From NCBI GenBank assembly GCA_903855135.1, contig CAINYB010000006.1, positions 29,631-93,630 of the forward strand: a DNA stretch of 64,000 nucleotides, given 5' to 3'. A model generated the notes under the pieces. The model worked only from the letters and a program-made list of their open reading frames with translations, was not told where the DNA came from and ran no database searches. The DNA comes from an uncultured bacterium. Its GTDB lineage: Bacteria; Patescibacteriota; Patescibacteriia; UBA1558; GWA2-36-10. Positions 1 through 64,000 of the stretch are shown here, in pieces; position 1 is the stretch's first letter, and each line of letters starts with the position of its first letter. A program made the position numbers and the translations under genes.

Positions 1-699
1 TCTTGATCCTCGCCACTATCGCATCATGCACTTCGGCTGGTAACTCCACCTTATCATGTAATTCGCCATCTATTCTAAATCTGATCACGACAGCGTCAGG
101 TAAGGCCTCGATATGAATATCAGAAGCTTGATCAAATAAAGCATACTCTAAAATCACATCAACGATTTGGATAATCGGTAAGTCCAACTGACTTGGTGTA
201 CCTTGGACTTGTTTAAATTTTTGGTTAATAATTTCATGCAACTCTTCGGTAATATTTTTTTCATACAAATGAGCAGCGAAAAAGAAATTTTTACTACTAG
301 TTAAATATGGCGCAATTGGTTTTTTTAAAGATTGAGTGACAGCATCGACACTTTCTTTTCTCAAAGGATCAACAAAAGCTACTTTTATTTTATCCTGTTC
401 AATGGCAAAAGGAATAGCTTGATTGTCACGCGCAATTTTTTCGTCTAATAAATTGACAATTTCTGACTCTAATTTTATTTTACGTAAATTAGCATATGGC
501 ACTTTAATCAAGTCTCCAAGTAATTCATATAAAAATAGCTCATTAAAAAAACCTCTCTCTATCAATACTTCTTCGATAGCGCGACGACGACGAGAGGCGT
601 TTTTTTTCGCGTTTTCCCAATCAGTTTCCGTGATAACTTTTTGGGCTAACAATACTTTTTTTATTTCTTCTTCGGAAATTGGTAAACTTGAACTGGCCA
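1..699 (-). CDS. Type IV pilus/type II secretion ATPase PilB/GspE, N-terminal portion; the C-terminal ATPase half lies beyond the window edge
   Basis: My own translation of the minus strand from ATG at 699 is open to position 1. It contains the GspE/PilB N-domain signature IQIVDVILEYALFDQASDIHIEALPDAVVIRFRIDGELHD. It is absent from the ORF track because the frame has no stop inside the window. Confidence 0.7.
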
Positions 700-782
700 T
701 AATATATTTAAAGTAATTTAAACTAAATAATTATTTATATTATACCATATTTTAGAAATAAACTATAATTTATTTTATTCGT

Positions 783-804
783 GTCCCCGCGTACGCGGGG
801 AAGA
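783..804 (-). terminator. GC-rich hairpin (tccccgcg-tac-gcgggga) downstream of the FG-GAP/LDT gene; exact 20-nt copy of 50321-50340
   Basis: Perfect 8-bp GC stem in AT-rich background immediately 3' of a minus-strand stop; identical sequence recurs at 50321-50340. Confidence 0.6.
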
Positions 805-833
805 CGAAAGAAGTATTGATTTAGAAAAATATT

Positions 834-2213
834 TTATTCGTGGATAATTACTTTAGTGCCAAGTGCTGTAATGTTGTATAAATACTCTGCTGGGCCAACA
901 CCTAAGCGTACACAACCATGAGAAGCTTTCTTTCCTAAATGTGCTTCACCCTCTTTGTAGCCATTTGGCCACTCTGGTAATTCATGTAAACCATAGCCTT
1001 TTTGGACATTAAAGGCCATCCAATAAGGCATATAAAGTCCATAAGCTCTTGAATATCGCCTTTCTTGCTTATAATCTACAGTGAATTCGCCTATTGGCGT
1101 CGGCATCCTGTCTAAGCCAGAAGATACGGGAAAGCTAGCTATTTCTATGCCATGATAAGCATAAACTTTGAGATTTTGTTCACTTAAATCAATGTCGATA
1201 TACTTTTCTACATCGGTTCGGCCAGTGGTTTTATGGGCGGGAAAAAATAATAATTTATTTTCTAAGTCAACTAAATTTAAACCAGTTAATAAATCTGGAG
1301 CAAAGGCCATGAATTCATTTTTCAAATTACCAAAGCCATCAAAAATTTTTACATGTGGTCCACCTGATAGTTGCGGTACGGTGATAATTTCCTCTTTATT
1401 ATCATTATCTATATCTAAAGCTAAAACTTCAAATCCAGCTTTAAATTTTTCTTCATAAGTCAAAAAACTATTTACTTCAGAACCATCTAAACGATAAATA
1501 TAAAGTTTTGGATAACGATCAGCATCAGAAGCTAGTAAAATTTCATCCATTTCGTCACCACCCAAATCTACACGAGTGATCTTAAAATCTGGTCCCAAAT
1601 CATAAGGCACGATAAAATTAATGTCTAAATTTTCACCAAAACGATTAAAAACTTTGACGTGAACTTGATTATTTTCATAAATAGCCGTGGCTATTTCTCG
1701 TCGGCCATCTTGATTAGCATCGATACTCGCTACTTTGACGCCACTATTTGTTTTGGGGAAAGCAAACCATTCTTTGCCAAATTTTAGCTCACCATAGCCA
1801 TTAAATATTCTGACATGAGAACCACCACTGCCATTTACACCAGTAATAATCTCTTGTTTATTATCACCGTCTAGATCTCCAACCGTTAATTCCACGCCTT
1901 GAGTCATATCTTCTTTATAGGCTAGCCAGCTTTTTATTAAACTGCCATCTTGCCTCAAGATTTTTACATAAGGCAGACCCTTTTTTTTGGTACTTAAAAC
2001 TAATTCATCCATGCCATCGCCACCAAGATCAACTGAAGCGATATTAAATTCACTAAAATCTTGTAAATTTTCTGTTGACCACAAAAAATCACTGACTGTT
2101 TTATCAGTCGGTGACCATAAACGGCCGCGATCAAAATCAATCGCGCCAAAAACTATCTTTGGAGTTAAAAATATAAAGCTAAACAAAAAGTAATATAGTA
2201 TCTTTTTGTGCAT
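834..2213 (-). CDS. Secreted protein with FG-GAP/VCBS-like repeats and a C-terminal L,D-transpeptidase (YkuD) domain
   Basis: N-terminal signal peptide; repeated DLGGDGMDE / GDLDGDNKQEI / DANQDGRREI / DLGGDEMDE / DIDNDNKEEI calcium-binding-like repeats; C-terminal ...GKKASHGCVRLG motif typical of the YkuD catalytic Cys region. Confidence 0.6.
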   Translation of the reverse strand: MHKKILYYFLFSFIFLTPKIVFGAIDFDRGRLWSPTDKTVSDFLWSTENLQDFSEFNIASVDLGGDGMDELVLSTKKKGLPYVKILRQDGSLIKSWLAYKEDMTQGVELTVGDLDGDNKQEIITGVNGSGGSHVRIFNGYGELKFGKEWFAFPKTNSGVKVASIDANQDGRREIATAIYENNQVHVKVFNRFGENLDINFIVPYDLGPDFKITRVDLGGDEMDEILLASDADRYPKLYIYRLDGSEVNSFLTYEEKFKAGFEVLALDIDNDNKEEIITVPQLSGGPHVKIFDGFGNLKNEFMAFAPDLLTGLNLVDLENKLLFFPAHKTTGRTDVEKYIDIDLSEQNLKVYAYHGIEIASFPVSSGLDRMPTPIGEFTVDYKQERRYSRAYGLYMPYWMAFNVQKGYGLHELPEWPNGYKEGEAHLGKKASHGCVRLGVGPAEYLYNITALGTKVIIHE

Positions 2214-2255
2214 TTTTATTTATGTTTTTTTGTTTTTATGTAATTTCTTTACCTT

Positions 2256-2276
2256 TTTCCCGCCTACGGCGGGAAA
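2256..2276 (-). terminator. GC hairpin (tttcccgcc-tac-ggcgggaaa)
   Basis: Perfect palindrome downstream of minus-strand gene 2389..2640; second hairpin follows at 2354-2374. Confidence 0.55.
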
Positions 2277-2353
2277 TAAGCTTATATTTACCCGGAGATT
2301 TTCTGTCTCCTTTTGAATTAATACTTTCTTCCACCTTTTCCGCGTATACTGTT

Positions 2354-2374
2354 TTCCTCCGCGTAGCGGAGGAA
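2354..2374 (-). terminator. GC hairpin (ttcctccgc-gta-gcggaggaa)
   Basis: Perfect 9-bp stem with triloop, 15 nt 3' of the stop of the small lipoprotein gene. Confidence 0.55.
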
Positions 2375-2388
2375 ATATAGGGTATAGT

Positions 2389-2640
2389 TTATTTCTGGAA
2401 TCTTAAATCACAAGATCTCTGACAAGAATCAAAACCTTGCTGTAAACAATTTGCTTGACCCTCGATGTTAACTTCACAAAAATTATCTTGGCACATTTTC
2501 ACACAAGACTTGTGATCGGTAAAAGGCACAATGGCAGTATCTACTTCCGCTGCTTTGCCCGTCACACTACAAGCACTCAAAGTCAAGCTTAAAGTAAGAA
2601 GTAAAAAAGATATAGCTGTTTTATTTGCTTTATTTTCCAT
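2389..2640 (-). CDS. Small cysteine-rich lipoprotein (83 aa)
   Basis: Signal peptide ending in lipobox LTLSAC; mature part has 7 further Cys (CVKMCQDNFCEV...NCLQQGFDSCQRSC). Confidence 0.45.
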   Translation of the reverse strand: MENKANKTAISFLLLTLSLTLSACSVTGKAAEVDTAIVPFTDHKSCVKMCQDNFCEVNIEGQANCLQQGFDSCQRSCDLRFQK

Positions 2641-2642
2641 AT

Positions 2643-3821
2643 TTAAACAATAACTATTTTTTTATCTTGATAAACAGTTTCTTCTACAAACTTATTTACT
2701 ATTATTTGAAATTGATCAAATTCATTTTTAAATTTTTCTCTGCCTTCTGGAAATGATAAATTTAATTCTTTCATTTTTCTTAATACACTAAAAAATTCTG
2801 TTTTAATGTCTACTTTTTTTAAAAATTCTACCATTTTTGGAAATTTTGTTTCTAAATTATCTAAATCTGCCATACTTAAATTTGACCAATCGTTTTTAAG
2901 TTGTTTCCCTTCTTTATTTAGCGCAATATGGAATTCTTCCCAATCTTTATTAATTTCTTTCAAAACTATCTCTTGTCCTCTTCTGTCAGCTGGTAAAAAT
3001 TTTTGTAAAAAATCTTCGACAGTCATAAAACCAAAACGAACTTTATACAAAAAGTCTCCAGTTTCTAATAATTTTTTTAAACGATTATGATTAATCTGCC
3101 CATTTTGATCAATAAATTGTAGCCAAGTTGATTGACTATGATGGGTAAATGCTTTATCCGTGATTTGAAAACCTAATCTTTTAGCGACTGGCGTGTCCAT
3201 CAGCCAAGATGTTCCGGTGATAAATTTTACTTTTGGGTATTTATCTATAATTTCTTCCGCTAATTTACCAAACCATATGTGTAAATTCTCTGGATTTAAT
3301 TCTGTTTCTGCTTTTTTAAAAAATTCTTCAACGTGTATCTCTAAACATTCGTCTGATTTTTTAATACCATATTCTTCCAAATTCGTTTCTCTGTTATCAC
3401 TAATATTATGTCTAATGGGACCTATGCTACGCTCTTGATTATTACTAATTGGCTTATCTTTCTTTTTAAGTTCTTTAAGAAAGTTTTTTTTACTTAAAAC
3501 TAGCTGAAAAATTTGTGTATGCCAATCTTCTTGATGATCATGATGTATTTGATCTATATTTACTAAAATTGGCTGTAAAAATTCTTGCCAAGCATCTTCA
3601 TTTGCCCCCTCTGTTTGATTATACTCATTACTTAGGTCAGAAATAATAGTTGTGTATTGGTCTAGAATTTGTGTAAATTTAATCTCTGGATTTGTAAGTA
3701 CTTCTTGAGAAAATTTTTGACCAGCAAAATATAACTGAATTTCTGATAATTTTTCATACAAAAGCCTCTCGTGTTCTTGAGGGTCTTCGGCATTTATTCT
3801 TGTTTCAAAACTATTTTCCAT
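2643..3821 (-). CDS. Hypothetical acidic protein. Start is probably Met at MENSFETR (3821), which overlaps the secA stop by 11 nt; the track start at 3893 runs deep into secA.
   Basis: Long uninterrupted ORF, no recognisable motif; start re-assigned to avoid an 83-nt overlap with secA. Confidence 0.4.
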   Translation of the reverse strand: MENSFETRINAEDPQEHERLLYEKLSEIQLYFAGQKFSQEVLTNPEIKFTQILDQYTTIISDLSNEYNQTEGANEDAWQEFLQPILVNIDQIHHDHQEDWHTQIFQLVLSKKNFLKELKKKDKPISNNQERSIGPIRHNISDNRETNLEEYGIKKSDECLEIHVEEFFKKAETELNPENLHIWFGKLAEEIIDKYPKVKFITGTSWLMDTPVAKRLGFQITDKAFTHHSQSTWLQFIDQNGQINHNRLKKLLETGDFLYKVRFGFMTVEDFLQKFLPADRRGQEIVLKEINKDWEEFHIALNKEGKQLKNDWSNLSMADLDNLETKFPKMVEFLKKVDIKTEFFSVLRKMKELNLSFPEGREKFKNEFDQFQIIVNKFVEETVYQDKKIVIV

Positions 3822-6567
3822 GACAATGTTTATATTTTTTACCAGAGCCACAAAAACAAAGATCATTGCGACCAATTTTATGACCGCTAGCATCTTTTGG
3901 TTTAGTAGCTAAAACTTGATTAGCTTGAGCCCTTTCCTCTACTTGCTGTTGAAAAGGACTAAAGCCTTGCTTTTGTTCATTGAATTGTCGCATTTGCTGA
4001 ACTTGGGGTGCGGCCATTTTACGAGCAATACCGACTTTAAAAATAGCATAAACTATTTGTTGGCGAATAGCATTAATCAAACTATTAAACAATATAAAAG
4101 CTTCACGTTTGTACTCTACTAGTGGATCACGCTGTCCGTAGCCCTGTAAGCCAATACCGGTACGTAATTTGTCCATGGCCGTCAAATGCTCTACCCATAA
4201 AGTATCCACGCTACGCAAGACTAAACCGCGCTCGATCATCTGCATCGGGGCGATTTGCTCATCATTAATATCAATCGAGCTGTTGATAGTTTCGGTTTGC
4301 TCCTGATATTTTGTTTTGGCTAAAGCCTGCAAATAAGTGATTAATTCTGTGCGAGCAACATGATCATGACTTTTTTCTACTTGCTCTAATAATTCTTTGA
4401 TTTTTGCAATCTCCTCTTCAGAAACAGTAAAAATATTTTTGATAGTTTCGATGATTTCTTGAGGATTGAAATCACCGTGCTCTTCTTTACCTAAAGTATG
4501 AAAAGAAACCACTTCTTCAATTTCTTTATTGATTTGTTCTAAAACAAAATTTTGTGCTAATTCTGCTTTAGCTGTTTTGTCATTGATGTCCGTAAAAATA
4601 GTCAAAAAGTTTTGACGTAGTTTATAAACTACTTGACGATGTTTATTTATCACATCATCATACTCGACTAAATGTTTACGAATATCAAAGTTATGACCTT
4701 CTACTTTTTTCTGAGCAGCTTCAATAGAATTAGAAATCATTTTATTTTCAATGGCGGTTTCTTCATCCAAACCCAAAGTAGTCATCAATGATTTGATTCT
4801 ATCAGAGCCGAAAATACGCATCAAATCATCATCCAAAGAAATATAAAATTGAGAAGAACCAGGATCACCCTGACGACCAGCACGTCCTCTGAGCTGATTG
4901 TCGATACGACGAGACTCATGTCTTTCGGTACCTAAAACATGCAAGCCACCTAAAGCTTTTATTTCTTCGTGTTTATCTTTATCAAAAGGTATACCACCCA
5001 AAACAATGTCCACACCTCTACCAGCCATATTGGTCGCTACCGTAACAGCACCTTTTTTACCTGCCTGTGCTAAAATTTCAGCCTCTTTAGCGTGCTGTTT
5101 AGCATTTAAAAGACTAAAAGGAATACCAGTTTTTTCTAGCATTGCTGCTAGCTCTTCATTTTTTTCGATAGAAACTGTACCGACTAGCACCGGCTGACCA
5201 GCCTGATGTCGCTCTTCGATTTCTTTGACAATAGCCTTGAGTTTACCGCGATAAGATTTATAAATACGATCTTTTTTATCATTTCTGACAAAAGGCTTAT
5301 TACCCGGCACTACTGTCACATCTAAGCTATAGATTTTAGCCATTTCTTCGGCTTCAGTTTCGGCTGTACCAGTCATACCAGCTAGCTTGTCATACATTCT
5401 AAAATAATTTTGGAAAGTAATGGTGGCCAAAGTCATGCTTTCTTTTTGAACTGATACTCCTTCTTTGGCTTCGATGGCTTGATGTAAGCCCTCAGAATAT
5501 CTACGACCTTCCATCATACGGCCAGTAAATTCATCGATGATGATAACTTCATTATTTTTCACCACATAATCTCTGTCTATCTGAAATAAAGTTTTCGCAC
5601 GCAAAGCTTGCTCCAAGTGATGAATAGTGCTTAAACCATGACTTTCATAAATATTATCAACGTTGAGTAATTCTTCCATTTTTTTCACACCAGCTTCTGT
5701 CAAAGTAGCCGTGCGCATCTTTTCATCGATATTATAATGCTCATCTGCTTGTAAAACATTGACTAGCTGAGAGAACTGTTGATATTGAGCAGCTGATTCT
5801 TCGGCTGGTGCGGAAATAATAAGTGGAGTTCTAGCTTCATCGATCAAAATACTATCGACTTCATCGACAATAGCATAGTGCAAACCACGTTGCGCTTGTT
5901 CGTCTATGCTTTGCGCCATATTATCACGCAAGTAGTCAAAACCAAACTCATTATTAGTACCATAAGTAATATCAGCATTATAGGCTTCTTTTCTGGTCAC
6001 TGACTGTAAATAATCAGTCACCACTTTGACACCAGCATCTCGTGTCTGATCATCTTGAGTGTCAGCTGCTTGTTTATTATAAATAAAAGAAGCATCGTGC
6101 TGAATCACACCGATACTCAAACCTAAGAAATCATAAATTTGGCCCATCCAAGTAGCATCACGTTTAGCTAAATAGTCATTGACGGTCACGACATGCACAC
6201 CTTTGCCTTCTAAAGCATTTAAATAAACAGCTAAAGTAGCGGTCAAAGTCTTACCTTCACCAGTTTTCATTTCCGCGATTTGACCTTGATGTAAAACCAT
6301 GCCGCCTAATAACTGCACATCAAAATGTCTTTGCTTCAAAGTACGAAAAGCAGCTAATTTGACTAAAGCAAAAGCTGGCACTAATAGCTCTTCTAAATTA
6401 GCACCGGTTTGGGCTTGAGTTTTTAATTCAAGTGATTTAGTTTTTAATTCTTCATCAGATAAATCTTGCCAAGCTTGTTCTTGCTTGTTTATTTCTTCAA
6501 TCTGTGGATTTAATTTATCTAAAAAACGTTGGTTGGCATCGCCGAAAATTTTTTGTATCCAGGACAT
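3811..6567 (-). CDS. secA: Preprotein translocase ATPase SecA
   Basis: 918 aa; DEAD-like motor motifs (KTGEGKTL, DEVDSILIDEARTPLIIS); C-terminal zinc finger CFCGSGKKYKHCHG. Confidence 0.95.
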   Translation of the reverse strand: MSWIQKIFGDANQRFLDKLNPQIEEINKQEQAWQDLSDEELKTKSLELKTQAQTGANLEELLVPAFALVKLAAFRTLKQRHFDVQLLGGMVLHQGQIAEMKTGEGKTLTATLAVYLNALEGKGVHVVTVNDYLAKRDATWMGQIYDFLGLSIGVIQHDASFIYNKQAADTQDDQTRDAGVKVVTDYLQSVTRKEAYNADITYGTNNEFGFDYLRDNMAQSIDEQAQRGLHYAIVDEVDSILIDEARTPLIISAPAEESAAQYQQFSQLVNVLQADEHYNIDEKMRTATLTEAGVKKMEELLNVDNIYESHGLSTIHHLEQALRAKTLFQIDRDYVVKNNEVIIIDEFTGRMMEGRRYSEGLHQAIEAKEGVSVQKESMTLATITFQNYFRMYDKLAGMTGTAETEAEEMAKIYSLDVTVVPGNKPFVRNDKKDRIYKSYRGKLKAIVKEIEERHQAGQPVLVGTVSIEKNEELAAMLEKTGIPFSLLNAKQHAKEAEILAQAGKKGAVTVATNMAGRGVDIVLGGIPFDKDKHEEIKALGGLHVLGTERHESRRIDNQLRGRAGRQGDPGSSQFYISLDDDLMRIFGSDRIKSLMTTLGLDEETAIENKMISNSIEAAQKKVEGHNFDIRKHLVEYDDVINKHRQVVYKLRQNFLTIFTDINDKTAKAELAQNFVLEQINKEIEEVVSFHTLGKEEHGDFNPQEIIETIKNIFTVSEEEIAKIKELLEQVEKSHDHVARTELITYLQALAKTKYQEQTETINSSIDINDEQIAPMQMIERGLVLRSVDTLWVEHLTAMDKLRTGIGLQGYGQRDPLVEYKREAFILFNSLINAIRQQIVYAIFKVGIARKMAAPQVQQMRQFNEQKQGFSPFQQQVEERAQANQVLATKPKDASGHKIGRNDLCFCGSGKKYKHCHGK

Positions 6568-6586
6568 AATGTGTTATATATTCTAT

Positions 6587-6937
6587 TTACTGCCAAAATT
6601 TTAAAGATTTTATCGAATTAGTTGCTCTTTTCCAACGGCTAATATTTTTATCTTTAAGCTTGAGCAATTGACGACTTAGCTTGTCTTGTAAAATATCTAC
6701 CGCTGCTCTAGGATCAGCGTGCATTTCACTCAAAACTAATTGCTTTTTATTTGGCAAAGCTACTTTTACTTCTACTTGAAAAACCTCTCCTTTTTTATGA
6801 TGTTGATCGCGAGACAAATTAACCTCAAAAGAGCTAATATCTCCCTGATATCTATCTAGGCTAGAAAATTTATCTTGTAGATAAATCTCAAAACTATCCG
6901 TTAAATCAAAGTTTTTGTTGTAGATTTTAATGTTCAT
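6587..6937 (-). CDS. hpf: Ribosome hibernation promoting factor / RaiA (short form)
   Basis: 116 aa; family-typical N-terminus MNIKIYNKNFDLTDSFEIYLQDKF... and the EMHADPRAAVDILQDKL segment. Confidence 0.75.
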   Translation of the reverse strand: MNIKIYNKNFDLTDSFEIYLQDKFSSLDRYQGDISSFEVNLSRDQHHKKGEVFQVEVKVALPNKKQLVLSEMHADPRAAVDILQDKLSRQLLKLKDKNISRWKRATNSIKSLKFWQ

Positions 6938-7030
6938 AGCTTTTTATTGTTCACTCGCCCTGTGGGCGATTAATTAATTACTTAATTACACTTTAAATAT
7001 ACCAAAAAGAGCCCAAAAAATCAATACCAA

Positions 7031-7055
7031 AAAACTGCTTAAATTAAGCAGTTTT
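7031..7055 (-). terminator. Hairpin aaaactgcttaa-a-ttaagcagtttt followed by a T-tract on the minus strand (alaS terminator)
   Basis: 12-bp perfect stem 22 nt after the alaS stop; run of U in the minus-strand transcript. Confidence 0.6.
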
Positions 7056-7076
7056 AAAGCTAACATTAGCTAAAAT

Positions 7077-8846
7077 TTATTCTAAAATGGCTTTAATACG
7101 TCGTATGCCAGCAGAACTAGACTCTTCTTTTAAGATCTTAAAATGACCTAATTCGCTAGTATTTTCGACATGTGGGCCACCACAAATTTCTCGGCTAAAG
7201 AAATTAGCGTCAGATCCCACTGTATAAACCTTTACTTTTTCTCCATATTTATGGCCAAATAAACCAATCGCGCCTTTATTTTTAGCCTCTTCTACGGTCA
7301 TTTCTTGCCAAGACATTGGCAATTTAGCATTAATCTGTTGATTCACTAAATCCTCTACTTGGCTGATTTGTTCAGGAGTCATTTTGTCTGGGTGGACAAA
7401 GTCAAAACGCATGCGTTCAGCATTGATATTACTACCACGTTGTTCCACATGATCACCTAAAACAGTACGTAAAGCCTGATGTAAAAGATGCGTAGCCGTA
7501 TGATATTTACGACTCATGTCGCTATCATCAGCAAGTCCTCCTTTGAACATACCAGCGGAAGCAGTGCGAGATAATTCCTGATGTTTTAAAAATGCCTCTT
7601 TATATTCTGCTTCTGAAAACTTTAAACCTTTTTCTTGTGCCAATTCTAAAGTTAATTCAATCGGAAAACCATAAGTAGCAAAAAGTTCAAAAGCAGTTTG
7701 TGCATTTAAATTATTAGCCTGAAATAATTTTTCAAATTGTTTTAAACCATTTTGTAAAGTTTGATTAAACTTTTCTTCTTCTTTTTGTAGTTCAGTAAAA
7801 ATAAAACTTTTATTTTTTTCTAATTCTGGATAAGTATTTTTAAAATTATCTATCACGACTTGCACTAAAATAGTTGTAAAGCCAGCTTGAATGTTTAGAT
7901 TTTTAGCAAAACGAATTGCTCGTCTGATCACACGTCTTAAAACATAGCCTTGGCCAGTATTTGACGGTGATACACCTTTTGGATCACCTAATAAAAAAGT
8001 AGCTGAGCGCATGTGATCAGCGATCACCCGAAAAGATTTAGTGTCTTCTGTATATTTTTTAGCACTCAAGTCCTCTATTTTTTGAATCAGCGGATAAAAT
8101 AAATCTGTTAGATAATTATCAGCCAAGCCATTTAAAACTGCCAAAGTTCTTTCTAGACCCATACCAGTATCAATATTTTTTTGGGCTAAAGGCAAAAATT
8201 GACCATCAATAGTTTTGTTATATTCCATGAAAACATTATTCCAGATCTCTACCCAATTTTTATCTGTGGGATCAAAATCTTCTGGCACAGCATCTTTATC
8301 GCCTACCCAATAAAATATCTCTGTATCCGGACCACAAGGGCCGCTGGTGCCTGCTGGACCCCACCAGTTATCATCTACGCCTAGTTTAGCTATTCTTGGT
8401 GCTTTGACGCCTAAACTAAGCCATTTATCATAAGCTATTTTATCTTCACCGACGTTTTCATTGCCTGCAAAAACAGAAACTGCTAAATATTTATCCTCTA
8501 TAACTAATTCTTTGGTCAAAAATTCCCAAGCAAAATCAATAGCTTGGATTTTATCATAATCACCCAAAGACCAATTACCCAGCATCTCAAAAAAAGTGTG
8601 GTGGGTAGTGTCTCCTACTTCTTCAATGTCTCCTGTGCGCCAACATTTTTGTACGTCAACCAATCTTGTGCCACTTGGATGTTTTTCACCCATTAAATAT
8701 GGCACCAAAGGATGCATACCAGCGGTCGTAAATAAAACCGTTGGATCATTTTCGGGAATCAAAGACGCTGAAGAAATAATAGCGTGATTATTTTTTTGAA
8801 AATACGTTAAAAATTTTTCTCTTAACTTTTGTCCTGTTATATTCAT
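7077..8846 (-). CDS. alaS: Alanyl-tRNA synthetase, compact form (catalytic + editing domains, no C-Ala domain)
   Basis: Class II AlaRS N-terminus (FLTYFQKNNHAIISSASLIP, TTAGMHP, FFEMLGNWSLGDY); editing-domain HTATHLLHQAL and CGGPHV motifs; protein ends right after the editing domain. Start moved to Met at 8846 because the track start overlaps upstream hairpins. Confidence 0.85.
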   Translation of the reverse strand: MNITGQKLREKFLTYFQKNNHAIISSASLIPENDPTVLFTTAGMHPLVPYLMGEKHPSGTRLVDVQKCWRTGDIEEVGDTTHHTFFEMLGNWSLGDYDKIQAIDFAWEFLTKELVIEDKYLAVSVFAGNENVGEDKIAYDKWLSLGVKAPRIAKLGVDDNWWGPAGTSGPCGPDTEIFYWVGDKDAVPEDFDPTDKNWVEIWNNVFMEYNKTIDGQFLPLAQKNIDTGMGLERTLAVLNGLADNYLTDLFYPLIQKIEDLSAKKYTEDTKSFRVIADHMRSATFLLGDPKGVSPSNTGQGYVLRRVIRRAIRFAKNLNIQAGFTTILVQVVIDNFKNTYPELEKNKSFIFTELQKEEEKFNQTLQNGLKQFEKLFQANNLNAQTAFELFATYGFPIELTLELAQEKGLKFSEAEYKEAFLKHQELSRTASAGMFKGGLADDSDMSRKYHTATHLLHQALRTVLGDHVEQRGSNINAERMRFDFVHPDKMTPEQISQVEDLVNQQINAKLPMSWQEMTVEEAKNKGAIGLFGHKYGEKVKVYTVGSDANFFSREICGGPHVENTSELGHFKILKEESSSAGIRRIKAILE

Positions 8847-8868
8847 AAAATCATCATTATTATCTCGT

Positions 8869-8888
8869 ATCTCCGCTAACGCGGAGAT
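8869..8888 (-). terminator. GC hairpin (atctccgc-taac-gcggagat), first of a tandem pair
   Basis: Downstream of the membrane protein gene 8952..9551; second hairpin at 8911-8932 (cacacccgc-gtca-gcgggtgtg). Confidence 0.55.
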
Positions 8889-8951
8889 AGATCTAAGCCA
8901 CTTATAGTTCCACACCCGCGTCAGCGGGTGTGATCTAAATGGCGTATTAAT

Positions 8952-9551
8952 TTATTTTTTAAATTTATCAAAAAACCAATCACTATATTTATAGACCAAA
9001 ACAGATGAGACTGGCAGACTCATAAAGCCCAATAACACATCATATAGTGTATCATTTGGCTCAGTTGCTGTAAAAAACATATTTTTGTTTAAATAAATCG
9101 TAATAAAATATTCAAATAATTCCCATAATAAAATTAAAGACATGGAAACCACTAAAGTCGCTAATACTAAATCAGATTTGGTAGTTTTGATATTTAAATG
9201 TAAAGTTCCAGCTTTAAAAAATATTGAAAATAAAATAAATAGGGCTAAAGGCGTAAAAAAGTGTACATAAGTATCATAGTGATAAATATTATCAAACAAC
9301 CACAAATAACCAGCTACTGATAACAACATCACAGCTGAAAAACCAATCTCAATCCAGTCTAAAAACTCATTGGAAATATTTTCATGTAGACCTAAACGGC
9401 GGTAGATAATACGTGGCAAAAATAAAACTGCAGCAAAAGCTAAATAACCTAAAACTACAAAAATACTATGTCCAGTGATCAAAAAATAAGCTGACATAAA
9501 CATCAAAAGTACGCTAACAGCATTGATAAATTGACGAATTTTTAATTTCAT
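8952..9551 (-). CDS. Polytopic membrane protein, unknown function
   Basis: 199 aa, about 5 predicted TM segments, no recognisable motif. Confidence 0.4.
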   Translation of the reverse strand: MKLKIRQFINAVSVLLMFMSAYFLITGHSIFVVLGYLAFAAVLFLPRIIYRRLGLHENISNEFLDWIEIGFSAVMLLSVAGYLWLFDNIYHYDTYVHFFTPLALFILFSIFFKAGTLHLNIKTTKSDLVLATLVVSMSLILLWELFEYFITIYLNKNMFFTATEPNDTLYDVLLGFMSLPVSSVLVYKYSDWFFDKFKK

Positions 9552-9559
9552 AAAATTAT

Positions 9560-10633
9560 TTATTGAATAATTGCTGAAGCAATTAATTCTTTATTTTTAT
9601 AAACAGCTAAAGTTTGCCCTGAAGCTGGAGCAAATTGTTTTATTTTAAAAATTGCTTTATATTCTTGATCGTTGATTTTTATAATATCAAGACCCTGGTC
9701 TTCTTGGCGATAACGAATTTTAGCTTTGGCTTTGAGTGGAAATTTATACTGATTATTGAGCCAGTGCCAATCATGGACTATCAATTTTTTATTATAAAGT
9801 TCTAGTGATTCTTTTGGTCCAACGACTAAAATATTTTTTTCTAAGTCTTTTTTCACTACATAAAGCGCAGGACCACCACCAACTTCAATGCCTTTGCGTT
9901 GGCCAATAGTATAAAACCACACACCTTCGTGCTCACCGATTTTCTTGCCATTTACATCATGTATCTCGCCTATTTTGGGACTAATTTTTTGACTCAAAAA
10001 ATCTTTTAAATTTACTTTGCCGACAAAACAAATGCCTTGAGAGTCTTTTCTGTCTGCGTTTGGTAGACCAGCTTTTTTGGCAATTTGCCTGACTTTTGGT
10101 TTTTTCAAATGGCCAATAGGAAATAAACTTCTAGCTAATTGTTCTTGATTTAAACCCGCTAAAAAATATGATTGATCTTTATTTGGATCTTTGCCTTTTA
10201 ATAAATGAAAGCCAGTTTTATCTTGTTTGATTTGGGCATAATGTCCGGTAGCGATTTTATCAAAACCTTTTAAAAGTGCTTTGGCTAAAAAAAGCTTAAA
10301 TTTAATTTCGGAATTACACAAAATATCTGGATTTGGTGTTTGACCTTTTTGATAGGTCTCAAATAAATAATTCACCACTGTTTCACGATACTGTTCTTCA
10401 AAATCCCAAGTTTCAATTGGAATATCTAAATGTTTAGCCACAGCATAAGCTTCGTCTCTATCCGTTTTCCAAGGACATTCATGATTGGTATTATCTCGGC
10501 TAGAAAAGTTTTTCATAAAAACCACCGATACTTCATGACCTACTTTTTTTAATAACAAAGCAGTGACAGCACTATCCACTCCACCAGATAAACCAACTAA
10601 AACTTTTAATTTTTTTTCTTTCTGAAAAAACAT
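9560..10633 (-). CDS. mnmA: tRNA-specific 2-thiouridylase MnmA
   Basis: PP-loop VLVGLSGGVDSAV; length 357 aa; catalytic Cys (ICF) present. Confidence 0.85.
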   Translation of the reverse strand: MFFQKEKKLKVLVGLSGGVDSAVTALLLKKVGHEVSVVFMKNFSSRDNTNHECPWKTDRDEAYAVAKHLDIPIETWDFEEQYRETVVNYLFETYQKGQTPNPDILCNSEIKFKLFLAKALLKGFDKIATGHYAQIKQDKTGFHLLKGKDPNKDQSYFLAGLNQEQLARSLFPIGHLKKPKVRQIAKKAGLPNADRKDSQGICFVGKVNLKDFLSQKISPKIGEIHDVNGKKIGEHEGVWFYTIGQRKGIEVGGGPALYVVKKDLEKNILVVGPKESLELYNKKLIVHDWHWLNNQYKFPLKAKAKIRYRQEDQGLDIIKINDQEYKAIFKIKQFAPASGQTLAVYKNKELIASAIIQ

Positions 10634-10635
10634 GA

Positions 10636-11178
10636 TTAATACAAGTGCTTGTTATAAAATTTAGCCATGGCCATCAAAATACCATTTTCAAAAGATTGTG
10701 TGCGAGTGATAAAGTCATTAGTTAGTTCGCCAACAGTGCCATTAGTTCCTCTTACATTGGATTTACTAAACATTTCTTCAGCAACTGGCGCTAACTCGCG
10801 TTTTTTATCCATGATTTCTACTTTAGCATAATCTGGTAATTCTATTGCTTCGCCATAAGCCATGCTATCGATTTTAGCATCAGTCACATAAATAGCACCA
10901 ATTAAAAAGAATCTTTCTTTGCCTAAAAATTTATTTAACCAAACGCCACCTTCAATACCTAAATAAAAATCTGCTTGCACGCCAGCCTTGATCAAGTTTT
11001 GCGCTCGATTATAAGCACCAAGACTCGTCTCCTCTATACTACGAGGCTGATCATCTACATCAGAAGCTGATTTTTGGGCAATTACTTCTATTTCTTCATT
11101 AGGATAAATCTTAGCAAAAGCTGATTTAACAGCTAATACTTTTGGTTCTTGTATAGAGCCTAGGGCAATTTTTATCAT
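10636..11178 (-). CDS. YjjX-like non-canonical purine NTP phosphatase (ITPase/XTPase family)
   Basis: About 180 aa; N-terminal IALGSIQEPK-A-K and C-terminal FITRTQSFENGILMAMAKFYN resemble E. coli YjjX ends; overall similarity is weak. Confidence 0.45.
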   Translation of the reverse strand: MIKIALGSIQEPKVLAVKSAFAKIYPNEEIEVIAQKSASDVDDQPRSIEETSLGAYNRAQNLIKAGVQADFYLGIEGGVWLNKFLGKERFFLIGAIYVTDAKIDSMAYGEAIELPDYAKVEIMDKKRELAPVAEEMFSKSNVRGTNGTVGELTNDFITRTQSFENGILMAMAKFYNKHLY

Positions 11179-11247
11179 AAATAAATCTTTAAATAATGTT
11201 TATATTATGCTATGTATTTTAGCTTTTGTCAAAGTACCCGCCTTATC

Positions 11248-11276
11248 AAAACACCCCCGCGTCGCGGGGGTGTTTT
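11248..11276 (-). terminator. GC hairpin aaaacacccccgcg-tc-gcgggggtgtttt
   Basis: 13-bp stem followed by U-run on the minus-strand RNA; 3' of the phosphorylase gene. Confidence 0.6.
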
Positions 11277-11285
11277 AGAGCTATT

Positions 11286-12782
11286 TTATCTACCTATTTT
11301 AAATATCTCTCCTTTTTCTAAAGCTTTGCTAGCTAATTTTATTCGATCTTGAGTACGAGCATAAAGTGTAAATAAACGTTCACCTTTTTTCACTGGATCA
11401 TTAAACTCTTTATTTAAATACACGCCGGCGAGCTTGTCAGCTGGTGCGCCTAAAATACGCGCAATGATATTAATCATCTTATTATCAGTAAAAGTAATTT
11501 TACCTGATTTTGGTGCATTAAAATATTTTTTACAAGCACCGATCACGATATCGTCAGGCTGAACATTTGGATTTCCACCTTGAGCTTTGATAATATCTTG
11601 CATTTTATTCCAAGCCTTACCACTTTCCAAAGTTTTCCAAGCCATGGTTGCACCGTGGCCTTTTTTGGCTTTACCACAAAGCTCCAAAAGTTCACCAGCT
11701 AAATGGATAGCTTTATTAGCTAAATCAGCAGGATAATTATCTTTTTGCTGCAAAACTCTTAAAACATCCCTAGCTTCTAAAGCTGGGCCAACACCACGAC
11801 CAACTGGATCTTCAGTTTTAGTCATGATGACTTTTATTTTGATCTTAAATTTTCTAGCTAAATATTTAAATTTTTTCTCTAATTCTTTGGCTGTTTTCAT
11901 GTCTGGTATTTTGGTAGTTTCACCAACCGGCATATCGATCACTAAACATTTTACGCCAGCTGCTACTTTTTTAGCCATAATACTGACCAGCATCTTGCTA
12001 TATGGCTCCAAAGACAAAGGATAAGAAACTTTAAGAATTTTATCATCCGCTGGAGCCAGGTTAAATCCACCACCCCAAACTAAACAAGCGCCGTGTTTTT
12101 TAACAATGTCGTGTATTTTTTCAGCTGTTAAAGACACTGGGGCTAAAACTTCCATAGTGTCAGCCGTTCCGGCTGGTGAAGTAATAGCTCGAGAAGAAGT
12201 CTTAGGGATAGTAAGGCCCAGCGCAGCAATAATCGGGATCACGACCATGGTAGTACGATTACCAGCCAAACCACCGACTGAATGTTTGTCTACTACTAAG
12301 CCGGGAAATTTCAACATCTCGCCAGTTTCGGCCATGGCTTTAGTCATAAAATAAAGCTCTTCATCGGTATATTGACGCATAAAACCAGAAGCTACAAAGT
12401 AAGTGATTTCTGTCCTGGTTAAAACCCCAGAAGAGATATCAGTAAAAATTTGCTCAAATTCTTTATAAGTCAATTTTTTACCTAATAATCTTTTTTTAAT
12501 AGCTTGAATTGATGGTGCGCGCTCTAAAACTTCTATTTCTACGATAGTATTATTAGGAATCGCTATTTTTTTCCAAATATCTTCATACAAACCTATGTGC
12601 CCAGAGCTATTTTTTTCATCAGTAGTATTTGCTTCAGCAATAAGCTCTTTATGATCCCAAGAAATGCGGATTTTATCACCAGCATGCACGCCATAACGCA
12701 TCGCTTCATCGTCATTTAATAAAGCGATATTTGCTTGCCCAGTCTTGATATCTAATTTTTTAGTTTTTAAATAATATGCCAT
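11286..12782 (-). CDS. AMP phosphorylase / thymidine phosphorylase family protein (archaeal-type, about 500 aa)
   Basis: Pyrimidine-nucleoside phosphorylase core (DKHSVGGLAGNRTT, SSRAITSPAGTADT); about 60-aa N-terminal extension and 498-aa length fit AMPpase rather than classical DeoA. Confidence 0.65.
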   Translation of the reverse strand: MAYYLKTKKLDIKTGQANIALLNDDEAMRYGVHAGDKIRISWDHKELIAEANTTDEKNSSGHIGLYEDIWKKIAIPNNTIVEIEVLERAPSIQAIKKRLLGKKLTYKEFEQIFTDISSGVLTRTEITYFVASGFMRQYTDEELYFMTKAMAETGEMLKFPGLVVDKHSVGGLAGNRTTMVVIPIIAALGLTIPKTSSRAITSPAGTADTMEVLAPVSLTAEKIHDIVKKHGACLVWGGGFNLAPADDKILKVSYPLSLEPYSKMLVSIMAKKVAAGVKCLVIDMPVGETTKIPDMKTAKELEKKFKYLARKFKIKIKVIMTKTEDPVGRGVGPALEARDVLRVLQQKDNYPADLANKAIHLAGELLELCGKAKKGHGATMAWKTLESGKAWNKMQDIIKAQGGNPNVQPDDIVIGACKKYFNAPKSGKITFTDNKMINIIARILGAPADKLAGVYLNKEFNDPVKKGERLFTLYARTQDRIKLASKALEKGEIFKIGR

Positions 12783-12785
12783 AAA

Positions 12786-14516
12786 TTAAAATTTTATTAC
12801 TTCTCCTGGCTGAATAATATTTTGCTCTTCTTCGGCTTGATCTTGGCGAAGAATCTCTGGCTTAGCCTTTAGAGCTTCAGCTAAAGAAACAAACTCTTCT
12901 TTTTTATCATCTCTATCATAGTTCGGCACTATTTTTATACTAGAAGGTGGTGGAATTTTACCAGACTTAGCTAAATCTAAACAATTTTTGCAATAAACCG
13001 CTTTGCTTGGATCTGGATCAAAATTAATCTCTGCTTCTGAACCACAAAAAGAACAGTTTATTTTATGTTTAATATTTTTTATACTTTTCTTTGATCCGTG
13101 TTCATCACGGCTTAGTTTTTCTTGTTTTTTTCTATCGCCTGCACGTCTATTCTCTACTTTTTTAGCAGACTGTGTCCCACCAGAAGGCGTGATAGCAGCA
13201 GAAGAACTCTCTTTTTTCTCACTTGTTTTTTCGTCTTTATTTTCACTCCAGCGCATAATCTTTTCTTCTATTTCTTCTCTGGGACTAGCATAACGTTCTC
13301 GTGAGACCCTAATCACTTTATCTCTAACTTCTTTATCACTTGGTTTGATATCTATCGGCGGTAAAGTAGTGGCCGAGAAGGCTTCAGAAGCTACGCCGTC
13401 GATCATGAGTTTTAAATAAATCTGATATTTTGGTAAATTGACTAAATTTTCTTGCGTGAATTGTGGAAAAAACTCTTTTTCTAAAGCTTCGGCATCTACC
13501 GCACCAACTCTAAAAGAAACTATCGTGCCCACATTACCAAAAATAGCAGCTTGAACTTTTTCATCTACCTGCTCAATGTATTGGTGGGCAATTGTTAAGT
13601 CTAGACGATATTTTCTAGCTTCTGATAAAATATTAGCAAATGATTCTGTGGCAAAGTTTTGAAACTCATCGACATAAAGAAAAAAATCTTTACGTTCAGT
13701 TTCTGGAATATTCACTCGACTCATAGCCGCGAGCTGGATCTTAGTAATCATCATCGCCCCCAATAAAGCTGAATTATCTTCACCGACTCTACCTTTAGCT
13801 AAGTTTAATAACAAAATTTTCTGATTATCCATCACTTCCCTCATAGTAAAAGAAGATTTTACTTGGCCTAAAATATTTCTGATCAAAGCTGAAGACAAGA
13901 ATCTGCCAACCTTATTTTGAATCGGAGCGATAGCCTCACTTTGAAATCTATCTGGATATTTAGCATATTCCTCTACCCAAAAAGCTTTGACCACTGGATC
14001 AGATAATTTATCTACTACTTTATTACGAAAATTTTTGTCCACCAACATCCTCATGATGCCAAGCAAAGTAGAACCCGGATACTCCAGTAAAGCCGAAATA
14101 GCATGGTGCAAAACATATTCCAAACGAGGACCCCAAGAATCAGCCCAAATCTTTTTGAAAACACCGATCAAACCGGAAACTACCAAATGTCTTTCTGACT
14201 CGTCGACACTTTCTAACACATTAAAAGCAATGGGGAAATCTAAATCTGAAGGATTAAAATAAATCACATCATTGATTCTATTTGCCGGAATAAAATCAAC
14301 GACTTTTTCTACTAAATCGCCATGTGGATCAATCACGCAGACGCCGTGTCCAGCATGAATATCTTGGATGATCATATTTTCCTGCAAAACTGATTTACCC
14401 ATACCAGTTTTACCAATGATGTACATATGTCGACGACGATCATCGGTTTTGATACCAAACTTTACTTCTGAATTACGAAAGTTTGTTTTACCAAAAAAGT
14501 TAATATTTTGATTCAT
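12786..14516 (-). CDS. TrwB/VirD4/HerA-type P-loop ATPase domain protein (split form) with C-terminal CxxC-x17-CxxC zinc ribbon
   Basis: RRRHMYIIGKTGMGKS Walker A with upstream His; VCVIDPHGD; Walker B FFLYVDEFQNF; AHQ motif; tail CSFCGSEAEINFDPDPSKAVYCKNC. Paralog of the C-terminal half of 25146..27593. Confidence 0.65.
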   Translation of the reverse strand: MNQNINFFGKTNFRNSEVKFGIKTDDRRRHMYIIGKTGMGKSVLQENMIIQDIHAGHGVCVIDPHGDLVEKVVDFIPANRINDVIYFNPSDLDFPIAFNVLESVDESERHLVVSGLIGVFKKIWADSWGPRLEYVLHHAISALLEYPGSTLLGIMRMLVDKNFRNKVVDKLSDPVVKAFWVEEYAKYPDRFQSEAIAPIQNKVGRFLSSALIRNILGQVKSSFTMREVMDNQKILLLNLAKGRVGEDNSALLGAMMITKIQLAAMSRVNIPETERKDFFLYVDEFQNFATESFANILSEARKYRLDLTIAHQYIEQVDEKVQAAIFGNVGTIVSFRVGAVDAEALEKEFFPQFTQENLVNLPKYQIYLKLMIDGVASEAFSATTLPPIDIKPSDKEVRDKVIRVSRERYASPREEIEEKIMRWSENKDEKTSEKKESSSAAITPSGGTQSAKKVENRRAGDRKKQEKLSRDEHGSKKSIKNIKHKINCSFCGSEAEINFDPDPSKAVYCKNCLDLAKSGKIPPPSSIKIVPNYDRDDKKEEFVSLAEALKAKPEILRQDQAEEEQNIIQPGEVIKF

Positions 14517-14521
14517 TTTAT

Positions 14522-16021
14522 TTATTCGATTGGTAAATTAGATGGTGCCTCAGCTTTTGTGCTAGCTAATCTAGCTGGCTCTTTGGTGCTTTTAGCTTTT
14601 GCAAATTTATCTTCAAAATAATTATTATCTATATCCACATTAAAAGCTGGTTTTTTTAATTGCGCCATTAAAGCTTCTTTTTCTGACGAAACATTATCGC
14701 TAAAACCAGCAATCGGTAAAGAGCTTGGAGCTTCAGATTTTTTAACTTCCGTACGATGCAAAAGCGGCGTGCGTACTTCCATACCAGGGAAATGCCATAA
14801 ACTAGCTAGCTCTTCAATATTTAAAATAAAAGATTTGTAGCCCATTGCACCGCTACGACTCTTGCAAGCTCTGATGATATTTTCTCGACGACGATTATTA
14901 CGATATTTAGTAAACCAATAGTTAGTTGAAGTTTTAGTTTTAGGATCTGGTTTAAAACTATTTAAATCTAAGGTAGAAAATTGTTTAATAGCTCCAAAGA
15001 CAGAAGATATCACTCTGGGTGGAGAAAAATCTTCTTTAGGGGAGATATAAGCCAAACGAATTTTACACTCGAAACCTATCTTACTAGCCTTATTATTAAT
15101 CGCTTCTAAAATATTTTTTTCGCCTGGCGTCAAATGCAACATCATGCTTGGCATGTCTTCTTTTTTCTTTTCTTTTGATTCTTTCCAAAGAGGATAGACA
15201 AACTCACCTAAATTATCAAGCGTATTCATAAAAACATCCACTGCCTGATTACCTTTTGAGGCTGGTTTTGGCGCTGCTTTCTTACCGGCTATTTTATAAG
15301 CCATTTTTTCCGAATTTGCTAGCCATTCTACGCCAGTTGGTTTGACCATGATTTGAAACCAAACTTGTTCACCAACATGAATTTTACTCATGGTTTCTAG
15401 CAAAGCTGCTAAAGGATCTTTATACTCACCAGAAACCTTATCTTCAAAAGCTGGGTAAGTACGAATCGGTAAAGCATCTGATTTTACCGGTACTATTTCT
15501 GTGCCCCAGACATTATAGTTATCATCCGGAAATTTGGTTGGCGCCCAAGTCGTATAATCCTCTACTTCAGTGATTTCGGCATCTGGGTATTGGGAATAAA
15601 TCGCACTTTCTACCACATCCCTATGTTGGGTAGGAGTACGCACCAAAAATTGCACATAACCGTCAATACTCACAATTTCAAAAGAAAAGGCAAGTTGAAA
15701 TTGCCCTTTAACATACATATCAACATTATTCAAGTTAGCATGAGCACCGGAAACTGTCGAAAATAAACCCTCAACCGCTTTAGGTGTTTGTTCATGGTCT
15801 TTTGGTATATCTACCGCTAATAAAGTAAATTTTATGCCCGAAAACCATTTGTCTTGTTTAAGCATTAGCCAAACTTGATAGCCTTGAGTAATAAAAAGAT
15901 AAGCAAAAAGTATCCAAGCACCATGGATAAAAATATACCACATCGCTGCTTCAGGACCATTAGAAACCGCATTCAATAAATCAGTTAAATCAATAACTAA
16001 ATTTAAAAACTCTATTTGCAT
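14522..16021 (-). CDS. Membrane-anchored N-domain partner of the split ATPase; homologous to the N-terminal half of 25146..27593
   Basis: TM helix followed by segments alignable to the fused paralog (..FSFEIVSIDGYVQFLV..YPDAEITEVEDY.. versus ..FSLEIVATSTEINFYA..YPKVYFEEISDY..) and the shared linker LNIEELASLWHFPG / LNAEEMISMVHLPL. Confidence 0.5.
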   Translation of the reverse strand: MQIEFLNLVIDLTDLLNAVSNGPEAAMWYIFIHGAWILFAYLFITQGYQVWLMLKQDKWFSGIKFTLLAVDIPKDHEQTPKAVEGLFSTVSGAHANLNNVDMYVKGQFQLAFSFEIVSIDGYVQFLVRTPTQHRDVVESAIYSQYPDAEITEVEDYTTWAPTKFPDDNYNVWGTEIVPVKSDALPIRTYPAFEDKVSGEYKDPLAALLETMSKIHVGEQVWFQIMVKPTGVEWLANSEKMAYKIAGKKAAPKPASKGNQAVDVFMNTLDNLGEFVYPLWKESKEKKKEDMPSMMLHLTPGEKNILEAINNKASKIGFECKIRLAYISPKEDFSPPRVISSVFGAIKQFSTLDLNSFKPDPKTKTSTNYWFTKYRNNRRRENIIRACKSRSGAMGYKSFILNIEELASLWHFPGMEVRTPLLHRTEVKKSEAPSSLPIAGFSDNVSSEKEALMAQLKKPAFNVDIDNNYFEDKFAKAKSTKEPARLASTKAEAPSNLPIE

Positions 16022-16079
16022 AAAATTTGTTACACTTTGACATAATTATAACCTATTCCGCCAAAATATAAAAGTTTTC

Positions 16080-16250
16080 ACCCCTCCCATCCTCCCCTTC
16101 GTAAGGGGAGGAGTTATAATCAAGATGTTTTGTTGTTTTCTCCCCCTTGCGAAGGGGGAGATACAGAGGGGGTCAAAAAACACCCCAGGATAAACCCGGG
16201 GCGTTCTGATAATAAATTCACTTGAGTTTTCTCCGCCGTAGGCGGAGAAA
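16080..16250 (-). repeat. Tandem cluster of 3-4 GC-rich palindromic units between the sigma-like gene and the split ATPase locus
   Basis: cctcccctt-cgt-aaggggagg; tctccccctt-gcg-aagggggaga; cccc(a)gg..ccgggg; ttctccgcc-gta-ggcggagaa. All in a 170-nt intergenic gap; the spurious 69-aa track ORF 16046..16255 is made of these. Confidence 0.6.
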
Positions 16251-16258
16251 ATCAAATC

Positions 16259-17362
16259 TTAGTTAGTTTTTAAGAAATATCTACCTTTTTCATCGCGACC
16301 AAAACGATCTTTATTCATCAAAGCTAAGGTAATAGTAGTCTCTTTGATTAAGCGTTTCTTTAATACTTCAGCGACAATTTCTTTTTTAGATAATGATCTA
16401 TCAGTATTTTTCAAAATCTCCGCAATCACATCAGCGACTACACCTGGTTTAAAGCCCCATTCTTTAAGGGCATAAATACCACGACCAACTAAAACATATT
16501 TGTCATCCAAGATTAATTCATTGTGAATAGTAGCCGGATAAGCTTTACGGGTATCAAAAGTGCGATCATTGATGATGTTAGCGATTTCTGTAAAGTGTAA
16601 TGGCTTAGCTTCTTTTTTCAAAACAATATAAATCTTATCATTCATACGTTTTGGACTGATGCTTGGCCAATGATTTAAACCCCATTCTTGATAAGGATTA
16701 TCTTTGATCTTTTTGGTAATAAACAAAAAGTTTACTACTACTTTATCAGTCAAATCGTCATTGGAGACAAAAAAGTCAGCCTCAGAAATCTTATTAATCA
16801 ACTCATCTAAAGTCAAAGGCTCTTCTTCTTTGCTTAATAGATCAACAATTTTGTTGACTACTTCATCAAAAAAGTCTAAAGAAGCTTCTGGAGTTTTCCA
16901 AAAATCATGTACTTCTTTATTGGCTCTGACAAAATGAAAACGATGATTCAAAAGTTGACTTAAAATAAAGTTAATCGCGGCTTTATTACTTGAGCTTGCA
17001 CCCGGCACTAACAATAATTCTTTAATCAAGTTTTCTTCTGACATCATGCCACCGTGCTCAGCCAAAATAGCATTAGCAATATCCTCGATCTTCTTTAATA
17101 AGTTTTGATCAAAGTTTTTGCTAATTTTTTTCAGCGAACTGTTTTCAATTTGACGCACACGTTCACGAGTGATTTGGTATAGTTTACCAATATCTTCTAA
17201 AGTCTTTTTTTCTACTCCAGATAAACCGTGACGCATTTTTAAAATCTCTCTTTCACGTTCAGAAAGCAAAGACAACAGTTCTTCAACTGTTTGAGTCGGA
17301 TTAAATTCGGCTAAATGGGACAACTGTTGAGCAGTCATTACTTGGTCTAAAATTGAACTCAT
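16259..17362 (-). CDS. Putative transcription regulator: N-terminal sigma-70 region-4-like HTH plus C-terminal HARE-HTH-like winged helix
   Basis: N-terminus LSEREREILKMRHGL..KTLEDIGKLYQITRERVRQIENSSLKKI is a region-4 signature; C-terminus HFTEIANII...YVLVGRGIYALKEWG matches the HARE-HTH pattern (RVGRG.F.L+EW). Confidence 0.5.
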   Translation of the reverse strand: MSSILDQVMTAQQLSHLAEFNPTQTVEELLSLLSEREREILKMRHGLSGVEKKTLEDIGKLYQITRERVRQIENSSLKKISKNFDQNLLKKIEDIANAILAEHGGMMSEENLIKELLLVPGASSSNKAAINFILSQLLNHRFHFVRANKEVHDFWKTPEASLDFFDEVVNKIVDLLSKEEEPLTLDELINKISEADFFVSNDDLTDKVVVNFLFITKKIKDNPYQEWGLNHWPSISPKRMNDKIYIVLKKEAKPLHFTEIANIINDRTFDTRKAYPATIHNELILDDKYVLVGRGIYALKEWGFKPGVVADVIAEILKNTDRSLSKKEIVAEVLKKRLIKETTITLALMNKDRFGRDEKGRYFLKTN

Positions 17363-17425
17363 ATATGTATGTGTTTATAAATTCCCCTAGAGAATAACAT
17401 ATTTCTAAAAAAAAGTCAAGGCAAA

Positions 17426-17486
17426 ATACCCCCTCTGCCGCTGAAGCGTCTTCTCCCCCTAAATTAGGGGGAGATATAGAGGGGGT
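17426..17486 (-). repeat. Nested GC palindrome: outer stem aataccccctct/agagggggtatt enclosing hairpin tctcccccta-aatt-agggggaga
   Basis: 12-bp outer stem enclosing a 9-bp inner hairpin; the inner unit recurs at 22864-22886 and the outer 5' arm recurs reverse-complemented at 22913-22930. Confidence 0.55.
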
Positions 17487-17510
17487 ATTTCTTTAATTTA
17501 TTGGCTAATA

Positions 17511-18413
17511 TTAGCTCTTTTTTGAATTCCAAAGCACTACTATCGGGGAAGCAATAAAAATAGATGAATAAGTACCGATAATTACGCCCAAAATCAAAGC
17601 TAAGACAAAATATCTCACACTCTCACCACCAAAGATATAGACCGCTAATAGGGCAAATAAAGTTGTTAAAGAGGTATTTAAAGACCTTACAATGGTCTCA
17701 TTGACACTCAAATTGACAATTTCTGCAAAAGATTGTCCTTTGATCTTAAATAAATTTTCACGAGTTCTATCAAAAGTCACAATCGTGTCATGAACAGAAA
17801 AGCCTAAAATCGTCAATAAGGCAGTAACAAATAAAACGTCTACTTCAACATTTAGAAAATGTCCTAAAATAGCATAAATACCAATAATAATGAAAATGTC
17901 ATGGAATAAAGCAATAACAGCGGCTACACCATACTTCCAGCTAGCTACTGGTTTTGACACGTGTCTAAAGGCATAAGCAATGTAAGCAATGATTAAGATC
18001 AAAACTAAAACGATCGCTTGCACAGCCTTGTCTTTTAATTCGTTACCAATAGTTGGTCCGATAGATTCAAATTTTAATTCTTGTCCTTGCAAAGCTTGAT
18101 TATCAACTTGAACGTTTTTTAAAGCAGTTAAAATTTCCTGATGTCTTGGTTCGTCAACGCTTTCAAAACGAATAAAAAATTCATTATCACCACTTGGCTG
18201 AATACGTAAACTTTCTAGATTTAAAGGCTGTAAAACTTCTGTGATTTTTTCTACACTTGGTCGATTTGGCTGATAAGCTATTTCCAATAAACTTCCACCA
18301 GTGAAATCAATGCTTAATTTCAAACCCCAAATAAGCAAAGCAGCTAAACTAATAGCAGACAAAACACCTGAAATACCAAACCACCAATTTTTTTTACCAA
18401 TAATATTATACAT
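17511..18413 (-). CDS. secF: Protein translocase subunit SecF
   Basis: 300 aa, SecF topology and conserved C-terminal TM bundle; immediately follows secD. Confidence 0.85.
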   Translation of the reverse strand: MYNIIGKKNWWFGISGVLSAISLAALLIWGLKLSIDFTGGSLLEIAYQPNRPSVEKITEVLQPLNLESLRIQPSGDNEFFIRFESVDEPRHQEILTALKNVQVDNQALQGQELKFESIGPTIGNELKDKAVQAIVLVLILIIAYIAYAFRHVSKPVASWKYGVAAVIALFHDIFIIIGIYAILGHFLNVEVDVLFVTALLTILGFSVHDTIVTFDRTRENLFKIKGQSFAEIVNLSVNETIVRSLNTSLTTLFALLAVYIFGGESVRYFVLALILGVIIGTYSSIFIASPIVVLWNSKKS

Positions 18414-18418
18414 AAAAA

Positions 18419-20095
18419 TTACTCTTTATTTTGTTTAACACCAAATAGCCACAATTTATTTTCTAACTTTTGGGTGACTAATAAACGTAAAAATGTACGA
18501 GTGACGGTAATAGCTGTAAACATAGAAACCAAGATACCAAGTGCCAAAGTAATAGCAAAACCCTTGACCACCGAAGTACCGAACCAAGCTAAAACCAAAC
18601 AAGTAATAATCGAGGAAACATTTGAGTCACGGATAGAAGTCCAAGCACGAGCAAAACCATTTTCAATCGCCATAGTTAAACTCTGACCAGCGCGTAGCTC
18701 TTCTTTGGTACGTTCAAAAATCAACACATTGGCATCCACGGCCATACCAATAGAAAGAATAAAGCCAGCAATACCAGCTAAAGTCATCGTGACCGGAATA
18801 GCTTCAAAAATAGCCAAAGAAACAATAGCGTAAATCAATAAAGCAAAGACTGATAACAAGCCTGGGAAACGATAGAATACTAACATGAAGATAGCAGCGG
18901 CTAACAAACCGATGATACCAGCAGCCAAACTCTTTTGGACTGAATCAGCGCCTAAAGAAGCACCGATAGTTTGTTGACTTAATAATTTGATAGGCACAGG
19001 AAGTGCACCAGAATTCAAACGTCTGACCATGTCTTTAGCTTCTTTGACAGTGAAATTACCAGAAATAACAGCTTTACCATCAGTAATCGCCTCTTGGACA
19101 GTTGGAGCAGAAATAATAAAGCCATCCAAGAAAATAGCTACTGGTTTACCGACATTGGCTTGAGTAATCTGACCAAATAAATCTTTACCAGTTTCATCAA
19201 ACTCTAGTGCTACTAATGGTTGATTGGTATTTTGATCAAAGTCTAAAGCAGCTTTTTTTAAATTTTTACCACCCAAAGCTGTCAAATCCCAAGTGGAACC
19301 AGCTAAATCAGCATTTGGATCTTTGATCAAAATATGAGCAGCGTGTACTTCAGTTTCTCCAGCATCATTTTTACGCTCCTCTATCTTTTTAATAATATGA
19401 AAACCAAACTGGGATTTCACTAAAGTTTTAGAAATCTCGCCAGCTTTTAGCTGATCAAAAATAGCAGCATCAAACTCAGGCACAAAATCTCCACGCTTAG
19501 CCCATGGTAAATCACCACCATTGGTAGCCGTGGATAAATCTTCACTATATTCTTGAGCAAGCTTAGTAAAATCTTCACCTTTTAAAGCTTTATTTAAAAT
19601 ATCTTGAGCTTTAGTTTGTGCATCAGTCAAGGCTTGGTTATCAACTGCTACTGGCTGACCTTGAGTTTTGAATTCTAACAATGGAGTTTCGCCGATCATT
19701 TTGATCGCTTCACTGACATCTTTGACACCAGCCAACTCGACAATGATACGATAATTATCACCACTGTAATTTGTTTGCACATTTGGTTCTGACACACCGT
19801 AGACATTGACACGACGTTCAATCACATCTCTGACGCCTTCAACTGCTTCTTTTTTTTCAACATTTGGGATATTGCTGACATCAGCCTGATAAACCAAGTG
19901 AGTACCACCTTGTAAATCTAAACCTAAATGAACTTTAAAGCGACTAAACCAAGCAACTCCATTTGGCCAAGCAACAAAGCCAGCAAAAGTGGCAACTAAA
20001 ACTATGGCCAAAAAAGTCCAACGAACTTGATTTTTACTTGCGACACGACGAATGGTATTTCTTTTTTCCATAAATAAAGTATTTAAATATGACAA
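18419..20095 (-). CDS. secD: Protein translocase subunit SecD with an embedded parvulin (PpiC)-like motif set in the periplasmic P1 domain
   Basis: SecD N-terminal TM, LGLDLQGGTHLVY, C-terminal RND-like TM bundle; internal NGGDLPWAKRGDFVPEFDAAIF...SQFGFHIIKKIEE plus AAHILIK resemble PpiC rotamase motifs. Confidence 0.8.
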   Translation of the reverse strand: MSYLNTLFMEKRNTIRRVASKNQVRWTFLAIVLVATFAGFVAWPNGVAWFSRFKVHLGLDLQGGTHLVYQADVSNIPNVEKKEAVEGVRDVIERRVNVYGVSEPNVQTNYSGDNYRIIVELAGVKDVSEAIKMIGETPLLEFKTQGQPVAVDNQALTDAQTKAQDILNKALKGEDFTKLAQEYSEDLSTATNGGDLPWAKRGDFVPEFDAAIFDQLKAGEISKTLVKSQFGFHIIKKIEERKNDAGETEVHAAHILIKDPNADLAGSTWDLTALGGKNLKKAALDFDQNTNQPLVALEFDETGKDLFGQITQANVGKPVAIFLDGFIISAPTVQEAITDGKAVISGNFTVKEAKDMVRRLNSGALPVPIKLLSQQTIGASLGADSVQKSLAAGIIGLLAAAIFMLVFYRFPGLLSVFALLIYAIVSLAIFEAIPVTMTLAGIAGFILSIGMAVDANVLIFERTKEELRAGQSLTMAIENGFARAWTSIRDSNVSSIITCLVLAWFGTSVVKGFAITLALGILVSMFTAITVTRTFLRLLVTQKLENKLWLFGVKQNKE

Positions 20096-20136
20096 TATTC
20101 TAGCACAATTAGATATTTTTACAAGTCTTTAATAAG

Positions 20137-20931
20137 CTATTTTTTAATAGCCAAAAACTGAATCGCTGAACCTAAATTTATCCATATTTTAGCTAAATAT
20201 CGATGTTCCCAAGCTAAATACTGATAATAATGCCTCAAAAACAACTTGCTTTCATTTCTCGGTAGATAATCATAAGTATAAAAAGCCTTAATTTCAAAAC
20301 CAACCTTAGCTAAAGTAACCTTTAATTCAGCGGGCACAAAGCTCTCGGCTTCTGGCTCTATTAGCTCAGTCTGCACAGTTTTTTGCTTAACAAAAATGTT
20401 TAAAATACGAGTAAACAATCTAAATAAAAACCAAACATAAAAAAATGGATTCCATAAAGCGCCATAGTTTTTATTTGGCTCACCTAGAACTACAAATTTA
20501 GCACCAGCTTTCAAAACTCGGAAAGCTTCAGTAAAAGTCTTTTCGGTGGCAAAAAAATGATGCAACGAACCATTGATCACTACCAAATCAAAAAAATTAT
20601 CTTCATAAGGCAAATTCACTGACTCACCTAAGCTAAAATTTATCTGCGGATATTTATTTTTCGCAATCTTTAAAACTTCTTCTGATAAATCTACACCGTA
20701 AACATTATCGGTAACTTGTAATAGCTTGGCACTCAAACGTCCAGTACCACAAGCAATGTCTAAACATTTATCAACTTTTTTATGATCAATAAAATTCTGT
20801 AAATTATCAAAATTCCACTGATCAACTATTTTGGCTGATTCAGTTTCGGTATGCCAAGCATCATATTTCTCGGCTGTACTATTATAATAATCTTGTTGAA
20901 TTTGTTTTTTCTCTTGATAAAAATCTTGCAT
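20137..20931 (-). CDS. Class I SAM-dependent methyltransferase
   Basis: Motif I LDIACGTGRLS, motif post-I VYGVDLSE, FDLVVINGSLHH. Confidence 0.7.
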   Translation of the reverse strand: MQDFYQEKKQIQQDYYNSTAEKYDAWHTETESAKIVDQWNFDNLQNFIDHKKVDKCLDIACGTGRLSAKLLQVTDNVYGVDLSEEVLKIAKNKYPQINFSLGESVNLPYEDNFFDLVVINGSLHHFFATEKTFTEAFRVLKAGAKFVVLGEPNKNYGALWNPFFYVWFLFRLFTRILNIFVKQKTVQTELIEPEAESFVPAELKVTLAKVGFEIKAFYTYDYLPRNESKLFLRHYYQYLAWEHRYLAKIWINLGSAIQFLAIKK

Positions 20932-20933
20932 AT

Positions 20934-21623
20934 TTATTTAAAAAATATTGGAATCTCTAAAGCGTCATCATTGGCTGGCAAGCCAGACGGATTGTCTTTT
21001 TGTAAAATGATTGAACCGTTATTTTTATAAGTAGCTTTATCAAAACTAATATTTGCTTCAAAAGGCACAAAGTCTTCTGTCATCCAGTCGCCTTTAGCCT
21101 GCGCTATTCCTTGACCGATGATCAAACCATCCCAATTTACAATAGATATCGGAAAGCTGGCTTCAAAAAACCAATTACCTCTCGCCTCACCTGTGATTTT
21201 AACAGGGCTAGTGATGCTATCGCCAGCATGGACTGACTCTAGCTTGATCAAATCTTTGTGCTCTTCTTCTTGCTTGTTATCAATCGCTATTTCCTCTACA
21301 TAAACCATGTCTTTACCTTGGCATTGACGTGGATATGACTCCATCACCGGGAAGCCAGCTGCTTCACACTCACTAAAATTAGTCACTACTTTATCTTCAT
21401 CTGTTTTCACTTCCCCACAGCCTGTTTTTGGCATTTCCGCACTAGGGCTTCCATGCTTGATCCACTGACTATTTTCACATAACCAAGTATCTTCTTTGGT
21501 AGAAAATTTAAGCGCTAAACCAATAATAAGCAATAAAGCAAAAAAACCTTCTAAGATAAAATAAATGTATTTTTTACATGTACATGCACTGCCATTTTGG
21601 CAATTTTTACATTTTGATATCAT
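20934..21623 (-). CDS. Membrane-anchored protein with N-terminal Cys cluster and possible C-terminal Gmad2-like Ig-fold domain
   Basis: CKNCQNGSACTCKK, one TM helix, C-terminal GNWFFEASFPISIVNWDGLIIGQGIAQAKGDWMTEDFVPF reminiscent of Gmad2. Confidence 0.4.
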   Translation of the reverse strand: MISKCKNCQNGSACTCKKYIYFILEGFFALLLIIGLALKFSTKEDTWLCENSQWIKHGSPSAEMPKTGCGEVKTDEDKVVTNFSECEAAGFPVMESYPRQCQGKDMVYVEEIAIDNKQEEEHKDLIKLESVHAGDSITSPVKITGEARGNWFFEASFPISIVNWDGLIIGQGIAQAKGDWMTEDFVPFEANISFDKATYKNNGSIILQKDNPSGLPANDDALEIPIFFK

Positions 21624-21637
21624 AAAATTATATATTA

Positions 21638-21666
21638 TTGACTAAAATTACGCTTTATTTTATAAT
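21638..21666 (+). promoter_or_regulatory. Sigma70-type promoter for tRNA-Gln: TTGACT-17 nt-TATAAT
   Basis: Consensus -35 (21638-21643) and perfect -10 (21661-21666) with 17-nt spacer, 10 nt upstream of the tRNA 5' end. Confidence 0.65.
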
Positions 21667-21676
21667 CTCATCATAT

Positions 21677-21750
21677 TCGGGGATCGTCTAATGGTAGGAC
21701 AACAGGTTCTGGTCCTGTTTATTGGGGTTCGAATCCCTATCCCCGAGCCA
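21677..21750 (+). tRNA. tRNA-Gln (anticodon CUG), 74 nt with encoded CCA
   Basis: Hand-folded cloverleaf: 7-bp acceptor tcgggga/tccccga with U1-A72 and G73 (bacterial Gln identity elements), D-loop with GG, anticodon stem acagg/cctgt, loop ttCTGgt, T-loop ttcgaat, 3' CCA. The reverse orientation fails because there is no U33. Confidence 0.8.
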
Positions 21751-21820
21751 CTCGACTCCTCCTCGGCTACGCTCGGAGTCGCTCGCGGTCTGTCGACCAA
21801 ATTCATATAAAATCAATGAT

Positions 21821-21838
21821 CCCCGGCGGATGCCGGGG
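21821..21838. terminator. Bidirectional GC hairpin ccccggcg-ga-tgccgggg with flanking T/A runs; exact copy at 22896-22913
   Basis: Follows the tRNA on the plus strand (then ttttatt) and follows the stop of minus-strand gene 21853..22782. Confidence 0.6.
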
Positions 21839-21852
21839 ATTTTATTATTTCT

Positions 21853-22782
21853 TTATTGTTTCAAAATAGGTTTATACAACTCTGGATCTATGGTTCTACT
21901 AAAACAAGTTTTTTCAGCTTTATGATCCCAATTTTGTTGGAAATCTACCATATACATATCATTGTTTATCCTATCATTTTGAGCATTACTTATGGTCTTG
22001 AAGTCAGCACAAAGCTCAAAAGCTAAATCACCAGTGACTTTGTATTCATAGATAGCTTTAGTGTCTGGGTCAGTTGGTACTTTAAAACCAGAAATACTAT
22101 CCTCTAGAGCGCTTAATTGGTTTGGTAAGGTTTGTTTTTGTTGCCAATAATTTAAGACTTCATTTTGAATAGTCTGTAAATTTTGTATTCTTTGTTCATC
22201 AAAACGATAAGCTCTTTGTTTAGTTGGTGTACCGATAATAAAAAATCCTAAAGCCACAGAAGCAATCACCAAAATCGCAGTCACCCAAGCAAAAATCTGA
22301 TTTAATTTTTTATTGGCTTCCTCTCTTTTCAAATCCCAAAGATAATAAGAGAATACTAAACCAGCTACTAACAAGACCACTAGGACTTTAAAGAAAAATT
22401 TAATACTCAAATCACCATCTAAAAAGCGATAAACAAACATGATCAAATCAATAATAATTGTAACAGCAGAAACAAAAAGGGTTAAATAAAGTAACCACTT
22501 TCTGATTTTGATTTCTCTTTTTTCTTTGTTAAGCGAGACATCTTTAGCTAAGATCCAAGCAGTTAACAAATAAAACGGCCAAGCAATAATCAACATCGAG
22601 GTAAATACCCTGACAGCTTGGGCAATACTGTTATAATAAAAAGTCAAAGCATCTGGATACAGGAAGTCAATGTATTGGATATAAAGATTGATAAAACTCA
22701 CGATACTTAAATAAAAAGTCACGATGCCAAATAAATGTAAAAATACATCTTTGGGCGTGCTTTTTAGTGTAGTTTGCTCCAT
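21853..22782 (-). CDS. Polytopic membrane protein, unknown function
   Basis: 309 aa, about 6 TM helices in N-terminal half, soluble C-terminal domain; no motif recognised. Confidence 0.4.
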   Translation of the reverse strand: MEQTTLKSTPKDVFLHLFGIVTFYLSIVSFINLYIQYIDFLYPDALTFYYNSIAQAVRVFTSMLIIAWPFYLLTAWILAKDVSLNKEKREIKIRKWLLYLTLFVSAVTIIIDLIMFVYRFLDGDLSIKFFFKVLVVLLVAGLVFSYYLWDLKREEANKKLNQIFAWVTAILVIASVALGFFIIGTPTKQRAYRFDEQRIQNLQTIQNEVLNYWQQKQTLPNQLSALEDSISGFKVPTDPDTKAIYEYKVTGDLAFELCADFKTISNAQNDRINNDMYMVDFQQNWDHKAEKTCFSRTIDPELYKPILKQ

Positions 22783-22814
22783 ACAATTTTGTTTTAGATT
22801 GATTATTTATTTAG

Positions 22815-22930
22815 TACCCCCTCCTCTTCGAGCCTTGAGGCTCTTCTGAGCCGAAACGGTCGGTCTCCCCCTAAATTGGGGGGAGAAGGCGCGTTCCCCG
22901 GCGGATGCCGGGGAAGCGGCAGAAGGGGTA
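22815..22930 (-). repeat. Composite mosaic of GC-rich palindromic units (BIME-like) between dnaX and the membrane protein gene
   Basis: Contains gagcc-ttga-ggctc, tctcccccta-aatt-ggggggaga (copy of 17452-17474), ccccggcggatgccgggg (copy of 21821-21838) and an outer arm gcggcagaaggggta that is the reverse complement of taccccctctgccgc at 17428-17442. Confidence 0.6.
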
Positions 22931-22941
22931 TTTTATATTTT

Positions 22942-24432
22942 TTAAACTACTTCACCACCAAAAACATCAACGGCGAGATCAACATCTTCTTCACTGCGTC
23001 CACGAAAGTTTTGGTGATTAGTAAGATAATTGCTATCAACTTTTAGCTCTATTTTTACGCTTCTTTTCAAAAGTTCATGAACAGCTTGCTTCAAGGCCAA
23101 GATAAACTCTGGTTTATTTATTTGCTCCGCATGAAAAGAATATTCAACACCTAAAAATAATTGCTCTTGATCTAAAGATAAAGGATGAGCGGTTTTTAAA
23201 AATGCTGCCACCGAATTATTTACTTTTTTTAAATTATCAACTATCTGGTCCCAATTATTTTTTAAAACTGCTAAATCTTGCTCTCCACCACTTACAGCTG
23301 CTGCTGGTGTTGACGCTGTGCTAACTTTAGTATTTTCTGCTTCGGTCAATAAAAACTCCACACAAGCCAGCTCAAGCGGTAGCTGATCAATCATCGCATA
23401 GTGACGTTGATTCGTTTTAGTCAAAACAATGTTTAATAAACGATGTAAATCACTTAATTCAAAACCATCGCCTTGATTTTTTAATAAGTCTCTAAAACTA
23501 TCATCAAAATCTCGCAAATAATCAGCCCCTAAGATCTTATAAAGCATAGCGTGACGCAAGTATTCCAGTAAATCAGCGGTCAAAGTCTCTAGATCTACAC
23601 CTTCGTCAATAAGTTTATGGATTTGATTCAAAGCCGTGTTTAAATTACGCATGCGTAAAGCCGCTACAAAATCATCGATTTCTTGCCAATTGTTACGTGG
23701 TAAAACTAGCGAAGCTAATTCATCATCAACTTGGCCATCAGCCAAAGAAATGATTTGACCAAGCAGTGACTCGGCATCACGCAAACAACCATCCGAACGA
23801 CGAGCAATTTGCCAAAGCAAAGTTTCGGCCATGGTCACTTTTTCCCACTCAATAATCTCACTTAATCTTTTGACAATATCCGCACTAGGTATTTTTTTAA
23901 AATCAAATCTTTGACAACGGGAAATAATAGTTTCTGGCACTTTATGAATTTCTGTAGTAGCTAAAATAAAAATAACTTTTTTTGGTGGTTCCTCTAAAGT
24001 TTTTAATAAAGCATTAAAAGCTGGCTTAGAAAGCATGTGGACTTCGTCGATCACAAAAACTTTATAGCTTCCTACTTCAAAAGCTGGGACATAAGAATTG
24101 GCAATGATATTTTCCCGGACATTTTCCACGCCAGTATGAGAAGCGGCATCGATCTCGATAATATCCATGGATTGGTTATTCAAGTTTGCCTGACAATTAT
24201 GACATTCATTACATGGCTCCGTCGAGTTAGCAGTTTTATTTTGACAGTTCAAAGAACGCGCAAAAAGACGGGCCAAAGTAGTTTTGCCCGTACCGCGAGG
24301 TCCAACAAACAAATAAGCATGTGCCAAGTTGCCAGATAAGACTTCATTTTGCAGGGTCACTTTGATCGGTCTTTGTCCAACTACTTCAGCAAATGTTTTC
24401 GGACGATATTTTCGGTAAATGACTTCTGACAT
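22942..24432 (-). CDS. dnaX: DNA polymerase III subunit gamma/tau
   Basis: KYRPKTFAEVVGQ, Walker A GPRGTGKTT, zinc module CNECHNCQ. Confidence 0.9.
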   Translation of the reverse strand: MSEVIYRKYRPKTFAEVVGQRPIKVTLQNEVLSGNLAHAYLFVGPRGTGKTTLARLFARSLNCQNKTANSTEPCNECHNCQANLNNQSMDIIEIDAASHTGVENVRENIIANSYVPAFEVGSYKVFVIDEVHMLSKPAFNALLKTLEEPPKKVIFILATTEIHKVPETIISRCQRFDFKKIPSADIVKRLSEIIEWEKVTMAETLLWQIARRSDGCLRDAESLLGQIISLADGQVDDELASLVLPRNNWQEIDDFVAALRMRNLNTALNQIHKLIDEGVDLETLTADLLEYLRHAMLYKILGADYLRDFDDSFRDLLKNQGDGFELSDLHRLLNIVLTKTNQRHYAMIDQLPLELACVEFLLTEAENTKVSTASTPAAAVSGGEQDLAVLKNNWDQIVDNLKKVNNSVAAFLKTAHPLSLDQEQLFLGVEYSFHAEQINKPEFILALKQAVHELLKRSVKIELKVDSNYLTNHQNFRGRSEEDVDLAVDVFGGEVV

Positions 24433-24443
24433 TATTTATGTGT

Positions 24444-25040
24444 TTATAAATTAATCTCTAAATCTTGCGGATCACCCGAATGCGGATGAGCATATTTAGC
24501 TTTGATGATATTTTCAACGGCGGCCCATTCAGAATCGCCAGCTTTTGGCGTCAAAATCACTACTTCATCCCCTTCTTCACCCTTAAAGTAAGTAATACTA
24601 GCCAATAAAACTTTAAATACTTTTTCACCAGCCAAAACCACGAAATCTCCACTTTCATTATCTTTGACTAGATGTCCGACTATCCGCTGTCTATCGACGG
24701 GAGAAATTTGTTTAAAAATGAAGGCGCCACTAGGATCGATGGTCAATTTCAACATATCACCTTCAACCAGCTTTGATTTTGAGGCATAATTGGCGGGTAC
24801 AGAATATTGCTTACCATCTGGTCCGATCATGACTTGGCCATTAAAAACACCTTCTATCACCAAGCCTTCATCTGACTGACCTTCAGCACCGAACTCTGCC
24901 GCTTTTAAACTATAGTCAACGGCTGATTTGCCCTTTTTGCCACTTAATTCGCCTAAAATTAGTTTAGTTTTCTTTAGCTCTAGCTCTAAATTGTAGACCA
25001 AAGACTCCAATTCTTTGATTGTTTTTAAATTATTCGCCAT
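24444..25040 (-). CDS. Hypothetical protein (coiled-coil N-terminus), start probably MANNLKT
   Basis: ORF without recognisable motif; sits between the fused ATPase and dnaX. Confidence 0.35.
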   Translation of the reverse strand: MANNLKTIKELESLVYNLELELKKTKLILGELSGKKGKSAVDYSLKAAEFGAEGQSDEGLVIEGVFNGQVMIGPDGKQYSVPANYASKSKLVEGDMLKLTIDPSGAFIFKQISPVDRQRIVGHLVKDNESGDFVVLAGEKVFKVLLASITYFKGEEGDEVVILTPKAGDSEWAAVENIIKAKYAHPHSGDPQDLEINL

Positions 25041-25123
25041 TTTTATTTTTATTTTATTTGTATTTAAAGAATAACATAAAAGCAACTCGTTTTCAAGAGC
25101 TGCTTTTGTCTAAAATTTATCCT

Positions 25124-25145
25124 GCTTCGCCGAATCGAGGCGAGC
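25124..25145 (-). terminator. GC hairpin gcttcgcc-gaatc-gaggcgagc abutting the stop of the fused ATPase gene
   Basis: 7-8 bp GC stem directly 3' of the stop at 25146. Confidence 0.5.
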
Positions 25146-27593
25146 TTAAAAACTAAAACGTTTCTCAATTTCCGCTTCTACACCAGCTCTGTCTTTACCG
25201 TATTTGAGACTAGATAATTCTTTCAAAGCTTGAGCTAATTCAAAGTTTCCTTTTTCCGCCATAATCGGATTAAAGTTAAAAGCCGGAGCAGCCGTGTTAT
25301 CGATCAATAATCTGACGTAACAAGTATATTTGGGCATATTGACCAAATCATATTCCGAAACCACTGGCGCCATTTGTTTAGCAATGATCTCTGCATCTTC
25401 GACACCGATACGATAAGAAATGATGGTACCAACATTACCAAAGATAGCATCTCGTACACGCGTGTCACCATTTTTGACTAGCTGGGCTAAAAACTGATGG
25501 GCCAAGATAAGGTCTAGACGATATTTTCTGGCTTCCGATAAAATAATAGCGATACTATCAGTAATAAAGTTTTGAAACTCATCAATGTATAAATAAAAAT
25601 CTTTGCGTTCATTTTCTGGGATATTCACTCGACTCATAGCCGCAAATAATAGTTTACCGATGACAATCATACCAAGCAAGCTACTATTTATTTCTCCGAT
25701 TTTACCTTTGGATAGATTTAATAAAATTATTTTATTCGTATCCATGGCTTCCCGAAAATTAAAAGCACTTTTACTTTGCGCAATTATCGGACGGATCAAA
25801 TCATTAGCAATAAATGGCGTCAATTTACTAGTGATATAAGGCACCATGTTGGCCAATGATGCTTCACCACCAGCTTTTTGCGCTTCTTTTTCCCAAAAGT
25901 CTTTGACGAAATGATTTTTTACTGTCAGTAATTTTTGTTTTCTAAAATCTTCATCAGCCAAAACTTTAGGGATTTCGAGTAGCGTTGCACCAGAATCTTT
26001 ATCATCCATGATGAGTAACATCGCATTACGCATATATTGCTCAAACATCGGACCACCGGTGGCTTTCAAATCATAGAGTTTGTCAAAGATCGCGATCATT
26101 TCATTGATCACAAAAGTTTTTTGCTCATCAGTGTCATATTCTAGCATGTTCATGCCTAATGGCCGGCTAGAATTTGCTGGATCAAACAAAATCACATCTC
26201 CTGCTCTTTCTTTCGGAATATGTGCTAAAACTGACTCGATGCTATCACCATGTGGATCAATCACGCAGACACCTTTGCCGGCTTTGATATCCTGGATAAT
26301 CAAACTTTCTTGTAAAACTGATTTACCCACACCAGTCTGACCGATGATGTACATATGTCGACGACGATCAGCATCTTTGATACGCACGAGAGTCTCTGCA
26401 CCTCTAAAAGAGCTCTTGCCTAAAACTAAGCCTTCTGTAGCCATATTTTGTGGTGGCGCTGCTTTACTGGCCTCTAGCCAGGCAATGCGTGGTGTTTCAG
26501 TCGTAGGCAAAGGCAAATGAACCATTGAGATCATTTCTTCTGCATTGAGCAAAATACGAATATTAGTATCATAATGACGATAAATAAAATCTTTGATTAA
26601 TTTGTCTGGATTTTTTGGTAATAAAGCTTTAAAAACATTACCAAATTCATAAATATTATATTGGGCATAGCTATTTAAGATGTCAGCCAAAATAGCATTT
26701 GACCTTTCTTTACTTGGGCTTGAACAAATCACTCTGATATTGACATCTAGTCCGGGCTTAGAGCTTTTTTCTTGCAACATCTTGCCAGCTTCTTGTTCCA
26801 TGGCTGAAGTCTGATGTTTATCTTTATCTCCTAAAACACCTTGATCATTATCTTTTTTGGTAGAAAAAAAACTTAATAAAAAACTAAAAGCTTTACCTAA
26901 AAAATTTAAAACACCGGTTCCATAACTTTCAGTAATCGCTGCTTTAAAAGTCATGCCTTTGGCCATATTAGCTACTATTTTGTGAGCACGATCATGCCAT
27001 TTTTTTGGTGCAGATTTAAAGACATATTGCACTGCAGCTGATTCATGTTCATTTAGCTTACTTAAAGCATTGGTGATACTTTCCAAAGGATCATTGTCAA
27101 AACTTTTGTAAGTTTTGACTGGTAAAGCGATATCACTCTGTATTTTTAAAACACCAGCTTTTATCACACTATTTGCTTCAAAAATATTATAATCAGATAT
27201 TTCTTCAAAATATACTTTTGGATAAACAGTCTGTATTTGTTGAACAAAAAAGGTTTTATATTTTGGTGGCATCGCAGCGTAAAAATTTATCTCTGTAGAA
27301 GTAGCAACTATTTCTAAAGAAAAAACTTCACTTAGTTTAAACCAAGATTTTTCTGCTTTTAAACCAGCTAAAGAATAAAAAAAATTTTCTACTTGTCCCA
27401 AACTAGAGATGATAAAATCTTTTGTTAGCTGTTCTCTTTCACTTTTGGTGTAGCGCGGTATCTTAATCAAAATAATGTCTAAAGATAAATCTTTATTTAT
27501 TCTTTTTTTATACCAAACAAATAAAAACAAGGCAATTAAACAAAAAACAACCAATATAGCTACTAGTAAAATTGTCTGAATATCAATAGTCAT
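25146..27593 (-). CDS. Membrane-anchored TrwB/VirD4/HerA-type P-loop ATPase, fused form (N-domain + ATPase), 815 aa
   Basis: N-terminal TM helix; RRRHMYIIGQTGVGKS; VCVIDPHGD; Walker B FYLYIDEFQNF; AHQ. Its N- and C-halves align respectively with ORFs 14522..16021 and 12786..14516. Confidence 0.7.
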   Translation of the reverse strand: MTIDIQTILLVAILVVFCLIALFLFVWYKKRINKDLSLDIILIKIPRYTKSEREQLTKDFIISSLGQVENFFYSLAGLKAEKSWFKLSEVFSLEIVATSTEINFYAAMPPKYKTFFVQQIQTVYPKVYFEEISDYNIFEANSVIKAGVLKIQSDIALPVKTYKSFDNDPLESITNALSKLNEHESAAVQYVFKSAPKKWHDRAHKIVANMAKGMTFKAAITESYGTGVLNFLGKAFSFLLSFFSTKKDNDQGVLGDKDKHQTSAMEQEAGKMLQEKSSKPGLDVNIRVICSSPSKERSNAILADILNSYAQYNIYEFGNVFKALLPKNPDKLIKDFIYRHYDTNIRILLNAEEMISMVHLPLPTTETPRIAWLEASKAAPPQNMATEGLVLGKSSFRGAETLVRIKDADRRRHMYIIGQTGVGKSVLQESLIIQDIKAGKGVCVIDPHGDSIESVLAHIPKERAGDVILFDPANSSRPLGMNMLEYDTDEQKTFVINEMIAIFDKLYDLKATGGPMFEQYMRNAMLLIMDDKDSGATLLEIPKVLADEDFRKQKLLTVKNHFVKDFWEKEAQKAGGEASLANMVPYITSKLTPFIANDLIRPIIAQSKSAFNFREAMDTNKIILLNLSKGKIGEINSSLLGMIVIGKLLFAAMSRVNIPENERKDFYLYIDEFQNFITDSIAIILSEARKYRLDLILAHQFLAQLVKNGDTRVRDAIFGNVGTIISYRIGVEDAEIIAKQMAPVVSEYDLVNMPKYTCYVRLLIDNTAAPAFNFNPIMAEKGNFELAQALKELSSLKYGKDRAGVEAEIEKRFSF

Positions 27594-27599
27594 AATAAT

Positions 27600-28085
27600 T
27601 TAAGTATTTTTGTTTTTAGTTAAGGCAAAAATCTCATCCGCCTTAATTTTCGCTTCTTGCTCTAAGAAATATTTATTCACTTGCGGAATGATGCGTAGCC
27701 ACTCCACGATTAAGCTCAAAATCTTTTTTAATTTTGCTTTACCAGTTTTTAAGAGTTCATTTATTTTAAGGGCAGTTTCCTCACCTTTTTGCTTAAACTT
27801 GATTTGTGTAGCACTATCTAAAGACAAAAAAACTTTTTCCATATCTTTGGACAAGATTTCTTCTACTTTTTTAAGCTCCCAGCCCTCTTCTACTACTGGC
27901 CTTGTCGGCTGACTAGCGATATTAGCCAAAACAGCAGCCGTTTGATTTGCTTCAGTGCTTTTTTCTGTGACTGTTTCTGGCTGTTGTTCTAAAACTGCGC
28001 TAGTATCTTTTTGCTCAACAGCTAAATTAGCCTGTTGCTCAGGAGTGCTACTTTGCTCAATGATTAATTTTTCATCTATTACCAT
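27600..28085 (-). CDS. Acidic hypothetical protein (161 aa) upstream of the fused ATPase
   Basis: ORF only; Q/E/T-rich N-terminus, helical C-terminus. Confidence 0.35.
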   Translation of the reverse strand: MVIDEKLIIEQSSTPEQQANLAVEQKDTSAVLEQQPETVTEKSTEANQTAAVLANIASQPTRPVVEEGWELKKVEEILSKDMEKVFLSLDSATQIKFKQKGEETALKINELLKTGKAKLKKILSLIVEWLRIIPQVNKYFLEQEAKIKADEIFALTKNKNT

Positions 28086-28096
28086 ATGCGTCTTTA

Positions 28097-28534
28097 TTAT
28101 AACAAGTTTCTAAGTTTTTGTAAAAAAATATTTCTATTTTTTAAATTAGTTAAATAAATCTTTTTTTCTCCGATTATCAAACACAAATTAAAAATAGCAT
28201 GTTTATAAACTTGATCAATATCTTCTAAAAATATCTCGTGAAATATTTTATATTCTTTGTGTTGCCAAACTAAAAAAATAATACGCTGATTGGTCAGTAG
28301 ATAACAATCTTCACTATGTAAAATCAGCTGACTAATGAGTAACAATAAAAATAAAATAAGACTAAGCCATAAAGCTAGTCCCTGTCTATTTGAAGATGTC
28401 AGTGGATAGAGCAAAAAAAATGCGAGAGGCAAAAAAACAAAGACTAATAAATACAACAAAGCTCTTTTCTGACGTTTTTTGGCCAAATAACGCAAAATTT
28501 CATTTTTACCTAAAAATTTGCTAAAATTATACAT
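28097..28534 (-). CDS. Small membrane protein, possible bacterial PH-like (YdbS/YdbT-type) fold
   Basis: Two adjacent TM helices followed by an approximately 70-aa soluble domain; assignment by topology only. Confidence 0.3.
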   Translation of the reverse strand: MYNFSKFLGKNEILRYLAKKRQKRALLYLLVFVFLPLAFFLLYPLTSSNRQGLALWLSLILFLLLLISQLILHSEDCYLLTNQRIIFLVWQHKEYKIFHEIFLEDIDQVYKHAIFNLCLIIGEKKIYLTNLKNRNIFLQKLRNLL

Positions 28535-28623
28535 ATGAAAAGAAAAACTAAAAAATTTATTTGGGCTATTTTTTCCAGCATCATGATCTTATCGATGATT
28601 GCCTGGGCTTTTGGTACTGGTAG

Positions 28624-30393
28624 CTAGTCTTTTTTCAAAATTGCCAAATAAGCCTCTTGGGGTATAACGACACGGCCTGTGCTGGCCATTCTTTTTTTAC
28701 CTTTTTTCTGTTTTTCTAATAGTTTACGCTTACGAGTCACATCACCACCATAGAGCTTAGCAGTCACATCTTTACGCATAGCAGATATTTTATCACCAGC
28801 GATTATTTTGCCACCCACGGCTGCTTGTAATTTTATTGCAAATTGAGCTTTTGGTAAAACATCTTTTAGTTTGTTGACTATTCTTTTACCCACCATATGA
28901 GCTTGATCACGATAAACTAAGCTCGTCAAAGCTTCGACTGGATTTTCTGCTACTAAAATATCCATTTTGACCAAATCACATTCGTGATAGCCAGTCAAAT
29001 CATAATTTAATGAAGCATAACCAGAAGAAATGCTTTTTATTTTGTCATAAAAATCTACTAAGACACTACTCAAAGGTATTTGATAACGCAAAATAACTCT
29101 ATTTTCATCCAGATATTCAGTGTCTTTAGCCTGGCCTTTGGCTTCTATAACATACGCTATTAAATCACCGATGTATTTTTTCGGAGTCACTATCTCAATA
29201 TTGACATAAGGCTCCTCTACATAATCAATCAAGGTAGGATCTGGCATTTCTGACGGCGTAGTCAAAATCTTTTGTTCGCCGTTTTTTAAATACAATTTAT
29301 AAGCCACAGTTGGCGTCGTCACTATCAAGTCAAGATTAAACTCTCGCTTTAATCTTTCTTGAAAAATTTCTAAATGCAATAAACCTAAAAAACCACAGCG
29401 AAAACCAAAGCCTAAAGCTTGAGAACTCGCTGGCTCATAAGCCAAACTTGAGTCGCTAAGCTTTAATTTCATGATGGCATCACGCAATTTTTGATATTCA
29501 TTACCTTCGGCTGGGAAAATACCAGCATAAACCATAGGCTTTACTTCTTTGTAGCCAGGCAATGCTTTGGTCTCAGTATTTTGCTTGATGATCGTATCAC
29601 CTACTTGCGCTTTAGAAAGATTTTTTACACTAGTGACTAGATAGCCGATACTACCATTATGTAATAATGGTGCACTGACCCAGTTTGGCTGGAAATAACC
29701 AAGATCTAAAACTTCGGTGTTTTCACCACTGGCAACAAATTGTACTTTGTCCCCTTTTTTTAAGTCACCACCAAAAACTCGGATATAAATCACTACACCC
29801 CGATATTCATCATAAGTGGAATCAAAAACTAAAGCTTTTAAATCTCTTTCTGTATCTTTAGGGCTTGGTACGCGCTCGATAATAGCTTGCAAGACCGCTT
29901 CGACGCCCATGCCAGTTTTTGCTGACACGCTCAAAATATCTTCTTTTTTGCAGCCCAATAAATTAACGATTTCTTGAGTCACCGTGGGCACATCAGCAGC
30001 TGGCAAATCAATTTTATTTATAACCGGGATAATAGTTAAGTTTTGTTCTAAGGCTAAATACAAATTAGCCAAAGTCTGTGCTTCGATACCTTGAGTAGCG
30101 TCAACTAATAAAATAGCTCCTTCAACAGCCGCTAGGGAGCGAGAAACTTCATAAGTAAAATCGACGTGACCAGGAGTGTCGATCAAGTTTAGTTCATGAC
30201 CATGCCATTGCATTCGTGCGGGCTGAAGCTTGATCGTGATACCACGCTCACGCTCAAGATCCATTTGATCCAAAATTTGTGCTTTCATTTTTCGCGCCTC
30301 AACAGTTTTTGTCACCTCTAAAAAACGGTCAGCCAAAGTCGACTTACCGTGGTCAATATGCGCTATTATGCAGAAATTACGGATATTATTCAT
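28624..30393 (-). CDS. lepA: Elongation factor 4 (LepA)
   Basis: IRNFCIIAHIDHGKSTLADR, DTPGHVDF, NKID; LepA-specific C-terminal region; 589 aa. Confidence 0.95.
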   Translation of the reverse strand: MNNIRNFCIIAHIDHGKSTLADRFLEVTKTVEARKMKAQILDQMDLERERGITIKLQPARMQWHGHELNLIDTPGHVDFTYEVSRSLAAVEGAILLVDATQGIEAQTLANLYLALEQNLTIIPVINKIDLPAADVPTVTQEIVNLLGCKKEDILSVSAKTGMGVEAVLQAIIERVPSPKDTERDLKALVFDSTYDEYRGVVIYIRVFGGDLKKGDKVQFVASGENTEVLDLGYFQPNWVSAPLLHNGSIGYLVTSVKNLSKAQVGDTIIKQNTETKALPGYKEVKPMVYAGIFPAEGNEYQKLRDAIMKLKLSDSSLAYEPASSQALGFGFRCGFLGLLHLEIFQERLKREFNLDLIVTTPTVAYKLYLKNGEQKILTTPSEMPDPTLIDYVEEPYVNIEIVTPKKYIGDLIAYVIEAKGQAKDTEYLDENRVILRYQIPLSSVLVDFYDKIKSISSGYASLNYDLTGYHECDLVKMDILVAENPVEALTSLVYRDQAHMVGKRIVNKLKDVLPKAQFAIKLQAAVGGKIIAGDKISAMRKDVTAKLYGGDVTRKRKLLEKQKKGKKRMASTGRVVIPQEAYLAILKKD

Positions 30394-30396
30394 GCG

Positions 30397-31974
30397 CTAT
30401 CTTTTAAAGATTAATAGGCCTTTTTTAAATAATTTTTTAAATAAAGCTACTTCTTCTAGCTTGAACACTATACCTAAAATCAAATAACTTAGCAAGCCGA
30501 CAGTACCCGCTACTAGACCCTGGCTAAAGATACCAATAAAGCTATGCATATCTACTAATGGTGCGATAAAATGTAAGGCTAAATAAGCTAAAACACCAGC
30601 CAGCAAAGAATTAAAAGTTATTTTTAAAGAAGAAATAAAAATTATTTGATCATCTAAATCTCGTACATGTCGATGTAAAAAAATGTATAACAAAATCATA
30701 TTTAAAATACTAGAAATCGAAAAAGCTGTAGCTAGACCCAAAACACCATATGGCTTGGCTAAAGAAATAGACAAAACAATATTGATAGCTACACTAAATA
30801 AACTGATATACATCGGGATCTTGGTATCTTCACAAGCATAAAAAGAACGAGCAAGTAGTGGAATAAGTCCTTGAGCAAAAATAGAAATCGCAAAACAACC
30901 AAGCGCTTGAGCAGTGTAATAAGTATTATCCCAATTAAAAGCTCCGGAGCCCAAGACAATACGGACAAACTGGGCACGTAAAATCAAAATAAAAACAGAT
31001 AGTGGCACTAATAAAAATAAAATGCGACGAAAACTTTGCGAAAAAGTCTTGGCAAATAATTGTTTATTATCTTCGTTGATCGCTTGGGTAAAAGTAGGAA
31101 AAACTGCGATTGCCAAAGATACCGCAAATAAACTAACTGGCAAGCTCTGTAAATTGTTAGCTAAATTAAATACCGCAATGCTACCGGCTGATAAAGTGGA
31201 AGCAATCACCGTGGTAGCAATCAGATTCAACTGACCAACTGCCAAAGAAAAAGTCCGTGGCAACATCAGCCACAAGATTCTTTTTAACTCTTGGCTAAAT
31301 TTGAAAGTCAACTGATAATGATAGCCATGTTTATAAGCTTCTGGTAATTGTACTAACAAATGCATAGCTGCACCCAAAACTACACCCCAGGCTAAACCGG
31401 ATAAAGAAAAAATTGGGTAAAGCCAAACAATACCAATAATAATACCGATATTATAAAAACTAGAAGCTAAAGAAAAGCTGAAAAACTTTTTCCAAGAATT
31501 TAATACTCCACCCAAAAGATTGGAAGCCACAAAAAAGAAAACTGCAAATAACATGATGCGTGTCAAATAAGTGACTCGCTCTAATTGCCAAGCTAAAAAT
31601 CCCGGGGTCAAAACCTGCATGATCTTTGGGGCAAAAACAAAAGCCAAAACAACTAGAATTGCCATGATAAACAAAAAGAAATTCAAAACAGAATTCGCTA
31701 AAATCAAAGCCTTATCTCTGTCTTTAGTCCAGGCTTTTTGAAATACCGGGATAAAAGCTGAAGTCAAAGCTCCTAAAACTAAAGTATTAAAAATCAAATC
31801 TGGCAAACGAAAAGCTGCATAATAAATATCAGATATTTGTGAAGCGCCAAAATTATGCGCGATCAAACGCTCTCGCAATAAAGCAAAAACTTTGGATAAA
31901 AAAGAAAAGCCGGTGATCAAAATCGCACCGCCCATCACTGTATTATTTATTTTTTGCCAAATTTTATGCAACAT
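30397..31974 (-). CDS. murJ: Lipid II flippase MurJ (MviN)
   Basis: 525 aa, 14 TM; N-terminal SKVFALLRERLIAHNFGAS...DIYYAAFRLPDL typical of MurJ. Confidence 0.85.
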   Translation of the reverse strand: MLHKIWQKINNTVMGGAILITGFSFLSKVFALLRERLIAHNFGASQISDIYYAAFRLPDLIFNTLVLGALTSAFIPVFQKAWTKDRDKALILANSVLNFFLFIMAILVVLAFVFAPKIMQVLTPGFLAWQLERVTYLTRIMLFAVFFFVASNLLGGVLNSWKKFFSFSLASSFYNIGIIIGIVWLYPIFSLSGLAWGVVLGAAMHLLVQLPEAYKHGYHYQLTFKFSQELKRILWLMLPRTFSLAVGQLNLIATTVIASTLSAGSIAVFNLANNLQSLPVSLFAVSLAIAVFPTFTQAINEDNKQLFAKTFSQSFRRILFLLVPLSVFILILRAQFVRIVLGSGAFNWDNTYYTAQALGCFAISIFAQGLIPLLARSFYACEDTKIPMYISLFSVAINIVLSISLAKPYGVLGLATAFSISSILNMILLYIFLHRHVRDLDDQIIFISSLKITFNSLLAGVLAYLALHFIAPLVDMHSFIGIFSQGLVAGTVGLLSYLILGIVFKLEEVALFKKLFKKGLLIFKR

Positions 31975-31975
31975 T

Positions 31976-34351
31976 TTATTTATTTGTCATGATAAAACCA
32001 AAGTATTGATCATTTTCTAAATCATCACCATAGCTCACCAATTTATTATTGATGCTCATTTTAGTTTGATCTAAAGCTTGACCCCAAACTACTTTGAGAT
32101 TATCTGGCAATAAAACACTAGAGTTAAAAACCGTATTTTTTACACCAGCTTGTGACTGTAATAATAAGCTATAATTATCTAAAGTGACATTATCTTTAAA
32201 AATTTTATGCCACCAATTATTAGCTAGATTATCAACTACTTTGATTTTAAAAGGTAATTTGTATTTAAGGGCTACCGTTTTACTTTCACCTGGCTTTAAA
32301 GTCATCCAGTTTGCAAACACGGTTTTATTTAAACTAGTATAAATTTCTGTCTGCGAATCAGACGCAAAAACTTTATTTTTTTCTTCTAGCTTTATATCTT
32401 GATCATCTTGAGCATCGGTCTGTGCTTGAAAAGCTTCGCTATTAAAATGATCAAAGCCCGAAGCTAAAACTAGCTCACTGCCTACTGGCACATAAAAACG
32501 TAAATAGCTAGCATTTCCACCTTGAAAACCAGCCAAAGGATTATTAGCCTCGCCTTTGTTTGTTCTCGTCACTTTGACGGTATCAATGATTTCACCATTT
32601 GGCATGATCTCTGCCTGATGCTCAATCGTCTGGTAAATATCTTTATCGGTTTTTCCACCAGCAATATTTGTATTTACTACTTCTAGATAGTCCTTGCTTG
32701 AGCTCAACATTTCTCCAGCCCAAGCAAATTTTTTGACCTTAGCTTGCAAATCAGCGTCTGATAAATAAATTTGTATATCTTTGTTGGCTAAAGCATCGAC
32801 TAAAACTTTGACTACTTCTTTTTGCTTATCTTTGTTATCAAGTAATTTTTCTAAAAGTTTTGGCGCTAAATCAGCAATAATCGCTTTTGGCTGATTGGTA
32901 GTTTTGTCATAATTTAGCTCTACTTGATTTTGTAAAGTAGTAAATAAATTATCCGCCGTAATAGTGACATTATATTCCGGCATCGACATCTCACCAGTCA
33001 CTTTTAATAGCTCACCCAACAAATCCGCATTGACTGCAATCACGCCGTCAGTGGTTGCTCCACCATAATTTTGGTACATCCAAGAGATTTTTTTAGCGCT
33101 CGTGGGAAAATCTGGCCACCAATTTGCATCCCAGAGATTAAAATAAGGATTAATCAAGGATAAAGCCCGTGGAGATTTGAGCTTCACAGTTTGACCAGCT
33201 GCTAAATCATAAGTGCCACCTTTAGGAATTTCTAGATTAGTGATTTTACCGTGATAAACATCTAACAAAGCCATGGAACCGATAAAACCACCAGTGGCTC
33301 TTAATTCATTATTATTTTGAAATAATACTAAATATCTTTTTTCTTGTGTATGGCCTAAGACTTCCCCAAAGACGGCAAAAACATCTTTAATGTTTTTCAA
33401 GCTCATTGTTGCTTTTGGCAAATAGTCAGCTAATTCTTTAAAATAGCCTTGGATTTCTGGATCTAGACTATCTAAATCTATTTTTTTAATGTCACGGCTT
33501 GCTGTCTCTAGATAAGGCAAAGTTTGATCAATTTGACCACTCAAAAATAATAGATGATTAGTGACGTTTTCATTGTTTTGGAATTGCTGATTCAAAGTCA
33601 CGGCTGCCTGGGAAACATCGTTGGCAATATTCAAAAGATTTGTGCCCACGGAAACTGATTTACCGACAATAGGCATCTTGCCACCAGCCTCGATCATCCA
33701 GGTCTGATATTTATCTAAAACATCTTGAATGGCCGCAAAATTAGCTAAAGCCGCTTGAAAATCGCTTTCTGAAGTTTGTAAATCATTAGCAGAAGCAGAT
33801 AGCAAGCCAGATTGCAGATTAAATAAGCCATTTTTACCTAGTTGCCAAATCTTAGTTTTGTCTTGGGAAAAATTTTGATAAAAAACCAAAGCCTTTAGCG
33901 GTAATAAAACTAATAAAATAATAAAAACAAAGACTATTAATTGCTTAGAAATTTTAAATAAAGGTGTTTTAACATCTGACCAAGAAAAGCTATCATCCTC
34001 GCCTTGATCAAAAGTTTCTTTATTTCTCCAGCTAAATTTCTTTTTGACTTCTACTTTAGGCTGTGGATGTTTTAAGTCCAAAACATGATGAGCTGGTTTG
34101 ATTTTTTTAATGATTTGTGGAGTTTGCTGGGCTACAACAGTTTCTTTAAATTCACTTTTTTGTCTAGTCAAAAAATATGAAGCCTGGCCTAAGTCTTCTT
34201 GGATTAATCTATCTAATTTCGCTAAAGCTTTTTGTCTTTTTTCCCAGCTTGCACCAAAATCCACTAAAAAATCATCCAGATCAGTTAAGAAGGATTGTTT
34301 GATTTCTGTTAAATTAGAAAGATTTGGAGATTTATAATCTTCGTGTTGCAT
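31976..34351 (-). CDS. DUF4012-like large membrane-anchored extracytoplasmic protein
   Basis: 791 aa, single TM after an N-terminal cytoplasmic segment; NNNELRATGGFIGS motif; context next to the cell-wall glycosylation cluster. Confidence 0.5.
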   Translation of the reverse strand: MQHEDYKSPNLSNLTEIKQSFLTDLDDFLVDFGASWEKRQKALAKLDRLIQEDLGQASYFLTRQKSEFKETVVAQQTPQIIKKIKPAHHVLDLKHPQPKVEVKKKFSWRNKETFDQGEDDSFSWSDVKTPLFKISKQLIVFVFIILLVLLPLKALVFYQNFSQDKTKIWQLGKNGLFNLQSGLLSASANDLQTSESDFQAALANFAAIQDVLDKYQTWMIEAGGKMPIVGKSVSVGTNLLNIANDVSQAAVTLNQQFQNNENVTNHLLFLSGQIDQTLPYLETASRDIKKIDLDSLDPEIQGYFKELADYLPKATMSLKNIKDVFAVFGEVLGHTQEKRYLVLFQNNNELRATGGFIGSMALLDVYHGKITNLEIPKGGTYDLAAGQTVKLKSPRALSLINPYFNLWDANWWPDFPTSAKKISWMYQNYGGATTDGVIAVNADLLGELLKVTGEMSMPEYNVTITADNLFTTLQNQVELNYDKTTNQPKAIIADLAPKLLEKLLDNKDKQKEVVKVLVDALANKDIQIYLSDADLQAKVKKFAWAGEMLSSSKDYLEVVNTNIAGGKTDKDIYQTIEHQAEIMPNGEIIDTVKVTRTNKGEANNPLAGFQGGNASYLRFYVPVGSELVLASGFDHFNSEAFQAQTDAQDDQDIKLEEKNKVFASDSQTEIYTSLNKTVFANWMTLKPGESKTVALKYKLPFKIKVVDNLANNWWHKIFKDNVTLDNYSLLLQSQAGVKNTVFNSSVLLPDNLKVVWGQALDQTKMSINNKLVSYGDDLENDQYFGFIMTNK

Positions 34352-34398
34352 AAGCTAAAAGCTTGCCTATATTATAGCATAATAACACAAAAAAAATA

Positions 34399-34425
34399 AA
34401 CTACCCACCAGCGGCGGGTAGTTTA
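34399..34425 (-). terminator. Hairpin aaactacccacc-agc-ggcgggtagttt plus T-run
   Basis: Downstream of the DUF4012 gene stop. Confidence 0.5.
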
Positions 34426-35514
34426 TTTTTGATAGCAGTGTGTAATTATTTCTTGCGCCATTTTTTCCCAAGAGTATCTAGCCAACACTGCATTGCTATT
34501 ACTCAATAAAGATTGTTTTAAATTATCATCGCTGATGATTTGCTCTAGCTTATGTAATAAGTCTTCTTTATTTTTCGGATCAAAGTATAAAACCGAGTCA
34601 GCTAAAATCTCCGGCAGACAAGAAGCTGATGATGATAAAACTGGCGTCTGATAAGCTAAAGCTTCGAGTGGTGGTAAACCAAAACCTTCATAAAGCGAAG
34701 GAAAAATATAAGCTGTTGCTTGCTGATAAAAAGAAGCTAATTTTTTATCAGGGATAAAACCAGCAAAAACCACATGCTGTCCAGCAGTTTTTTCTAGCTG
34801 TTGGTAAAAATAGTTATGATCCCCTACTAAAACTAAATAAAAATCTGGATGAGTTTTTAAAAATTTAGCAAAAACTGTTAATAAAAATTCTAAATTTTTA
34901 TGAGGATAAGCATTACCCACATAAAGAAAAAATTTCTCCGGTAAATCATCATTGATTTCTGGCGTGGCTTTGATAGGTGTCAAACCTTCATAAATAACTT
35001 TTATTTTTTCAGCTTGCTTTGGTGATAATTTAAAATAATTTTTGATATCATCAGCCGTAAATTGTGAGACCGCGATTATCTTCTCTGCTCTTTTGATAGC
35101 TAATCTGATGGTCAACTGATAAGCTAAACGTTTAAAAATAAAAATGAAACGATTTAAAGTACTAGTGCGAATACTAGGAAACTTGGTCATAATCAAATCA
35201 TGGATAGTGACGATAAATTTTCCTCGATAAAAAATCGGTACATTAAAATGAGGAAAATGCACTAAATCTGGTTTTAATTTTTTTAATATCGATGGCAAAA
35301 AAATTTGTTCTTGCCATGAATACCAATGATATGGACAAATTTTCCAAGAAAAATTAGCCGGCAATTCCGGCAAATCTGAACTTAATGTTTTTATTAAAAT
35401 AATATATTGATTTTGTGCATCAAATTTAGCTAAATTTAATAAAAGCTGTTGGTTATAACGACCTAAGCCACCATATTTTGGACCAAAAATTCTAAGATCT
35501 AAAACGATGCGCAT
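34423..35514 (-). CDS. GT4-family glycosyltransferase
   Basis: EX7E region FPSLYEGFGLPPLEALA; start taken at MRIVLDLRIF. Confidence 0.75.
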   Translation of the reverse strand: MRIVLDLRIFGPKYGGLGRYNQQLLLNLAKFDAQNQYIILIKTLSSDLPELPANFSWKICPYHWYSWQEQIFLPSILKKLKPDLVHFPHFNVPIFYRGKFIVTIHDLIMTKFPSIRTSTLNRFIFIFKRLAYQLTIRLAIKRAEKIIAVSQFTADDIKNYFKLSPKQAEKIKVIYEGLTPIKATPEINDDLPEKFFLYVGNAYPHKNLEFLLTVFAKFLKTHPDFYLVLVGDHNYFYQQLEKTAGQHVVFAGFIPDKKLASFYQQATAYIFPSLYEGFGLPPLEALAYQTPVLSSSASCLPEILADSVLYFDPKNKEDLLHKLEQIISDDNLKQSLLSNSNAVLARYSWEKMAQEIITHCYQK

Positions 35515-36619
35515 TTTTAAACAGGTTAATAATAGTTTGTGTTTGTTGAGCTTTATCCGGGATGACAAAGCCTTTCGTTTTATTGATAATATATTGCTCT
35601 AAATTTTTATCAGTAGTCAATTGTTTTAATAATTGATAAATCTCCGCTGGATTATAAGGATCGACGTATAGTGCTTGATCTTTCATGATTTCTGGCAAAG
35701 AAGTTTTATAGCTGATAATCACTGGCTTAGCTTGAACTGTAGCCTCTAGCGGTGGAAAGCCAAAGCCTTCATAAAAAGATGGCCAAATCAAGCCAAGAGA
35801 CAAAAAATATAAAGCATCACGTTTTTTACCAGCCACAAAACCCACGTATCTGATATAATCTCTTTTTTTTAATAAACGAAATAAAGGATTATAAAGCCAG
35901 CCTTTATTTCCAACTAATAACAAATCAATATCTGGATAGTCCTGGTGATACAGATCAAAAGCTTTGATAATGCTCCTGATATTTTTTCTCGGCTCCACAG
36001 TGCCTAGATAAAGAAAAAACTTTTTATTTAACTGCAAATCCTTAGTCAATTCTTCGGCTAAAGCTTGCGTCATACGATGAGTATGTAAGCTAGGATAAAT
36101 AACTTTTAACTTTTCTTCCCTGACTGTAAAAAAACGCATGATATCTCGCTTAGTATGTAATGAAACAGCAATCACTTGATCAGCACGATTGATTAATTGC
36201 TTGATATTCACTAAAGCATGCCACCACTTCATTTTTAAAGAATAAAAATGACGACTGTGCAAAAAAGATAAATCATGCACCGTCAAAATCAATGGCGTGA
36301 CATCATTGATTCGAAAAAAATTTAAATTTGGTAGCCAAAAAACATCCAAACTAACTGGCGAAAAACTAGTAAAATCTTTTAATAAATTAAATAGCAAAGC
36401 TAGATTTAATATTTTATTTGGCCAAGGGATATGAAGATGAACAACGTTTTTTTGCTTTAGGCTTTCTGGCAAAGTAAGTTTTTTTAAACCAGCGGAAAAT
36501 AAATAATAAATATTTACTTTATCCTGTGCTAAAACATCCTGTAAAGTATGAAAAACATAATTACCCACGCCACTGCGCTGGTCAAAAGACAAAGTTCTGA
36601 TATCTACTCCAATTTTCAT
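35492..36619 (-). CDS. GT4-family glycosyltransferase
   Basis: MKIGVDIRTL N-terminus; WPSFYEGFGFPPLEA. Confidence 0.75.
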   Translation of the reverse strand: MKIGVDIRTLSFDQRSGVGNYVFHTLQDVLAQDKVNIYYLFSAGLKKLTLPESLKQKNVVHLHIPWPNKILNLALLFNLLKDFTSFSPVSLDVFWLPNLNFFRINDVTPLILTVHDLSFLHSRHFYSLKMKWWHALVNIKQLINRADQVIAVSLHTKRDIMRFFTVREEKLKVIYPSLHTHRMTQALAEELTKDLQLNKKFFLYLGTVEPRKNIRSIIKAFDLYHQDYPDIDLLLVGNKGWLYNPLFRLLKKRDYIRYVGFVAGKKRDALYFLSLGLIWPSFYEGFGFPPLEATVQAKPVIISYKTSLPEIMKDQALYVDPYNPAEIYQLLKQLTTDKNLEQYIINKTKGFVIPDKAQQTQTIINLFKNAHRFRS

Positions 36620-36621
36620 AA

Positions 36622-37704
36622 TTAAGCTTGCTTTAGTAGTTCTAATAATCTTGCTTTAAAAACACTGATATCAAATTTTTCTGCATGAGCTCGGATCAGT
36701 TCTGGCTGCCAAGTGATAGTTTGATAGCGTAAAACTGCATAAGTCAAAGCCGCCCAATTTTGATCTTTAAAAAATACGCCTGTCTGACCATCTATGACAG
36801 TCTCTAAAGCACCACCTTTTTTATAGGCGATCACTGGTCGCCCAGAAGCCATTGCTTCTAAAGCCGAGATGCCCAAATCCTCTACTTGGGGATACAAAAA
36901 TGCCTGACAACGAGCTAAATATTTATTTCTGACTTCGTCTGACACTTCACCTAAAAATTCAATATTGGCACTTGCCATTTTTTTCAGTTTTTTATATTCA
37001 CTACCGGTGCCAATGATTTTTAAAGGCAATTTCATATTATTAAAAGCCCGAATCGCTAAATCTACTTTCTTATATGGTCTAAGACGCGAAACAATCAAAA
37101 AATAATCATCTACTTGGTTACTTATATAAAAATCATCTACTTTTATCGGCGGATAAATAACTTGTGCTTCACGCTGATAATGTTTTTTTATTTTGTCCGC
37201 GATAAATTGAGAGTTGGCGATAAATTTATCTACTTTTTGCGCTTGGCTAAAATCCCAAGTTTGCAAACCATTTAATAAACGTGGTAAAAATATTTTTAAA
37301 AATTTAGGTACTTGTAAGTTACCTAAATATTCAGCCTTATCATCCCATAAATAGCGAGTCGGCGCGTGACAATAGCAAATATGTTTAGCTTGATTTTTAG
37401 TTTTTACTCCTTTGACAAAACTAGAAGCCGAAGATATGACGGTGTCATATTCACTTAAGTCAGTTTTTTCCCAAATTTTTGGCATCAAAAATAAAAAATA
37501 TTTAAAAAAATGCAAAATCAAAGGAATGTTTTGCAAATCAGAAGTTTTTATTTTTTCTTGACTCAAAAGTAAAGCGCTTACTTTTTTATCATTAATCAAA
37601 GTAAAAATTGGCGCTTCCGGAAACATTTCAGCTAAAACTGCTAAAACTCTTTCTGCGCCACCGTTTTGAAATAAATGATCGTGAGCCAAAGCAATTTTTG
37701 GCAT
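36622..37704 (-). CDS. GT4-family glycosyltransferase
   Basis: AHDHLFQNGGAERV N-terminus; C-terminal EDLGISALEAMASGRPVIA. Confidence 0.75.
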   Translation of the reverse strand: MPKIALAHDHLFQNGGAERVLAVLAEMFPEAPIFTLINDKKVSALLLSQEKIKTSDLQNIPLILHFFKYFLFLMPKIWEKTDLSEYDTVISSASSFVKGVKTKNQAKHICYCHAPTRYLWDDKAEYLGNLQVPKFLKIFLPRLLNGLQTWDFSQAQKVDKFIANSQFIADKIKKHYQREAQVIYPPIKVDDFYISNQVDDYFLIVSRLRPYKKVDLAIRAFNNMKLPLKIIGTGSEYKKLKKMASANIEFLGEVSDEVRNKYLARCQAFLYPQVEDLGISALEAMASGRPVIAYKKGGALETVIDGQTGVFFKDQNWAALTYAVLRYQTITWQPELIRAHAEKFDISVFKARLLELLKQA

Positions 37705-37705
37705 A

Positions 37706-39094
37706 TTAGCAAGCGTCTTTTTTTAGTACCACCCAAGGGGTTTTTAATAAAATAATAATGTCTAATAAAATAGACCAGTTTTCAATATAAAAAATATCTA
37801 GTTTGGCTTCTTCAGCAAATAAAAGATTTGACCTGCCAGACACTTGTGCTAAACCTGTCATACCCGGCTTGATGCTCAACAATCTTTTGTAGCCACGCTG
37901 ATAATTTGACACTTCTTCTGGCTCATGGGGTCTAGGACCCACTAAACTCATGGTACCACGCAAAACATTAAAGAGCTGCGGAAACTCATCTAAGCTGCTG
38001 GTGCGTAAAAATTTACCAAACTTTGTCACGCGTGGATCATTTTTCATTTTAAATAATGGGCCATCTTTACGCTCATTGTGAGCTAACATTTCTGATTTTA
38101 AGCTATGTGCACCATTGATCATGGAGCGAAATTTGTATAAATTAAAAATCTTACCCTTCTCGCCCACTCTTTTTAAACTGACAAAAATCGGACCTTCAGA
38201 GGTGGTTTTGACTAAAATAGCTAAAATTAAAAATATTGGTGATAAAATAATTAACAAAAATAAAGCTAAAATAAAATCAAAAATTCTTTTATAAACCTTA
38301 CGCCAGCCATCAAGTGGTGTACCAGCTATTTCTACCAAAGGATAACCAGCGATTTCACTAAAGTTCACATGCAAACTTTGGGCTTGAAATAAATTAGCAA
38401 TATATTTTAAACTCAAATGATTTTCCTGACAAAAAGTCAATAAATCTAAAGCTTGATCTTTAGCTAGCGCTGAATCAGTCTGCATCAAATAATCTACTTT
38501 TTTGGCACTTAATAAATTTTTGGCAGTAGCGTCATTTTCTAGCTGGGCTAAATCATCAAATTCACCTACAACTTTAAAGCCTAAGCGTGGATTATGTTTG
38601 TAAGTATTCACGATGATCTGACGAGCATTGATATCACCTAAAACAAAAATGCTAGACAAGCCAAAGCCTAAGCTAAAAAATCGATCGCGCAATAAAAATA
38701 CTATCACTCGACCAATAAATAAATATAAAATAGCCAATGCCCAGCCTAATAAAATAATAAAACGAGAAGAAAATAATTCTCTCGTCAAAAAAATAAATAA
38801 TACTAGAAATACCACGACCATGGAAACGCCAAAAAATATTCTAGGGATTTCTTTGATCAATCTTTTGCTCCGCATTGCATAAAAACCAGCCAGAGCAAAA
38901 ACGAAAATACTTAAAATCGAAACATTAAAAGCCAGCTGTAAATAATGATCAAAACTTAAGTCAAAAACTACTGGCCTAATAGTACTAATTGCTTCAGAAA
39001 AACGAAAATAATAAGCTGTCAAAGCCGCTAAAAACACTAAACAAAAGTCTAGTGGTACTAAGAAAATGTTTAAAATAAAATCCGCCTTTTTCAT
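37706..39094 (-). CDS. Polyprenyl-phosphate glycosyl-1-phosphate (priming) sugar transferase, WbaP/CpsE family
   Basis: N-terminal multi-TM region and C-terminal bacterial sugar transferase domain (KRIFDFILALFLLIILSPIFL...KFRSM...DEFPQLFNVLRGTMSLVGPRP). Confidence 0.8.
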   Translation of the reverse strand: MKKADFILNIFLVPLDFCLVFLAALTAYYFRFSEAISTIRPVVFDLSFDHYLQLAFNVSILSIFVFALAGFYAMRSKRLIKEIPRIFFGVSMVVVFLVLFIFLTRELFSSRFIILLGWALAILYLFIGRVIVFLLRDRFFSLGFGLSSIFVLGDINARQIIVNTYKHNPRLGFKVVGEFDDLAQLENDATAKNLLSAKKVDYLMQTDSALAKDQALDLLTFCQENHLSLKYIANLFQAQSLHVNFSEIAGYPLVEIAGTPLDGWRKVYKRIFDFILALFLLIILSPIFLILAILVKTTSEGPIFVSLKRVGEKGKIFNLYKFRSMINGAHSLKSEMLAHNERKDGPLFKMKNDPRVTKFGKFLRTSSLDEFPQLFNVLRGTMSLVGPRPHEPEEVSNYQRGYKRLLSIKPGMTGLAQVSGRSNLLFAEEAKLDIFYIENWSILLDIIILLKTPWVVLKKDAC

Positions 39095-39150
39095 AAGATT
39101 ATGATAACATTTGCTTGAATTTTAGTAAATGCTAATTTTTACAAACTAAA

Positions 39151-39633
39151 AAGGCTTAAATTAGCCTCATAAGCCGAATTCTGTTCTCCAGCAAGCTGGA
39201 GTGATGATCATCTATCTAGGACTATGATTGCCCATAGCCTCAAGCAAGCTACCCGATCCCGCTTAGCGGGACCCTATTTGCTCTTGCACCGAATAGAGTT
39301 TAGCTCTTTTAGCTTGTCACCAAGCTAACGGGTCAGCTCATTATCTGACCATTTCACCCTTATCCTTCGATTCGGCCTTGCGGTCTCACTCAGGAAGGAA
39401 TACTCTCTGTTCAACTTGTCCTGACCACTTAGTCGCCCAAATGGCCGGTTGTCGTTAACAACTATCCTCCATTTAAAAATGGAAAATGGTGTTCGGACTT
39501 TATCCTCCCTCCTTCGCTGTCGCTACGCGCCAGCTACGGACGGGCAGGCCCCGCTAAATTGTAGGGCTTGCCGTACGAAGCTCAAACGCAGTGAGAGCGA
39601 AGGACGGCGATCATCTCGGCTAATTTAAACCTT
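39151..39633 (-). ncRNA. rnpB: RNase P RNA (bacterial type), not in ORF track
   Basis: Minus-strand transcript contains GGAGGAUAAAGUCCGAACACC (CR-I/P4 5' strand), AAGGGUGAAAUGGUCAGAUAAUGAGCUGACC (CR-II/P10.1-P12 pattern) and ACAGAAUUCGGCUUAU (CR-IV/P4 3' strand). P4 shows compensatory GG to AA and CC to UU changes relative to E. coli. P1 helix GGUUUAAAUUAGCC/GGCUAAUUUAAGCC closes the molecule. Lies in a 750-nt ORF-free gap of elevated GC. Confidence 0.8.
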
Positions 39634-39641
39634 AGAATTGA

Positions 39642-39670
39642 TTTATAACATATTTACTATTTTTTGTCAA
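39642..39670 (-). promoter_or_regulatory. Sigma70-type promoter for rnpB: TTGACA-17 nt-TATAAA
   Basis: Minus-strand TTGACA (39665-39670) and TATAAA (39642-39647) with 17-nt spacer; predicted TSS about 7-8 nt downstream coincides with the 5' strand of the P1 helix. Confidence 0.55.
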
Positions 39671-39675
39671 ATCAA

Positions 39676-39701
39676 GGCCCTACTAAGGATTTAGCAGGGC
39701 C
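39676..39701 (-). terminator. Hairpin ggccct(a)ctaa-ggat-ttag(c)agggcc directly after the small ORF stop
   Basis: 10-bp stem with one internal mismatch, 1 nt after the TAA at 39703-39705. Confidence 0.5.
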
Positions 39702-39702
39702 A

Positions 39703-39822
39703 TTAAACACCGGATGTTTTGTTCTTGTATCGCTTTTTAAAGCCTCCCCAATCACCATCGATCGGGAAAAATAAGGCTAAGGCGATTCCCATCAGCATGA
39801 TGGAAATAAACAGGCTTTCCAC
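39703..39822 (-). CDS. Possible small hydrophobic protein (39 aa, GTG start) with strong Shine-Dalgarno
   Basis: GGAGGA 5 nt upstream of GTG; translation VESLFISIMLMGIALALFFPIDGDWGGFKKRYKNKTSGV; own hairpin terminator. Codon usage is GC-richer than neighbours, so it could instead be part of a structured RNA. Confidence 0.25.
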   Translation of the reverse strand: MESLFISIMLMGIALALFFPIDGDWGGFKKRYKNKTSGV

Positions 39823-39850
39823 CTTATCCTCCTTTTATATTGAAAAAACG

Positions 39851-40954
39851 TTATTTCAAAATATAAGCTAAAGTTTCTTGAGCACATTTCTCCCAAGAAA
39901 ATAAGTCAACTCTTATCTTACCAGCTTTAATCATTTGCTGACGCAAATTATCATTGCTTAATAAGCTGTCGATAATTTTAGCAATTTCCGCTGGCTGATG
40001 CGGATCAAAATACAAAGCCGTATCGCTAGCTACTTCTTTTAAAACTGGCAAATCAGAAACTGTCATCGCTACGCCACAAGCAGCTGCTTCTAATAATGGC
40101 ATACCAAAACCTTCAAACAAAGACGGAAAAACAAAAATATCTGCACTTGCTAAAATCAAAGGGTAATCAGCTTGGGATACATAACCAAAAAAATGTACAC
40201 GATCTTTGATGCTATGATGATGAGCTAACTCAAGAATATCTCGATAACCATAATTACCCGGTCGACCAGCTAAAACTAGATGATAATCTGTATGTCGCAA
40301 AATAGTAAAAGCTCTTAATAAATTTTGAATGTTTTTTTTAGTCTCTAGTCTACCGATATATAATAAAAATTTAGCTGGCAAATTATATTTAGTTTTAACT
40401 AAATTTTTTTCTGTTGCACTCAAAACTTTGAATTCATCACGATTATAGCCGTGATAAATGACTTGAATTTTATTTTTAGCTTTAGGAAAATATTTAGCTA
40501 CATCATCAGCAGTATTTTGTGATGGCGTGATGATTTTATTTGCCCGCTTAATCAATAAAGTATGAGCAATTTTTTGATAAATTCTTTCTAGTGGATGATA
40601 AAGCTCTGGATTTTTATAAAAACCCAAATCATGGATAGTAGCGATTAGCTCACCTTTAAAAAATAAAGGCGCGGCATTAGAAGCAAAAAATTTATCTACT
40701 GGATGAAAAAATAGCTCCCAAGATAAACGCCAATAAGTCCAAAATTTACTAAAAGGCCAGTTTAATTTTTTAAAAGTAAAATTAGCTGGCGCGTTTTTTA
40801 ATTCCGCACTTAAATCTTGATAATAATAAACAAAAATTTCTAAATCCTGTGATTCAGAAATTTTCTTAAACTGTGCAAATAAATGCCAAGCATACCACTC
40901 GGTGCCAGTTTTATTGGCTTTATTTGCTCTGCTTATTTCTAAACCAAGCTTCAT
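39851..40954 (-). CDS. GT4-family glycosyltransferase
   Basis: FPSLFEGFGMPLLEAAACGVA; 367 aa. Confidence 0.75.
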   Translation of the reverse strand: MKLGLEISRANKANKTGTEWYAWHLFAQFKKISESQDLEIFVYYYQDLSAELKNAPANFTFKKLNWPFSKFWTYWRLSWELFFHPVDKFFASNAAPLFFKGELIATIHDLGFYKNPELYHPLERIYQKIAHTLLIKRANKIITPSQNTADDVAKYFPKAKNKIQVIYHGYNRDEFKVLSATEKNLVKTKYNLPAKFLLYIGRLETKKNIQNLLRAFTILRHTDYHLVLAGRPGNYGYRDILELAHHHSIKDRVHFFGYVSQADYPLILASADIFVFPSLFEGFGMPLLEAAACGVAMTVSDLPVLKEVASDTALYFDPHQPAEIAKIIDSLLSNDNLRQQMIKAGKIRVDLFSWEKCAQETLAYILK

Positions 40955-40955
40955 A

Positions 40956-41969
40956 CTATTTAGCAGATAAAATACTACGTTTATAAGACTCTAGATTTTC
41001 TAAAGCAATACCAGTACCACGAGCTACACAGAGCAAAGCGTCATCAGCGGTGTAGGCTGGCACACCAGTAGCTTGGGATAAAAGTTTATCCATATTACGC
41101 AAAAGCGCTGTACCACCGGACAAAACCATGCCTTTGTCCATAATATCAGCTGACAACTCTGGTGGTGTCTGATATAGCACCGATTTTACGGCCGAAATCA
41201 AGCCCTGGAGCTCGTTTTGTAAGGCTTCGGTCACATCATCTGAACTGACTGTAATCGTGCGTGGTAGGCCAGTGATCATATCACGGCCTTTGACATCCAT
41301 AAATAATTTTTCTTCTTTTGGTAAAAATTGAGCTGAACCGATTCTTATTTTGACTGCTTCTGCACTGCTTTCACCGATAGCGAGATTATACTTCTTCTTA
41401 ATATACTCACCAATAGCTGTATCATATTTATTACCACCGATTTTCACTGAAGTGTTAGCCACGATACCGCCCAAAGAAATAACCGCAATTTCTGAAGTGC
41501 CACCACCCATATCGACGATCATATGACCAGAAGCCGAACCGATCGGAATATCAGCCCCGATAGCCGCCGCAATTGGTTCACGAATAATATAAGCTGCTTT
41601 AGCACCAGCATTCAAAGTGGCGTCAATAACAGCTCTGCGCTCAGTAGAAGTAATACCAGCTGGTACGGCGATCATCACTTCAGGACGAAATAGTTTCATA
41701 CCACCAACCGCTTTGTTGATAAAATACCTAAGCATGCTTTCGGTAGTTTTATAGTCAGCGATCACACCATTTTTTAGAGGTCGAGAAGCAATGATTGAAT
41801 CTGGCGTACGACCGATCATATCTTTAGCTTCATCACCAACGGCTAAAACTTTTTTATCAAAAACCGAAATCGCCACCACACTTGGCTCATTAATAACAAT
41901 ACCTCGTTTAGGAATATAAACTAAGGTATAAGTCGTGCCCAAATCAATCCCGATTTTCTTAATAAACAT
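40956..41969 (-). CDS. mreB: Rod shape-determining protein MreB (copy 1)
   Basis: IGIDLGTTYTLVY, actin-fold phosphate motifs, DMGGGTSEIAVISLGG. Confidence 0.85.
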   Translation of the reverse strand: MFIKKIGIDLGTTYTLVYIPKRGIVINEPSVVAISVFDKKVLAVGDEAKDMIGRTPDSIIASRPLKNGVIADYKTTESMLRYFINKAVGGMKLFRPEVMIAVPAGITSTERRAVIDATLNAGAKAAYIIREPIAAAIGADIPIGSASGHMIVDMGGGTSEIAVISLGGIVANTSVKIGGNKYDTAIGEYIKKKYNLAIGESSAEAVKIRIGSAQFLPKEEKLFMDVKGRDMITGLPRTITVSSDDVTEALQNELQGLISAVKSVLYQTPPELSADIMDKGMVLSGGTALLRNMDKLLSQATGVPAYTADDALLCVARGTGIALENLESYKRSILSAK

Positions 41970-42425
41970 TTATTTGATTTCTAAAATCTTATATTTTATT
42001 TTACCAGCCGGCAAATCAACTAAAAATTCTTCGTGCAATCTTTTATTGACAAAAGCTTGGCCCAATGGTGATTCTACCGAGATTTTGCCGTTACTTGGAT
42101 CCGCTTCAGTGGAACCAACGATAGTGAATTCCAAAACTTGTCCTTCTCTGTCAACAACGATAGTATTACCGACATTGATTTGATCATCATCGTTTTTGTC
42201 AGCCACGACAGCAGTTTTGATCAAATTTTCTAAATTTAAAATTCGACCTTCAGTAAAGGCTTGCTCATCTTTGGCTTCTTGATATTCAGCGTTTTCTGAT
42301 AAGTCACCAAACTCTTTAGCAGTTTTGATACGATCAGACACTTGCTTTCTTTTTTCGGTTTTTAGATATTCTAGCTCTGCTTTGAGCTTCTCCAAACCTT
42401 CTGGTGTTACTATTGTGCTATTCAT
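41970..42425 (-). CDS. greA: Transcription elongation factor GreA
   Basis: 151 aa; coiled-coil N-domain with acidic tip (DLSENAEY) and FKBP-like C-domain. Confidence 0.85.
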   Translation of the reverse strand: MNSTIVTPEGLEKLKAELEYLKTEKRKQVSDRIKTAKEFGDLSENAEYQEAKDEQAFTEGRILNLENLIKTAVVADKNDDDQINVGNTIVVDREGQVLEFTIVGSTEADPSNGKISVESPLGQAFVNKRLHEEFLVDLPAGKIKYKILEIK

Positions 42426-42476
42426 AAAAAATTTTGATTTTTAAAATTATTTGTTATTTTTATCCAATAAACGCGT

Positions 42477-42504
42477 ATTTCCGCCCCGCGAAGCGGGGCG
42501 GAAT
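42477..42504 (-). terminator. GC hairpin atttccgccccgc-gaa-gcggggcggaat (contains GCGAAGC mini-hairpin core)
   Basis: 12-bp GC stem downstream of greA. Confidence 0.6.
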
Positions 42505-42558
42505 ATATAACGCACTCTATCCCTGTATTGTGCCAAAAAATTGAAATTTTAGCAAATA

Positions 42559-44457
42559 CTACCTATTAAAATACCATTCCATAAACTGCCTTGAAACTGT
42601 GACTGCTAAACCGGTGTCTCCACCTTCTTCCACCAAAACTGCCATCACAATCTGCGGATTATCATAAGGTGCAAAGCTAGCAAACCAAGAATGTGGCGTT
42701 TTATTGTGATTAAACTGGGCGGTACCAGTCTTACCGGCCACCGGCACTTTGACTGATTGTAAGCTTTTAGCCGTACCAATAACCACTGTTTCTCGCAAAC
42801 CCTGCCGTATAATATCTAAATTATTCTGACTAAGCAAATTTTCTAAAATAACTGGTGTAGCTTTTTCCTCTAAAGTTGTTTCTTGCTTAATGCCTTTTAA
42901 TAAATGAGGCTGCCAAGCTTTGCCGCTGGCAAAATAAGCCATTTCCACCGCTACTTGCAAAGGAGTCCCTAATAAATAGCCCTGGCCAATAGATAGATTA
43001 TAAGTATCTCCTAAATACCAGCGATCATTAAAAGTTTTTTCTTTCCAAGCTTGGCTTGGTAAAAAACCCTCTACTTCGTTAGTCAGGTCAATCTTAGTAG
43101 GAGAGCCAAAACCAAACTTTTTTGCATATTGGAGAATTTTTTCCATACCTAAACCTTTATCTAGCCACTGATTATTAGCGCCACCAATAGTATAAAAAAA
43201 TGTATTGACTGAATCAGCCAAGGCCCATTTGATATCTGTCTTACCATGGCCAGCTGGACGCCAATCAGGAAAAAAATTGTTACCAATTTGCACACCGCCA
43301 GTACTCTGGACAGTGAAATTCTGATCAATAATTTTTTCTTCCAGAGCTGCCCCCGCAACCACTGGCTTAAATACTGAGCCAAAAGGATATTCCCCAGAAA
43401 CTACGCGATTTAATAGTGGCGTATTAGGATCAGACATTAAAGTGCTGTATTCTTCTTTTTTTAAAGCTGAAGTAAAAATATTATTATCAAAACTAGGCAA
43501 ACTCACCATCGCTAATACTCCACCATCTTTGGCATCCAAAACTACTGCCGCCATTTTATTTTTACCATTACTTGCCGCATTTTTGGCCATCACGCTATAA
43601 AGCTGACTTTGCGCCGCCGCATCAATGGTCAAGACTATGTCTGTGCCATCTTTTGGCTCTTGCCAACCAATACTATTTTTAGCTCGATTTAAAGCATCAA
43701 CTTCGATCTGACGAAAACCGTCTTGTCCACGTAAAACATTTTCATAAATATATTCTAAGCCAGTCTTACCCAAACGATCATTATAATTATAAGCAGGATT
43801 TTCCGCTAAATCTTTTTCGCTCACGACTCCCAAATATCCTAGCTCATGCGATAAACCAAACTGCGGAAAATATTCACGACGTGGCTCATAAGATATTTCG
43901 ATACTATGATTATTTTCCGCTGCTAGCATCAGCTGAATCGCTTTTTCATAAGTAACATTTTCAAACACCAAAACTTTTTCTCCTTTTTTATAATTTTTTA
44001 AACTTTCTTCAATATCAGTTGCTGGCACGGCTAAAACTTCTGTTAATTTTTGCAAAGTTTCTTGCTTTTTATTTTCGTCAGCCCAATTATCTGGCCATAA
44101 ATAAAGAAAAAAATGAGAAACATTTTTTACCAGCTGCACACCATTACGATCATAGATTAAACCGCGGTTGGCCTTGACTATCTCATGACGAATACGATTA
44201 CCTTCTGCCCGATTACGATAAGTGTCACCTTTGATAATTTGTAAATAAAAAGCCCTACTTAATAAAATAAATAAAACCGCTAATAATACTTTAAATAAAC
44301 GACGACTTTGACTTTCAGCAAAAAAACGTCCTAAAGTCTGAGCACTTTTTTCCCAAACAAAATCAAGATAGTCACCGCTATGCTGATTTTCAGAAAAACC
44401 TTTTAGCTTGCTATCCTTAATAGATCCTTCTTGTATTTTAAAAGGATCGTTTTTCAT
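42559..44457 (-). CDS. mrdA: Penicillin-binding protein 2 (peptidoglycan D,D-transpeptidase MrdA)
   Basis: N-terminal TM and PBP dimerisation domain; SxxK (SVFK) and KTGT motifs. Confidence 0.85.
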   Translation of the reverse strand: MKNDPFKIQEGSIKDSKLKGFSENQHSGDYLDFVWEKSAQTLGRFFAESQSRRLFKVLLAVLFILLSRAFYLQIIKGDTYRNRAEGNRIRHEIVKANRGLIYDRNGVQLVKNVSHFFLYLWPDNWADENKKQETLQKLTEVLAVPATDIEESLKNYKKGEKVLVFENVTYEKAIQLMLAAENNHSIEISYEPRREYFPQFGLSHELGYLGVVSEKDLAENPAYNYNDRLGKTGLEYIYENVLRGQDGFRQIEVDALNRAKNSIGWQEPKDGTDIVLTIDAAAQSQLYSVMAKNAASNGKNKMAAVVLDAKDGGVLAMVSLPSFDNNIFTSALKKEEYSTLMSDPNTPLLNRVVSGEYPFGSVFKPVVAGAALEEKIIDQNFTVQSTGGVQIGNNFFPDWRPAGHGKTDIKWALADSVNTFFYTIGGANNQWLDKGLGMEKILQYAKKFGFGSPTKIDLTNEVEGFLPSQAWKEKTFNDRWYLGDTYNLSIGQGYLLGTPLQVAVEMAYFASGKAWQPHLLKGIKQETTLEEKATPVILENLLSQNNLDIIRQGLRETVVIGTAKSLQSVKVPVAGKTGTAQFNHNKTPHSWFASFAPYDNPQIVMAVLVEEGGDTGLAVTVSRQFMEWYFNR

Positions 44458-44935
44458 GATGTTTTTTTAGCCATAAATTAAAATATAAAATATAGACAAA
44501 AACAATGATAAAAGTATTGATAAAAATTATTTTAAATATTTGCCAAAATGTTATCCAAGAAAATAGATAAATTGACCAATGACTAATAGAATAAAGTAGC
44601 CACAATACTAACCAAAAAATTAACTGACCTAAAAAAGTCAAAAAAATAATCGTACCAGTATTTTTAGAAGTAAAAATGGTTAGTTGCAAAGTACTTAAAA
44701 TAAATAACACCAATAAAAAACTAAAAGTATGTAAACCAAAACTAGCAGAAAAACTATCAATAAATAAACCAGCTAATATAGCTATCGGATAATAAATCCA
44801 AGGATTTTCAAAAATATAATAAACTAAAATTAGCATAATTAAAAATGGTTCTAGTAAACTCCAAGAACCAACATTGACCAAAGAGTAAACCGTGTGTGTC
44901 AAGATAAATAAAATTAATAAGGCTAAATACTTCAT
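44438..44935 (-). CDS. mreD: Rod shape-determining protein MreD
   Basis: 165 aa, 5 TM; position between mreC and PBP2. Confidence 0.6.
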   Translation of the reverse strand: MKYLALLILFILTHTVYSLVNVGSWSLLEPFLIMLILVYYIFENPWIYYPIAILAGLFIDSFSASFGLHTFSFLLVLFILSTLQLTIFTSKNTGTIIFLTFLGQLIFWLVLWLLYSISHWSIYLFSWITFWQIFKIIFINTFIIVFVYILYFNLWLKKHHEKRSF

Positions 44936-45672
44936 AAAGAGACAATGATTGCTACCAAAGACAAAGTGCTATAATCCAATAATGGAGAAACAGTGGCTTG
45001 TTTAAATAATTCTTCTTGAGAAAATTTTACTTCTTCTACAGAACCTATCACTAGGCCAGCTGGTATCTTTTCATTTAGACGTGAAGTCAAGACTAAATCA
45101 CCTTTATTAATCGCTTGTTCTTGAGGTACATAGCTTAAATTCATCCCTAGACCTAGTGAACCAGTCAAAACACCAGCGACATTTTGACTATCGCCGATAT
45201 TGACCGCTATTTTGCTCAAACCATCAGTCAATAAACGCAGCACCGAGGCATCAGCCCTGACTTCAATAATTTTGCCGATAATCACACCATCGTTGACCAC
45301 GACTGCTTGGCCAGGCACTACACCGTCAGCCTCACCCGCATCAATCACGAGTAGATTTTGATTTAGTAAATCCCTACTCAAAATATTAGCTACTTTCAAA
45401 TCATAATTAGCTTTAGACTTTAAATTTAGCAAAGCTCGTAAGCTATCATTTTCTTGAGCTAAAGCTTGTAGCCTAGTATTTTGACTTAATAATTCTTGAT
45501 AAGAACTTTCAAGATTATTTGGTGGATTTAATAATTGATTGACAGTTTTTTGTGGTTGTGGCAATAAACGCAGCAAAACACCAAAATCAAAAAAACGGCC
45601 AGCTTTGAAAAATATCAAAAGTAAGGCCACCAAAAAAAATAATAAAAAAATCTGTACGTTTCGTCTTAACAT
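44932..45672 (-). CDS. mreC: Rod shape-determining protein MreC
   Basis: N-terminal TM, coiled coil, beta-rich C-domain; ATGA overlap with mreD. Confidence 0.75.
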   Translation of the reverse strand: MLRRNVQIFLLFFLVALLLIFFKAGRFFDFGVLLRLLPQPQKTVNQLLNPPNNLESSYQELLSQNTRLQALAQENDSLRALLNLKSKANYDLKVANILSRDLLNQNLLVIDAGEADGVVPGQAVVVNDGVIIGKIIEVRADASVLRLLTDGLSKIAVNIGDSQNVAGVLTGSLGLGMNLSYVPQEQAINKGDLVLTSRLNEKIPAGLVIGSVEEVKFSQEELFKQATVSPLLDYSTLSLVAIIVSL

Positions 45673-45680
45673 ATCAAAAA

Positions 45681-46733
45681 TTAATTAAGACCTAAATCTT
45701 TAGTTGAAGGCAATAAAATTTCTCTTAAATTATCCAAATCAGCTAATACTTTACCAGTGCCACGTACCACGGCAGTCAAAGGATCGTCAGCGACATGGAC
45801 TGGCATTTTTGTTTCTTGAGCAATCATCACATCAAGACCTCTTAATAAGGCTCCACCACCAGTCAAATACAAACCTTTTTCGTATAAATCAGACACTAAT
45901 TCTGGTGGAGTACTTTCAATGGTAGTTTTGATGTTGTCAACGATTAATTTAATCGGTTTAGCGATCGCTTCTCTGATATTGGCATCGGTGATACGAATTT
46001 CTTTTGGCAAACCAGTCAACAAATCACGACCGCGCATCGTGGTCTCCATTGGTTTGTCTAGCAGTAAGACAGAAGCAATCTGAATCTTGATTTTTTCAGC
46101 GGTCCGTTCACCTAATAAAATATTAAATTTATCACGAGCGTATTGGGTGATAGCTTCGTTTAGTTTATCGCCAGCTAATTTCAAAGATTTCCAAGAAACT
46201 ACTCCACCCAAAGAAATCACAGCAATTTCTGTGGTGCCACCGCCCATATCTACCACCATACTGGCTGTAGCCTCTAAAATAGGCAAACCAGCCCCGATAG
46301 CAGCAGCAATCGGTTCTTCTATCAAAAGTACCTCTGAAGCACCCGCACCCATGACAGCGTCCTCCACCGCCTTACGCTCCACTTCAGTGATGTCCAAAGG
46401 TATAGCGATCATCACTCTGGGACGTGGCATAAAAGTCATGCTTTCTTTATGTACTTTATTGATAAAATGTTTAATCATTTTTTCACTGACTTCAAAATCA
46501 GAAATAACTCCATCAACCAAAGGTCTGACGACATTGATATGTAATGGAGTTTTACCAAGCATAACTTTAGCATCATCACCAACGGCTACTATTTTATCCG
46601 TTCTAGTATTGATAGCCACCACACTCGGCTCATTGATAACAATACCTTGATCTTTGACATACACCAAAGTATTGGCCGTACCAAGGTCAATACCCATATC
46701 TTTAGAAAATTGTCCTAAAAATTTCTTAAACAT
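45681..46733 (-). CDS. mreB: Rod shape-determining protein MreB (copy 2)
   Basis: GIDLGTANTLVYV, DMGGGTTEIAVISLGG; distinct paralog of 40956..41969. Confidence 0.85.
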   Translation of the reverse strand: MFKKFLGQFSKDMGIDLGTANTLVYVKDQGIVINEPSVVAINTRTDKIVAVGDDAKVMLGKTPLHINVVRPLVDGVISDFEVSEKMIKHFINKVHKESMTFMPRPRVMIAIPLDITEVERKAVEDAVMGAGASEVLLIEEPIAAAIGAGLPILEATASMVVDMGGGTTEIAVISLGGVVSWKSLKLAGDKLNEAITQYARDKFNILLGERTAEKIKIQIASVLLLDKPMETTMRGRDLLTGLPKEIRITDANIREAIAKPIKLIVDNIKTTIESTPPELVSDLYEKGLYLTGGGALLRGLDVMIAQETKMPVHVADDPLTAVVRGTGKVLADLDNLREILLPSTKDLGLN

Positions 46734-46743
46734 TATTTATATT

Positions 46744-48234
46744 CTAATAAGCCTTAGCAAATAAAACTCTTTGCTCTGATGCTTTACCACTATAAACACA
46801 TTTGCCATTCTCTTTTTTTTGATCAAAAGGTAAACATCTAATAGTTGCTCCCGTTTCTTTCTTAATCTTTGCTTCAACACTAGCCTCTCCTGACCAATGA
46901 GCTAAAACAAATTTTTCACTCTCTATAGCTTTCTTAAAATCTTCCCAATTATTTACAATTTTAGTATTTTTTATCCTGTTTTGTTCGGATTTTTTTGATA
47001 GCTCATTTTGCATGTCTTCTAGTGTATCCTTAATGACTTTAGCTAAATTGTCAATATTGACTAAAATTTTATCTTTTGTATCTCTACGAGCCAAAACAAC
47101 AGAACCTTTTTCTAGCTCTTTTGCGCCAAGCTCCAATCTAATAGGCACGCCTTTTTTCTCCCAAATATTAAATTTCATGCCCATTGATAAATTATCCCTA
47201 TCATCAACCTCTAAATGATCTTTTAATTTTAAAATATCCTTGATTTTTTTCACCATTTTTAAAACATTCTGATCAGTATCTGAACCATTTAAAATTGGGA
47301 TCAGCACGACTTTAATAGGAGCAATATTTGGTGGTAAAACTAAGCCACTATCATCACTGTGCGTCATGATCAAACCACCGATAATACGTGTACTCATACC
47401 CCAGCTAGTTTGCCAAACATATTGTTTTTTGTTTTCTTTATCTAAAAACTGAATATCAAAAGCTTTAGCAAAATTTTGGCCAAGATTATGAGAAGTAGCT
47501 GACTGTAAAGCCTTACCATCTTGCATCATAGCTTCGATAGTATAAGTATGCTTGGCTCCAGCAAATTTTTCACTTTCTGATTTTTTACCAGCCACTACAC
47601 TCATAGCTAGATAATCACGCACAAAATCATTATAAACACCTAGCATTTTTTCTGCTTCTTGCTCTGCTTCTATTTCAGTAGCGTGTGCAGTATGTCCTTC
47701 TTGCCATAAAAATTCCGAAGTTCTTAAAAAAGGACGAGTACGCATTTCCCAACGTAAAACATTTGCCCATTGGTTAATCAAAACCGGTAAATCACGCCAG
47801 GAATTAATCCATTGAGAAAAACTGTGATTAATGATAGTTTCTGAAGTTGGACGAATAATCAGTTCTTCTTCTAGTTTAGCTTCTGGATCAACTACTATTT
47901 CTCCTTTATTATTATTTTTTAAACGATAATGCGTAACAACCGCGCACTCTTTAGCAAAACCATCGACATGAGAAGCTTCTTTATTAAAAAAAGATTTAGG
48001 AATCAATAAAGGAAAATAAGCATTTTTATGGCCAGTCTCCTTAATTTTTGCATTCAAAATACTTTGAATATTTTCCCAAATAGCATAGCCATAAGGCTTG
48101 ATAACCATCGTGCCCTTCACTGGGCCATATTCAGCTAAATCAGCAGCTTCAATAACATCTAAATACCACTGGGAATAATCATCTTTCCTGGTGCTAATTT
48201 TATTATTTTTTACACTCATAAATTTATAAAACAA
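46744..48234 (-). CDS. proS: Prolyl-tRNA synthetase, archaeal/eukaryote-like short form
   Basis: SQWYLDVIEAADLAEYGPVKGTMVIKPYGYAIWE; class II motifs; C-terminal zinc-binding region (CLPFDQKKENGKCVYSG); 496 aa without the bacterial insertion domain. Confidence 0.85.
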   Translation of the reverse strand: MFYKFMSVKNNKISTRKDDYSQWYLDVIEAADLAEYGPVKGTMVIKPYGYAIWENIQSILNAKIKETGHKNAYFPLLIPKSFFNKEASHVDGFAKECAVVTHYRLKNNNKGEIVVDPEAKLEEELIIRPTSETIINHSFSQWINSWRDLPVLINQWANVLRWEMRTRPFLRTSEFLWQEGHTAHATEIEAEQEAEKMLGVYNDFVRDYLAMSVVAGKKSESEKFAGAKHTYTIEAMMQDGKALQSATSHNLGQNFAKAFDIQFLDKENKKQYVWQTSWGMSTRIIGGLIMTHSDDSGLVLPPNIAPIKVVLIPILNGSDTDQNVLKMVKKIKDILKLKDHLEVDDRDNLSMGMKFNIWEKKGVPIRLELGAKELEKGSVVLARRDTKDKILVNIDNLAKVIKDTLEDMQNELSKKSEQNRIKNTKIVNNWEDFKKAIESEKFVLAHWSGEASVEAKIKKETGATIRCLPFDQKKENGKCVYSGKASEQRVLFAKAY

Positions 48235-48247
48235 TATCTACTTAGCT

Positions 48248-48267
48248 TTCCCCGCGTCCGCGGGGAA
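48248..48267 (-). terminator. GC hairpin ttccccgcg-tc-cgcggggaa
   Basis: Perfect 9-bp stem after the proS stop. Confidence 0.55.
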
Positions 48268-48289
48268 TAACTCTAGAATACGTTTTTTA

Positions 48290-48574
48290 TTATTTATTTA
48301 AAATATTTTTTATGCGCTCGACTTCTTGCTCTAAAACCTCACCATCATAATCTCCACTATGAGCAGTAGTGCCCGCGTAGCAAGCATTTTTTTGATCAAG
48401 GTGCAGATTGAGTTCTAAACCATCACTCAAAGTTTTAAAATAAATATGGAATCTGGGAAAATTATTTCTCCCTAAACGACGAATAAAAGCTTCTGGTTTA
48501 TGATCCGGGTGATAGCCCAAACTTCTAAAAAACTGAAGTGGATTAACGGCTTTTTGTTTTAAAATAAATTTCAT
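48290..48574 (-). CDS. Hypothetical small protein (94 aa)
   Basis: ORF only. Confidence 0.3.
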   Translation of the reverse strand: MKFILKQKAVNPLQFFRSLGYHPDHKPEAFIRRLGRNNFPRFHIYFKTLSDGLELNLHLDQKNACYAGTTAHSGDYDGEVLEQEVERIKNILNK

Positions 48575-48578
48575 CTTT

Positions 48579-49682
48579 TTAAAAAATATTTTTTACACCT
48601 TGCCACATTTGCGCACCATATTTCACAAAATCATGCCAAGTGATAACTAAAATCAAAAGCATCAATAAAACAAAAAAACTGTTATGCAGAATAGCTTCAA
48701 ATTTTTCCCCCATTTTTTTACCACGGACTTTTTCTAAAAGTACAAAAAATAAACGTCCGCCATCTAAAGCTGGAATCGGCAAAATATTTAAAACTGCTAA
48801 ATTCAAAGACAAAATAGCCGCAAAATTCAAAATATAGACAAAACCAAGTTTAGCAACTTGGCCACTCATCACAGCCACACCAATTGGTCCAGATAAGTCT
48901 GGTGACAAATGTCCAGTGCTAAATAAATCTTTTAGTAAATTACCAAAGGCTGCCAAAATAAGCCAAGTCATTAAAGATGCGCTCTTTAGACCTTGCCATA
49001 AGGCTGTCCAAAAACCATAATGCACAATGCCAGTATCTAGCATAGCAATACCTAAAATTGGTTCTTGATTTTCAGCAAAAATCTCTGGCTTGGTTTTAAT
49101 ATCTAAGGTATCTTTACCACGCAAAACATTTAAATTAAACTCCTGTTGGTTATGCTCCTGGATATAAGTATAAAGAAATTCTGAATCAGCAATACTTTGC
49201 CCATCGATACTGATAATTTTATCACCTAATTTTAAGCCCGCCTTATCTGCTGGACTACTGACCAATACTTCAGCCACCACAACATTGCGTTCAGTGATAT
49301 TATCTGTCGGTGTATTTTTATCGATCGCTTGTGGTAAGCCCACAAAAAAACCAATACTTAAAAAAACAAAGCCTAAAATAAAATTCATGATCACACCGGC
49401 TGATAAAATCAAAGATTTTTTCCAAGCTTTTTGATTGACAAAACTTTTCGGATCTTCTACTTCATCACCATTTTCACCTTTGATTTTGACAAAACCTCCT
49501 AAAGGCAAAAGATTAATAGAATAAACAATGCCCTTACGCTTAAAACTAAAAATCTTTGGTGGAAAACCAATACCAAATTCTTCTACACCAACACCGAGTT
49601 TAATAGCTGTGACAAAATGGCCTAGCTCATGAGCTAGCACCAAAACGCCTAAGATTAAAACAAAAGAAATTATACTCAACAT
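48579..49682 (-). CDS. rseP: RIP metalloprotease RseP (site-2 protease) with PDZ domain
   Basis: HELGHF zinc motif, PDZ segment, LDGG motif (LNILPIPALDGGRL). Confidence 0.8.
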   Translation of the reverse strand: MLSIISFVLILGVLVLAHELGHFVTAIKLGVGVEEFGIGFPPKIFSFKRKGIVYSINLLPLGGFVKIKGENGDEVEDPKSFVNQKAWKKSLILSAGVIMNFILGFVFLSIGFFVGLPQAIDKNTPTDNITERNVVVAEVLVSSPADKAGLKLGDKIISIDGQSIADSEFLYTYIQEHNQQEFNLNVLRGKDTLDIKTKPEIFAENQEPILGIAMLDTGIVHYGFWTALWQGLKSASLMTWLILAAFGNLLKDLFSTGHLSPDLSGPIGVAVMSGQVAKLGFVYILNFAAILSLNLAVLNILPIPALDGGRLFFVLLEKVRGKKMGEKFEAILHNSFFVLLMLLILVITWHDFVKYGAQMWQGVKNIF

Positions 49683-49684
49683 AT

Positions 49685-50239
49685 TTATATTTTCATTATT
49701 TCCGCCTCTTTTTGATCAGCGATCTCTTTGACTTTATCACCATATTGTTTAGTTAATTCATCCAGCTCTTTTAAGGCTTGAAATCTTTCATCTTCAGCAA
49801 TTTCTTTGTTGCGCTCTGCTGCAAGTATCGTATCTTTGATTTTTTCTCGCTGGCCGCGCAAAGCTACTTTTGCTTCTTCAGCTTTTTTGCCTAAAATTTT
49901 CACTAAATTTTTACGACTTTCTTCAGTGAGTGGAGGAAAATTCAAACGCACAAATTCACTATCCACTACCGGATTGATATTTAAATCAGCTGCACGAATA
50001 GCACGCTCAATATCTTTTAAAATACCTTTATCCCATGGCTTGATCACTATGGTATGTGGATCAGAGGAAGAAATAGAAGCCAAAGTAAGAAGCTCTGACA
50101 CTGTACCATAAGACTCGACTTTGACATTTTCCACAATGCTTGGCGAAACACGACCAGTTCGCAAAGAAGAAATATCATTTTTAAAAAACTCAATAGTTTT
50201 TTCAAAATGATGACGATTTGTATCTAATAAATGATGCAT
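49685..50239 (-). CDS. frr: Ribosome recycling factor
   Basis: 184 aa; characteristic RRF three-helix bundle sequence (VRLNFPPLTEESRKNLVK, ISSSDPHTIVIKPWD). Confidence 0.9.
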   Translation of the reverse strand: MHHLLDTNRHHFEKTIEFFKNDISSLRTGRVSPSIVENVKVESYGTVSELLTLASISSSDPHTIVIKPWDKGILKDIERAIRAADLNINPVVDSEFVRLNFPPLTEESRKNLVKILGKKAEEAKVALRGQREKIKDTILAAERNKEIAEDERFQALKELDELTKQYGDKVKEIADQKEAEIMKI

Positions 50240-50258
50240 ATAGTTATTTTATTAACTT

Positions 50259-50279
50259 TTCCCCGCCTACAGCGGAGAA
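50259..50279 (-). terminator. Hairpin that pairs fully only in the minus-strand RNA (ucuccgc-ugu-aggcgggga with G.U)
   Basis: Plus-strand version has C.A mismatches and the minus-strand version has G.U wobbles, implying RNA-level function on minus transcripts; a second hairpin at 50319-50345 is a copy of 783-804. Confidence 0.5.
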
Positions 50280-50365
50280 TATTTAATTATCTTGTTACTA
50301 AGTCCACTTTTGACCTCTGGTCCCCGCGTACGCGGGGAAGGCGGGGGCAATATCAACTTAAAGCT

Positions 50366-51532
50366 TTATTGCTCTATAACGTAAGTGCCTAAATATAAAT
50401 ATTTACTATTTGGTGAAAACTCTAGCTCTTTGGCAATTTTAGTAGTGGGCAAAGCTTTATTTTGCCAATTCGCTCCTCCATCTTTAGTAAAGTAAAAAGC
50501 ATTATTGGTACCATAGTAAATCTCTTGACCATTCAAAGGATTAACAGTCACTGAATAAATAGAGGCCTTATTTTTGCTAGTCAAAAGCTTATATTGCTCC
50601 CAATGGTCGCCAGTAAACCTAAAAATACCAATTTTATTCGCATAAAGCAAGTTGTCTTTGGTGGTCAAATCTACTGTCACATCAGACAAAATTTTCACGC
50701 CACTAACTTTTGACATCAATTTTTTATCATCAGTAATTACCGCCCTGGTAAAAGTTTTATCATTTTCCGTCACATTTTCTAATTGATAAAGTGGCAAAGG
50801 CATAACATCTTCCCAATTTGCTCCAGCATCCATGCTACGCCAGACACCCTGGCTTTCTAAAGCGACATACATGATATTACTATCACTGTGATTCATGATT
50901 AAAATTTCACTAATTTTACTATCAAAACGATGATAAACAGACCAAGACAATCCTTTGTCAACACTACGCAATAAAGCACCTTCTTTAGTGCCGGCAAAAA
51001 TAATCTCTGGATTTTGATAATTGATAGCCAAACTAGAAATATATTGGCCAGCTCGTGGCTCAAAATATAAATCAGTCCAAGTACGAGCGCAATCTTCACT
51101 CTTTAAAATTTTATTATGAATCGCGGCATAAAGCTGACATTTATCTTTCGGATGAACAAATAAATCATTGACTGTGCCGCTATATGGCAAAGTATTTTCC
51201 CAGGAAGCGCCATAATTATAAGTATAATAAATACCACTGTCAGTCGTGCCGAGATAAATCGCTTTTTCATCTTGCGGATCTAGGGCGATCTTAGTGATGT
51301 TATTGGTAAAAGTTTTGGTAGCGGCTTCAACGTTAGCGATTTTATTTTTAGCTCCCCAAGTCTGACCAAAGTCAGTGCTGATAAAAAAGGCACTAGCTGA
51401 AGTAGCGTTGCTAGTATTACTACTCTTGACACTGATACAAGCCGATAAAAATAAAGGCAAGCATAACAAGCTTAAATAAAAAATTAAATATTTTCCGTTA
51501 GGTCTTGAGCTCGCCGAAAGATGTTTTGTCAT
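50366..51532 (-). CDS. BNR/Asp-box repeat beta-propeller lipoprotein (sialidase/Ycf48-like fold)
   Basis: Lipobox LFLSAC; six SxDxGxTW-type repeats (STDFGQTW, YNYGASWEN, SEDCARTW, SVDKGLSW, SMDAGANW, TKDGGANW). Start taken at MTKHL, a 4-nt overlap with holB. Confidence 0.6.
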   Translation of the reverse strand: MTKHLSASSRPNGKYLIFYLSLLCLPLFLSACISVKSSNTSNATSASAFFISTDFGQTWGAKNKIANVEAATKTFTNNITKIALDPQDEKAIYLGTTDSGIYYTYNYGASWENTLPYSGTVNDLFVHPKDKCQLYAAIHNKILKSEDCARTWTDLYFEPRAGQYISSLAINYQNPEIIFAGTKEGALLRSVDKGLSWSVYHRFDSKISEILIMNHSDSNIMYVALESQGVWRSMDAGANWEDVMPLPLYQLENVTENDKTFTRAVITDDKKLMSKVSGVKILSDVTVDLTTKDNLLYANKIGIFRFTGDHWEQYKLLTSKNKASIYSVTVNPLNGQEIYYGTNNAFYFTKDGGANWQNKALPTTKIAKELEFSPNSKYLYLGTYVIEQ

Positions 51533-52548
51533 ATTTTTAAATCTAAAAGTAAATTTTCCCAAACTAATTGTGGCGTCACATTATTTTTTAATTGACGACG
51601 AATTTTATTGATGCTTAATAAATTATTTAAAATTTTTGTCACACTATATTTTTGGCTAATTTTCGCAATATTTTCTGAAAATAAAACATTTAATGCCGGC
51701 CGATTTAATTTGTGCCACAAAATATCTCTGAGTAATAATTGCCACAAGTCTAAATAATGCGTAGTGATGTGAGCTAATTCATAAACTTTAGCTTGAGGAT
51801 TTTCTTTTTTTAAAATCCCAAACCAATGTTCTAAATCTTGCCAAGCTACAAAAGTATTATCATTTAAAATCTTTAATAAAAACTGACAATCTTTTTTAAA
51901 ATTTACTAAATTATCTTCGATATATTCTAGTGCTAAACCAGGCTTTCCAAAAGATAAATTCAAAATTGTTTGCTGATCAACTTCAGCTAAGCTAAAAGTC
52001 TCCAGCCAGGCAGACATATCTTTTTTATTCAAAGGCTGAAATTTTAAGAGCTGACAACGGGAAATCACAGTCGCTGGTAGATTATTGATTTGATCAGCGA
52101 TCAAAATAATGGTCGTGTTTTTTGGTGGTTCTTCAATGACTTTGAGTAAAGCATTTAAAGAAAAAATGTTTAGCTTATCAACAGCGTAAATAATCGCTAA
52201 TTTGTAACCACCATCAAAGCTAGTCAAAGATAAATTACTCAAAAAATTTCTCACTTGCTCAACTTGGGTGTCTTCAGTATCATCTTTGGTTTTTAAAGCT
52301 GACAAATAAAGAAAATTTTGCTGCAAACCCTTGTTCATCTTGAGACAAGCTAGACAGTTTTGGCAAGGCTTTAAATCATCAGTACAAAATAGACTTTGCA
52401 CAAAATATTTGGCAATCATTTTTTTACCTAAGCCTTTGGCACCATAAAACAAATAAGCATTAGCTAAATTACCTTGTTTTAAGGTATTTTGTAAAAAACT
52501 TATTTGCTTATTATGGCCAAAAATAGGCCAGGAAAAATTGACTGACAT
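51529..52548 (-). CDS. holB: DNA polymerase III delta-prime subunit
   Basis: AAA+ clamp-loader N-terminus NAYLFYGAKGLGKK with CQNCLAC zinc module; 339 aa. Confidence 0.7.
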   Translation of the reverse strand: MSVNFSWPIFGHNKQISFLQNTLKQGNLANAYLFYGAKGLGKKMIAKYFVQSLFCTDDLKPCQNCLACLKMNKGLQQNFLYLSALKTKDDTEDTQVEQVRNFLSNLSLTSFDGGYKLAIIYAVDKLNIFSLNALLKVIEEPPKNTTIILIADQINNLPATVISRCQLLKFQPLNKKDMSAWLETFSLAEVDQQTILNLSFGKPGLALEYIEDNLVNFKKDCQFLLKILNDNTFVAWQDLEHWFGILKKENPQAKVYELAHITTHYLDLWQLLLRDILWHKLNRPALNVLFSENIAKISQKYSVTKILNNLLSINKIRRQLKNNVTPQLVWENLLLDLKI

Positions 52549-52590
52549 TGACTAAAATATAACATTTTCAGAACTAAAAATCAACCAGCT

Positions 52591-52989
52591 CTAACGGCTA
52601 TCTAAAGCTAAATTTACTAGTCTATCTGCTTCTTTGTTAAACTCACGTCGGACATGATTAAAGCTAATACTTTCAAACTCTTGGGCTAAATTCCAGACTT
52701 TGACAAATAGTTTAGCTAAATCAGCATCTTTGACGCGATATTCTTTTTTTAGTTGTTTGACTACTAGCTCGCTATCTAAAAAACATTGCACATTAGTTAT
52801 TTTATGTTTTTTGGCTAATTCTAAACCAGTCAATAAAGCATTGTATTCTGCCTGATTATTTGTGCCTTGACCTAAATATTTAGAAAAATTAGCAATTTCT
52901 TTATCATTTTCATACAAAACTCCGCCAATCGCTGCTGGACCAGGATTGCCACGCGATCCTCCATCGGTAAATAATTTAAATTGTGTCAT
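52591..52989 (-). CDS. rnhA: Ribonuclease HI
   Basis: FTDGGSRGNPGPAAIGGVL and NNQAEYNALLTGLELA catalytic DEDD-context motifs; 132 aa. Confidence 0.8.
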   Translation of the reverse strand: MTQFKLFTDGGSRGNPGPAAIGGVLYENDKEIANFSKYLGQGTNNQAEYNALLTGLELAKKHKITNVQCFLDSELVVKQLKKEYRVKDADLAKLFVKVWNLAQEFESISFNHVRREFNKEADRLVNLALDSR

Positions 52990-54683
52990 GATGATATTTT
53001 TAAATCTCTAATAATTAATTGAATTTGGCGCGTGCCATTCCATTGATTGATATTTAAATTATAAACAATATCTATTCTTTGGCCAAGACCAATTTCTATT
53101 TTACCCAAAGAAAAAGCAATCGCGCCTAATTTTTTATTTTGTTTGACTAACTCTAATTTCCAATGATTTTGATCTTTACCAACTTTTTTAGCTCCAGTTA
53201 CTAATACGCCATAATCAACAAATAATGGCTCTGAATTTGCTTGTCCATATGGCTGAAATTTATCCAAAGTATCGACTAAATCCCAATTTATCGCCAGCAA
53301 ATCTAGCTCTAATTCAACTTTCAATACTGGCTCTAGCTCTTCATCTTTGATATGTGCATTAGCCAAAGTCTGCATATTGGCCTGGAAGCTGGCTAAGTTT
53401 TCTTTTTTTAAAGAAAAGCCACAAGCTTGCGGATGTCCACCAAAACGTAACAATAAATCAGCATTTTTCTGCAAAGCTTCAGTGATATGAAAGCCTTCAA
53501 TACTGCGTCCAGAGCCGACAACAGTATCTTCATCAATGTTAGTCAACAAAATAGCTGGTCGATTAAATTCTTTGACTAATTTTGAAGCTACCAAGCCGGT
53601 CAAACCAGCTGGCCAATCTGTTTTATAAAAAAATAATAATTTATCTTTTAAATCTGGCGCTTGATTTTTTGCTTCTTTAAAAACATTTTCGGTAATTTTT
53701 TGTCTTTGGGTATTAGCTTGATTTAATTCTTCAGCCCAAGCTAAAGCTTTTACTTCATCTTGAGTGTTTAATAAATGATAAGCTAAATTAGCATGATCCA
53801 TGCGACCAGCCGCATTGATGCGTGGCGCAAAAGCAAAGCTAATCATGGTTGTGTCTAGCTTACTGATATCTATCGCCGAGGCGAAAATCATTTTTTGTAA
53901 ACCCAAACGTTGAGTTTTTTTCAAGACAATCAAACCATATTTCACTAAAGTTCTGTTTTCGCCTGTCAAAGGCACCATATCAGCCACGGTAGCGATGGCA
54001 ACTAAATCTAGCAACCATTTTTCTTGGCGTTCAGCTTCCGCTTTCTCTAGCTGACAATTTTTGTGTCTTAATAAAGCCTGAACTAGCTTAAAAGCTACTC
54101 CGCCACCACAAAGAAACTTAAAAGGATAAGTCTCACCTTCAACTTGAGGATGGATAATAGCCAAAGCTTTGGGTAAATTAGCGGGAATCGCATGATGATC
54201 AGTGATGATAACTTGTAGGCCCAAAGAGTTAGCTAACTCTATTTCTTCAGCATTGCTAATACCACAATCACAAGTGATCAATAATTTGGTATTTGTTTTG
54301 GCTAATTCTTCGACAGCTAATTTATTTAAACCATAGCCTTCTTTTTCGCGATGCGGCAGATAAACCTCTACTTTAGCACCTAGACGCTCCAAAACTGTAG
54401 TCAAAATCACAGCTGCTGGCACACCATCAGCATCATAATCACCAAAAACAGTAATCAAGTCTTGGTTTTTAATAGCTTGAAAAACAGCTTCACAAGCTTT
54501 ATTCATATCTTTAAATAAATACGGGTCATGAATGTCTTGTGAATAGTCTGGAGACAAAAACTGATCAATTTCTGCCTGAGTTTGCAAACCACGATTAAAT
54601 AACAAAGTCGCCATAATTGGTGACAATTCTGGAAACTTATTCAAAAACTCACTGTTTACTGGTGGGGATACTTGCCAACGCAT
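52986..54683 (-). CDS. recJ: Single-stranded-DNA-specific exonuclease RecJ
   Basis: DHH motifs (FGDYDADGV, ITDHH) and DHHA1 GGH region; 565 aa. Confidence 0.85.
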   Translation of the reverse strand: MRWQVSPPVNSEFLNKFPELSPIMATLLFNRGLQTQAEIDQFLSPDYSQDIHDPYLFKDMNKACEAVFQAIKNQDLITVFGDYDADGVPAAVILTTVLERLGAKVEVYLPHREKEGYGLNKLAVEELAKTNTKLLITCDCGISNAEEIELANSLGLQVIITDHHAIPANLPKALAIIHPQVEGETYPFKFLCGGGVAFKLVQALLRHKNCQLEKAEAERQEKWLLDLVAIATVADMVPLTGENRTLVKYGLIVLKKTQRLGLQKMIFASAIDISKLDTTMISFAFAPRINAAGRMDHANLAYHLLNTQDEVKALAWAEELNQANTQRQKITENVFKEAKNQAPDLKDKLLFFYKTDWPAGLTGLVASKLVKEFNRPAILLTNIDEDTVVGSGRSIEGFHITEALQKNADLLLRFGGHPQACGFSLKKENLASFQANMQTLANAHIKDEELEPVLKVELELDLLAINWDLVDTLDKFQPYGQANSEPLFVDYGVLVTGAKKVGKDQNHWKLELVKQNKKLGAIAFSLGKIEIGLGQRIDIVYNLNINQWNGTRQIQLIIRDLKISS

Positions 54684-54736
54684 AAAAAAATAAAAGCCTT
54701 AACGGCCTTTATTGTATCAATATTTTGTAAAATTGG

Positions 54737-55099
54737 CTACTTGACTTTTTTGACAGGAACTTTCAAAACTTTATGCACTTTTTTCTCAGCTTTTTGCACA
54801 GCTGGCTCAATGATTTTTTTCTTCACTTCTCTTATTTCTTCGCGAGCTAAATCTATCCGCTTTATTTTCAGCTCTAGATATAAAAACCATAAAGCAAATA
54901 AAATCAAAAATAAACCACAGACTACTAACCAAAAATAAATATTAGAAAAATTAAAAAAAGACATTGGTTCTGCTGGAGCTTGTAAATTTTGATATTCGGT
55001 TTTGATCATATTTAAACGCTGATTCAGCTCTTGAAACTTTTGTTCTGAATCATTCAAATTATTTAATATTTCGTTTTGTGCTAAAATAATCCCTCGCAT
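54737..55099 (-). CDS. Hypothetical coiled-coil membrane protein (120 aa)
   Basis: N-terminal coiled coil, single TM, basic C-tail. Confidence 0.3.
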   Translation of the reverse strand: MRGIILAQNEILNNLNDSEQKFQELNQRLNMIKTEYQNLQAPAEPMSFFNFSNIYFWLVVCGLFLILFALWFLYLELKIKRIDLAREEIREVKKKIIEPAVQKAEKKVHKVLKVPVKKVK

Positions 55100-55644
55100 A
55101 TATCACCATTTTTAAGGCCGGCAGCATTAGCCTCATCAGTATCTAAGTGCAAACGTGTCTGGCCGTCACTCACTCTTACTATAATACTCTTAAAAATTAA
55201 TTCTCTTTCACCTTTGACTGCTAGAGAAACTTTTTGATTATTTTTTAATTGCCATTTTTTAGCGTCTTGAACTGCTAAATGCAAATGTCTCTTGGCTACT
55301 ATGACTCCTGTTTTTAATTTTACTTTTCCTTTTGGTCCAACTAAAGTGAGGCCACTAGAATTTTTTATGTCGCCAGATAATTTTAAAACTGGTTTAATAT
55401 CTAAAAATTTACAATCCGTCATGGATAACTCTACTTGCGTATCCGGACGTGTCGGACCAATGACACGCACTGTCAAAGATTTACTTTTATTTACTAAAGT
55501 GACAGTTTCTTGAGCAGCATAGTGTCCTGTTTGTGATAAAGCTGATTTTTTACGCAAAGTATAATTTTTGCCAAACAAAATTTCTAAATCTTTTTGACAA
55601 AGATGTATGTGGCGAGCAGAAACTTCAGCAATAATTTTTTTCAT
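55081..55644 (-). CDS. pduL: PduL-type phosphate acyltransferase (phosphotransacetylase analogue)
   Basis: Two PduL repeat signatures: VSARHIHL near N-terminus and AKRHLHL in second half; 187 aa. Confidence 0.6.
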   Translation of the reverse strand: MKKIIAEVSARHIHLCQKDLEILFGKNYTLRKKSALSQTGHYAAQETVTLVNKSKSLTVRVIGPTRPDTQVELSMTDCKFLDIKPVLKLSGDIKNSSGLTLVGPKGKVKLKTGVIVAKRHLHLAVQDAKKWQLKNNQKVSLAVKGERELIFKSIIVRVSDGQTRLHLDTDEANAAGLKNGDICEGLF

Positions 55645-55724
55645 ACTTTTGTCATTCTGAATTCATTTCAGAATCTTTTATATTAAATCACCAGACCCTG
55701 AAAAAATTTCAGGGTGACATAAAA

Positions 55725-56717
55725 TTACAAATTATGTTTTTTCAAATCTGCGACTGTCAAAATACCAACTTGTGCACCAACTTTCATAATCACCGAATTA
55801 CTATTCCAAATACCTAAACGCAAAGCTTTTTCCACGTCGCCATTGTATCGAATCAAGCCGGTCACAAAAGCTGAACCAAAAGCATCGCCCGCCCCAGTAG
55901 TGTTTAAGCCTTTACGTTTTAAAGCTGGATGAAAATATACTTTTTTACCATCATAGACATAGGCACCTTTGGGTCCATCAGTAATAACGGTTAATTTTTG
56001 TCCAAATTTGTGCAGCTCTTTTAACAAAACATTAATATTATTTTTAAAGTCTTTACCCTTAATTTTGATGACCAGCTCTAAAGCTTCATCGCGGTTCACA
56101 TCAAAAACATAAGTATCTTGCATAAAACGATGTAAACGCGTCAAACCTAAGCGTAGCTGATCAGCGCCTGGGTTCCAAGCAATTTTTATCTTACGATGTC
56201 TGACTTGTTCAAAAATATTGGCTAATTTTGGGAAAAAATTGGCTGATAAACGAGTTAAATAAATCCAAGGAGTTTTTATCTTTCTGACTGTTGTTGGGCT
56301 CAAATCAATATCTTCATACGCTCCCCGACAAGAAAAAATCACATGCTCATTAAAAGAGCCAACGTTGACAATAAAAGAATTATCAGTAATTTTTTTAGAA
56401 TTTCTTTGAATTAAATGAGTGTCAACTTTTTTTTCTTTTAGATTATCTAAAACAGCTTGCCCGATAGCGTCAGTACCTAACGAAGAAATTAATTGTACTT
56501 TCAAACCTAAAGAAGCAAAGTTAACCGCCGCATTAGCACCACCACCACCGAAAGTAGTAGTGACATTTTGGCTAGAAATTTTAGCACCATATTCAAAACC
56601 AATTAATTTTTGTTGCAACAAATCTTTTTTATTATCCACCAAAATCATTTGATCAGTATAAAACATGGTGTCCGTCGTCGAACTACCAATTGTTGTGATA
56701 ATATTATTACCTAACAT
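55725..56717 (-). CDS. PfkB-family carbohydrate kinase (ribokinase-like)
   Basis: GGGGANAAV N-terminal motif and C-terminal TGAGDAFGSAF. Confidence 0.75.
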   Translation of the reverse strand: MLGNNIITTIGSSTTDTMFYTDQMILVDNKKDLLQQKLIGFEYGAKISSQNVTTTFGGGGANAAVNFASLGLKVQLISSLGTDAIGQAVLDNLKEKKVDTHLIQRNSKKITDNSFIVNVGSFNEHVIFSCRGAYEDIDLSPTTVRKIKTPWIYLTRLSANFFPKLANIFEQVRHRKIKIAWNPGADQLRLGLTRLHRFMQDTYVFDVNRDEALELVIKIKGKDFKNNINVLLKELHKFGQKLTVITDGPKGAYVYDGKKVYFHPALKRKGLNTTGAGDAFGSAFVTGLIRYNGDVEKALRLGIWNSNSVIMKVGAQVGILTVADLKKHNL

Positions 56718-56723
56718 AAAAAA

Positions 56724-56951
56724 TTATAAATAACGATGCCAGTCTTGAAATTTACTGACCATCACTTTTAATAAATATAAATAAATACCAGACATGCCAG
56801 CGATAAAAAATAAGCGCACACTAAAACTAATAGGAAAATCATTCAAACTTTCTAAGATTGAAATAAAAGTCATGATACTAATGACCATGATAATCAAAAA
56901 TAAAATCAGCAAAATAGTAAAAATAATTTCTATCGCTTGATTGATTTGCAT
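56724..56951 (-). CDS. Small membrane protein (75 aa)
   Basis: Two TM helices; ORF only. Confidence 0.25.
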   Translation of the reverse strand: MQINQAIEIIFTILLILFLIIMVISIMTFISILESLNDFPISFSVRLFFIAGMSGIYLYLLKVMVSKFQDWHRYL

Positions 56952-56960
56952 ACAAGAAAA

Positions 56961-57428
56961 TTATAACATATTTTTACTAATAATATAATAGCCTGCCACT
57001 GCCATCGCCACACCGACATTGAGAGATTCTTTTTCACCGTTCATCGGTAAAGCAATGATTTGATCTGCTTGTTTTAACAATTGTGGCGAGATCCCTCTAA
57101 CTTCATTACCGACTAATAAAGCTAAAGGAAATTTTGGTTTAAAATCTAAATAATTTATAGCCTTATCAGTTTTTTCTAAAGCTATGATAGTAAAACCTGA
57201 TTTTTTTAATTTACGCAAAAGAGTAGAAATATTTTTATGGTATTCCCAGTAAACACTTTCTTCTGCACCTAATGCTACTTTAGAAATTTCTTTGCGTGGT
57301 GGATGTCCAGAATAGCCAGACAAAATAAGCGACGCCCCCAGGGCGTCGGCTGTACGAAACATCGTGCCAATATTATAAAGACTACGAATATTGTGAGCAA
57401 TAATATAAAATTCCTTCTTATTCATCAT
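56961..57428 (-). CDS. SPOUT-family tRNA 2'-O-methyltransferase (TrmL/TrmH-like)
   Basis: 155 aa; LLVGNEVRGIS and SLNVGVAMAVAGY motifs of SpoU class. Confidence 0.7.
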   Translation of the reverse strand: MMNKKEFYIIAHNIRSLYNIGTMFRTADALGASLILSGYSGHPPRKEISKVALGAEESVYWEYHKNISTLLRKLKKSGFTIIALEKTDKAINYLDFKPKFPLALLVGNEVRGISPQLLKQADQIIALPMNGEKESLNVGVAMAVAGYYIISKNML

Positions 57429-59028
57429 GATACATGCCTTCTTTTTTGTCTTTCAAAAAACCAAGCCAATCTTCAAAAGTAGAAATAAAAATCTTAAACG
57501 GCGCTTCGATAATATAATCCATCACAAAAGCAAAAACATTGATCTTTTTAAATTTAGTAGAAAGCCAACGCCCGGCCGAAACTATCGGTAAAGAAAAGAA
57601 ATCTATCAAAAATGATAATAAACCAACTTTTTTCTGTAAAACCTTATACTCTTTGGCTGTAGAGCGGATTTTCAAAGCAAAGAAACTAACCATGGTTAAA
57701 AAGAAGAAAAATAAAGTGCCAGACAAAATATTAAAGTTCAAACTTTGTAAAAACATGATAATCACACCAAATACTAAAATGTACAAAGTAGTGAACATGG
57801 AATAATAAAAAGTTCTAAAGCCCCAATTTTGATTATACTTAGCACTCAATTTACACAACAAAGATTGCTTAGGCTCACCGTAAATAATTTGCTCTAAATT
57901 TTCCAAAATCTTACCAGTATTTTCTTTGGTCGGTGGCAAAATAGTCAAAGTGATTAAAAACATCAAGAATGGTGGTAATAAGACATTGATAATCAAAGGT
58001 AGATAATGCAATTCTTTTACCACATAAACTTCATATGGCAACTCAAAAATCAAAGCCATTGTCATCTTGGTGATAAAAATATAAATAATAGCCCTGATGG
58101 AGCTTTGCCTGATTTTATTGCCAACGATTTTATACTTCTGATTGATCAAAACTTTAGCTTCTGCTAAAAATTGTTCTGGATCAGAAAGTAAATCTGCCAA
58201 ATCATCCCCTTTTAATAAAATTAATTCGTATAAAATTTTAAAAGTGACCACATCCTCTTTGATGGTGCTTAACAATTTTTTCTGATAAGGATGTTTTAAA
58301 TGATGCTGAATAGTTCTGTGAATCGAAGCAAAATTAGCGGCCACTACTTTCACTAAATCGCCGTTCGCTTGTTGCCAATCAGGAAAATAAAGATTAAACA
58401 AATGATAAGCAATGATAGTATCGTCTGACTTGACTAAAGACTTGTGAATAGCAATATAAAGTTGGACGTTTTTTTCTCTAACCCTGACCTCATCCACACT
58501 TGTGCCACTAAATTTAATACGTGGTTTGATCGCCTGATACATGGTCTCAATCACTGAGTCGCCAATGGTCTCTGGGCTAAGCAACATATCAATCTCACAA
58601 GCCTCAATGCCAACTAACCAATCAAAATATTTTTTTCTTTCTGAAGTATGATAAAGGTCATTGAGTAATAAAAATAAATCATTGTAACGCTTAATAATTT
58701 GCGCTACTTGTAAAATTATTTTTTCCGGTAAAGCATTGTTTGGTAAATAGCGACTACGAATCAAATCTTCTATCAAACCTTTGGCGATTTGCGGTTTTAA
58801 AGTTTCAAGTAATAAGCGACGACGTAAATTTCTCTCAATCGCAAAACGACGTAAAAGATGGACTTCTTTAAAGTCTACACTGTTACGTAATTTTTCATAG
58901 AAAAAAGTAACTTTCGAAGTTATTTCTTCTACTTCTATTTTATTTTCTTCTTCAGCTACGGCCCGCTTTATTTTTTTAGCTCGCTCTAATTTTTGGTACA
59001 AAGCCACGATAATTGGCGAAATTTGCAT
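57418..59028 (-). CDS. Hypothetical membrane protein (536 aa)
   Basis: Large cytoplasmic N-domain followed by about 6 TM helices; no motif recognised. Confidence 0.35.
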   Translation of the reverse strand: MQISPIIVALYQKLERAKKIKRAVAEEENKIEVEEITSKVTFFYEKLRNSVDFKEVHLLRRFAIERNLRRRLLLETLKPQIAKGLIEDLIRSRYLPNNALPEKIILQVAQIIKRYNDLFLLLNDLYHTSERKKYFDWLVGIEACEIDMLLSPETIGDSVIETMYQAIKPRIKFSGTSVDEVRVREKNVQLYIAIHKSLVKSDDTIIAYHLFNLYFPDWQQANGDLVKVVAANFASIHRTIQHHLKHPYQKKLLSTIKEDVVTFKILYELILLKGDDLADLLSDPEQFLAEAKVLINQKYKIVGNKIRQSSIRAIIYIFITKMTMALIFELPYEVYVVKELHYLPLIINVLLPPFLMFLITLTILPPTKENTGKILENLEQIIYGEPKQSLLCKLSAKYNQNWGFRTFYYSMFTTLYILVFGVIIMFLQSLNFNILSGTLFFFFLTMVSFFALKIRSTAKEYKVLQKKVGLLSFLIDFFSLPIVSAGRWLSTKFKKINVFAFVMDYIIEAPFKIFISTFEDWLGFLKDKKEGMYHDE

Positions 59029-59052
59029 AAAGTTTAACTTAACTATCTATAT

Positions 59053-59077
59053 AAACCGCCGCCTTCGGCGGCGGTTT
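59053..59077 (-). terminator. GC hairpin aaaccgccgcc-ttc-ggcggcggttt
   Basis: Perfect 11-bp stem downstream of gene 59123..60235. Confidence 0.6.
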
Positions 59078-59122
59078 CGTGAGATTATTATGCTTTTAAA
59101 ATACCACAAAACCACTTTTTTT

Positions 59123-60235
59123 TCAAGATTTCTTAGCAAAATATTTAGCAGCTAGATAAGTAGAAATAGGTACCGCTAACAAAATACCGATACTACCAAC
59201 TAAAGTCCTTAATATCTCCGTAGCAATCATTTCGTTATTAACAACCAAGCTCGGGCTAAGCCATTGGCCGGTTTTTAGACTAAACAAAATAAGCAAAGGC
59301 AAAGCTGCGCCAGCATAAGCTAAAAACAAAGTATTGATCATCGAAGCTAAATGAGATTTACCGATATTGATACTACTAGTATATAGATGTTTAAAATCAA
59401 AACTAGCGTTGGCTTTTTTAAGTTCTTCAACTGCGCTAATCTGACTAATTACTACATCGTCCAAAACACCTAAGGTACCTAACAAAATACCAGCTAATAA
59501 TAAACCGCGGAAATTAATAGCTTGCTCGGTCAAGCCCACTAATAGCATAGACTCTTCATTTGACATGCCACTCAAACGTAAATAAGCCTCAAAAAATACA
59601 GTCAACATACCAACTGATATCAAAACTAAAACAATAGATAAAACTGCTAAATTTGATTTTTTATTTAAGCCTTCCGTGAAATAGATAATAAAAACTAAGA
59701 TAAACAAAGCACCGATTAAGGCTACCCAAAATGGATTAAAGCCGGTTAAAATATTAGGTATCATAAATTTCATGATAACTAAGACAGAAAAAAATAAACT
59801 CAACAAAGCCTTTAGGCCCTTCCATTTGGCAATAACTATAACTAATAATACAAAAAATAAAAATAAATAAGCCAGGCCATTTAGTCGCACATAATCAGTG
59901 ATATCATAAAAATCTCTCCCATCTTCTGTTTGAGATTTATTTACCAAAACCTTATCACCTACCTGATAATAGCCCTGTGAAACAACACTGAATTGATCAA
60001 TACCTTGATAAATAACTTCTTTATCTTTTTCTGGCCCACTTAAAAGTAATAGTTTGATGTTTTGCTGTTTATTAATTACACCGTTATCTGTCGTTGTATC
60101 TCTTTCATCCAAAATCTCTAATACTCGAGCATAAAACAAAGAGTCATTGCTAGCTTGAGATTCTTGTGCTAACAAAATATTAGGCAATAAAATTAATGCC
60201 AAAAAAGCTAAAAGCAAATATTTTAATTTATTCAT
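59123..60235 (-). CDS. Polytopic membrane protein with cleavable signal peptide (YibE/F-like topology, unverified)
   Basis: Signal peptide, approximately 100-aa extracytoplasmic domain, then 6-7 TM helices. Confidence 0.35.
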   Translation of the reverse strand: MNKLKYLLLAFLALILLPNILLAQESQASNDSLFYARVLEILDERDTTTDNGVINKQQNIKLLLLSGPEKDKEVIYQGIDQFSVVSQGYYQVGDKVLVNKSQTEDGRDFYDITDYVRLNGLAYLFLFFVLLVIVIAKWKGLKALLSLFFSVLVIMKFMIPNILTGFNPFWVALIGALFILVFIIYFTEGLNKKSNLAVLSIVLVLISVGMLTVFFEAYLRLSGMSNEESMLLVGLTEQAINFRGLLLAGILLGTLGVLDDVVISQISAVEELKKANASFDFKHLYTSSINIGKSHLASMINTLFLAYAGAALPLLILFSLKTGQWLSPSLVVNNEMIATEILRTLVGSIGILLAVPISTYLAAKYFAKKS

Positions 60236-60304
60236 AAAATTTAACTAATTTTTTCTTATTATAGCACAAAAAACTACCTTTCACGAAAGCTTGATACTAA
60301 TATT

Positions 60305-60330
60305 AAAAAACACCCCCGTCAGGGGGTGTT
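60305..60330 (-). terminator. GC hairpin aaaaacacccccg-tca-gggggtgttt
   Basis: Downstream of the RGG/zinc-ribbon gene. Confidence 0.6.
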
Positions 60331-60341
60331 TCATATAAACT

Positions 60342-60821
60342 TTATTTTTTCTTTTTAGCTACTTTTTTAACTTCTTTTTTAGCAGCTTTAGGTTTTTCTT
60401 CTACTTCATCAAATACTATGTCCATATCTTTTTCTTTAGTCTTTGCTTTAGCAGGAGCTTTACTAGCTTGTAAAAGATTTAAAATTTGATCCAGCTTTTT
60501 GTTTAAACCATTGATAGCCTCGGTAACTTGACTATTATCATGACCGCCAGCAGAAGAACGACTTGATCTAGTATCGTTTTTCTTAAAACAATCATTACAA
60601 TAAACTGGTTTACCACTTGTTGGACGAAATGGTACTTCACAATCAGAGCCACAACCATCGCATACTGCTTGATGCATTTCTGCTGGGCGACTATCTCGAT
60701 CTCGACGATCTCCGCCAAAACCTCTATCTCTGCCACCGCCAAAACCACCACGGTTAGAGCCTCTAAAACCGCCTCTATCTCTGCCACCGCCAGGTCTTCT
60801 ATCTCGATTAAAATTTCCCAT
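60342..60821 (-). CDS. RGG/RG-rich protein with CxxC-x17-CxxC zinc ribbon and lysine-rich C-tail
   Basis: N-terminal RGG-type low-complexity region; zinc ribbon VCDGCGSDCEVPFRPTSGKPVYCNDCF clearly homologous to the tail of ORF 12786..14516; C-terminal KAKTKEK...KKKK. Confidence 0.5.
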   Translation of the reverse strand: MGNFNRDRRPGGGRDRGGFRGSNRGGFGGGRDRGFGGDRRDRDSRPAEMHQAVCDGCGSDCEVPFRPTSGKPVYCNDCFKKNDTRSSRSSAGGHDNSQVTEAINGLNKKLDQILNLLQASKAPAKAKTKEKDMDIVFDEVEEKPKAAKKEVKKVAKKKK

Positions 60822-60846
60822 AAAGTTGTCCGTCTATGATATTAAT

Positions 60847-60869
60847 TTTCCGCCTGACGGCGGAAAATA
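60847..60869 (-). terminator. GC hairpin ttttccgcc-tgac-ggcggaaaa
   Basis: Perfect 9-bp stem in the 280-nt gap after gene 61104..63011. Confidence 0.55.
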
Positions 60870-61103
60870 ACTATCTAGATTAATTTAATTATTAAACTTA
60901 AGTATTACAATAACACATATTGACAAATAAAGCAAGTTTTATTCTAGTCAATTATTTAATAAATCCGCCCACCTGCTTTTCCCACTTCTATTCATAAAAG
61001 TCAATAATATAATTCCCTCATCAATTATATTAAACTTAACAAGCCGCCATAAGAAATCTAAAGCGCCAACCAATTCAAGTTAGCGCTTTATTTTAACTAT
61101 ATT

Positions 61104-63011
61104 TTACCAACCCCCGCCTCCTCCGCCTCCTCCGCCGCCACCAGAAAATCCACCGCCACCAGCACCACTTGATGAAGAGGCGCTCTGTGAAATAGCCGAA
61201 GTCATACTAGTTAAAGCTGAGGAAAAACTATCTACATCAAAACTTCCATTAGAACTAATAAACCAAACTGGCGCCATAGAGTTAAATTTCTCTATACCAT
61301 AAATATTTTTCATCGCCTTGACCCAAATATCTGTCAAACCAAAATAAATAGCATAAGGCAAAATCTTTTCAAACATATTTTCTTTTTCATAAAATCTTGC
61401 TCGGTATTTTTCCGCGGTTTCTATAAATAGTTTAAAACCTTTTATCTTCCATTCCGCTTCCGCACCTTTTAAGGTACGCTTGTTCATAAAAACAACAAAT
61501 AAAAAGAAAATAATAAAAGATAATATAAAAGAAAAAACCATTAAAGAAATCGATTGAACTCCTGCAGAAGAAAAAAGAGTCAGACTAGCGCTAAAAATGA
61601 TCGTGGATAAAACCAAGGTGGAAAAACCATAAAGAAAATATCCAGTGGTATATCGGTTCTTTTCTAAATAACCATCAATCTCTAAAAGCGTCCTGACCGC
61701 TTGTTTTATGTCTGGTAACTTCATATAAAAAATCTTTTTTACATCCGATAATAAATTTTCACTTTTTTTCTCTGTAAAATCTGCCCAAACACCTTTGGTA
61801 AATTGATTTAATTTACTTGTATGTTGATTTGTCTTACCCAAAAGCATAGAGAAAATACCAGCTATAATTGTTTTGTCCAAATTTTTATTTTGACTAAAAA
61901 TTTTCTCAGCATTTTCTTTCATAAGAGCTTCATCTTTTGGACCTAAAAATATGGCATCAAATAAAATCTTTTCCCCACCATTCAAAGCGGCTGCCTTATT
62001 TACATCAATTACTGTGAATCTATAATCTTTTTTGGTAAAACCTAATACTTTAGCACTAACATCTTCTATTTTAATAATTCCGTCACAAGCAAATTTAATA
62101 ATAGCCGCTGAAATTGCTTCGTTTTTTAAAAAACCTAAACCAGACAACATACTCATTTGCATCGGCGTCAAATTATCTGGTGCTTCATATTCAGCAATCA
62201 CAGCTTTGTTTAAATTTGGATCTTTACCATGTTTTTTCCAAAAAGCAAAACAAAAAATAAAAGTCAAAATTGGAAAAACTAAACTAGGCCAACCTGGATA
62301 TTTATCTGAAAAAGTAATTTGATAAGGAATAAAAATATTTTTTGGCATTAAGACCGAAAGGCTGATGCCTTCGCCTTTTTTCAAAACTTGCGTTGAATAA
62401 ACTTGTAAAATATCATCCTGCCATTTTACAAAAGCTAAGTCTTTATTTTTTAATCCATATAAACCAGTATAATAATCAATTTTGGTATTATTTTCATTAA
62501 TGCCAGCTGGAAAATGAATATCAGCACTATAATTATCTATTTCTAGTTCCCAAAAATTACCATTTAAGTTCCACCATAATTCTTCAAAGTTTTCTTGAAA
62601 ACGAATAGCATTTTTTACTTTATAAACTATTTTATATTCATTTTCACCTTTCACTGTAATATTCGGATCACCTATTTTCCAAGTAATAGTATTATTTTGC
62701 TTACTAGTACTATATTCTAATGGCTGACCAGAAAAATCTGTAATGCTGACTAATTCTATCGGCGTTAAAATCTTGCCTTCAGGTGTATTTATCTGTGTTG
62801 GTAAAACTCTAAAAATACCATGCTTGCCTGGTAAATTTCCACAATCTGCTACAATTTTTTCCGTGATCAATAAAGACGAATCAGTATTAACGACAATATC
62901 TGAATGAAAATCTTTGATGTACCAATCATGAATTTGTGAATTAGTTCTAGCTAAACTAATATTTGGCAATAAAATCAATAACAGTAAAAAAGAAAAAAAT
63001 AATTTTTTCAT
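61104..63011 (-). CDS. DUF2207-family membrane protein with poly-Gly C-terminus
   Basis: Signal peptide, large extracytoplasmic N-domain, TM helices, and family-typical C-terminal SGAGGGGFSGGGGGGGGGGGW tail. Confidence 0.7.
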   Translation of the reverse strand: MKKLFFSFLLLLILLPNISLARTNSQIHDWYIKDFHSDIVVNTDSSLLITEKIVADCGNLPGKHGIFRVLPTQINTPEGKILTPIELVSITDFSGQPLEYSTSKQNNTITWKIGDPNITVKGENEYKIVYKVKNAIRFQENFEELWWNLNGNFWELEIDNYSADIHFPAGINENNTKIDYYTGLYGLKNKDLAFVKWQDDILQVYSTQVLKKGEGISLSVLMPKNIFIPYQITFSDKYPGWPSLVFPILTFIFCFAFWKKHGKDPNLNKAVIAEYEAPDNLTPMQMSMLSGLGFLKNEAISAAIIKFACDGIIKIEDVSAKVLGFTKKDYRFTVIDVNKAAALNGGEKILFDAIFLGPKDEALMKENAEKIFSQNKNLDKTIIAGIFSMLLGKTNQHTSKLNQFTKGVWADFTEKKSENLLSDVKKIFYMKLPDIKQAVRTLLEIDGYLEKNRYTTGYFLYGFSTLVLSTIIFSASLTLFSSAGVQSISLMVFSFILSFIIFFLFVVFMNKRTLKGAEAEWKIKGFKLFIETAEKYRARFYEKENMFEKILPYAIYFGLTDIWVKAMKNIYGIEKFNSMAPVWFISSNGSFDVDSFSSALTSMTSAISQSASSSSGAGGGGFSGGGGGGGGGGGW

Positions 63012-63032
63012 AAAATTAATTTACCAAAAACT

Positions 63033-63449
63033 TTACTTCCACATTCCTAAAATCAAACCAAAAGCTACAAAACAAATAAGTTGATAACCAGACTGAAGCA
63101 AAAATCTTGCCCAAGAAATTTTAGCTGAATCGTTATTCCACATCGCCGTACCCGCTATCACTGGTACCACAAAGGCTGCCCAAATCCACAAGGCGTTTGT
63201 TAAACCGCTAGCCTCTTTCCAACCTTCGATATAATAAGCTAAAACCCACACTTGAAATAAAGCCAATAAAAATTGGACTAAATATAGTTTCCAAACATTA
63301 GCTTCCATTTTCTTTCTTGCCTCTAAATCTAATTTAGTTGCACCAACGACTTGGAGCCAAATTTTACCAAACAATGGTCCGTACCATAAATAGCCAAAAA
63401 ACATGGCCAAAATCCCACATACTAAAATAGCATAATAATTTATTTGCAT
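63033..63449 (-). CDS. DUF1761-family membrane protein
   Basis: MQINYYAILVCGILAMFFGYLWYGPLFGKIW matches the DUF1761 N-terminal consensus; 4 TM, 138 aa. Confidence 0.55.
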   Translation of the reverse strand: MQINYYAILVCGILAMFFGYLWYGPLFGKIWLQVVGATKLDLEARKKMEANVWKLYLVQFLLALFQVWVLAYYIEGWKEASGLTNALWIWAAFVVPVIAGTAMWNNDSAKISWARFLLQSGYQLICFVAFGLILGMWK

Positions 63450-63470
63450 ATTTTTATTAATTAATAATTT

Positions 63471-63992
63471 TTACCTTTGCACATAAATAGAAGCGGTTGC
63501 ATAAGGACTCTCAACGCAAGAGCCAATAGTTATACGACCCTGGGAATTTCTATTAAAATAATAACCTGTACTAGGACCGCCTTCAAAACCAGGATTAACA
63601 GGTAATGTTGGCAAATATATTGGTGTCAAAGAATCTAAAGCGATCGCATCATCATCCACAAAATAAAAATTACCACCAGGATCACAAAGAGCCTTATCTC
63701 CTGGGAATCCAATAATCATAATTGAATATCCAGCGTCATTACTACCATTTCCTACTTGTACAATTGAGTCAGACAAAATACCAGTAGAAGTTGGATAAGT
63801 AGTCGCATTATCAGCCATATACATCTTAATAGCGTCAGCGATAGCTGTCACATCTTGCCAACGTTGTGCATCACGTGCTTGCCCAATTCTTTTCGCTGGA
63901 TCAACAGCCACAAAAGTAGCTGCCGCAAGCAATGCTATAACTGCAATAACTATAATTAATTCTATTAATGTAAAACCTTTTTTATTTTTCAT
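63471..63992 (-). CDS. Type IV pilin / pseudopilin (prepilin-type N-terminal cleavage-methylation domain)
   Basis: Class III signal MKNKKGFTLIELIIVIAVIALLAA with Gly at -1 and Glu+5; C-terminal Cys pair. Confidence 0.7.
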   Translation of the reverse strand: MKNKKGFTLIELIIVIAVIALLAAATFVAVDPAKRIGQARDAQRWQDVTAIADAIKMYMADNATTYPTSTGILSDSIVQVGNGSNDAGYSIMIIGFPGDKALCDPGGNFYFVDDDAIALDSLTPIYLPTLPVNPGFEGGPSTGYYFNRNSQGRITIGSCVESPYATASIYVQR

Positions 63993-64000
63993 TTTATTTA

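Follow-up and report, generated by a model that had tools for sequence, protein, structure and literature searches.

Our data indicated that an 815-aa ATPase in the DNA of an uncultured member of the Patescibacteria is a member of the T4SS ATPase superfamily, with a motor like that of coupling proteins (T4CP) joined to a VirB4-like N-terminal domain, an identity that had gone unrecognized in the original prediction for this DNA. Together with genes for a 161-aa protein, a 198-aa protein, and dnaX, it forms an array conserved over 80 Patescibacteria species, and its function is probably the translocation of a polymer, possibly DNA. The hybrid architecture and the partner genes of this fused ATPase appear to be undescribed. 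The following features, all on the minus strand, were considered in the analyzed stretch of 64,000 nucleotides (the window).

12786..14516, minus strand: 576-aa T4CP-like ATPase of a split paralog (BLASTP, Pfam, NCBIfam)
14522..16021, minus strand: 499-aa DUF8128 protein, the N-half of the split paralog (homology to the fused N-half; PF26449)
16259..17362, minus strand: 367-aa protein with Sigma70_r4 and HARE-HTH domains, conserved upstream neighbor of the split paralog (Pfam)
22942..24432, minus strand: dnaX (clamp-loader tau/gamma), conserved last member of the array (Pfam families)
24444..25040, minus strand: 198-aa partner protein, previously listed as a 199-aa hypothetical
25078..25107, minus strand: terminator-like hairpin separating the ATPase and 198-aa genes (11 bp with a U-rich tail)
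overlapping 25078..25107, minus strand: promoter-like site TTGAAA-17-TGTTATTCT
25146-27593, minus strand: 815-aa ATPase ORF, the fused paralog
25146..26423, minus strand: C-half of the 815-aa protein, a T4CP-like P-loop motor (Pfam, NCBIfam, PDB profile search)
26424..27593, minus strand: N-half of the 815-aa protein, a TM helix (residues 5-31) and a DUF8128 domain
27600..28085, minus strand: 161-aa partner protein (alignment of homologs; synteny)
28096..28124, minus strand: promoter-like element TTTACA-17 nt-TGTTATAAT (11 of 12 consensus positions plus a TG extension)
28097..28534, minus strand: 145-aa two-TM protein with a weakly bacterial-PH-like C-half

The 815-, 161-, and 145-aa ORFs were all found at the positions and in the orientation originally reported. 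The C-half of the ATPase exceeded the Pfam gathering thresholds (GA) of T4SS-DNA_transf (PF02534, 31.9 bits; GA, 20.1), TrwB_AAD_bind (PF10412, 31.3 bits; GA, 20.5), TraG-D_C (PF12696, 26.2 bits; GA, 22), and DUF87 (31.5 bits), and a PDB profile search returned weak matches to TrwB (1e9r; E, 1e-4) and DotL. The residues of its motor motifs, Walker A (G418-S425), Walker B (D671-E672), and SEARKYxLxLxxAHQ (686-700), were invariant across 15 homologs. The DUF8128 domain (about 350 aa) gave a VirB4 N-terminal-domain-like fold by two methods. PF26449/DUF8128 was present in the precomputed annotation of the 815-aa protein, the 499-aa ORF, and all 120 homologs among the matches listed, unlike our local Pfam scan, in which neither the 815-aa nor the 499-aa protein matched DUF8128; no mention of this domain was found in the literature searched. 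A hydrophobic stretch of the ATPase, residues 225-243, was considered as a second TM helix but not counted as one: it falls in a helical or loop segment of low confidence, and its counterpart in the 499-aa paralog, read from the alignment, did not seem hydrophobic. PADLOC gave weak mad8 and HerA hits at the ATPase level only, with no defense-system context, Rfam revealed no known RNA element in the cassette, and an IMG/VR scan with chosen patterns did not find viral relatives.

The 815-aa protein resembles T4CPs (VirD4/TrwB/TraD) in a motor homologous over about 350 residues, an N-terminal membrane anchor, Walker A and B, and C-terminal TraG-D_C-type motifs. However, the T4CP anchor is short with two TM helices, whereas the 815-aa protein has one TM helix followed by the VirB4-NTD-like domain of about 350 aa, and its matches to curated TraD/VirD4-like NCBIfam models were weak and far under the cut-offs (TIGR03743, 53.5 versus 366 bits; TIGR03754, 37 versus 647; NF045973, 26.9 versus 250). 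It also differs from T4CPs in its surroundings, with 161-aa and OB-fold partners and dnaX linkage and without relaxase or T4SS genes nearby: the window contained no T4SS gene, no relaxase, and no VirB3, VirB6, or VirB8 gene (its contents include SecA, AlaRS, SecDF, MreB/C, PBP2, RecJ, holB, and similar genes), and no T4SS or relaxase gene came to notice among the ORFs immediately flanking 80 related loci, which were compared only with the window's own proteins. The VirB4-NTD fold of the N-domain is shared with VirB4/TrwK, but the ATPase half fits T4CP models better than those of the VirB4/CagE/TraC families (TIGR00929, 17.2 bits versus 643), PF03135 gave no match, AAA_10 reached 14.6 against 27.5, and adjacent VirB3, VirB6, or VirB8 genes are lacking in the window. 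In the split T4SS ATPase of pSK41/pGO1 (TrsD and TrsE), hhalign detected no similarity between TrsD and the fused family and aligned pSK41 TrsE over 44 columns in the Walker A region only; TrsK gave a weak alignment of 297 columns. The full-length architecture of DUF8128-like N-half and motor recurs in PHROG 5156 (phrog_5156; E, 1e-76; residues 84-809), Bacillus phage G gp156 (23.5% identity over 92% of the 815-aa query), and a Herelleviridae "ATPase domain protein"; these homologs differ from the window gene in being phage-borne, and the 161-aa and 198-aa partners matched no PHROG family. The neighbors of gp156 are the VirB4-like gp155 and the TrbL/VirB6-like gp153, suggesting that the family can work within a T4SS-like set, and the homolog in phage YungSlug lies beside an M23 peptidase and membrane proteins.

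The original prediction assigned the ATPase its own small partner genes, and this proved correct for the 161-aa gene and wrong for the 145-aa gene. The 161-aa gene is a true partner of the fused ATPase: in 65 of the 74 informative species loci it directly precedes the ATPase gene in the same orientation, at a spacing of -4 to +40 nt, and it thereby passes the test of conservation in related genomes that was originally set for telling partners from passengers. The 198-aa gene, treated initially as mere scenery, turned out to be the most conserved partner (72/77 loci), and dnaX follows the ATPase at a distance of at most 3.1 kb in 64 of the 66 informative loci. The outer genes vary by clade, with lepA, a 308-aa two-TM gene, or a gene of about 460 aa upstream and varied genes beyond dnaX, while the core of the 161-aa, ATPase, and 198-aa genes is preserved. 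In many loci the array shows 4-nt overlaps between start and stop codons. No paralogs of the three small proteins were found elsewhere in the 64-kb window.

The 161-aa protein, described from the outset as acidic, does have a pI of 5.28, composed of a disordered acidic N-half (residues 1 to about 70; pI 4.15) and a conserved basic helical C-half (about 71-161; pI 9.55), in which F97, G101, W129, P134, N137, and QEAKxKxD are invariant in the alignment of homologs. Its family comprises 1,789 cluster representatives at 50% identity (E ≤ 0.001), the best 150 of which are all stand-alone proteins of 116-210 aa. Searches of Pfam, NCBIfam, PHROG, PADLOC, and PDB returned no match, and a PDB profile search gave nothing significant. 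The TGTTATAAT promoter-like element ends 10 nt before the 161-aa ATG, within the 3' end of the 145-aa gene. In 48 of 69 loci, the 161-aa homolog has an extended -10 motif (TGnTAnAnT) just before its start codon, mostly ending exactly 6 nt upstream, against at most 8% for the control genes (198-aa gene, 3/72; ATPase, 5/78; dnaX, 6/75) and a background of 0.26 per kb. A conserved -10 abutting the start codon in this way implies, from the sequence, that a predicted leaderless or near-leaderless transcription unit starts at the 161-aa gene.

The 198-aa protein (first ATG; an alternative TTG start gives a 213-aa ORF) was modeled with an N-terminal coiled-coil helix, a second helix, and two tandem five-stranded OB-fold barrels, and the top structural neighbors of the modeled OB domains were all nucleic-acid binders. 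No Pfam or NCBIfam family matched, including the S1, CSD, and SSB families, and a profile search of the family against PDB sequences gave nothing significant. The protein is a candidate nucleic-acid binder with a predicted tandem OB fold and falls outside the S1, CSD, and SSB families by sequence. An SSB-like acidic C-terminal tip (DDLEIxL) was rejected as a family feature, being found in near relatives only and missing from many homologs. Terminator-like hairpins followed the 198-aa gene in 30 of 67 loci and the ATPase in 8 of 67, a minority state to which the window itself and 5 of 14 near relatives belong; the intergenic RNA here (25041-25145) folds at -26.1 kcal/mol (z, -3.9). The gap between the 198-aa gene and dnaX is at most 18 nt in the window's clade. 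This tight coupling, along with the hairpin, suggests that the tie of the 198-aa gene in this clade may be partly to dnaX rather than wholly to the ATPase.

The 145-aa protein is a lineage-specific neighbor of the ATPase unit and not a family partner. An iterative HMM search of the 80 related loci found homologs in the 14 closest genomes only, and the gene lies upstream of the conserved promoter that opens the unit. Its two hydrophobic helices, as originally noted, were evident also on direct reading of the sequence. The bPH_3 match was below threshold in 8 of 14 family members (best E-value, 6e-4); the window's own protein scored 18.3 bits, where the cut-off is 23.

The fused nature of the 815-aa protein and its paralogy with the ATPase at 12786..14516, both proposed earlier, were borne out. 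Residues 13-399 align to the 499-aa ORF (14522-16021; 23% identity; E, 3e-17), and this homology of the N-half to a separate ORF indicates that the 815-aa protein is the fused version of a split pair. The ATPase halves (residues 391-809 of the 815-aa and 8-420 of the 576-aa protein; 422 aligned residues) share 46% identity and 67% positives in BLASTP (E, 7e-124), slightly under the estimate of about 50 percent. Of the motifs proposed as common to both, RRRHMYIIGxTGxGKS, VCVIDPHGD, FxLYxDEFQNF, and ILSEARKYRLDLxxAHQ were recovered, whereas "MPKY" shrinks to PKY (NMPKY versus NLPKY). In a comparison over 410 columns of the ATPase, the 79 sequences of the fused and the 81 of the split type were reciprocally monophyletic, with identities of 0.55-1.0 within the fused, 0.65-1.0 within the split, and 0.37-0.50 between the two sets. 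Such separate clades indicate that the duplication is old, in keeping with the ancient event originally envisaged; each paralog has its own conserved neighborhood, and a putative sub-functionalization of the two is plausible. In most of the 80 metagenome loci, the 499-aa DUF8128 gene lies directly upstream of the split ATPase, preceded in most informative loci by the Sigma70_r4 and HARE-HTH gene. The 576-aa ATPase ends in a K/E-rich linker and a treble-clef zinc finger (PF23477, 35 bits; TIGR04272), a region kept in most relatives and lacking in the fused paralog. The surroundings of the split paralog have a DNA flavor, with its own zinc ribbon and the adjoining HTH protein. With hhalign, the 161-aa family showed no relationship to the 576-aa paralog or the HARE-HTH protein, nor did the 198-aa family to the C-terminal extension of the split paralog, suggesting that the partners of the fused module have no hidden homologs among the extras of the split module.

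The fused and split ATPases are almost certainly the same genes as the orphan T4CP homologues of Quinonero-Coronel et al. 2025 (PMC12102498), for which exaptation "for other functions" was suggested. That report counts 5,713 such homologues, spread over 2,918 of 3,035 Patescibacteria genomes (96%), about two per genome, so that two such genes, flagged as notable in the original prediction, are the published norm in this group. The passages of it that were consulted give no account of the N-terminal domain or the fused and split families, and they do not mention the OB-fold and 161-aa partners, the link to dnaX, or the promoter.

We judge it an even call that the cassette ATPase is a membrane-anchored VirB4/T4CP-hybrid translocase that moves a polymer, likely DNA, independently of or only loosely tied to a canonical T4SS. 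In this scheme, the 815-aa protein would be a P-loop translocase of the VirB4/T4CP branch of the FtsK-HerA superfamily, produced from a predicted cassette that opens with a leaderless promoter and continues with the 161-aa gene, the ATPase, the 198-aa coiled-coil/tandem-OB gene, usually a terminator, and dnaX. By likeness to its T4CP and VirB4 relatives, the ATPase would form a membrane-bound ring and drive ATP-dependent movement of a polymer, DNA being the most likely one, at the cytoplasmic membrane; a single-stranded DNA substrate would suit an OB-fold partner. The 198-aa protein may handle the substrate on the cytoplasmic side and the 161-aa protein may act as an adaptor or regulator of the ATPase, in a machine that would not include the 145-aa protein and would operate without, or only loosely with, a canonical T4SS channel. 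As context for this scheme, the Southlakia T4SS cluster is without a recognizable coupling protein (PMC10633639). Against it count the T4SS-like neighbors of the phage G homolog and the possible partial tie of the 198-aa gene to dnaX in the window's clade. That the ATPase is instead a plain coupling protein of a Patescibacteria T4SS encoded elsewhere, perhaps docking through its VirB4-like N-domain with the small proteins as substrate adaptors, seems rather unlikely to us. Its T4CP-like motor, the T4SS-like neighbors of phage G gp156, the presence of VirB4 in 2,417 of 3,035 Patescibacteria genomes (80%), and the frequent location of T4CP genes away from virB4 in other bacteria (PMC12102498) would agree with such a role. 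However, that report places T4CP homologues in about 500 more genomes than VirB4, only 148 of the 5,713 near virB4, and describes the T4CP homologue of Southlakia as non-essential and its T4SS as essential. The two paralogs per genome, each with a conserved non-T4SS neighborhood, and a window without T4SS or relaxase genes also argue against it.

A translocase of proteins or peptides or an unfoldase-like machine, with the 198-aa protein as an entry ring like the N-domains of PAN/Mpa and the 161-aa protein as an adaptor or substrate, is improbable, given that the top structural neighbors of the OB domains were all nucleic-acid binders, that T4CP and FtsK relatives are DNA translocases, and that the dnaX linkage and the zinc finger and HTH protein of the paralog point to DNA. 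FtsK superfamily membership, the membrane anchor, and a near-universal core-genome gene linked to dnaX in nearly all informative loci would fit an FtsK-like housekeeping pump that segregates chromosomes or handles DNA at the membrane in a replication-coupled way, a role that we nevertheless regard as quite improbable: the FtsK/SpoIIIE model (PF01580) scored 13.1 bits against a cut-off of 24, over Walker A only, and a gamma-domain-like DNA-recognition module was not seen in the ATPase. FtsK itself is reportedly mentioned in a study of Saccharibacterium TM7x (PMC10768705), which also speaks against this role. The non-essential homologue of Southlakia (PMC12102498) does so too. There is very little likelihood that the small neighbors are unrelated passengers kept together only because gene order in a reduced genome is frozen. 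The 145-aa gene is indeed such a passenger, Patescibacteria have compact genomes in which long runs of genes share one direction, and no functional link between dnaX and the ATPase is obvious; yet the core persists while the outer genes change between clades, 4-nt start/stop overlaps are frequent, and a conserved promoter sits exactly at the 161-aa start with a terminator after the 198-aa gene.

Tiny as they are, 96% of Patescibacteria genomes keep about two orphan coupling-protein-like ATPases, a distribution wider than that of the T4SS (PMC12102498). The fused gene now has a defined anatomy, with a VirB4-like N-domain ahead of a T4CP motor, in a proposed operon of promoter, putative 161-aa adaptor, ATPase, and OB-fold protein, and it has a sister module of HTH protein, DUF8128 protein, and ATPase with a zinc ribbon; this makes the question testable in cultivable Saccharibacteria, and the hybrid architecture bears on the relationship between VirB4 and coupling proteins. 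It is a doubtful but conceivable proposition that Patescibacteria possess, as almost universal core equipment, two autonomous, T4SS-independent membrane translocons built on VirB4-NTD/T4CP-motor ATPases, the fused one, with its leaderless-transcribed adaptor and its tandem-OB partner beside dnaX, moving DNA across or at the membrane. If so, they would carry a minimal DNA-translocation system of a kind so far undescribed, which might serve the import of host-derived DNA, DNA export, or replication-coupled handling, and the hybrid architecture could represent a link between VirB4 and the coupling proteins.

The 815-aa ATPase is a hybrid of a VirB4-like N-terminal domain and a T4CP-like (type IV coupling protein) motor. 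The open reading frames (ORFs) around it match the original prediction in position, and every one is on the minus strand:

28097-28534, minus strand: 145-aa ORF, a two-TM protein
27600-28085, minus strand: 161-aa ORF
25146-27593, minus strand: 815-aa ATPase ORF
24444-25040, minus strand: 198-aa ORF from the first ATG (213 aa from TTG)
22942-24432, minus strand: dnaX

The proposal that this ATPase is a fused paralog was borne out, since its two halves align with separate ORFs of the other module: residues 391-809 with residues 8-420 of the 576-aa ORF at 12786-14516 (46% identity; E, 7e-124), and residues 13-399 with the 499-aa ORF at 14522-16021 (23% identity; E, 3e-17), located immediately upstream of the gene for the 576-aa protein. 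The C-terminal half scored above the Pfam gathering thresholds for three families of coupling proteins (T4SS-DNA_transf, TrwB_AAD_bind, and TraG-D_C), as well as above that for DUF87/HerA. NCBIfam returned weak TraD/VirD4-like matches to the protein, far under the cut-offs, and among PDB entries the family profile picked up TrwB and DotL as weak matches. Three motifs were invariant among 15 homologs (52-88% identity): Walker A (G418-S425), Walker B (D671-E672), and SEARKY...AHQ. In comparisons with plasmid pSK41, the coupling protein TrsK aligned weakly with the fused family over 297 columns, the alignment of TrsE was confined to the surroundings of Walker A, and TrsD had no similarity to the family at the sequence level.

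The window is part of a Patescibacteria (CPR) chromosome, with a GC content of ~35% and nearly all genes on one strand; it is packed with housekeeping genes (SecA, AlaRS, MnmA, SecDF, DnaX, LepA, MurJ, MreB/C, PBP2, ProRS, RseP, holB, and RecJ). Its nearest genome is Parcubacteria GW2011_GWA2_36_10, and ENA metagenome contigs contain the same DNA. GC skew was zero or negative in all 2-kb bins over the 64 kb, which is consistent with a single replichore with co-oriented genes; tRNA-Gln(CTG) (21677-21750) is the sole clear plus-strand gene. The minus strand also carries a bacterial class A RNase P RNA (39157-39557; 156.7 bits) and, as part of a reduced genome, a full rod-shape set consisting of two MreB paralogs (40956-41969 and 45681-46733), MreC (44932-45672), and a PBP2-type transpeptidase (42559-44457), with GreA (41970-42425) between members of the group. 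T4SS genes were absent from the 64-kb window.

Relatives of the 815-aa ATPase were found in at least 590 species (one genome scanned per species), and the best 80 loci (48-88% identity), from sources including Komeili-, Nomura-, Uhr-, Falkow-, Magasanik-, Kerfeld-, and Veblenbacteria, were analyzed for conserved neighbors. Of the 74 loci having enough upstream DNA, 65 had a co-directional 161-aa homolog directly upstream of the ATPase, frequently with a 4-nt overlap between the two genes. Downstream, a 198-aa homolog was present in 72/77 loci (directly adjoining in 67), and dnaX followed within 3.1 kb of the ATPase in 64/66. The 145-aa protein was limited to the 14 nearest genomes among these loci, a range that an iterated HMM search did not extend; in other clades the gene upstream of the 161-aa gene differs and is often on the opposite strand. 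The original observation holds, and its interpretation survives in part: among the small neighbors, the 161-aa gene is a genuine partner of the ATPase, the 145-aa gene is not and lies outside the unit, and the 198-aa gene, which had been overlooked, is a partner as well.

A Falkowbacteria-like subclade of eight loci carries a conserved single-TM protein in place of the 161-aa protein:

L044, L046, L049, L052, L054, L061, L072, and L077 (relatives' loci; e.g. L044:9409-9684), directly upstream of the ATPase: ~85-96-aa replacement protein

This replacement comprises one TM helix (LTVFLC motif), an amphipathic helix, and a tail of basic character; its sequence is unrelated to that of the 161-aa protein, and an ~811-aa gene precedes it.

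The window has a TTTACA-17-TGTTATAAT element situated 10 nt ahead of the 161-aa ATG, within the terminal part of the 145-aa gene. Among relatives, an extended -10 motif (TGnTAnAnT) preceded an in-frame start codon of the 161-aa homolog in 48/69 loci, mostly by exactly 6 nt, compared with 3/72 for the 198-aa gene, 5/78 for the ATPase, 6/75 for dnaX, and a background of 0.26 motifs per kb; the unit therefore starts at the 161-aa gene, leaving the 145-aa gene outside. Judging from this spacing, an mRNA starting there is probably leaderless. Terminator-like hairpins followed the 198-aa gene in 30/67 loci (1.2 expected) and the ATPase in 8/67, and thus the unit in most lineages comprises the 161-aa gene, the ATPase, the 198-aa gene, and a terminator, with dnaX next. 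The window's own clade differs, with the 198-aa gene within 18 nt of dnaX and a hairpin after the ATPase in 5/14 near relatives; the window has one as well:

25078-25107: terminator-like hairpin after the ATPase

The RNA between the ATPase and the 198-aa gene in the window folds with a z of -3.9. The hairpin is overlapped by a TTGAAA-17-TGTTATTCT site (25054-25085, minus strand), located ahead of the 198-aa gene. The unusual extended -10 variant TGTTATTCT is also found upstream of the sigma/HARE-HTH gene (17362, minus strand), and each of the two sites has TTGAAA or TTGACT ahead of it at a 17-nt spacing; these sites may represent a promoter class of this organism.

At E ≤ 0.001 the 161-aa family comprises 1,789 cluster representatives, of which the top 150 are stand-alone proteins of 116-210 aa. 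The window's protein, which had no match among protein families, PHROG, defense models, or the PDB, combines an acidic disordered N-terminal half (pI 4.15) with a conserved basic helical C-terminal half (pI 9.55), and W129, P134, N137, and QEAKxKxD are invariant in the family. The 198-aa protein ends in a disordered tail (24444-24497, minus strand) with an acidic-hydrophobic tip, PQDLEINL, which reads D/E-D/E-L/F-D/E-I/L-x-L in near relatives; many more distant homologs are without the tail. This tip recalls that of SSB, which binds the clamp loader and other partners.

The split paralog has a neighborhood of its own. In 80 metagenome loci (54-89% identity), three conserved genes were found, encoding a Sigma70_r4 + HARE-HTH protein, a DUF8128 protein, and the ATPase, which has a C-terminal zinc-ribbon region in most loci. 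The first is represented in the window by:

16259-17362, minus strand: 367-aa protein with an N-terminal Sigma70 region 4 and HARE-HTH at residues 244-302

Its homolog is the conserved upstream neighbor of the DUF8128 and ATPase pair in most of the metagenome loci (L088-L166), which suggests a three-gene module. None of the 161-aa, 198-aa, and 145-aa proteins had homologs accompanying the split module. A treble-clef zinc finger (PF23477; E, 4e-17) in a stand-alone 159-aa protein (60342-60821, minus strand) is the same as that at the C-terminus of the 576-aa ATPase. In a neighbor-joining tree of 410 ATPase columns, rooted on pSK41 TrsK and with phage homologs falling outside, fused (79) and split (81) sequences were reciprocally monophyletic; ATPase sequences shared an identity of 0.55-1.0 among fused forms and 0.65-1.0 among split forms, against 0.37-0.50 for fused-split pairs. 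As each sample consists of the best 80 matches, the depth of the duplication is read for those lineages alone.

Phages carry homologs as well. PHROG 5156, of unknown function, matched the fused protein in its entirety (E, 1e-76) as well as both the 499-aa protein and the ATPase of the split module. In SPO1-like phages the motor half is present (gp27.4), and in YungSlug the homolog comes after genes for an M23 peptidase and for small membrane proteins. In jumbo Bacillus phage G (locus L085, 85946-98198), gp156, a DUF8128 + motor homolog aligning over 92% of the fused protein, comes after gp155, a VirB4-like ATPase (P-loop_TraG, AAA_10), and the TrbL/VirB6-like gp153. This T4SS-like trio indicates that the family is able to sit in a T4SS-like set.

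The two ATPase modules, originally thought notable, are the norm for the phylum according to a survey of 3,035 Patescibacteria genomes (Quinonero-Coronel et al. 2025, PMC12102498), which counts 5,713 VirD4-type T4CP homologues, spread over 2,918 genomes, against 2,417 genomes with VirB4, and places only 148 T4CP genes near virB4. The same survey describes the Southlakia T4CP homologue as non-essential, its authors allowing for exaptation; the Southlakia T4SS cluster is without recognizable coupling and relaxase proteins (Wang et al. 2023, PMC10633639). In the literature searched, DUF8128 was unmentioned, and we found no description of the hybrid fold, the two paralog neighborhoods, the partners, or the promoter.

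Beyond the family assignment, fold, conserved cassette, and transcription signals, which are established, the function may be approached by analogy. Like its T4CP, VirB4, and FtsK relatives, the protein would be a membrane-anchored ring ATPase translocating a polymer. A protein-handling machine is one rival reading, but DNA is the favored polymer because T4CP and FtsK relatives pump DNA, a conserved partner has a tandem OB fold, the gene array ends in dnaX, and the sister module has a zinc ribbon and adjoins an HTH protein. The relationship to FtsK also admits an FtsK-like segregation pump, and that to coupling proteins a conventional coupling protein acting in trans. Independence from the T4SS is nevertheless favored, since the family, in that survey, has a wider distribution than VirB4, to which it is almost never linked. 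The VirB4/T4CP hybrid module belongs to a reported but uncharacterized gene set of Patescibacteria.

Follow-up and report, generated by a model that had tools for sequence, protein, structure and literature searches.

The window analysed here, a stretch of 64,000 nucleotides of DNA to which all coordinates refer, contains an interval without long open reading frames (ORFs) between 39095 and 39850, and the questions that this locus raises are what the interval encodes, where that gene begins and ends, and what accounts for its length. An earlier note, made from the sequence alone, had singled the interval out as ORF-free and rich in GC and had placed an RNase P RNA of about 480 nt on its minus strand, at 39151-39633. 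When only ORFs of 100 aa or more are considered, it is indeed the largest gap, at 756 bp, the runner-up measuring 429 bp, and it includes a conserved 39-aa ORF at 39822..39703. The GC content of 39151-39633 is 0.493, compared with 0.348 for the whole window. Taking all of the evidence together, we consider it very probable that the minus strand from 39633 to 39151 specifies a 483-nt type A RNase P RNA which would retain, in its P3 helix, a module of unusual size.

Identity and Boundaries of the Gene

A search of the whole window with Rfam covariance models matched RF00010, the bacterial class A RNase P RNA family, with a score of 156.7 bits where the gathering score is 100 (E = 1.4e-48), as the identification in the earlier note had led one to expect. 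The alignment lies on the minus strand, at 39557..39157, and covers the full model (positions 1-367). A tRNA-Gln gene was the sole other RNA gene detected in the window. The conserved regions named in the note are present together with those that it had left unnamed: CR-I (GAGGAUAAAGUCCGAAC), CR-II (ACAGAGA), CR-III (AAGGGUGAAA), CR-IV (CUAGAUAGAU) and CR-V (ACAGAAUUCGGCUUA) were all found, and their key bases are invariant in 37 relatives.

The ends of the molecule required closer attention, since the 5' end in the Rfam alignment is not the one that the sequence favors. When 39640..39145 was folded thermodynamically (z-score -7.4), the outermost element was a perfect 16-bp P1, formed by AAGGUUUAAAUUAGCC (39633-39618) and GGCUAAUUUAAGCCUU (39166-39151), followed by P2 and, between P2 and CR-I, a long hairpin. 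A P1 in this position delimits an RNA of exactly 483 nt, which reproduces the coordinates given in the note to the nucleotide, as well as the approximate length estimated there. The Rfam 5' start at 39557 is thus 76 nt too late, a displacement that arises because the model takes the distal 3' arm of an expanded P3 for P1, P2 and P3; mis-threading by RF00010 of the same kind was seen at three related loci (L095, L042 and L031).

It could be argued instead that the RNA is the 401-nt molecule set by Rfam (39557..39157) and that 39633..39558 is a 5' leader which is removed. RF00010 does report a full-length match across 39557-39157, and a weak promoter-like site (TTGAGC-16-TACAAT) ends at 39558. 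Against this, the P1, P2 and P3 so bounded are replete with non-canonical pairs and carry low posterior probabilities, whereas the outer P1 and P2 pair without a mismatch in the window and show covariation among the 37 relatives. Moreover, relatives with a short P3 lack any equivalent of 39557-39545, yet possess the same outer P1 and P2 straight after a conserved promoter. The covariation of P1 and P2, together with their shared position after the promoter, therefore establishes that the RNA spans 39633..39151, and a leader-bearing 401-nt molecule is extremely improbable. In this instance the earlier note places the boundaries more accurately than the Rfam covariance model does.

Secondary Structure and Covariation

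The RNA was threaded by hand onto the type A architecture, and 37 full-length relatives, aligned with MAFFT, served to score the threading. Position n of the RNA lies at window coordinate 39634-n. The elements of the threaded RNA, all on the minus strand and listed from the whole gene and then 5' to 3', are as follows.

39151..39633, minus strand: rnpB, complete bacterial type A RNase P RNA gene, 483 nt (RF00010, threading and covariation)
39618..39633, minus strand: 5' strand of P1, AAGGUUUAAAUUAGCC, pairing perfectly with 39166-39151; 84.4% of cells paired
39609..39615, minus strand: 5' strand of P2, GAUGAUC, pairing with GAUCAUC at 39209-39203; 98.8% paired, 7 of 7 pairs covarying
39507..39607, minus strand: P3, an irregular hairpin of 101 nt with a GC content of 0.63, folding as a single hairpin at -56.9 kcal/mol
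39492..39507, minus strand: CR-I and 5' strand of P4, GAGGAUAAAGUCCGAA, with an AU insertion in J3/4 and a bulged U137; A133-G140 invariant
39468..39483, minus strand: J5/7 hairpin of 16 nt, UCCAUU-UUUA-AAUGGA, an insertion relative to RF00010
39309..39398, minus strand: P12 (39398-39358), J12/13 (GGGUGAAA), P13 (39350-39331) and P14 (39328-39309) with a GUGA loop, from the covariance-model alignment
39246..39283, minus strand: P15 and P16 with internal loop L15 containing CGGGUAG; P15 94.7% paired
39220..39239, minus strand: P18 with a GCAA tetraloop (RNA positions 395-414); 94.7% paired, 8 of 8 pairs covarying
39203..39209, minus strand: 3' strand of P2, GAUCAUC, with CR-IV (CUAGAUAGAU) just before it, placed by pairing and invariance
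39186..39201, minus strand: P19 hairpin of 16 nt, CUCCAG-CUUG-CUGGAG; 85.9% paired, 6 of 6 pairs covarying
39171..39184, minus strand: CR-V and 3' strand of P4, ACAGAAUUCGGCUU, invariant in 37 of 37 sequences
39151..39166, minus strand: 3' strand of P1, GGCUAAUUUAAGCCUU, followed by UUUAGUUUG, a possible termination signal (terminator-like site)

The type A architecture fits, and all of the proposed pairs are canonical in the window. Across the 37 relatives, 84.9% of cells in threaded pairs were paired, against 31-46% when the 3' partners were slid by 1-3 columns; the covariation score was 0.333 versus at most 0.111 in controls, and none of 500 shuffles reached the observed values. P1, P2 and P4 both pair and covary and P3 forms one hairpin, so that the failure of P1-P4 pairing that the note had named as grounds for doubting its identification did not occur. 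All 14 outer pairs of P1 have changed on both sides among the relatives. In P4, RNA positions A134-G136 and C138-A142 pair with U456-U463, leaving U137 bulged, and the covariation in this helix to which the note had pointed was borne out: CCGAA and UUCGG are paired in 99.7% of cells, with two A-U pairs replaced by G-C in one or two relatives. P13 (RNA positions 284-303; 69.6% paired) and P14 (306-325; 86.6%) likewise have pairs that changed on both sides. Because the variable P3 and J5/7 regions are badly aligned by MAFFT, values of 50-69% paired there were not counted against those hairpins, and P3 was judged by single-sequence folds in place of the pairing in the alignment.

In bacterial RNase P the active site is built from P4 together with the conserved junctions; the T stem-loop of the tRNA is recognized by the S-domain (P7-P14), the 3'-CCA of the tRNA pairs with the GGU of L15, and RnpA binds near P2, P3 and P15. 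The window RNA has a type A core composed of P1-P2-P3, P4, P5, P7-P11, P12-P14, P15/16 with the GGU-containing CCA-binding loop, P18 and P19. The CGGGUAG of L15 (RNA positions 379-385) includes this GGU, and the tRNA-Gln gene of the window encodes its CCA; P16 forms a 7-bp hairpin that a UAA loop closes off. The RNA bears the marks of type A, namely the S-domain helices P13 and P14, and P18 with a GNRA loop, type B being recognized by P10.1 and P15.1. No P17 and no P6 pseudoknot were found in the threaded window RNA. The usual type A site of the 5' strand of P6 is occupied by the J5/7 hairpin, in a P5.1-like position, so that this segment forms a hairpin of its own; the same hairpin occurs unchanged in L014, L114 and L115, longer hairpins take its place in other relatives, and its pairing in the poorly aligned MAFFT region is 50-60%. 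The absence of P6 and P17 does not exclude membership of type A, because these elements are variable in type A and often absent in CPR (PMC8172020). The RNA agrees with RF00010 in every testable defining feature except the variable P6/P17 element.

Members of RF00010 such as E. coli M1 RNA and the RNA of Thermotoga maritima share this core (P1-P5, P7-P15, P18 and, optionally, P19). The window RNA differs from class A in having a P3 of 101 nt rather than about 20 nt, an AU insertion in J3/4, two P4 pairs that are A-U instead of G-C and a J5/7 hairpin, in having neither P17 nor P6, and in its length of 483 nt compared with the 367 positions of the model. By analogy with these enzymes, the RNA may be expected to act with an RnpA encoded elsewhere and would then cleave the 5' leader from pre-tRNAs. 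A 7-nt complementarity between the 5' arm of P3 (UCUCACU) and P12 (AGUGAGA) was considered and dismissed, as about 0.2 such occurrences are expected by chance (an estimate).

Promoter and Termination Signals

The sequences around rnpB contain the signals expected of an independent transcription unit.

39676..39701, minus strand: intrinsic-terminator-like hairpin closing the upstream unit; 11-bp stem with 6 G-C pairs, then a T run
39665..39670, minus strand: -35 hexamer TTGACA, read from the sequence; TTGACA-like in 31 of 37 relatives
39642..39650, minus strand: extended -10 element TGTTATAAA, with TG at 39650-39649 and TATAAA at 39647..39642, ending 8 nt before P1

The arrangement corresponds to the TTGACA-17-TATAAA promoter ahead of P1 that had been described in the note; the spacer is 17 nt, and 31 of the 37 relatives likewise have a -35 resembling TTGACA and a -10 of the form TAnnn(T/A), ending 3-14 nt before P1. 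A generic promoter scan missed this promoter because it demands T at position 6 of the -10 hexamer, which is A here. The scan listed instead the weak internal site TTGAGC-16-TACAAT, which was rejected as a start since both the outer P1/P2 and the conserved promoter contradict it. As the position of the promoter before P1 is conserved, the predicted transcription start coincides with the first base of P1 or lies no more than about 2 nt from it, a placement that is well supported by this conservation. The terminator-like hairpin that ends the upstream unit, which is conserved in L014, L115, L117 and L119, isolates rnpB as a unit of its own. At the 3' end of the gene there is a terminator-like site at 39168..39151 with a T run, and a T-rich tract follows directly after P1 in 20 of the 37 relatives.

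Together these features suggest that rnpB would be transcribed independently, from a promoter of the sigma-70 type (TTGACA, a spacer of 17 nt and the extended -10 TGTTATAAA), and that the transcript would end at or just past the 3' strand of P1 with a U-rich tail; the exact ends are predictions read from the DNA.

The Expanded P3 and Its Contribution to RNA Length

The 37 RNAs have a median length of 395 nt (range 325-608) and a median P3 of 21 nt (quartiles 18-27). All 37 P3 segments fold as single hairpins, and only 5 of them are 90 nt or longer. The 101-nt P3 of the window, a quasi-continuous duplex of about 45 bp, supplies some 80 of the roughly 90 nt by which the RNA exceeds the median of its clade. 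The suggestion in the note that lineage-specific helix expansion makes this RNA longer than typical type A RNAs thus holds, with the refinement that the expansion is essentially that of one helix, to which the 16-nt J5/7 hairpin and the 16-nt P19 add a little.

Large helix extensions, as well as missing helices, are already on record for the RNase P RNAs of CPR bacteria (Lui, Nielsen and Arkin, 2021; PMC8172020), the examples shown including an extended P15 and a missing P12 or P15. The same study found that these RNAs needed manual refolding and that their Rfam scores were often below threshold, that helices of the P16/P17 type were often missing, and that the CCA-binding motif is frequently lost in CPR, GGU being absent in 23 of 35 RNAs (PMC8172020). 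The window RNA belongs to the same group and displays the same phenomena, but it scores above the Rfam threshold and has kept its GGU. The study describes neither a module of about 100 nt common to P3, P12 and P19 nor closely matching copies inside a single gene. Since the RF00010 model mis-threads P1-P3 of this essential gene in the presence of a long module, automated pipelines that annotate CPR genomes will truncate or mis-fold rnpB, and trouble with the annotation of rnpB in CPR is consistent with the difficulties already described (PMC8172020).

A Module Shared by P3, P12 and P19

The inner part of the window P3 resembles the long P3 of two other loci, L031 and L095, with alignment scores of 57-68 compared with shuffle means of 33-38 (standard deviation about 4.5). 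A module profile (nhmmer) and a covariance model, R1, were built from five copies; the window P3 matches R1 at 64.5 bits. Copies of the module occur in different helices of the rnpB genes.

In P3: the window, L031, L095, L080 and L119
In P12: L095, L080 and L045
In P19: L090
A related type of module: L066 (P3 and P19), L088 (P19) and L041 (P19)

The consensus contains 39 pairs, 11 of them with compensatory changes, as derived from five sequences of which two are near-duplicates, and includes conserved bulges and a 4x4 internal loop. Under both the profile and the covariance model most copies score higher on the forward strand than as the reverse complement. Pairwise alignment is a poor guide to orientation here, because hairpins resemble their own reverse complement.

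Searches with blastn-short, nhmmer and R1 detected no window-type module outside rnpB in 618 kb of sequence, comprising the full 64 kb of the window from this genome and rnpB-centred loci of other genomes. In viral contigs, 120 loci share the most conserved motif of the module, all by chance, and none fits the model. A permissive scan of Rfam for a family corresponding to the module alone gave chance-level matches only (E at least 0.65), and Tandem Repeats Finder (minimum score 30) reported no tandem repeats in 39100-39700. Neither a K-turn nor any other known motif for protein binding was recognized in the module. Within the sequence sampled, the family is found only inside the rnpB genes of Patescibacteria. 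The gene is of a known kind and its architecture is modestly novel; the most interesting aspect is the module family. Long helices in CPR rnpB are already known, and the family itself looks new, as we found no description, in a literature of which our coverage is incomplete, of a module shared by P3, P12 and P19 or of near-identical copies in one gene.

The copies within a single gene can be strikingly similar. P3 and P12 are 96% identical in L095 (98-100% in the arms) and 91% identical in L080, and P3 and P19 are 96% identical in L066; the same helix compared across genomes is 50-76% identical, versus 91-96% within one gene, a pattern that suggests clustering of the copies by genome and not by helix and points to concerted evolution. 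The presence of such P3/P12 or P3/P19 copies in one ribozyme suggests that peripheral helices have been duplicated or homogenized within the gene. The closest relatives, in which the GT4 glycosyltransferase DNA is 85-90% identical to that of the window, differ in the state of their P3. In L119 the P3 module departs from that of the window by three single-base indels in about 97 nt (about 97% conserved), while the flanks are 87% (GT4) and 76% (spacer) identical. The L014/L117/L118 group has an unrelated P3 of 19 nt, and the P3 of L114, L115 and L120, CUUCGC-GUAA-GCGAAG, equals the basal stem of the module with a tetraloop cap. The simplest history would place the module in the P3 of the ancestor of the clade, with several subsequent losses or truncations; in other lineages, intragenic duplication or gene conversion may have carried it between helices.

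This leaves a natural series of expansion segments, from the window and L119 (long P3) through L114 and L115 (base and GUAA) to the L014 group (unrelated short P3), against which the role of such segments in a ribozyme can be explored. That the module is better conserved than the DNA on either side of it speaks for selection acting on the RNA, and its repeated loss among the closest relatives argues against an essential role.

Possible Fates and Roles of the Module

We propose that modules of about 100 nt cap P3, P12 or P19, that they would be copied or homogenized between the helices of one gene and truncated repeatedly in some lineages, and that each would constitute a peripheral expansion, kept in the mature RNA by purifying selection and directed away from the active site, catalysis presumably proceeding as in any type A enzyme. 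P3, P12 and P19 can tolerate additions of 100 nt because they project away from the active site. Whether such a module would be kept in the mature RNA, be cut out of it, or be a passenger at the DNA level is weighed below; of these, we consider retention the likeliest, excision the next and a dispersed selfish repeat the least likely.

Intervening sequences reportedly interrupt helices of bacterial rRNA, and the rRNA genes of CPR are said to carry insertions. The rRNA elements, hairpins roughly 100 nt long, take the place of terminal loops, occur sporadically and are excised by RNase III. If the P3 extension were an intervening sequence like those of 23S and 16S rRNA, cut out by an enzyme such as RNase III and not followed by religation, the RNase P RNA would consist of two pieces joined by P1, P2 and the base of P3. 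The extension has the appropriate size and site, being about 100 nt long, replacing the terminal loop of a conserved helix and forming the quasi-continuous duplex described above; its presence varies from one close relative to the next (P3 measures 101 nt in the window and in L119 but 16-19 nt in L014, L117, L114, L115 and L120); and related elements occupy different helices, as do the rRNA intervening sequences. P1 (16 bp), P2 (7 bp) and the P3 base (about 11 bp) would be able to hold the two fragments together. The module thus resembles these elements in size, site and patchiness, with the difference that the host molecule is an RNase P RNA. What weighs on the other side is that bulges, internal loop and orientation are conserved across the host helices, and that the module is about 97% conserved between the window and L119 where the flanks are 76-87% identical; both observations suggest that a specific RNA structure is constrained, and not merely a cleavable duplex. 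Excision is for these reasons rather unlikely; if it did take place, the locus would offer a natural case of an RNase P RNA in fragments.

The extension might alternatively be a selfish palindromic DNA repeat of MITE- or REP-like type, neutral to its host and moving between helices at the DNA level. Its patchy distribution and the near-identical copies within one gene would fit such an element, and hairpin-forming repeats are tolerated in terminal loops, as with the cyanobacterial RNase P RNAs that reportedly carry STRR repeats in P12. STRRs consist of heptamers repeated in tandem and are abundant throughout the genome, and the P12 insert varies among relatives and is dispensable for catalysis. 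Module and STRR are both lineage-specific, occupy the end of a peripheral helix in a type A RNA and vary among close relatives; the module, in contrast, is a structured hairpin, lacks tandem repeats and is found only in rnpB. Recurrence outside rnpB was encountered in one case, L066, where the AT-rich tip of that genome's own module is also present about 4 kb away, and this would favor a mobile repeat. For the window type, on the other hand, no copy outside rnpB appeared in the 64-kb window, the 618 kb of related loci or the 120 viral loci; there are no tandem repeats and, apart from the hairpin itself, no obvious terminal inverted repeats or target duplications; and conservation of the window/L119 module in excess of the flanking DNA, with compensatory changes that keep the stems paired, is not what a neutral repeat would be expected to show. 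We regard a selfish origin as improbable, more so than excision.

Retention of the module in the mature RNA, the reading that we prefer, would leave room for a function. It is conceivable, though we put this forward tentatively and would not expect it to be correct, that the module is an RNase P-specific element of Patescibacteria which was copied between P3, P12 and P19 and selected for recruiting a partner peculiar to the lineage, either a protein or another module that bridges the catalytic and specificity domains. The same peripheral helices are elaborated in archaeal and eukaryal RNase P and MRP, where L7Ae K-turns are found in P12 and Pop6/Pop7 on P3; the resemblance is an analogy only. 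If a partner were indeed recruited it would be a new RNase P cofactor, and the module would represent a bacterial step towards the protein-decorated P3/P12 platforms of archaeal and eukaryal RNase P.

Genomic Context and Host

A motif search of the 64-kb window for an RNRxKR-type motif of RnpA found none. When genome contigs were scanned with the CR-I pattern GAGGATAAAGTCCGAAC, 29 loci were obtained, of which 5 contain an RNase P RNA, most of the loci being chance matches in unrelated genomes; a Saccharibacteria locus, L011, was rejected as an RNase P RNA, being a chance match in a coding region.

The genes around rnpB fit the cell-wall polysaccharide cluster in which the note had placed it, with GT4 glycosyltransferases, a Bac_transf sugar transferase, DUF4012, a MurJ-like flippase, two MreB genes, MreC and PBP2 among the neighbors; further neighbors are GreA and LepA. 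The gene order GT4 glycosyltransferase - rnpB - Bac_transf is kept in genome and metagenome loci, and the adjacency of rnpB and Bac_transf is conserved in most of 80 related metagenome loci. The host is an uncultured bacterium of the Patescibacteria (CPR), with a genome recovered from metagenomes. The best homologs of the neighboring proteins come from Komeilibacteria, Nomurabacteria, Parcubacteria or Patescibacteria, and a near-identical locus, L014, belongs to Parcubacteria group bacterium GW2011_GWA2_36_10.

Gene Neighborhood of rnpB

The neighborhood of the RNase P RNA gene (rnpB) is unusually stable across the Patescibacteria. Among 80 metagenome loci fetched for comparison (L034-L113), rnpB lies directly upstream of the sugar phosphotransferase gene Bac_transf in most, and this adjacency persists down to approximately 40% protein identity, with the two genes sometimes on opposite strands. 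Two further loci, L008 (CAZXZY010000001.1) and L018 (CAZWYP010000003.1), come from metagenome-assembled genomes whose public titles read "uncultured Gammaproteobacteria"; both are syntenic with the Patescibacteria window across rnpB, the glycosyltransferase gene (GT4), and Bac_transf, and these genes share 58-66% identity with it. The labels are probably wrong. Two features flank rnpB in the window:

39703-39822, minus strand, 39-aa ORF with a GTG start and ribosome-binding site AAGGAGGA
39101-39129, minus strand, TTTACT-17-TATCAT, TG-extended promoter-like site (promoter scan)

The ORF is flanked by GT4 and rnpB, and a terminator (39701..39676) comes after it. Its predicted product, MESLFISIMLMGIALALFFPIDGDWGGFKKRYKNKTSGV, is hydrophobic at the N-terminus and basic in its tail, with no Pfam match on record. 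The ORF is retained in seven other loci (L014, L114, L115, L117, L119, L120, and L121), and carries a gene call in L114 and L121. In L114, one close relative of the window, approximately 620 extra bp lie between the small-ORF terminator and the rnpB promoter (4290-4960); this segment bears its own promoter-like site (TTGACA/TATATT) and encodes a 107-aa ORF without a Pfam match.

The promoter-like site falls past the 3' end of rnpB and ahead of the Bac_transf start codon (39094). On the basis of this site, the downstream polysaccharide genes may be expressed from a promoter of their own rather than by read-through from rnpB.

Repeated Hairpins and Mosaic Structure Within rnpB

In three loci, the same approximately 100-nt hairpin is present twice in one RNase P RNA, in a different helix each time:

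L095, 2238-2342 and 2479-2590, hairpin copies in P3 and P12
L080, 2359-2488 and 2689-2793, hairpin copies in P3 and P12
L066, 897-1008 and 492-621, hairpin copies in P3 and P19

The two copies within each gene share 91-96% identity and differ mainly in their apical loops. Further internal repeats were seen in the 538-nt rnpB of L100 (2396-2933), where hairpin CCAGUUUGCGAAAACUGG is present in J5/7 as well as P12, and AT-rich AAUUAGA/UUAGUAG-type repeats are shared between P3 and the P15/16 region.

Identity was compared by region between two rnpB genes:

L066, 455-1037, minus strand, rnpB
L088, ~674-1179, minus strand, rnpB

The flanking genes are approximately 81% identical, the promoter/P1/P2 end of rnpB 84%, and the end comprising P18, the P19 module, P4, and P1 90-100%, whereas the center (P5-P15, the specificity domain) shares only 30-46% identity. 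The architecture of this domain also differs in type, since the GGUGAAAAG, P13/P14-like region of L088 is missing from L066. The two genes are mosaic, and such divergence between similar ends and flanks suggests recombination or domain replacement within rnpB.

In L066, the P3/P19 module ends distally in an AT-rich tip that includes …UUCGUAUAUUUGCGCGCAUUCGUAUAUUCGCGAUUAC…; a relative of this tip lies outside rnpB, approximately 4 kb away (L066:4389-4465), hinting that in this module type at least the tip is a dispersed repeat nested within the hairpin.
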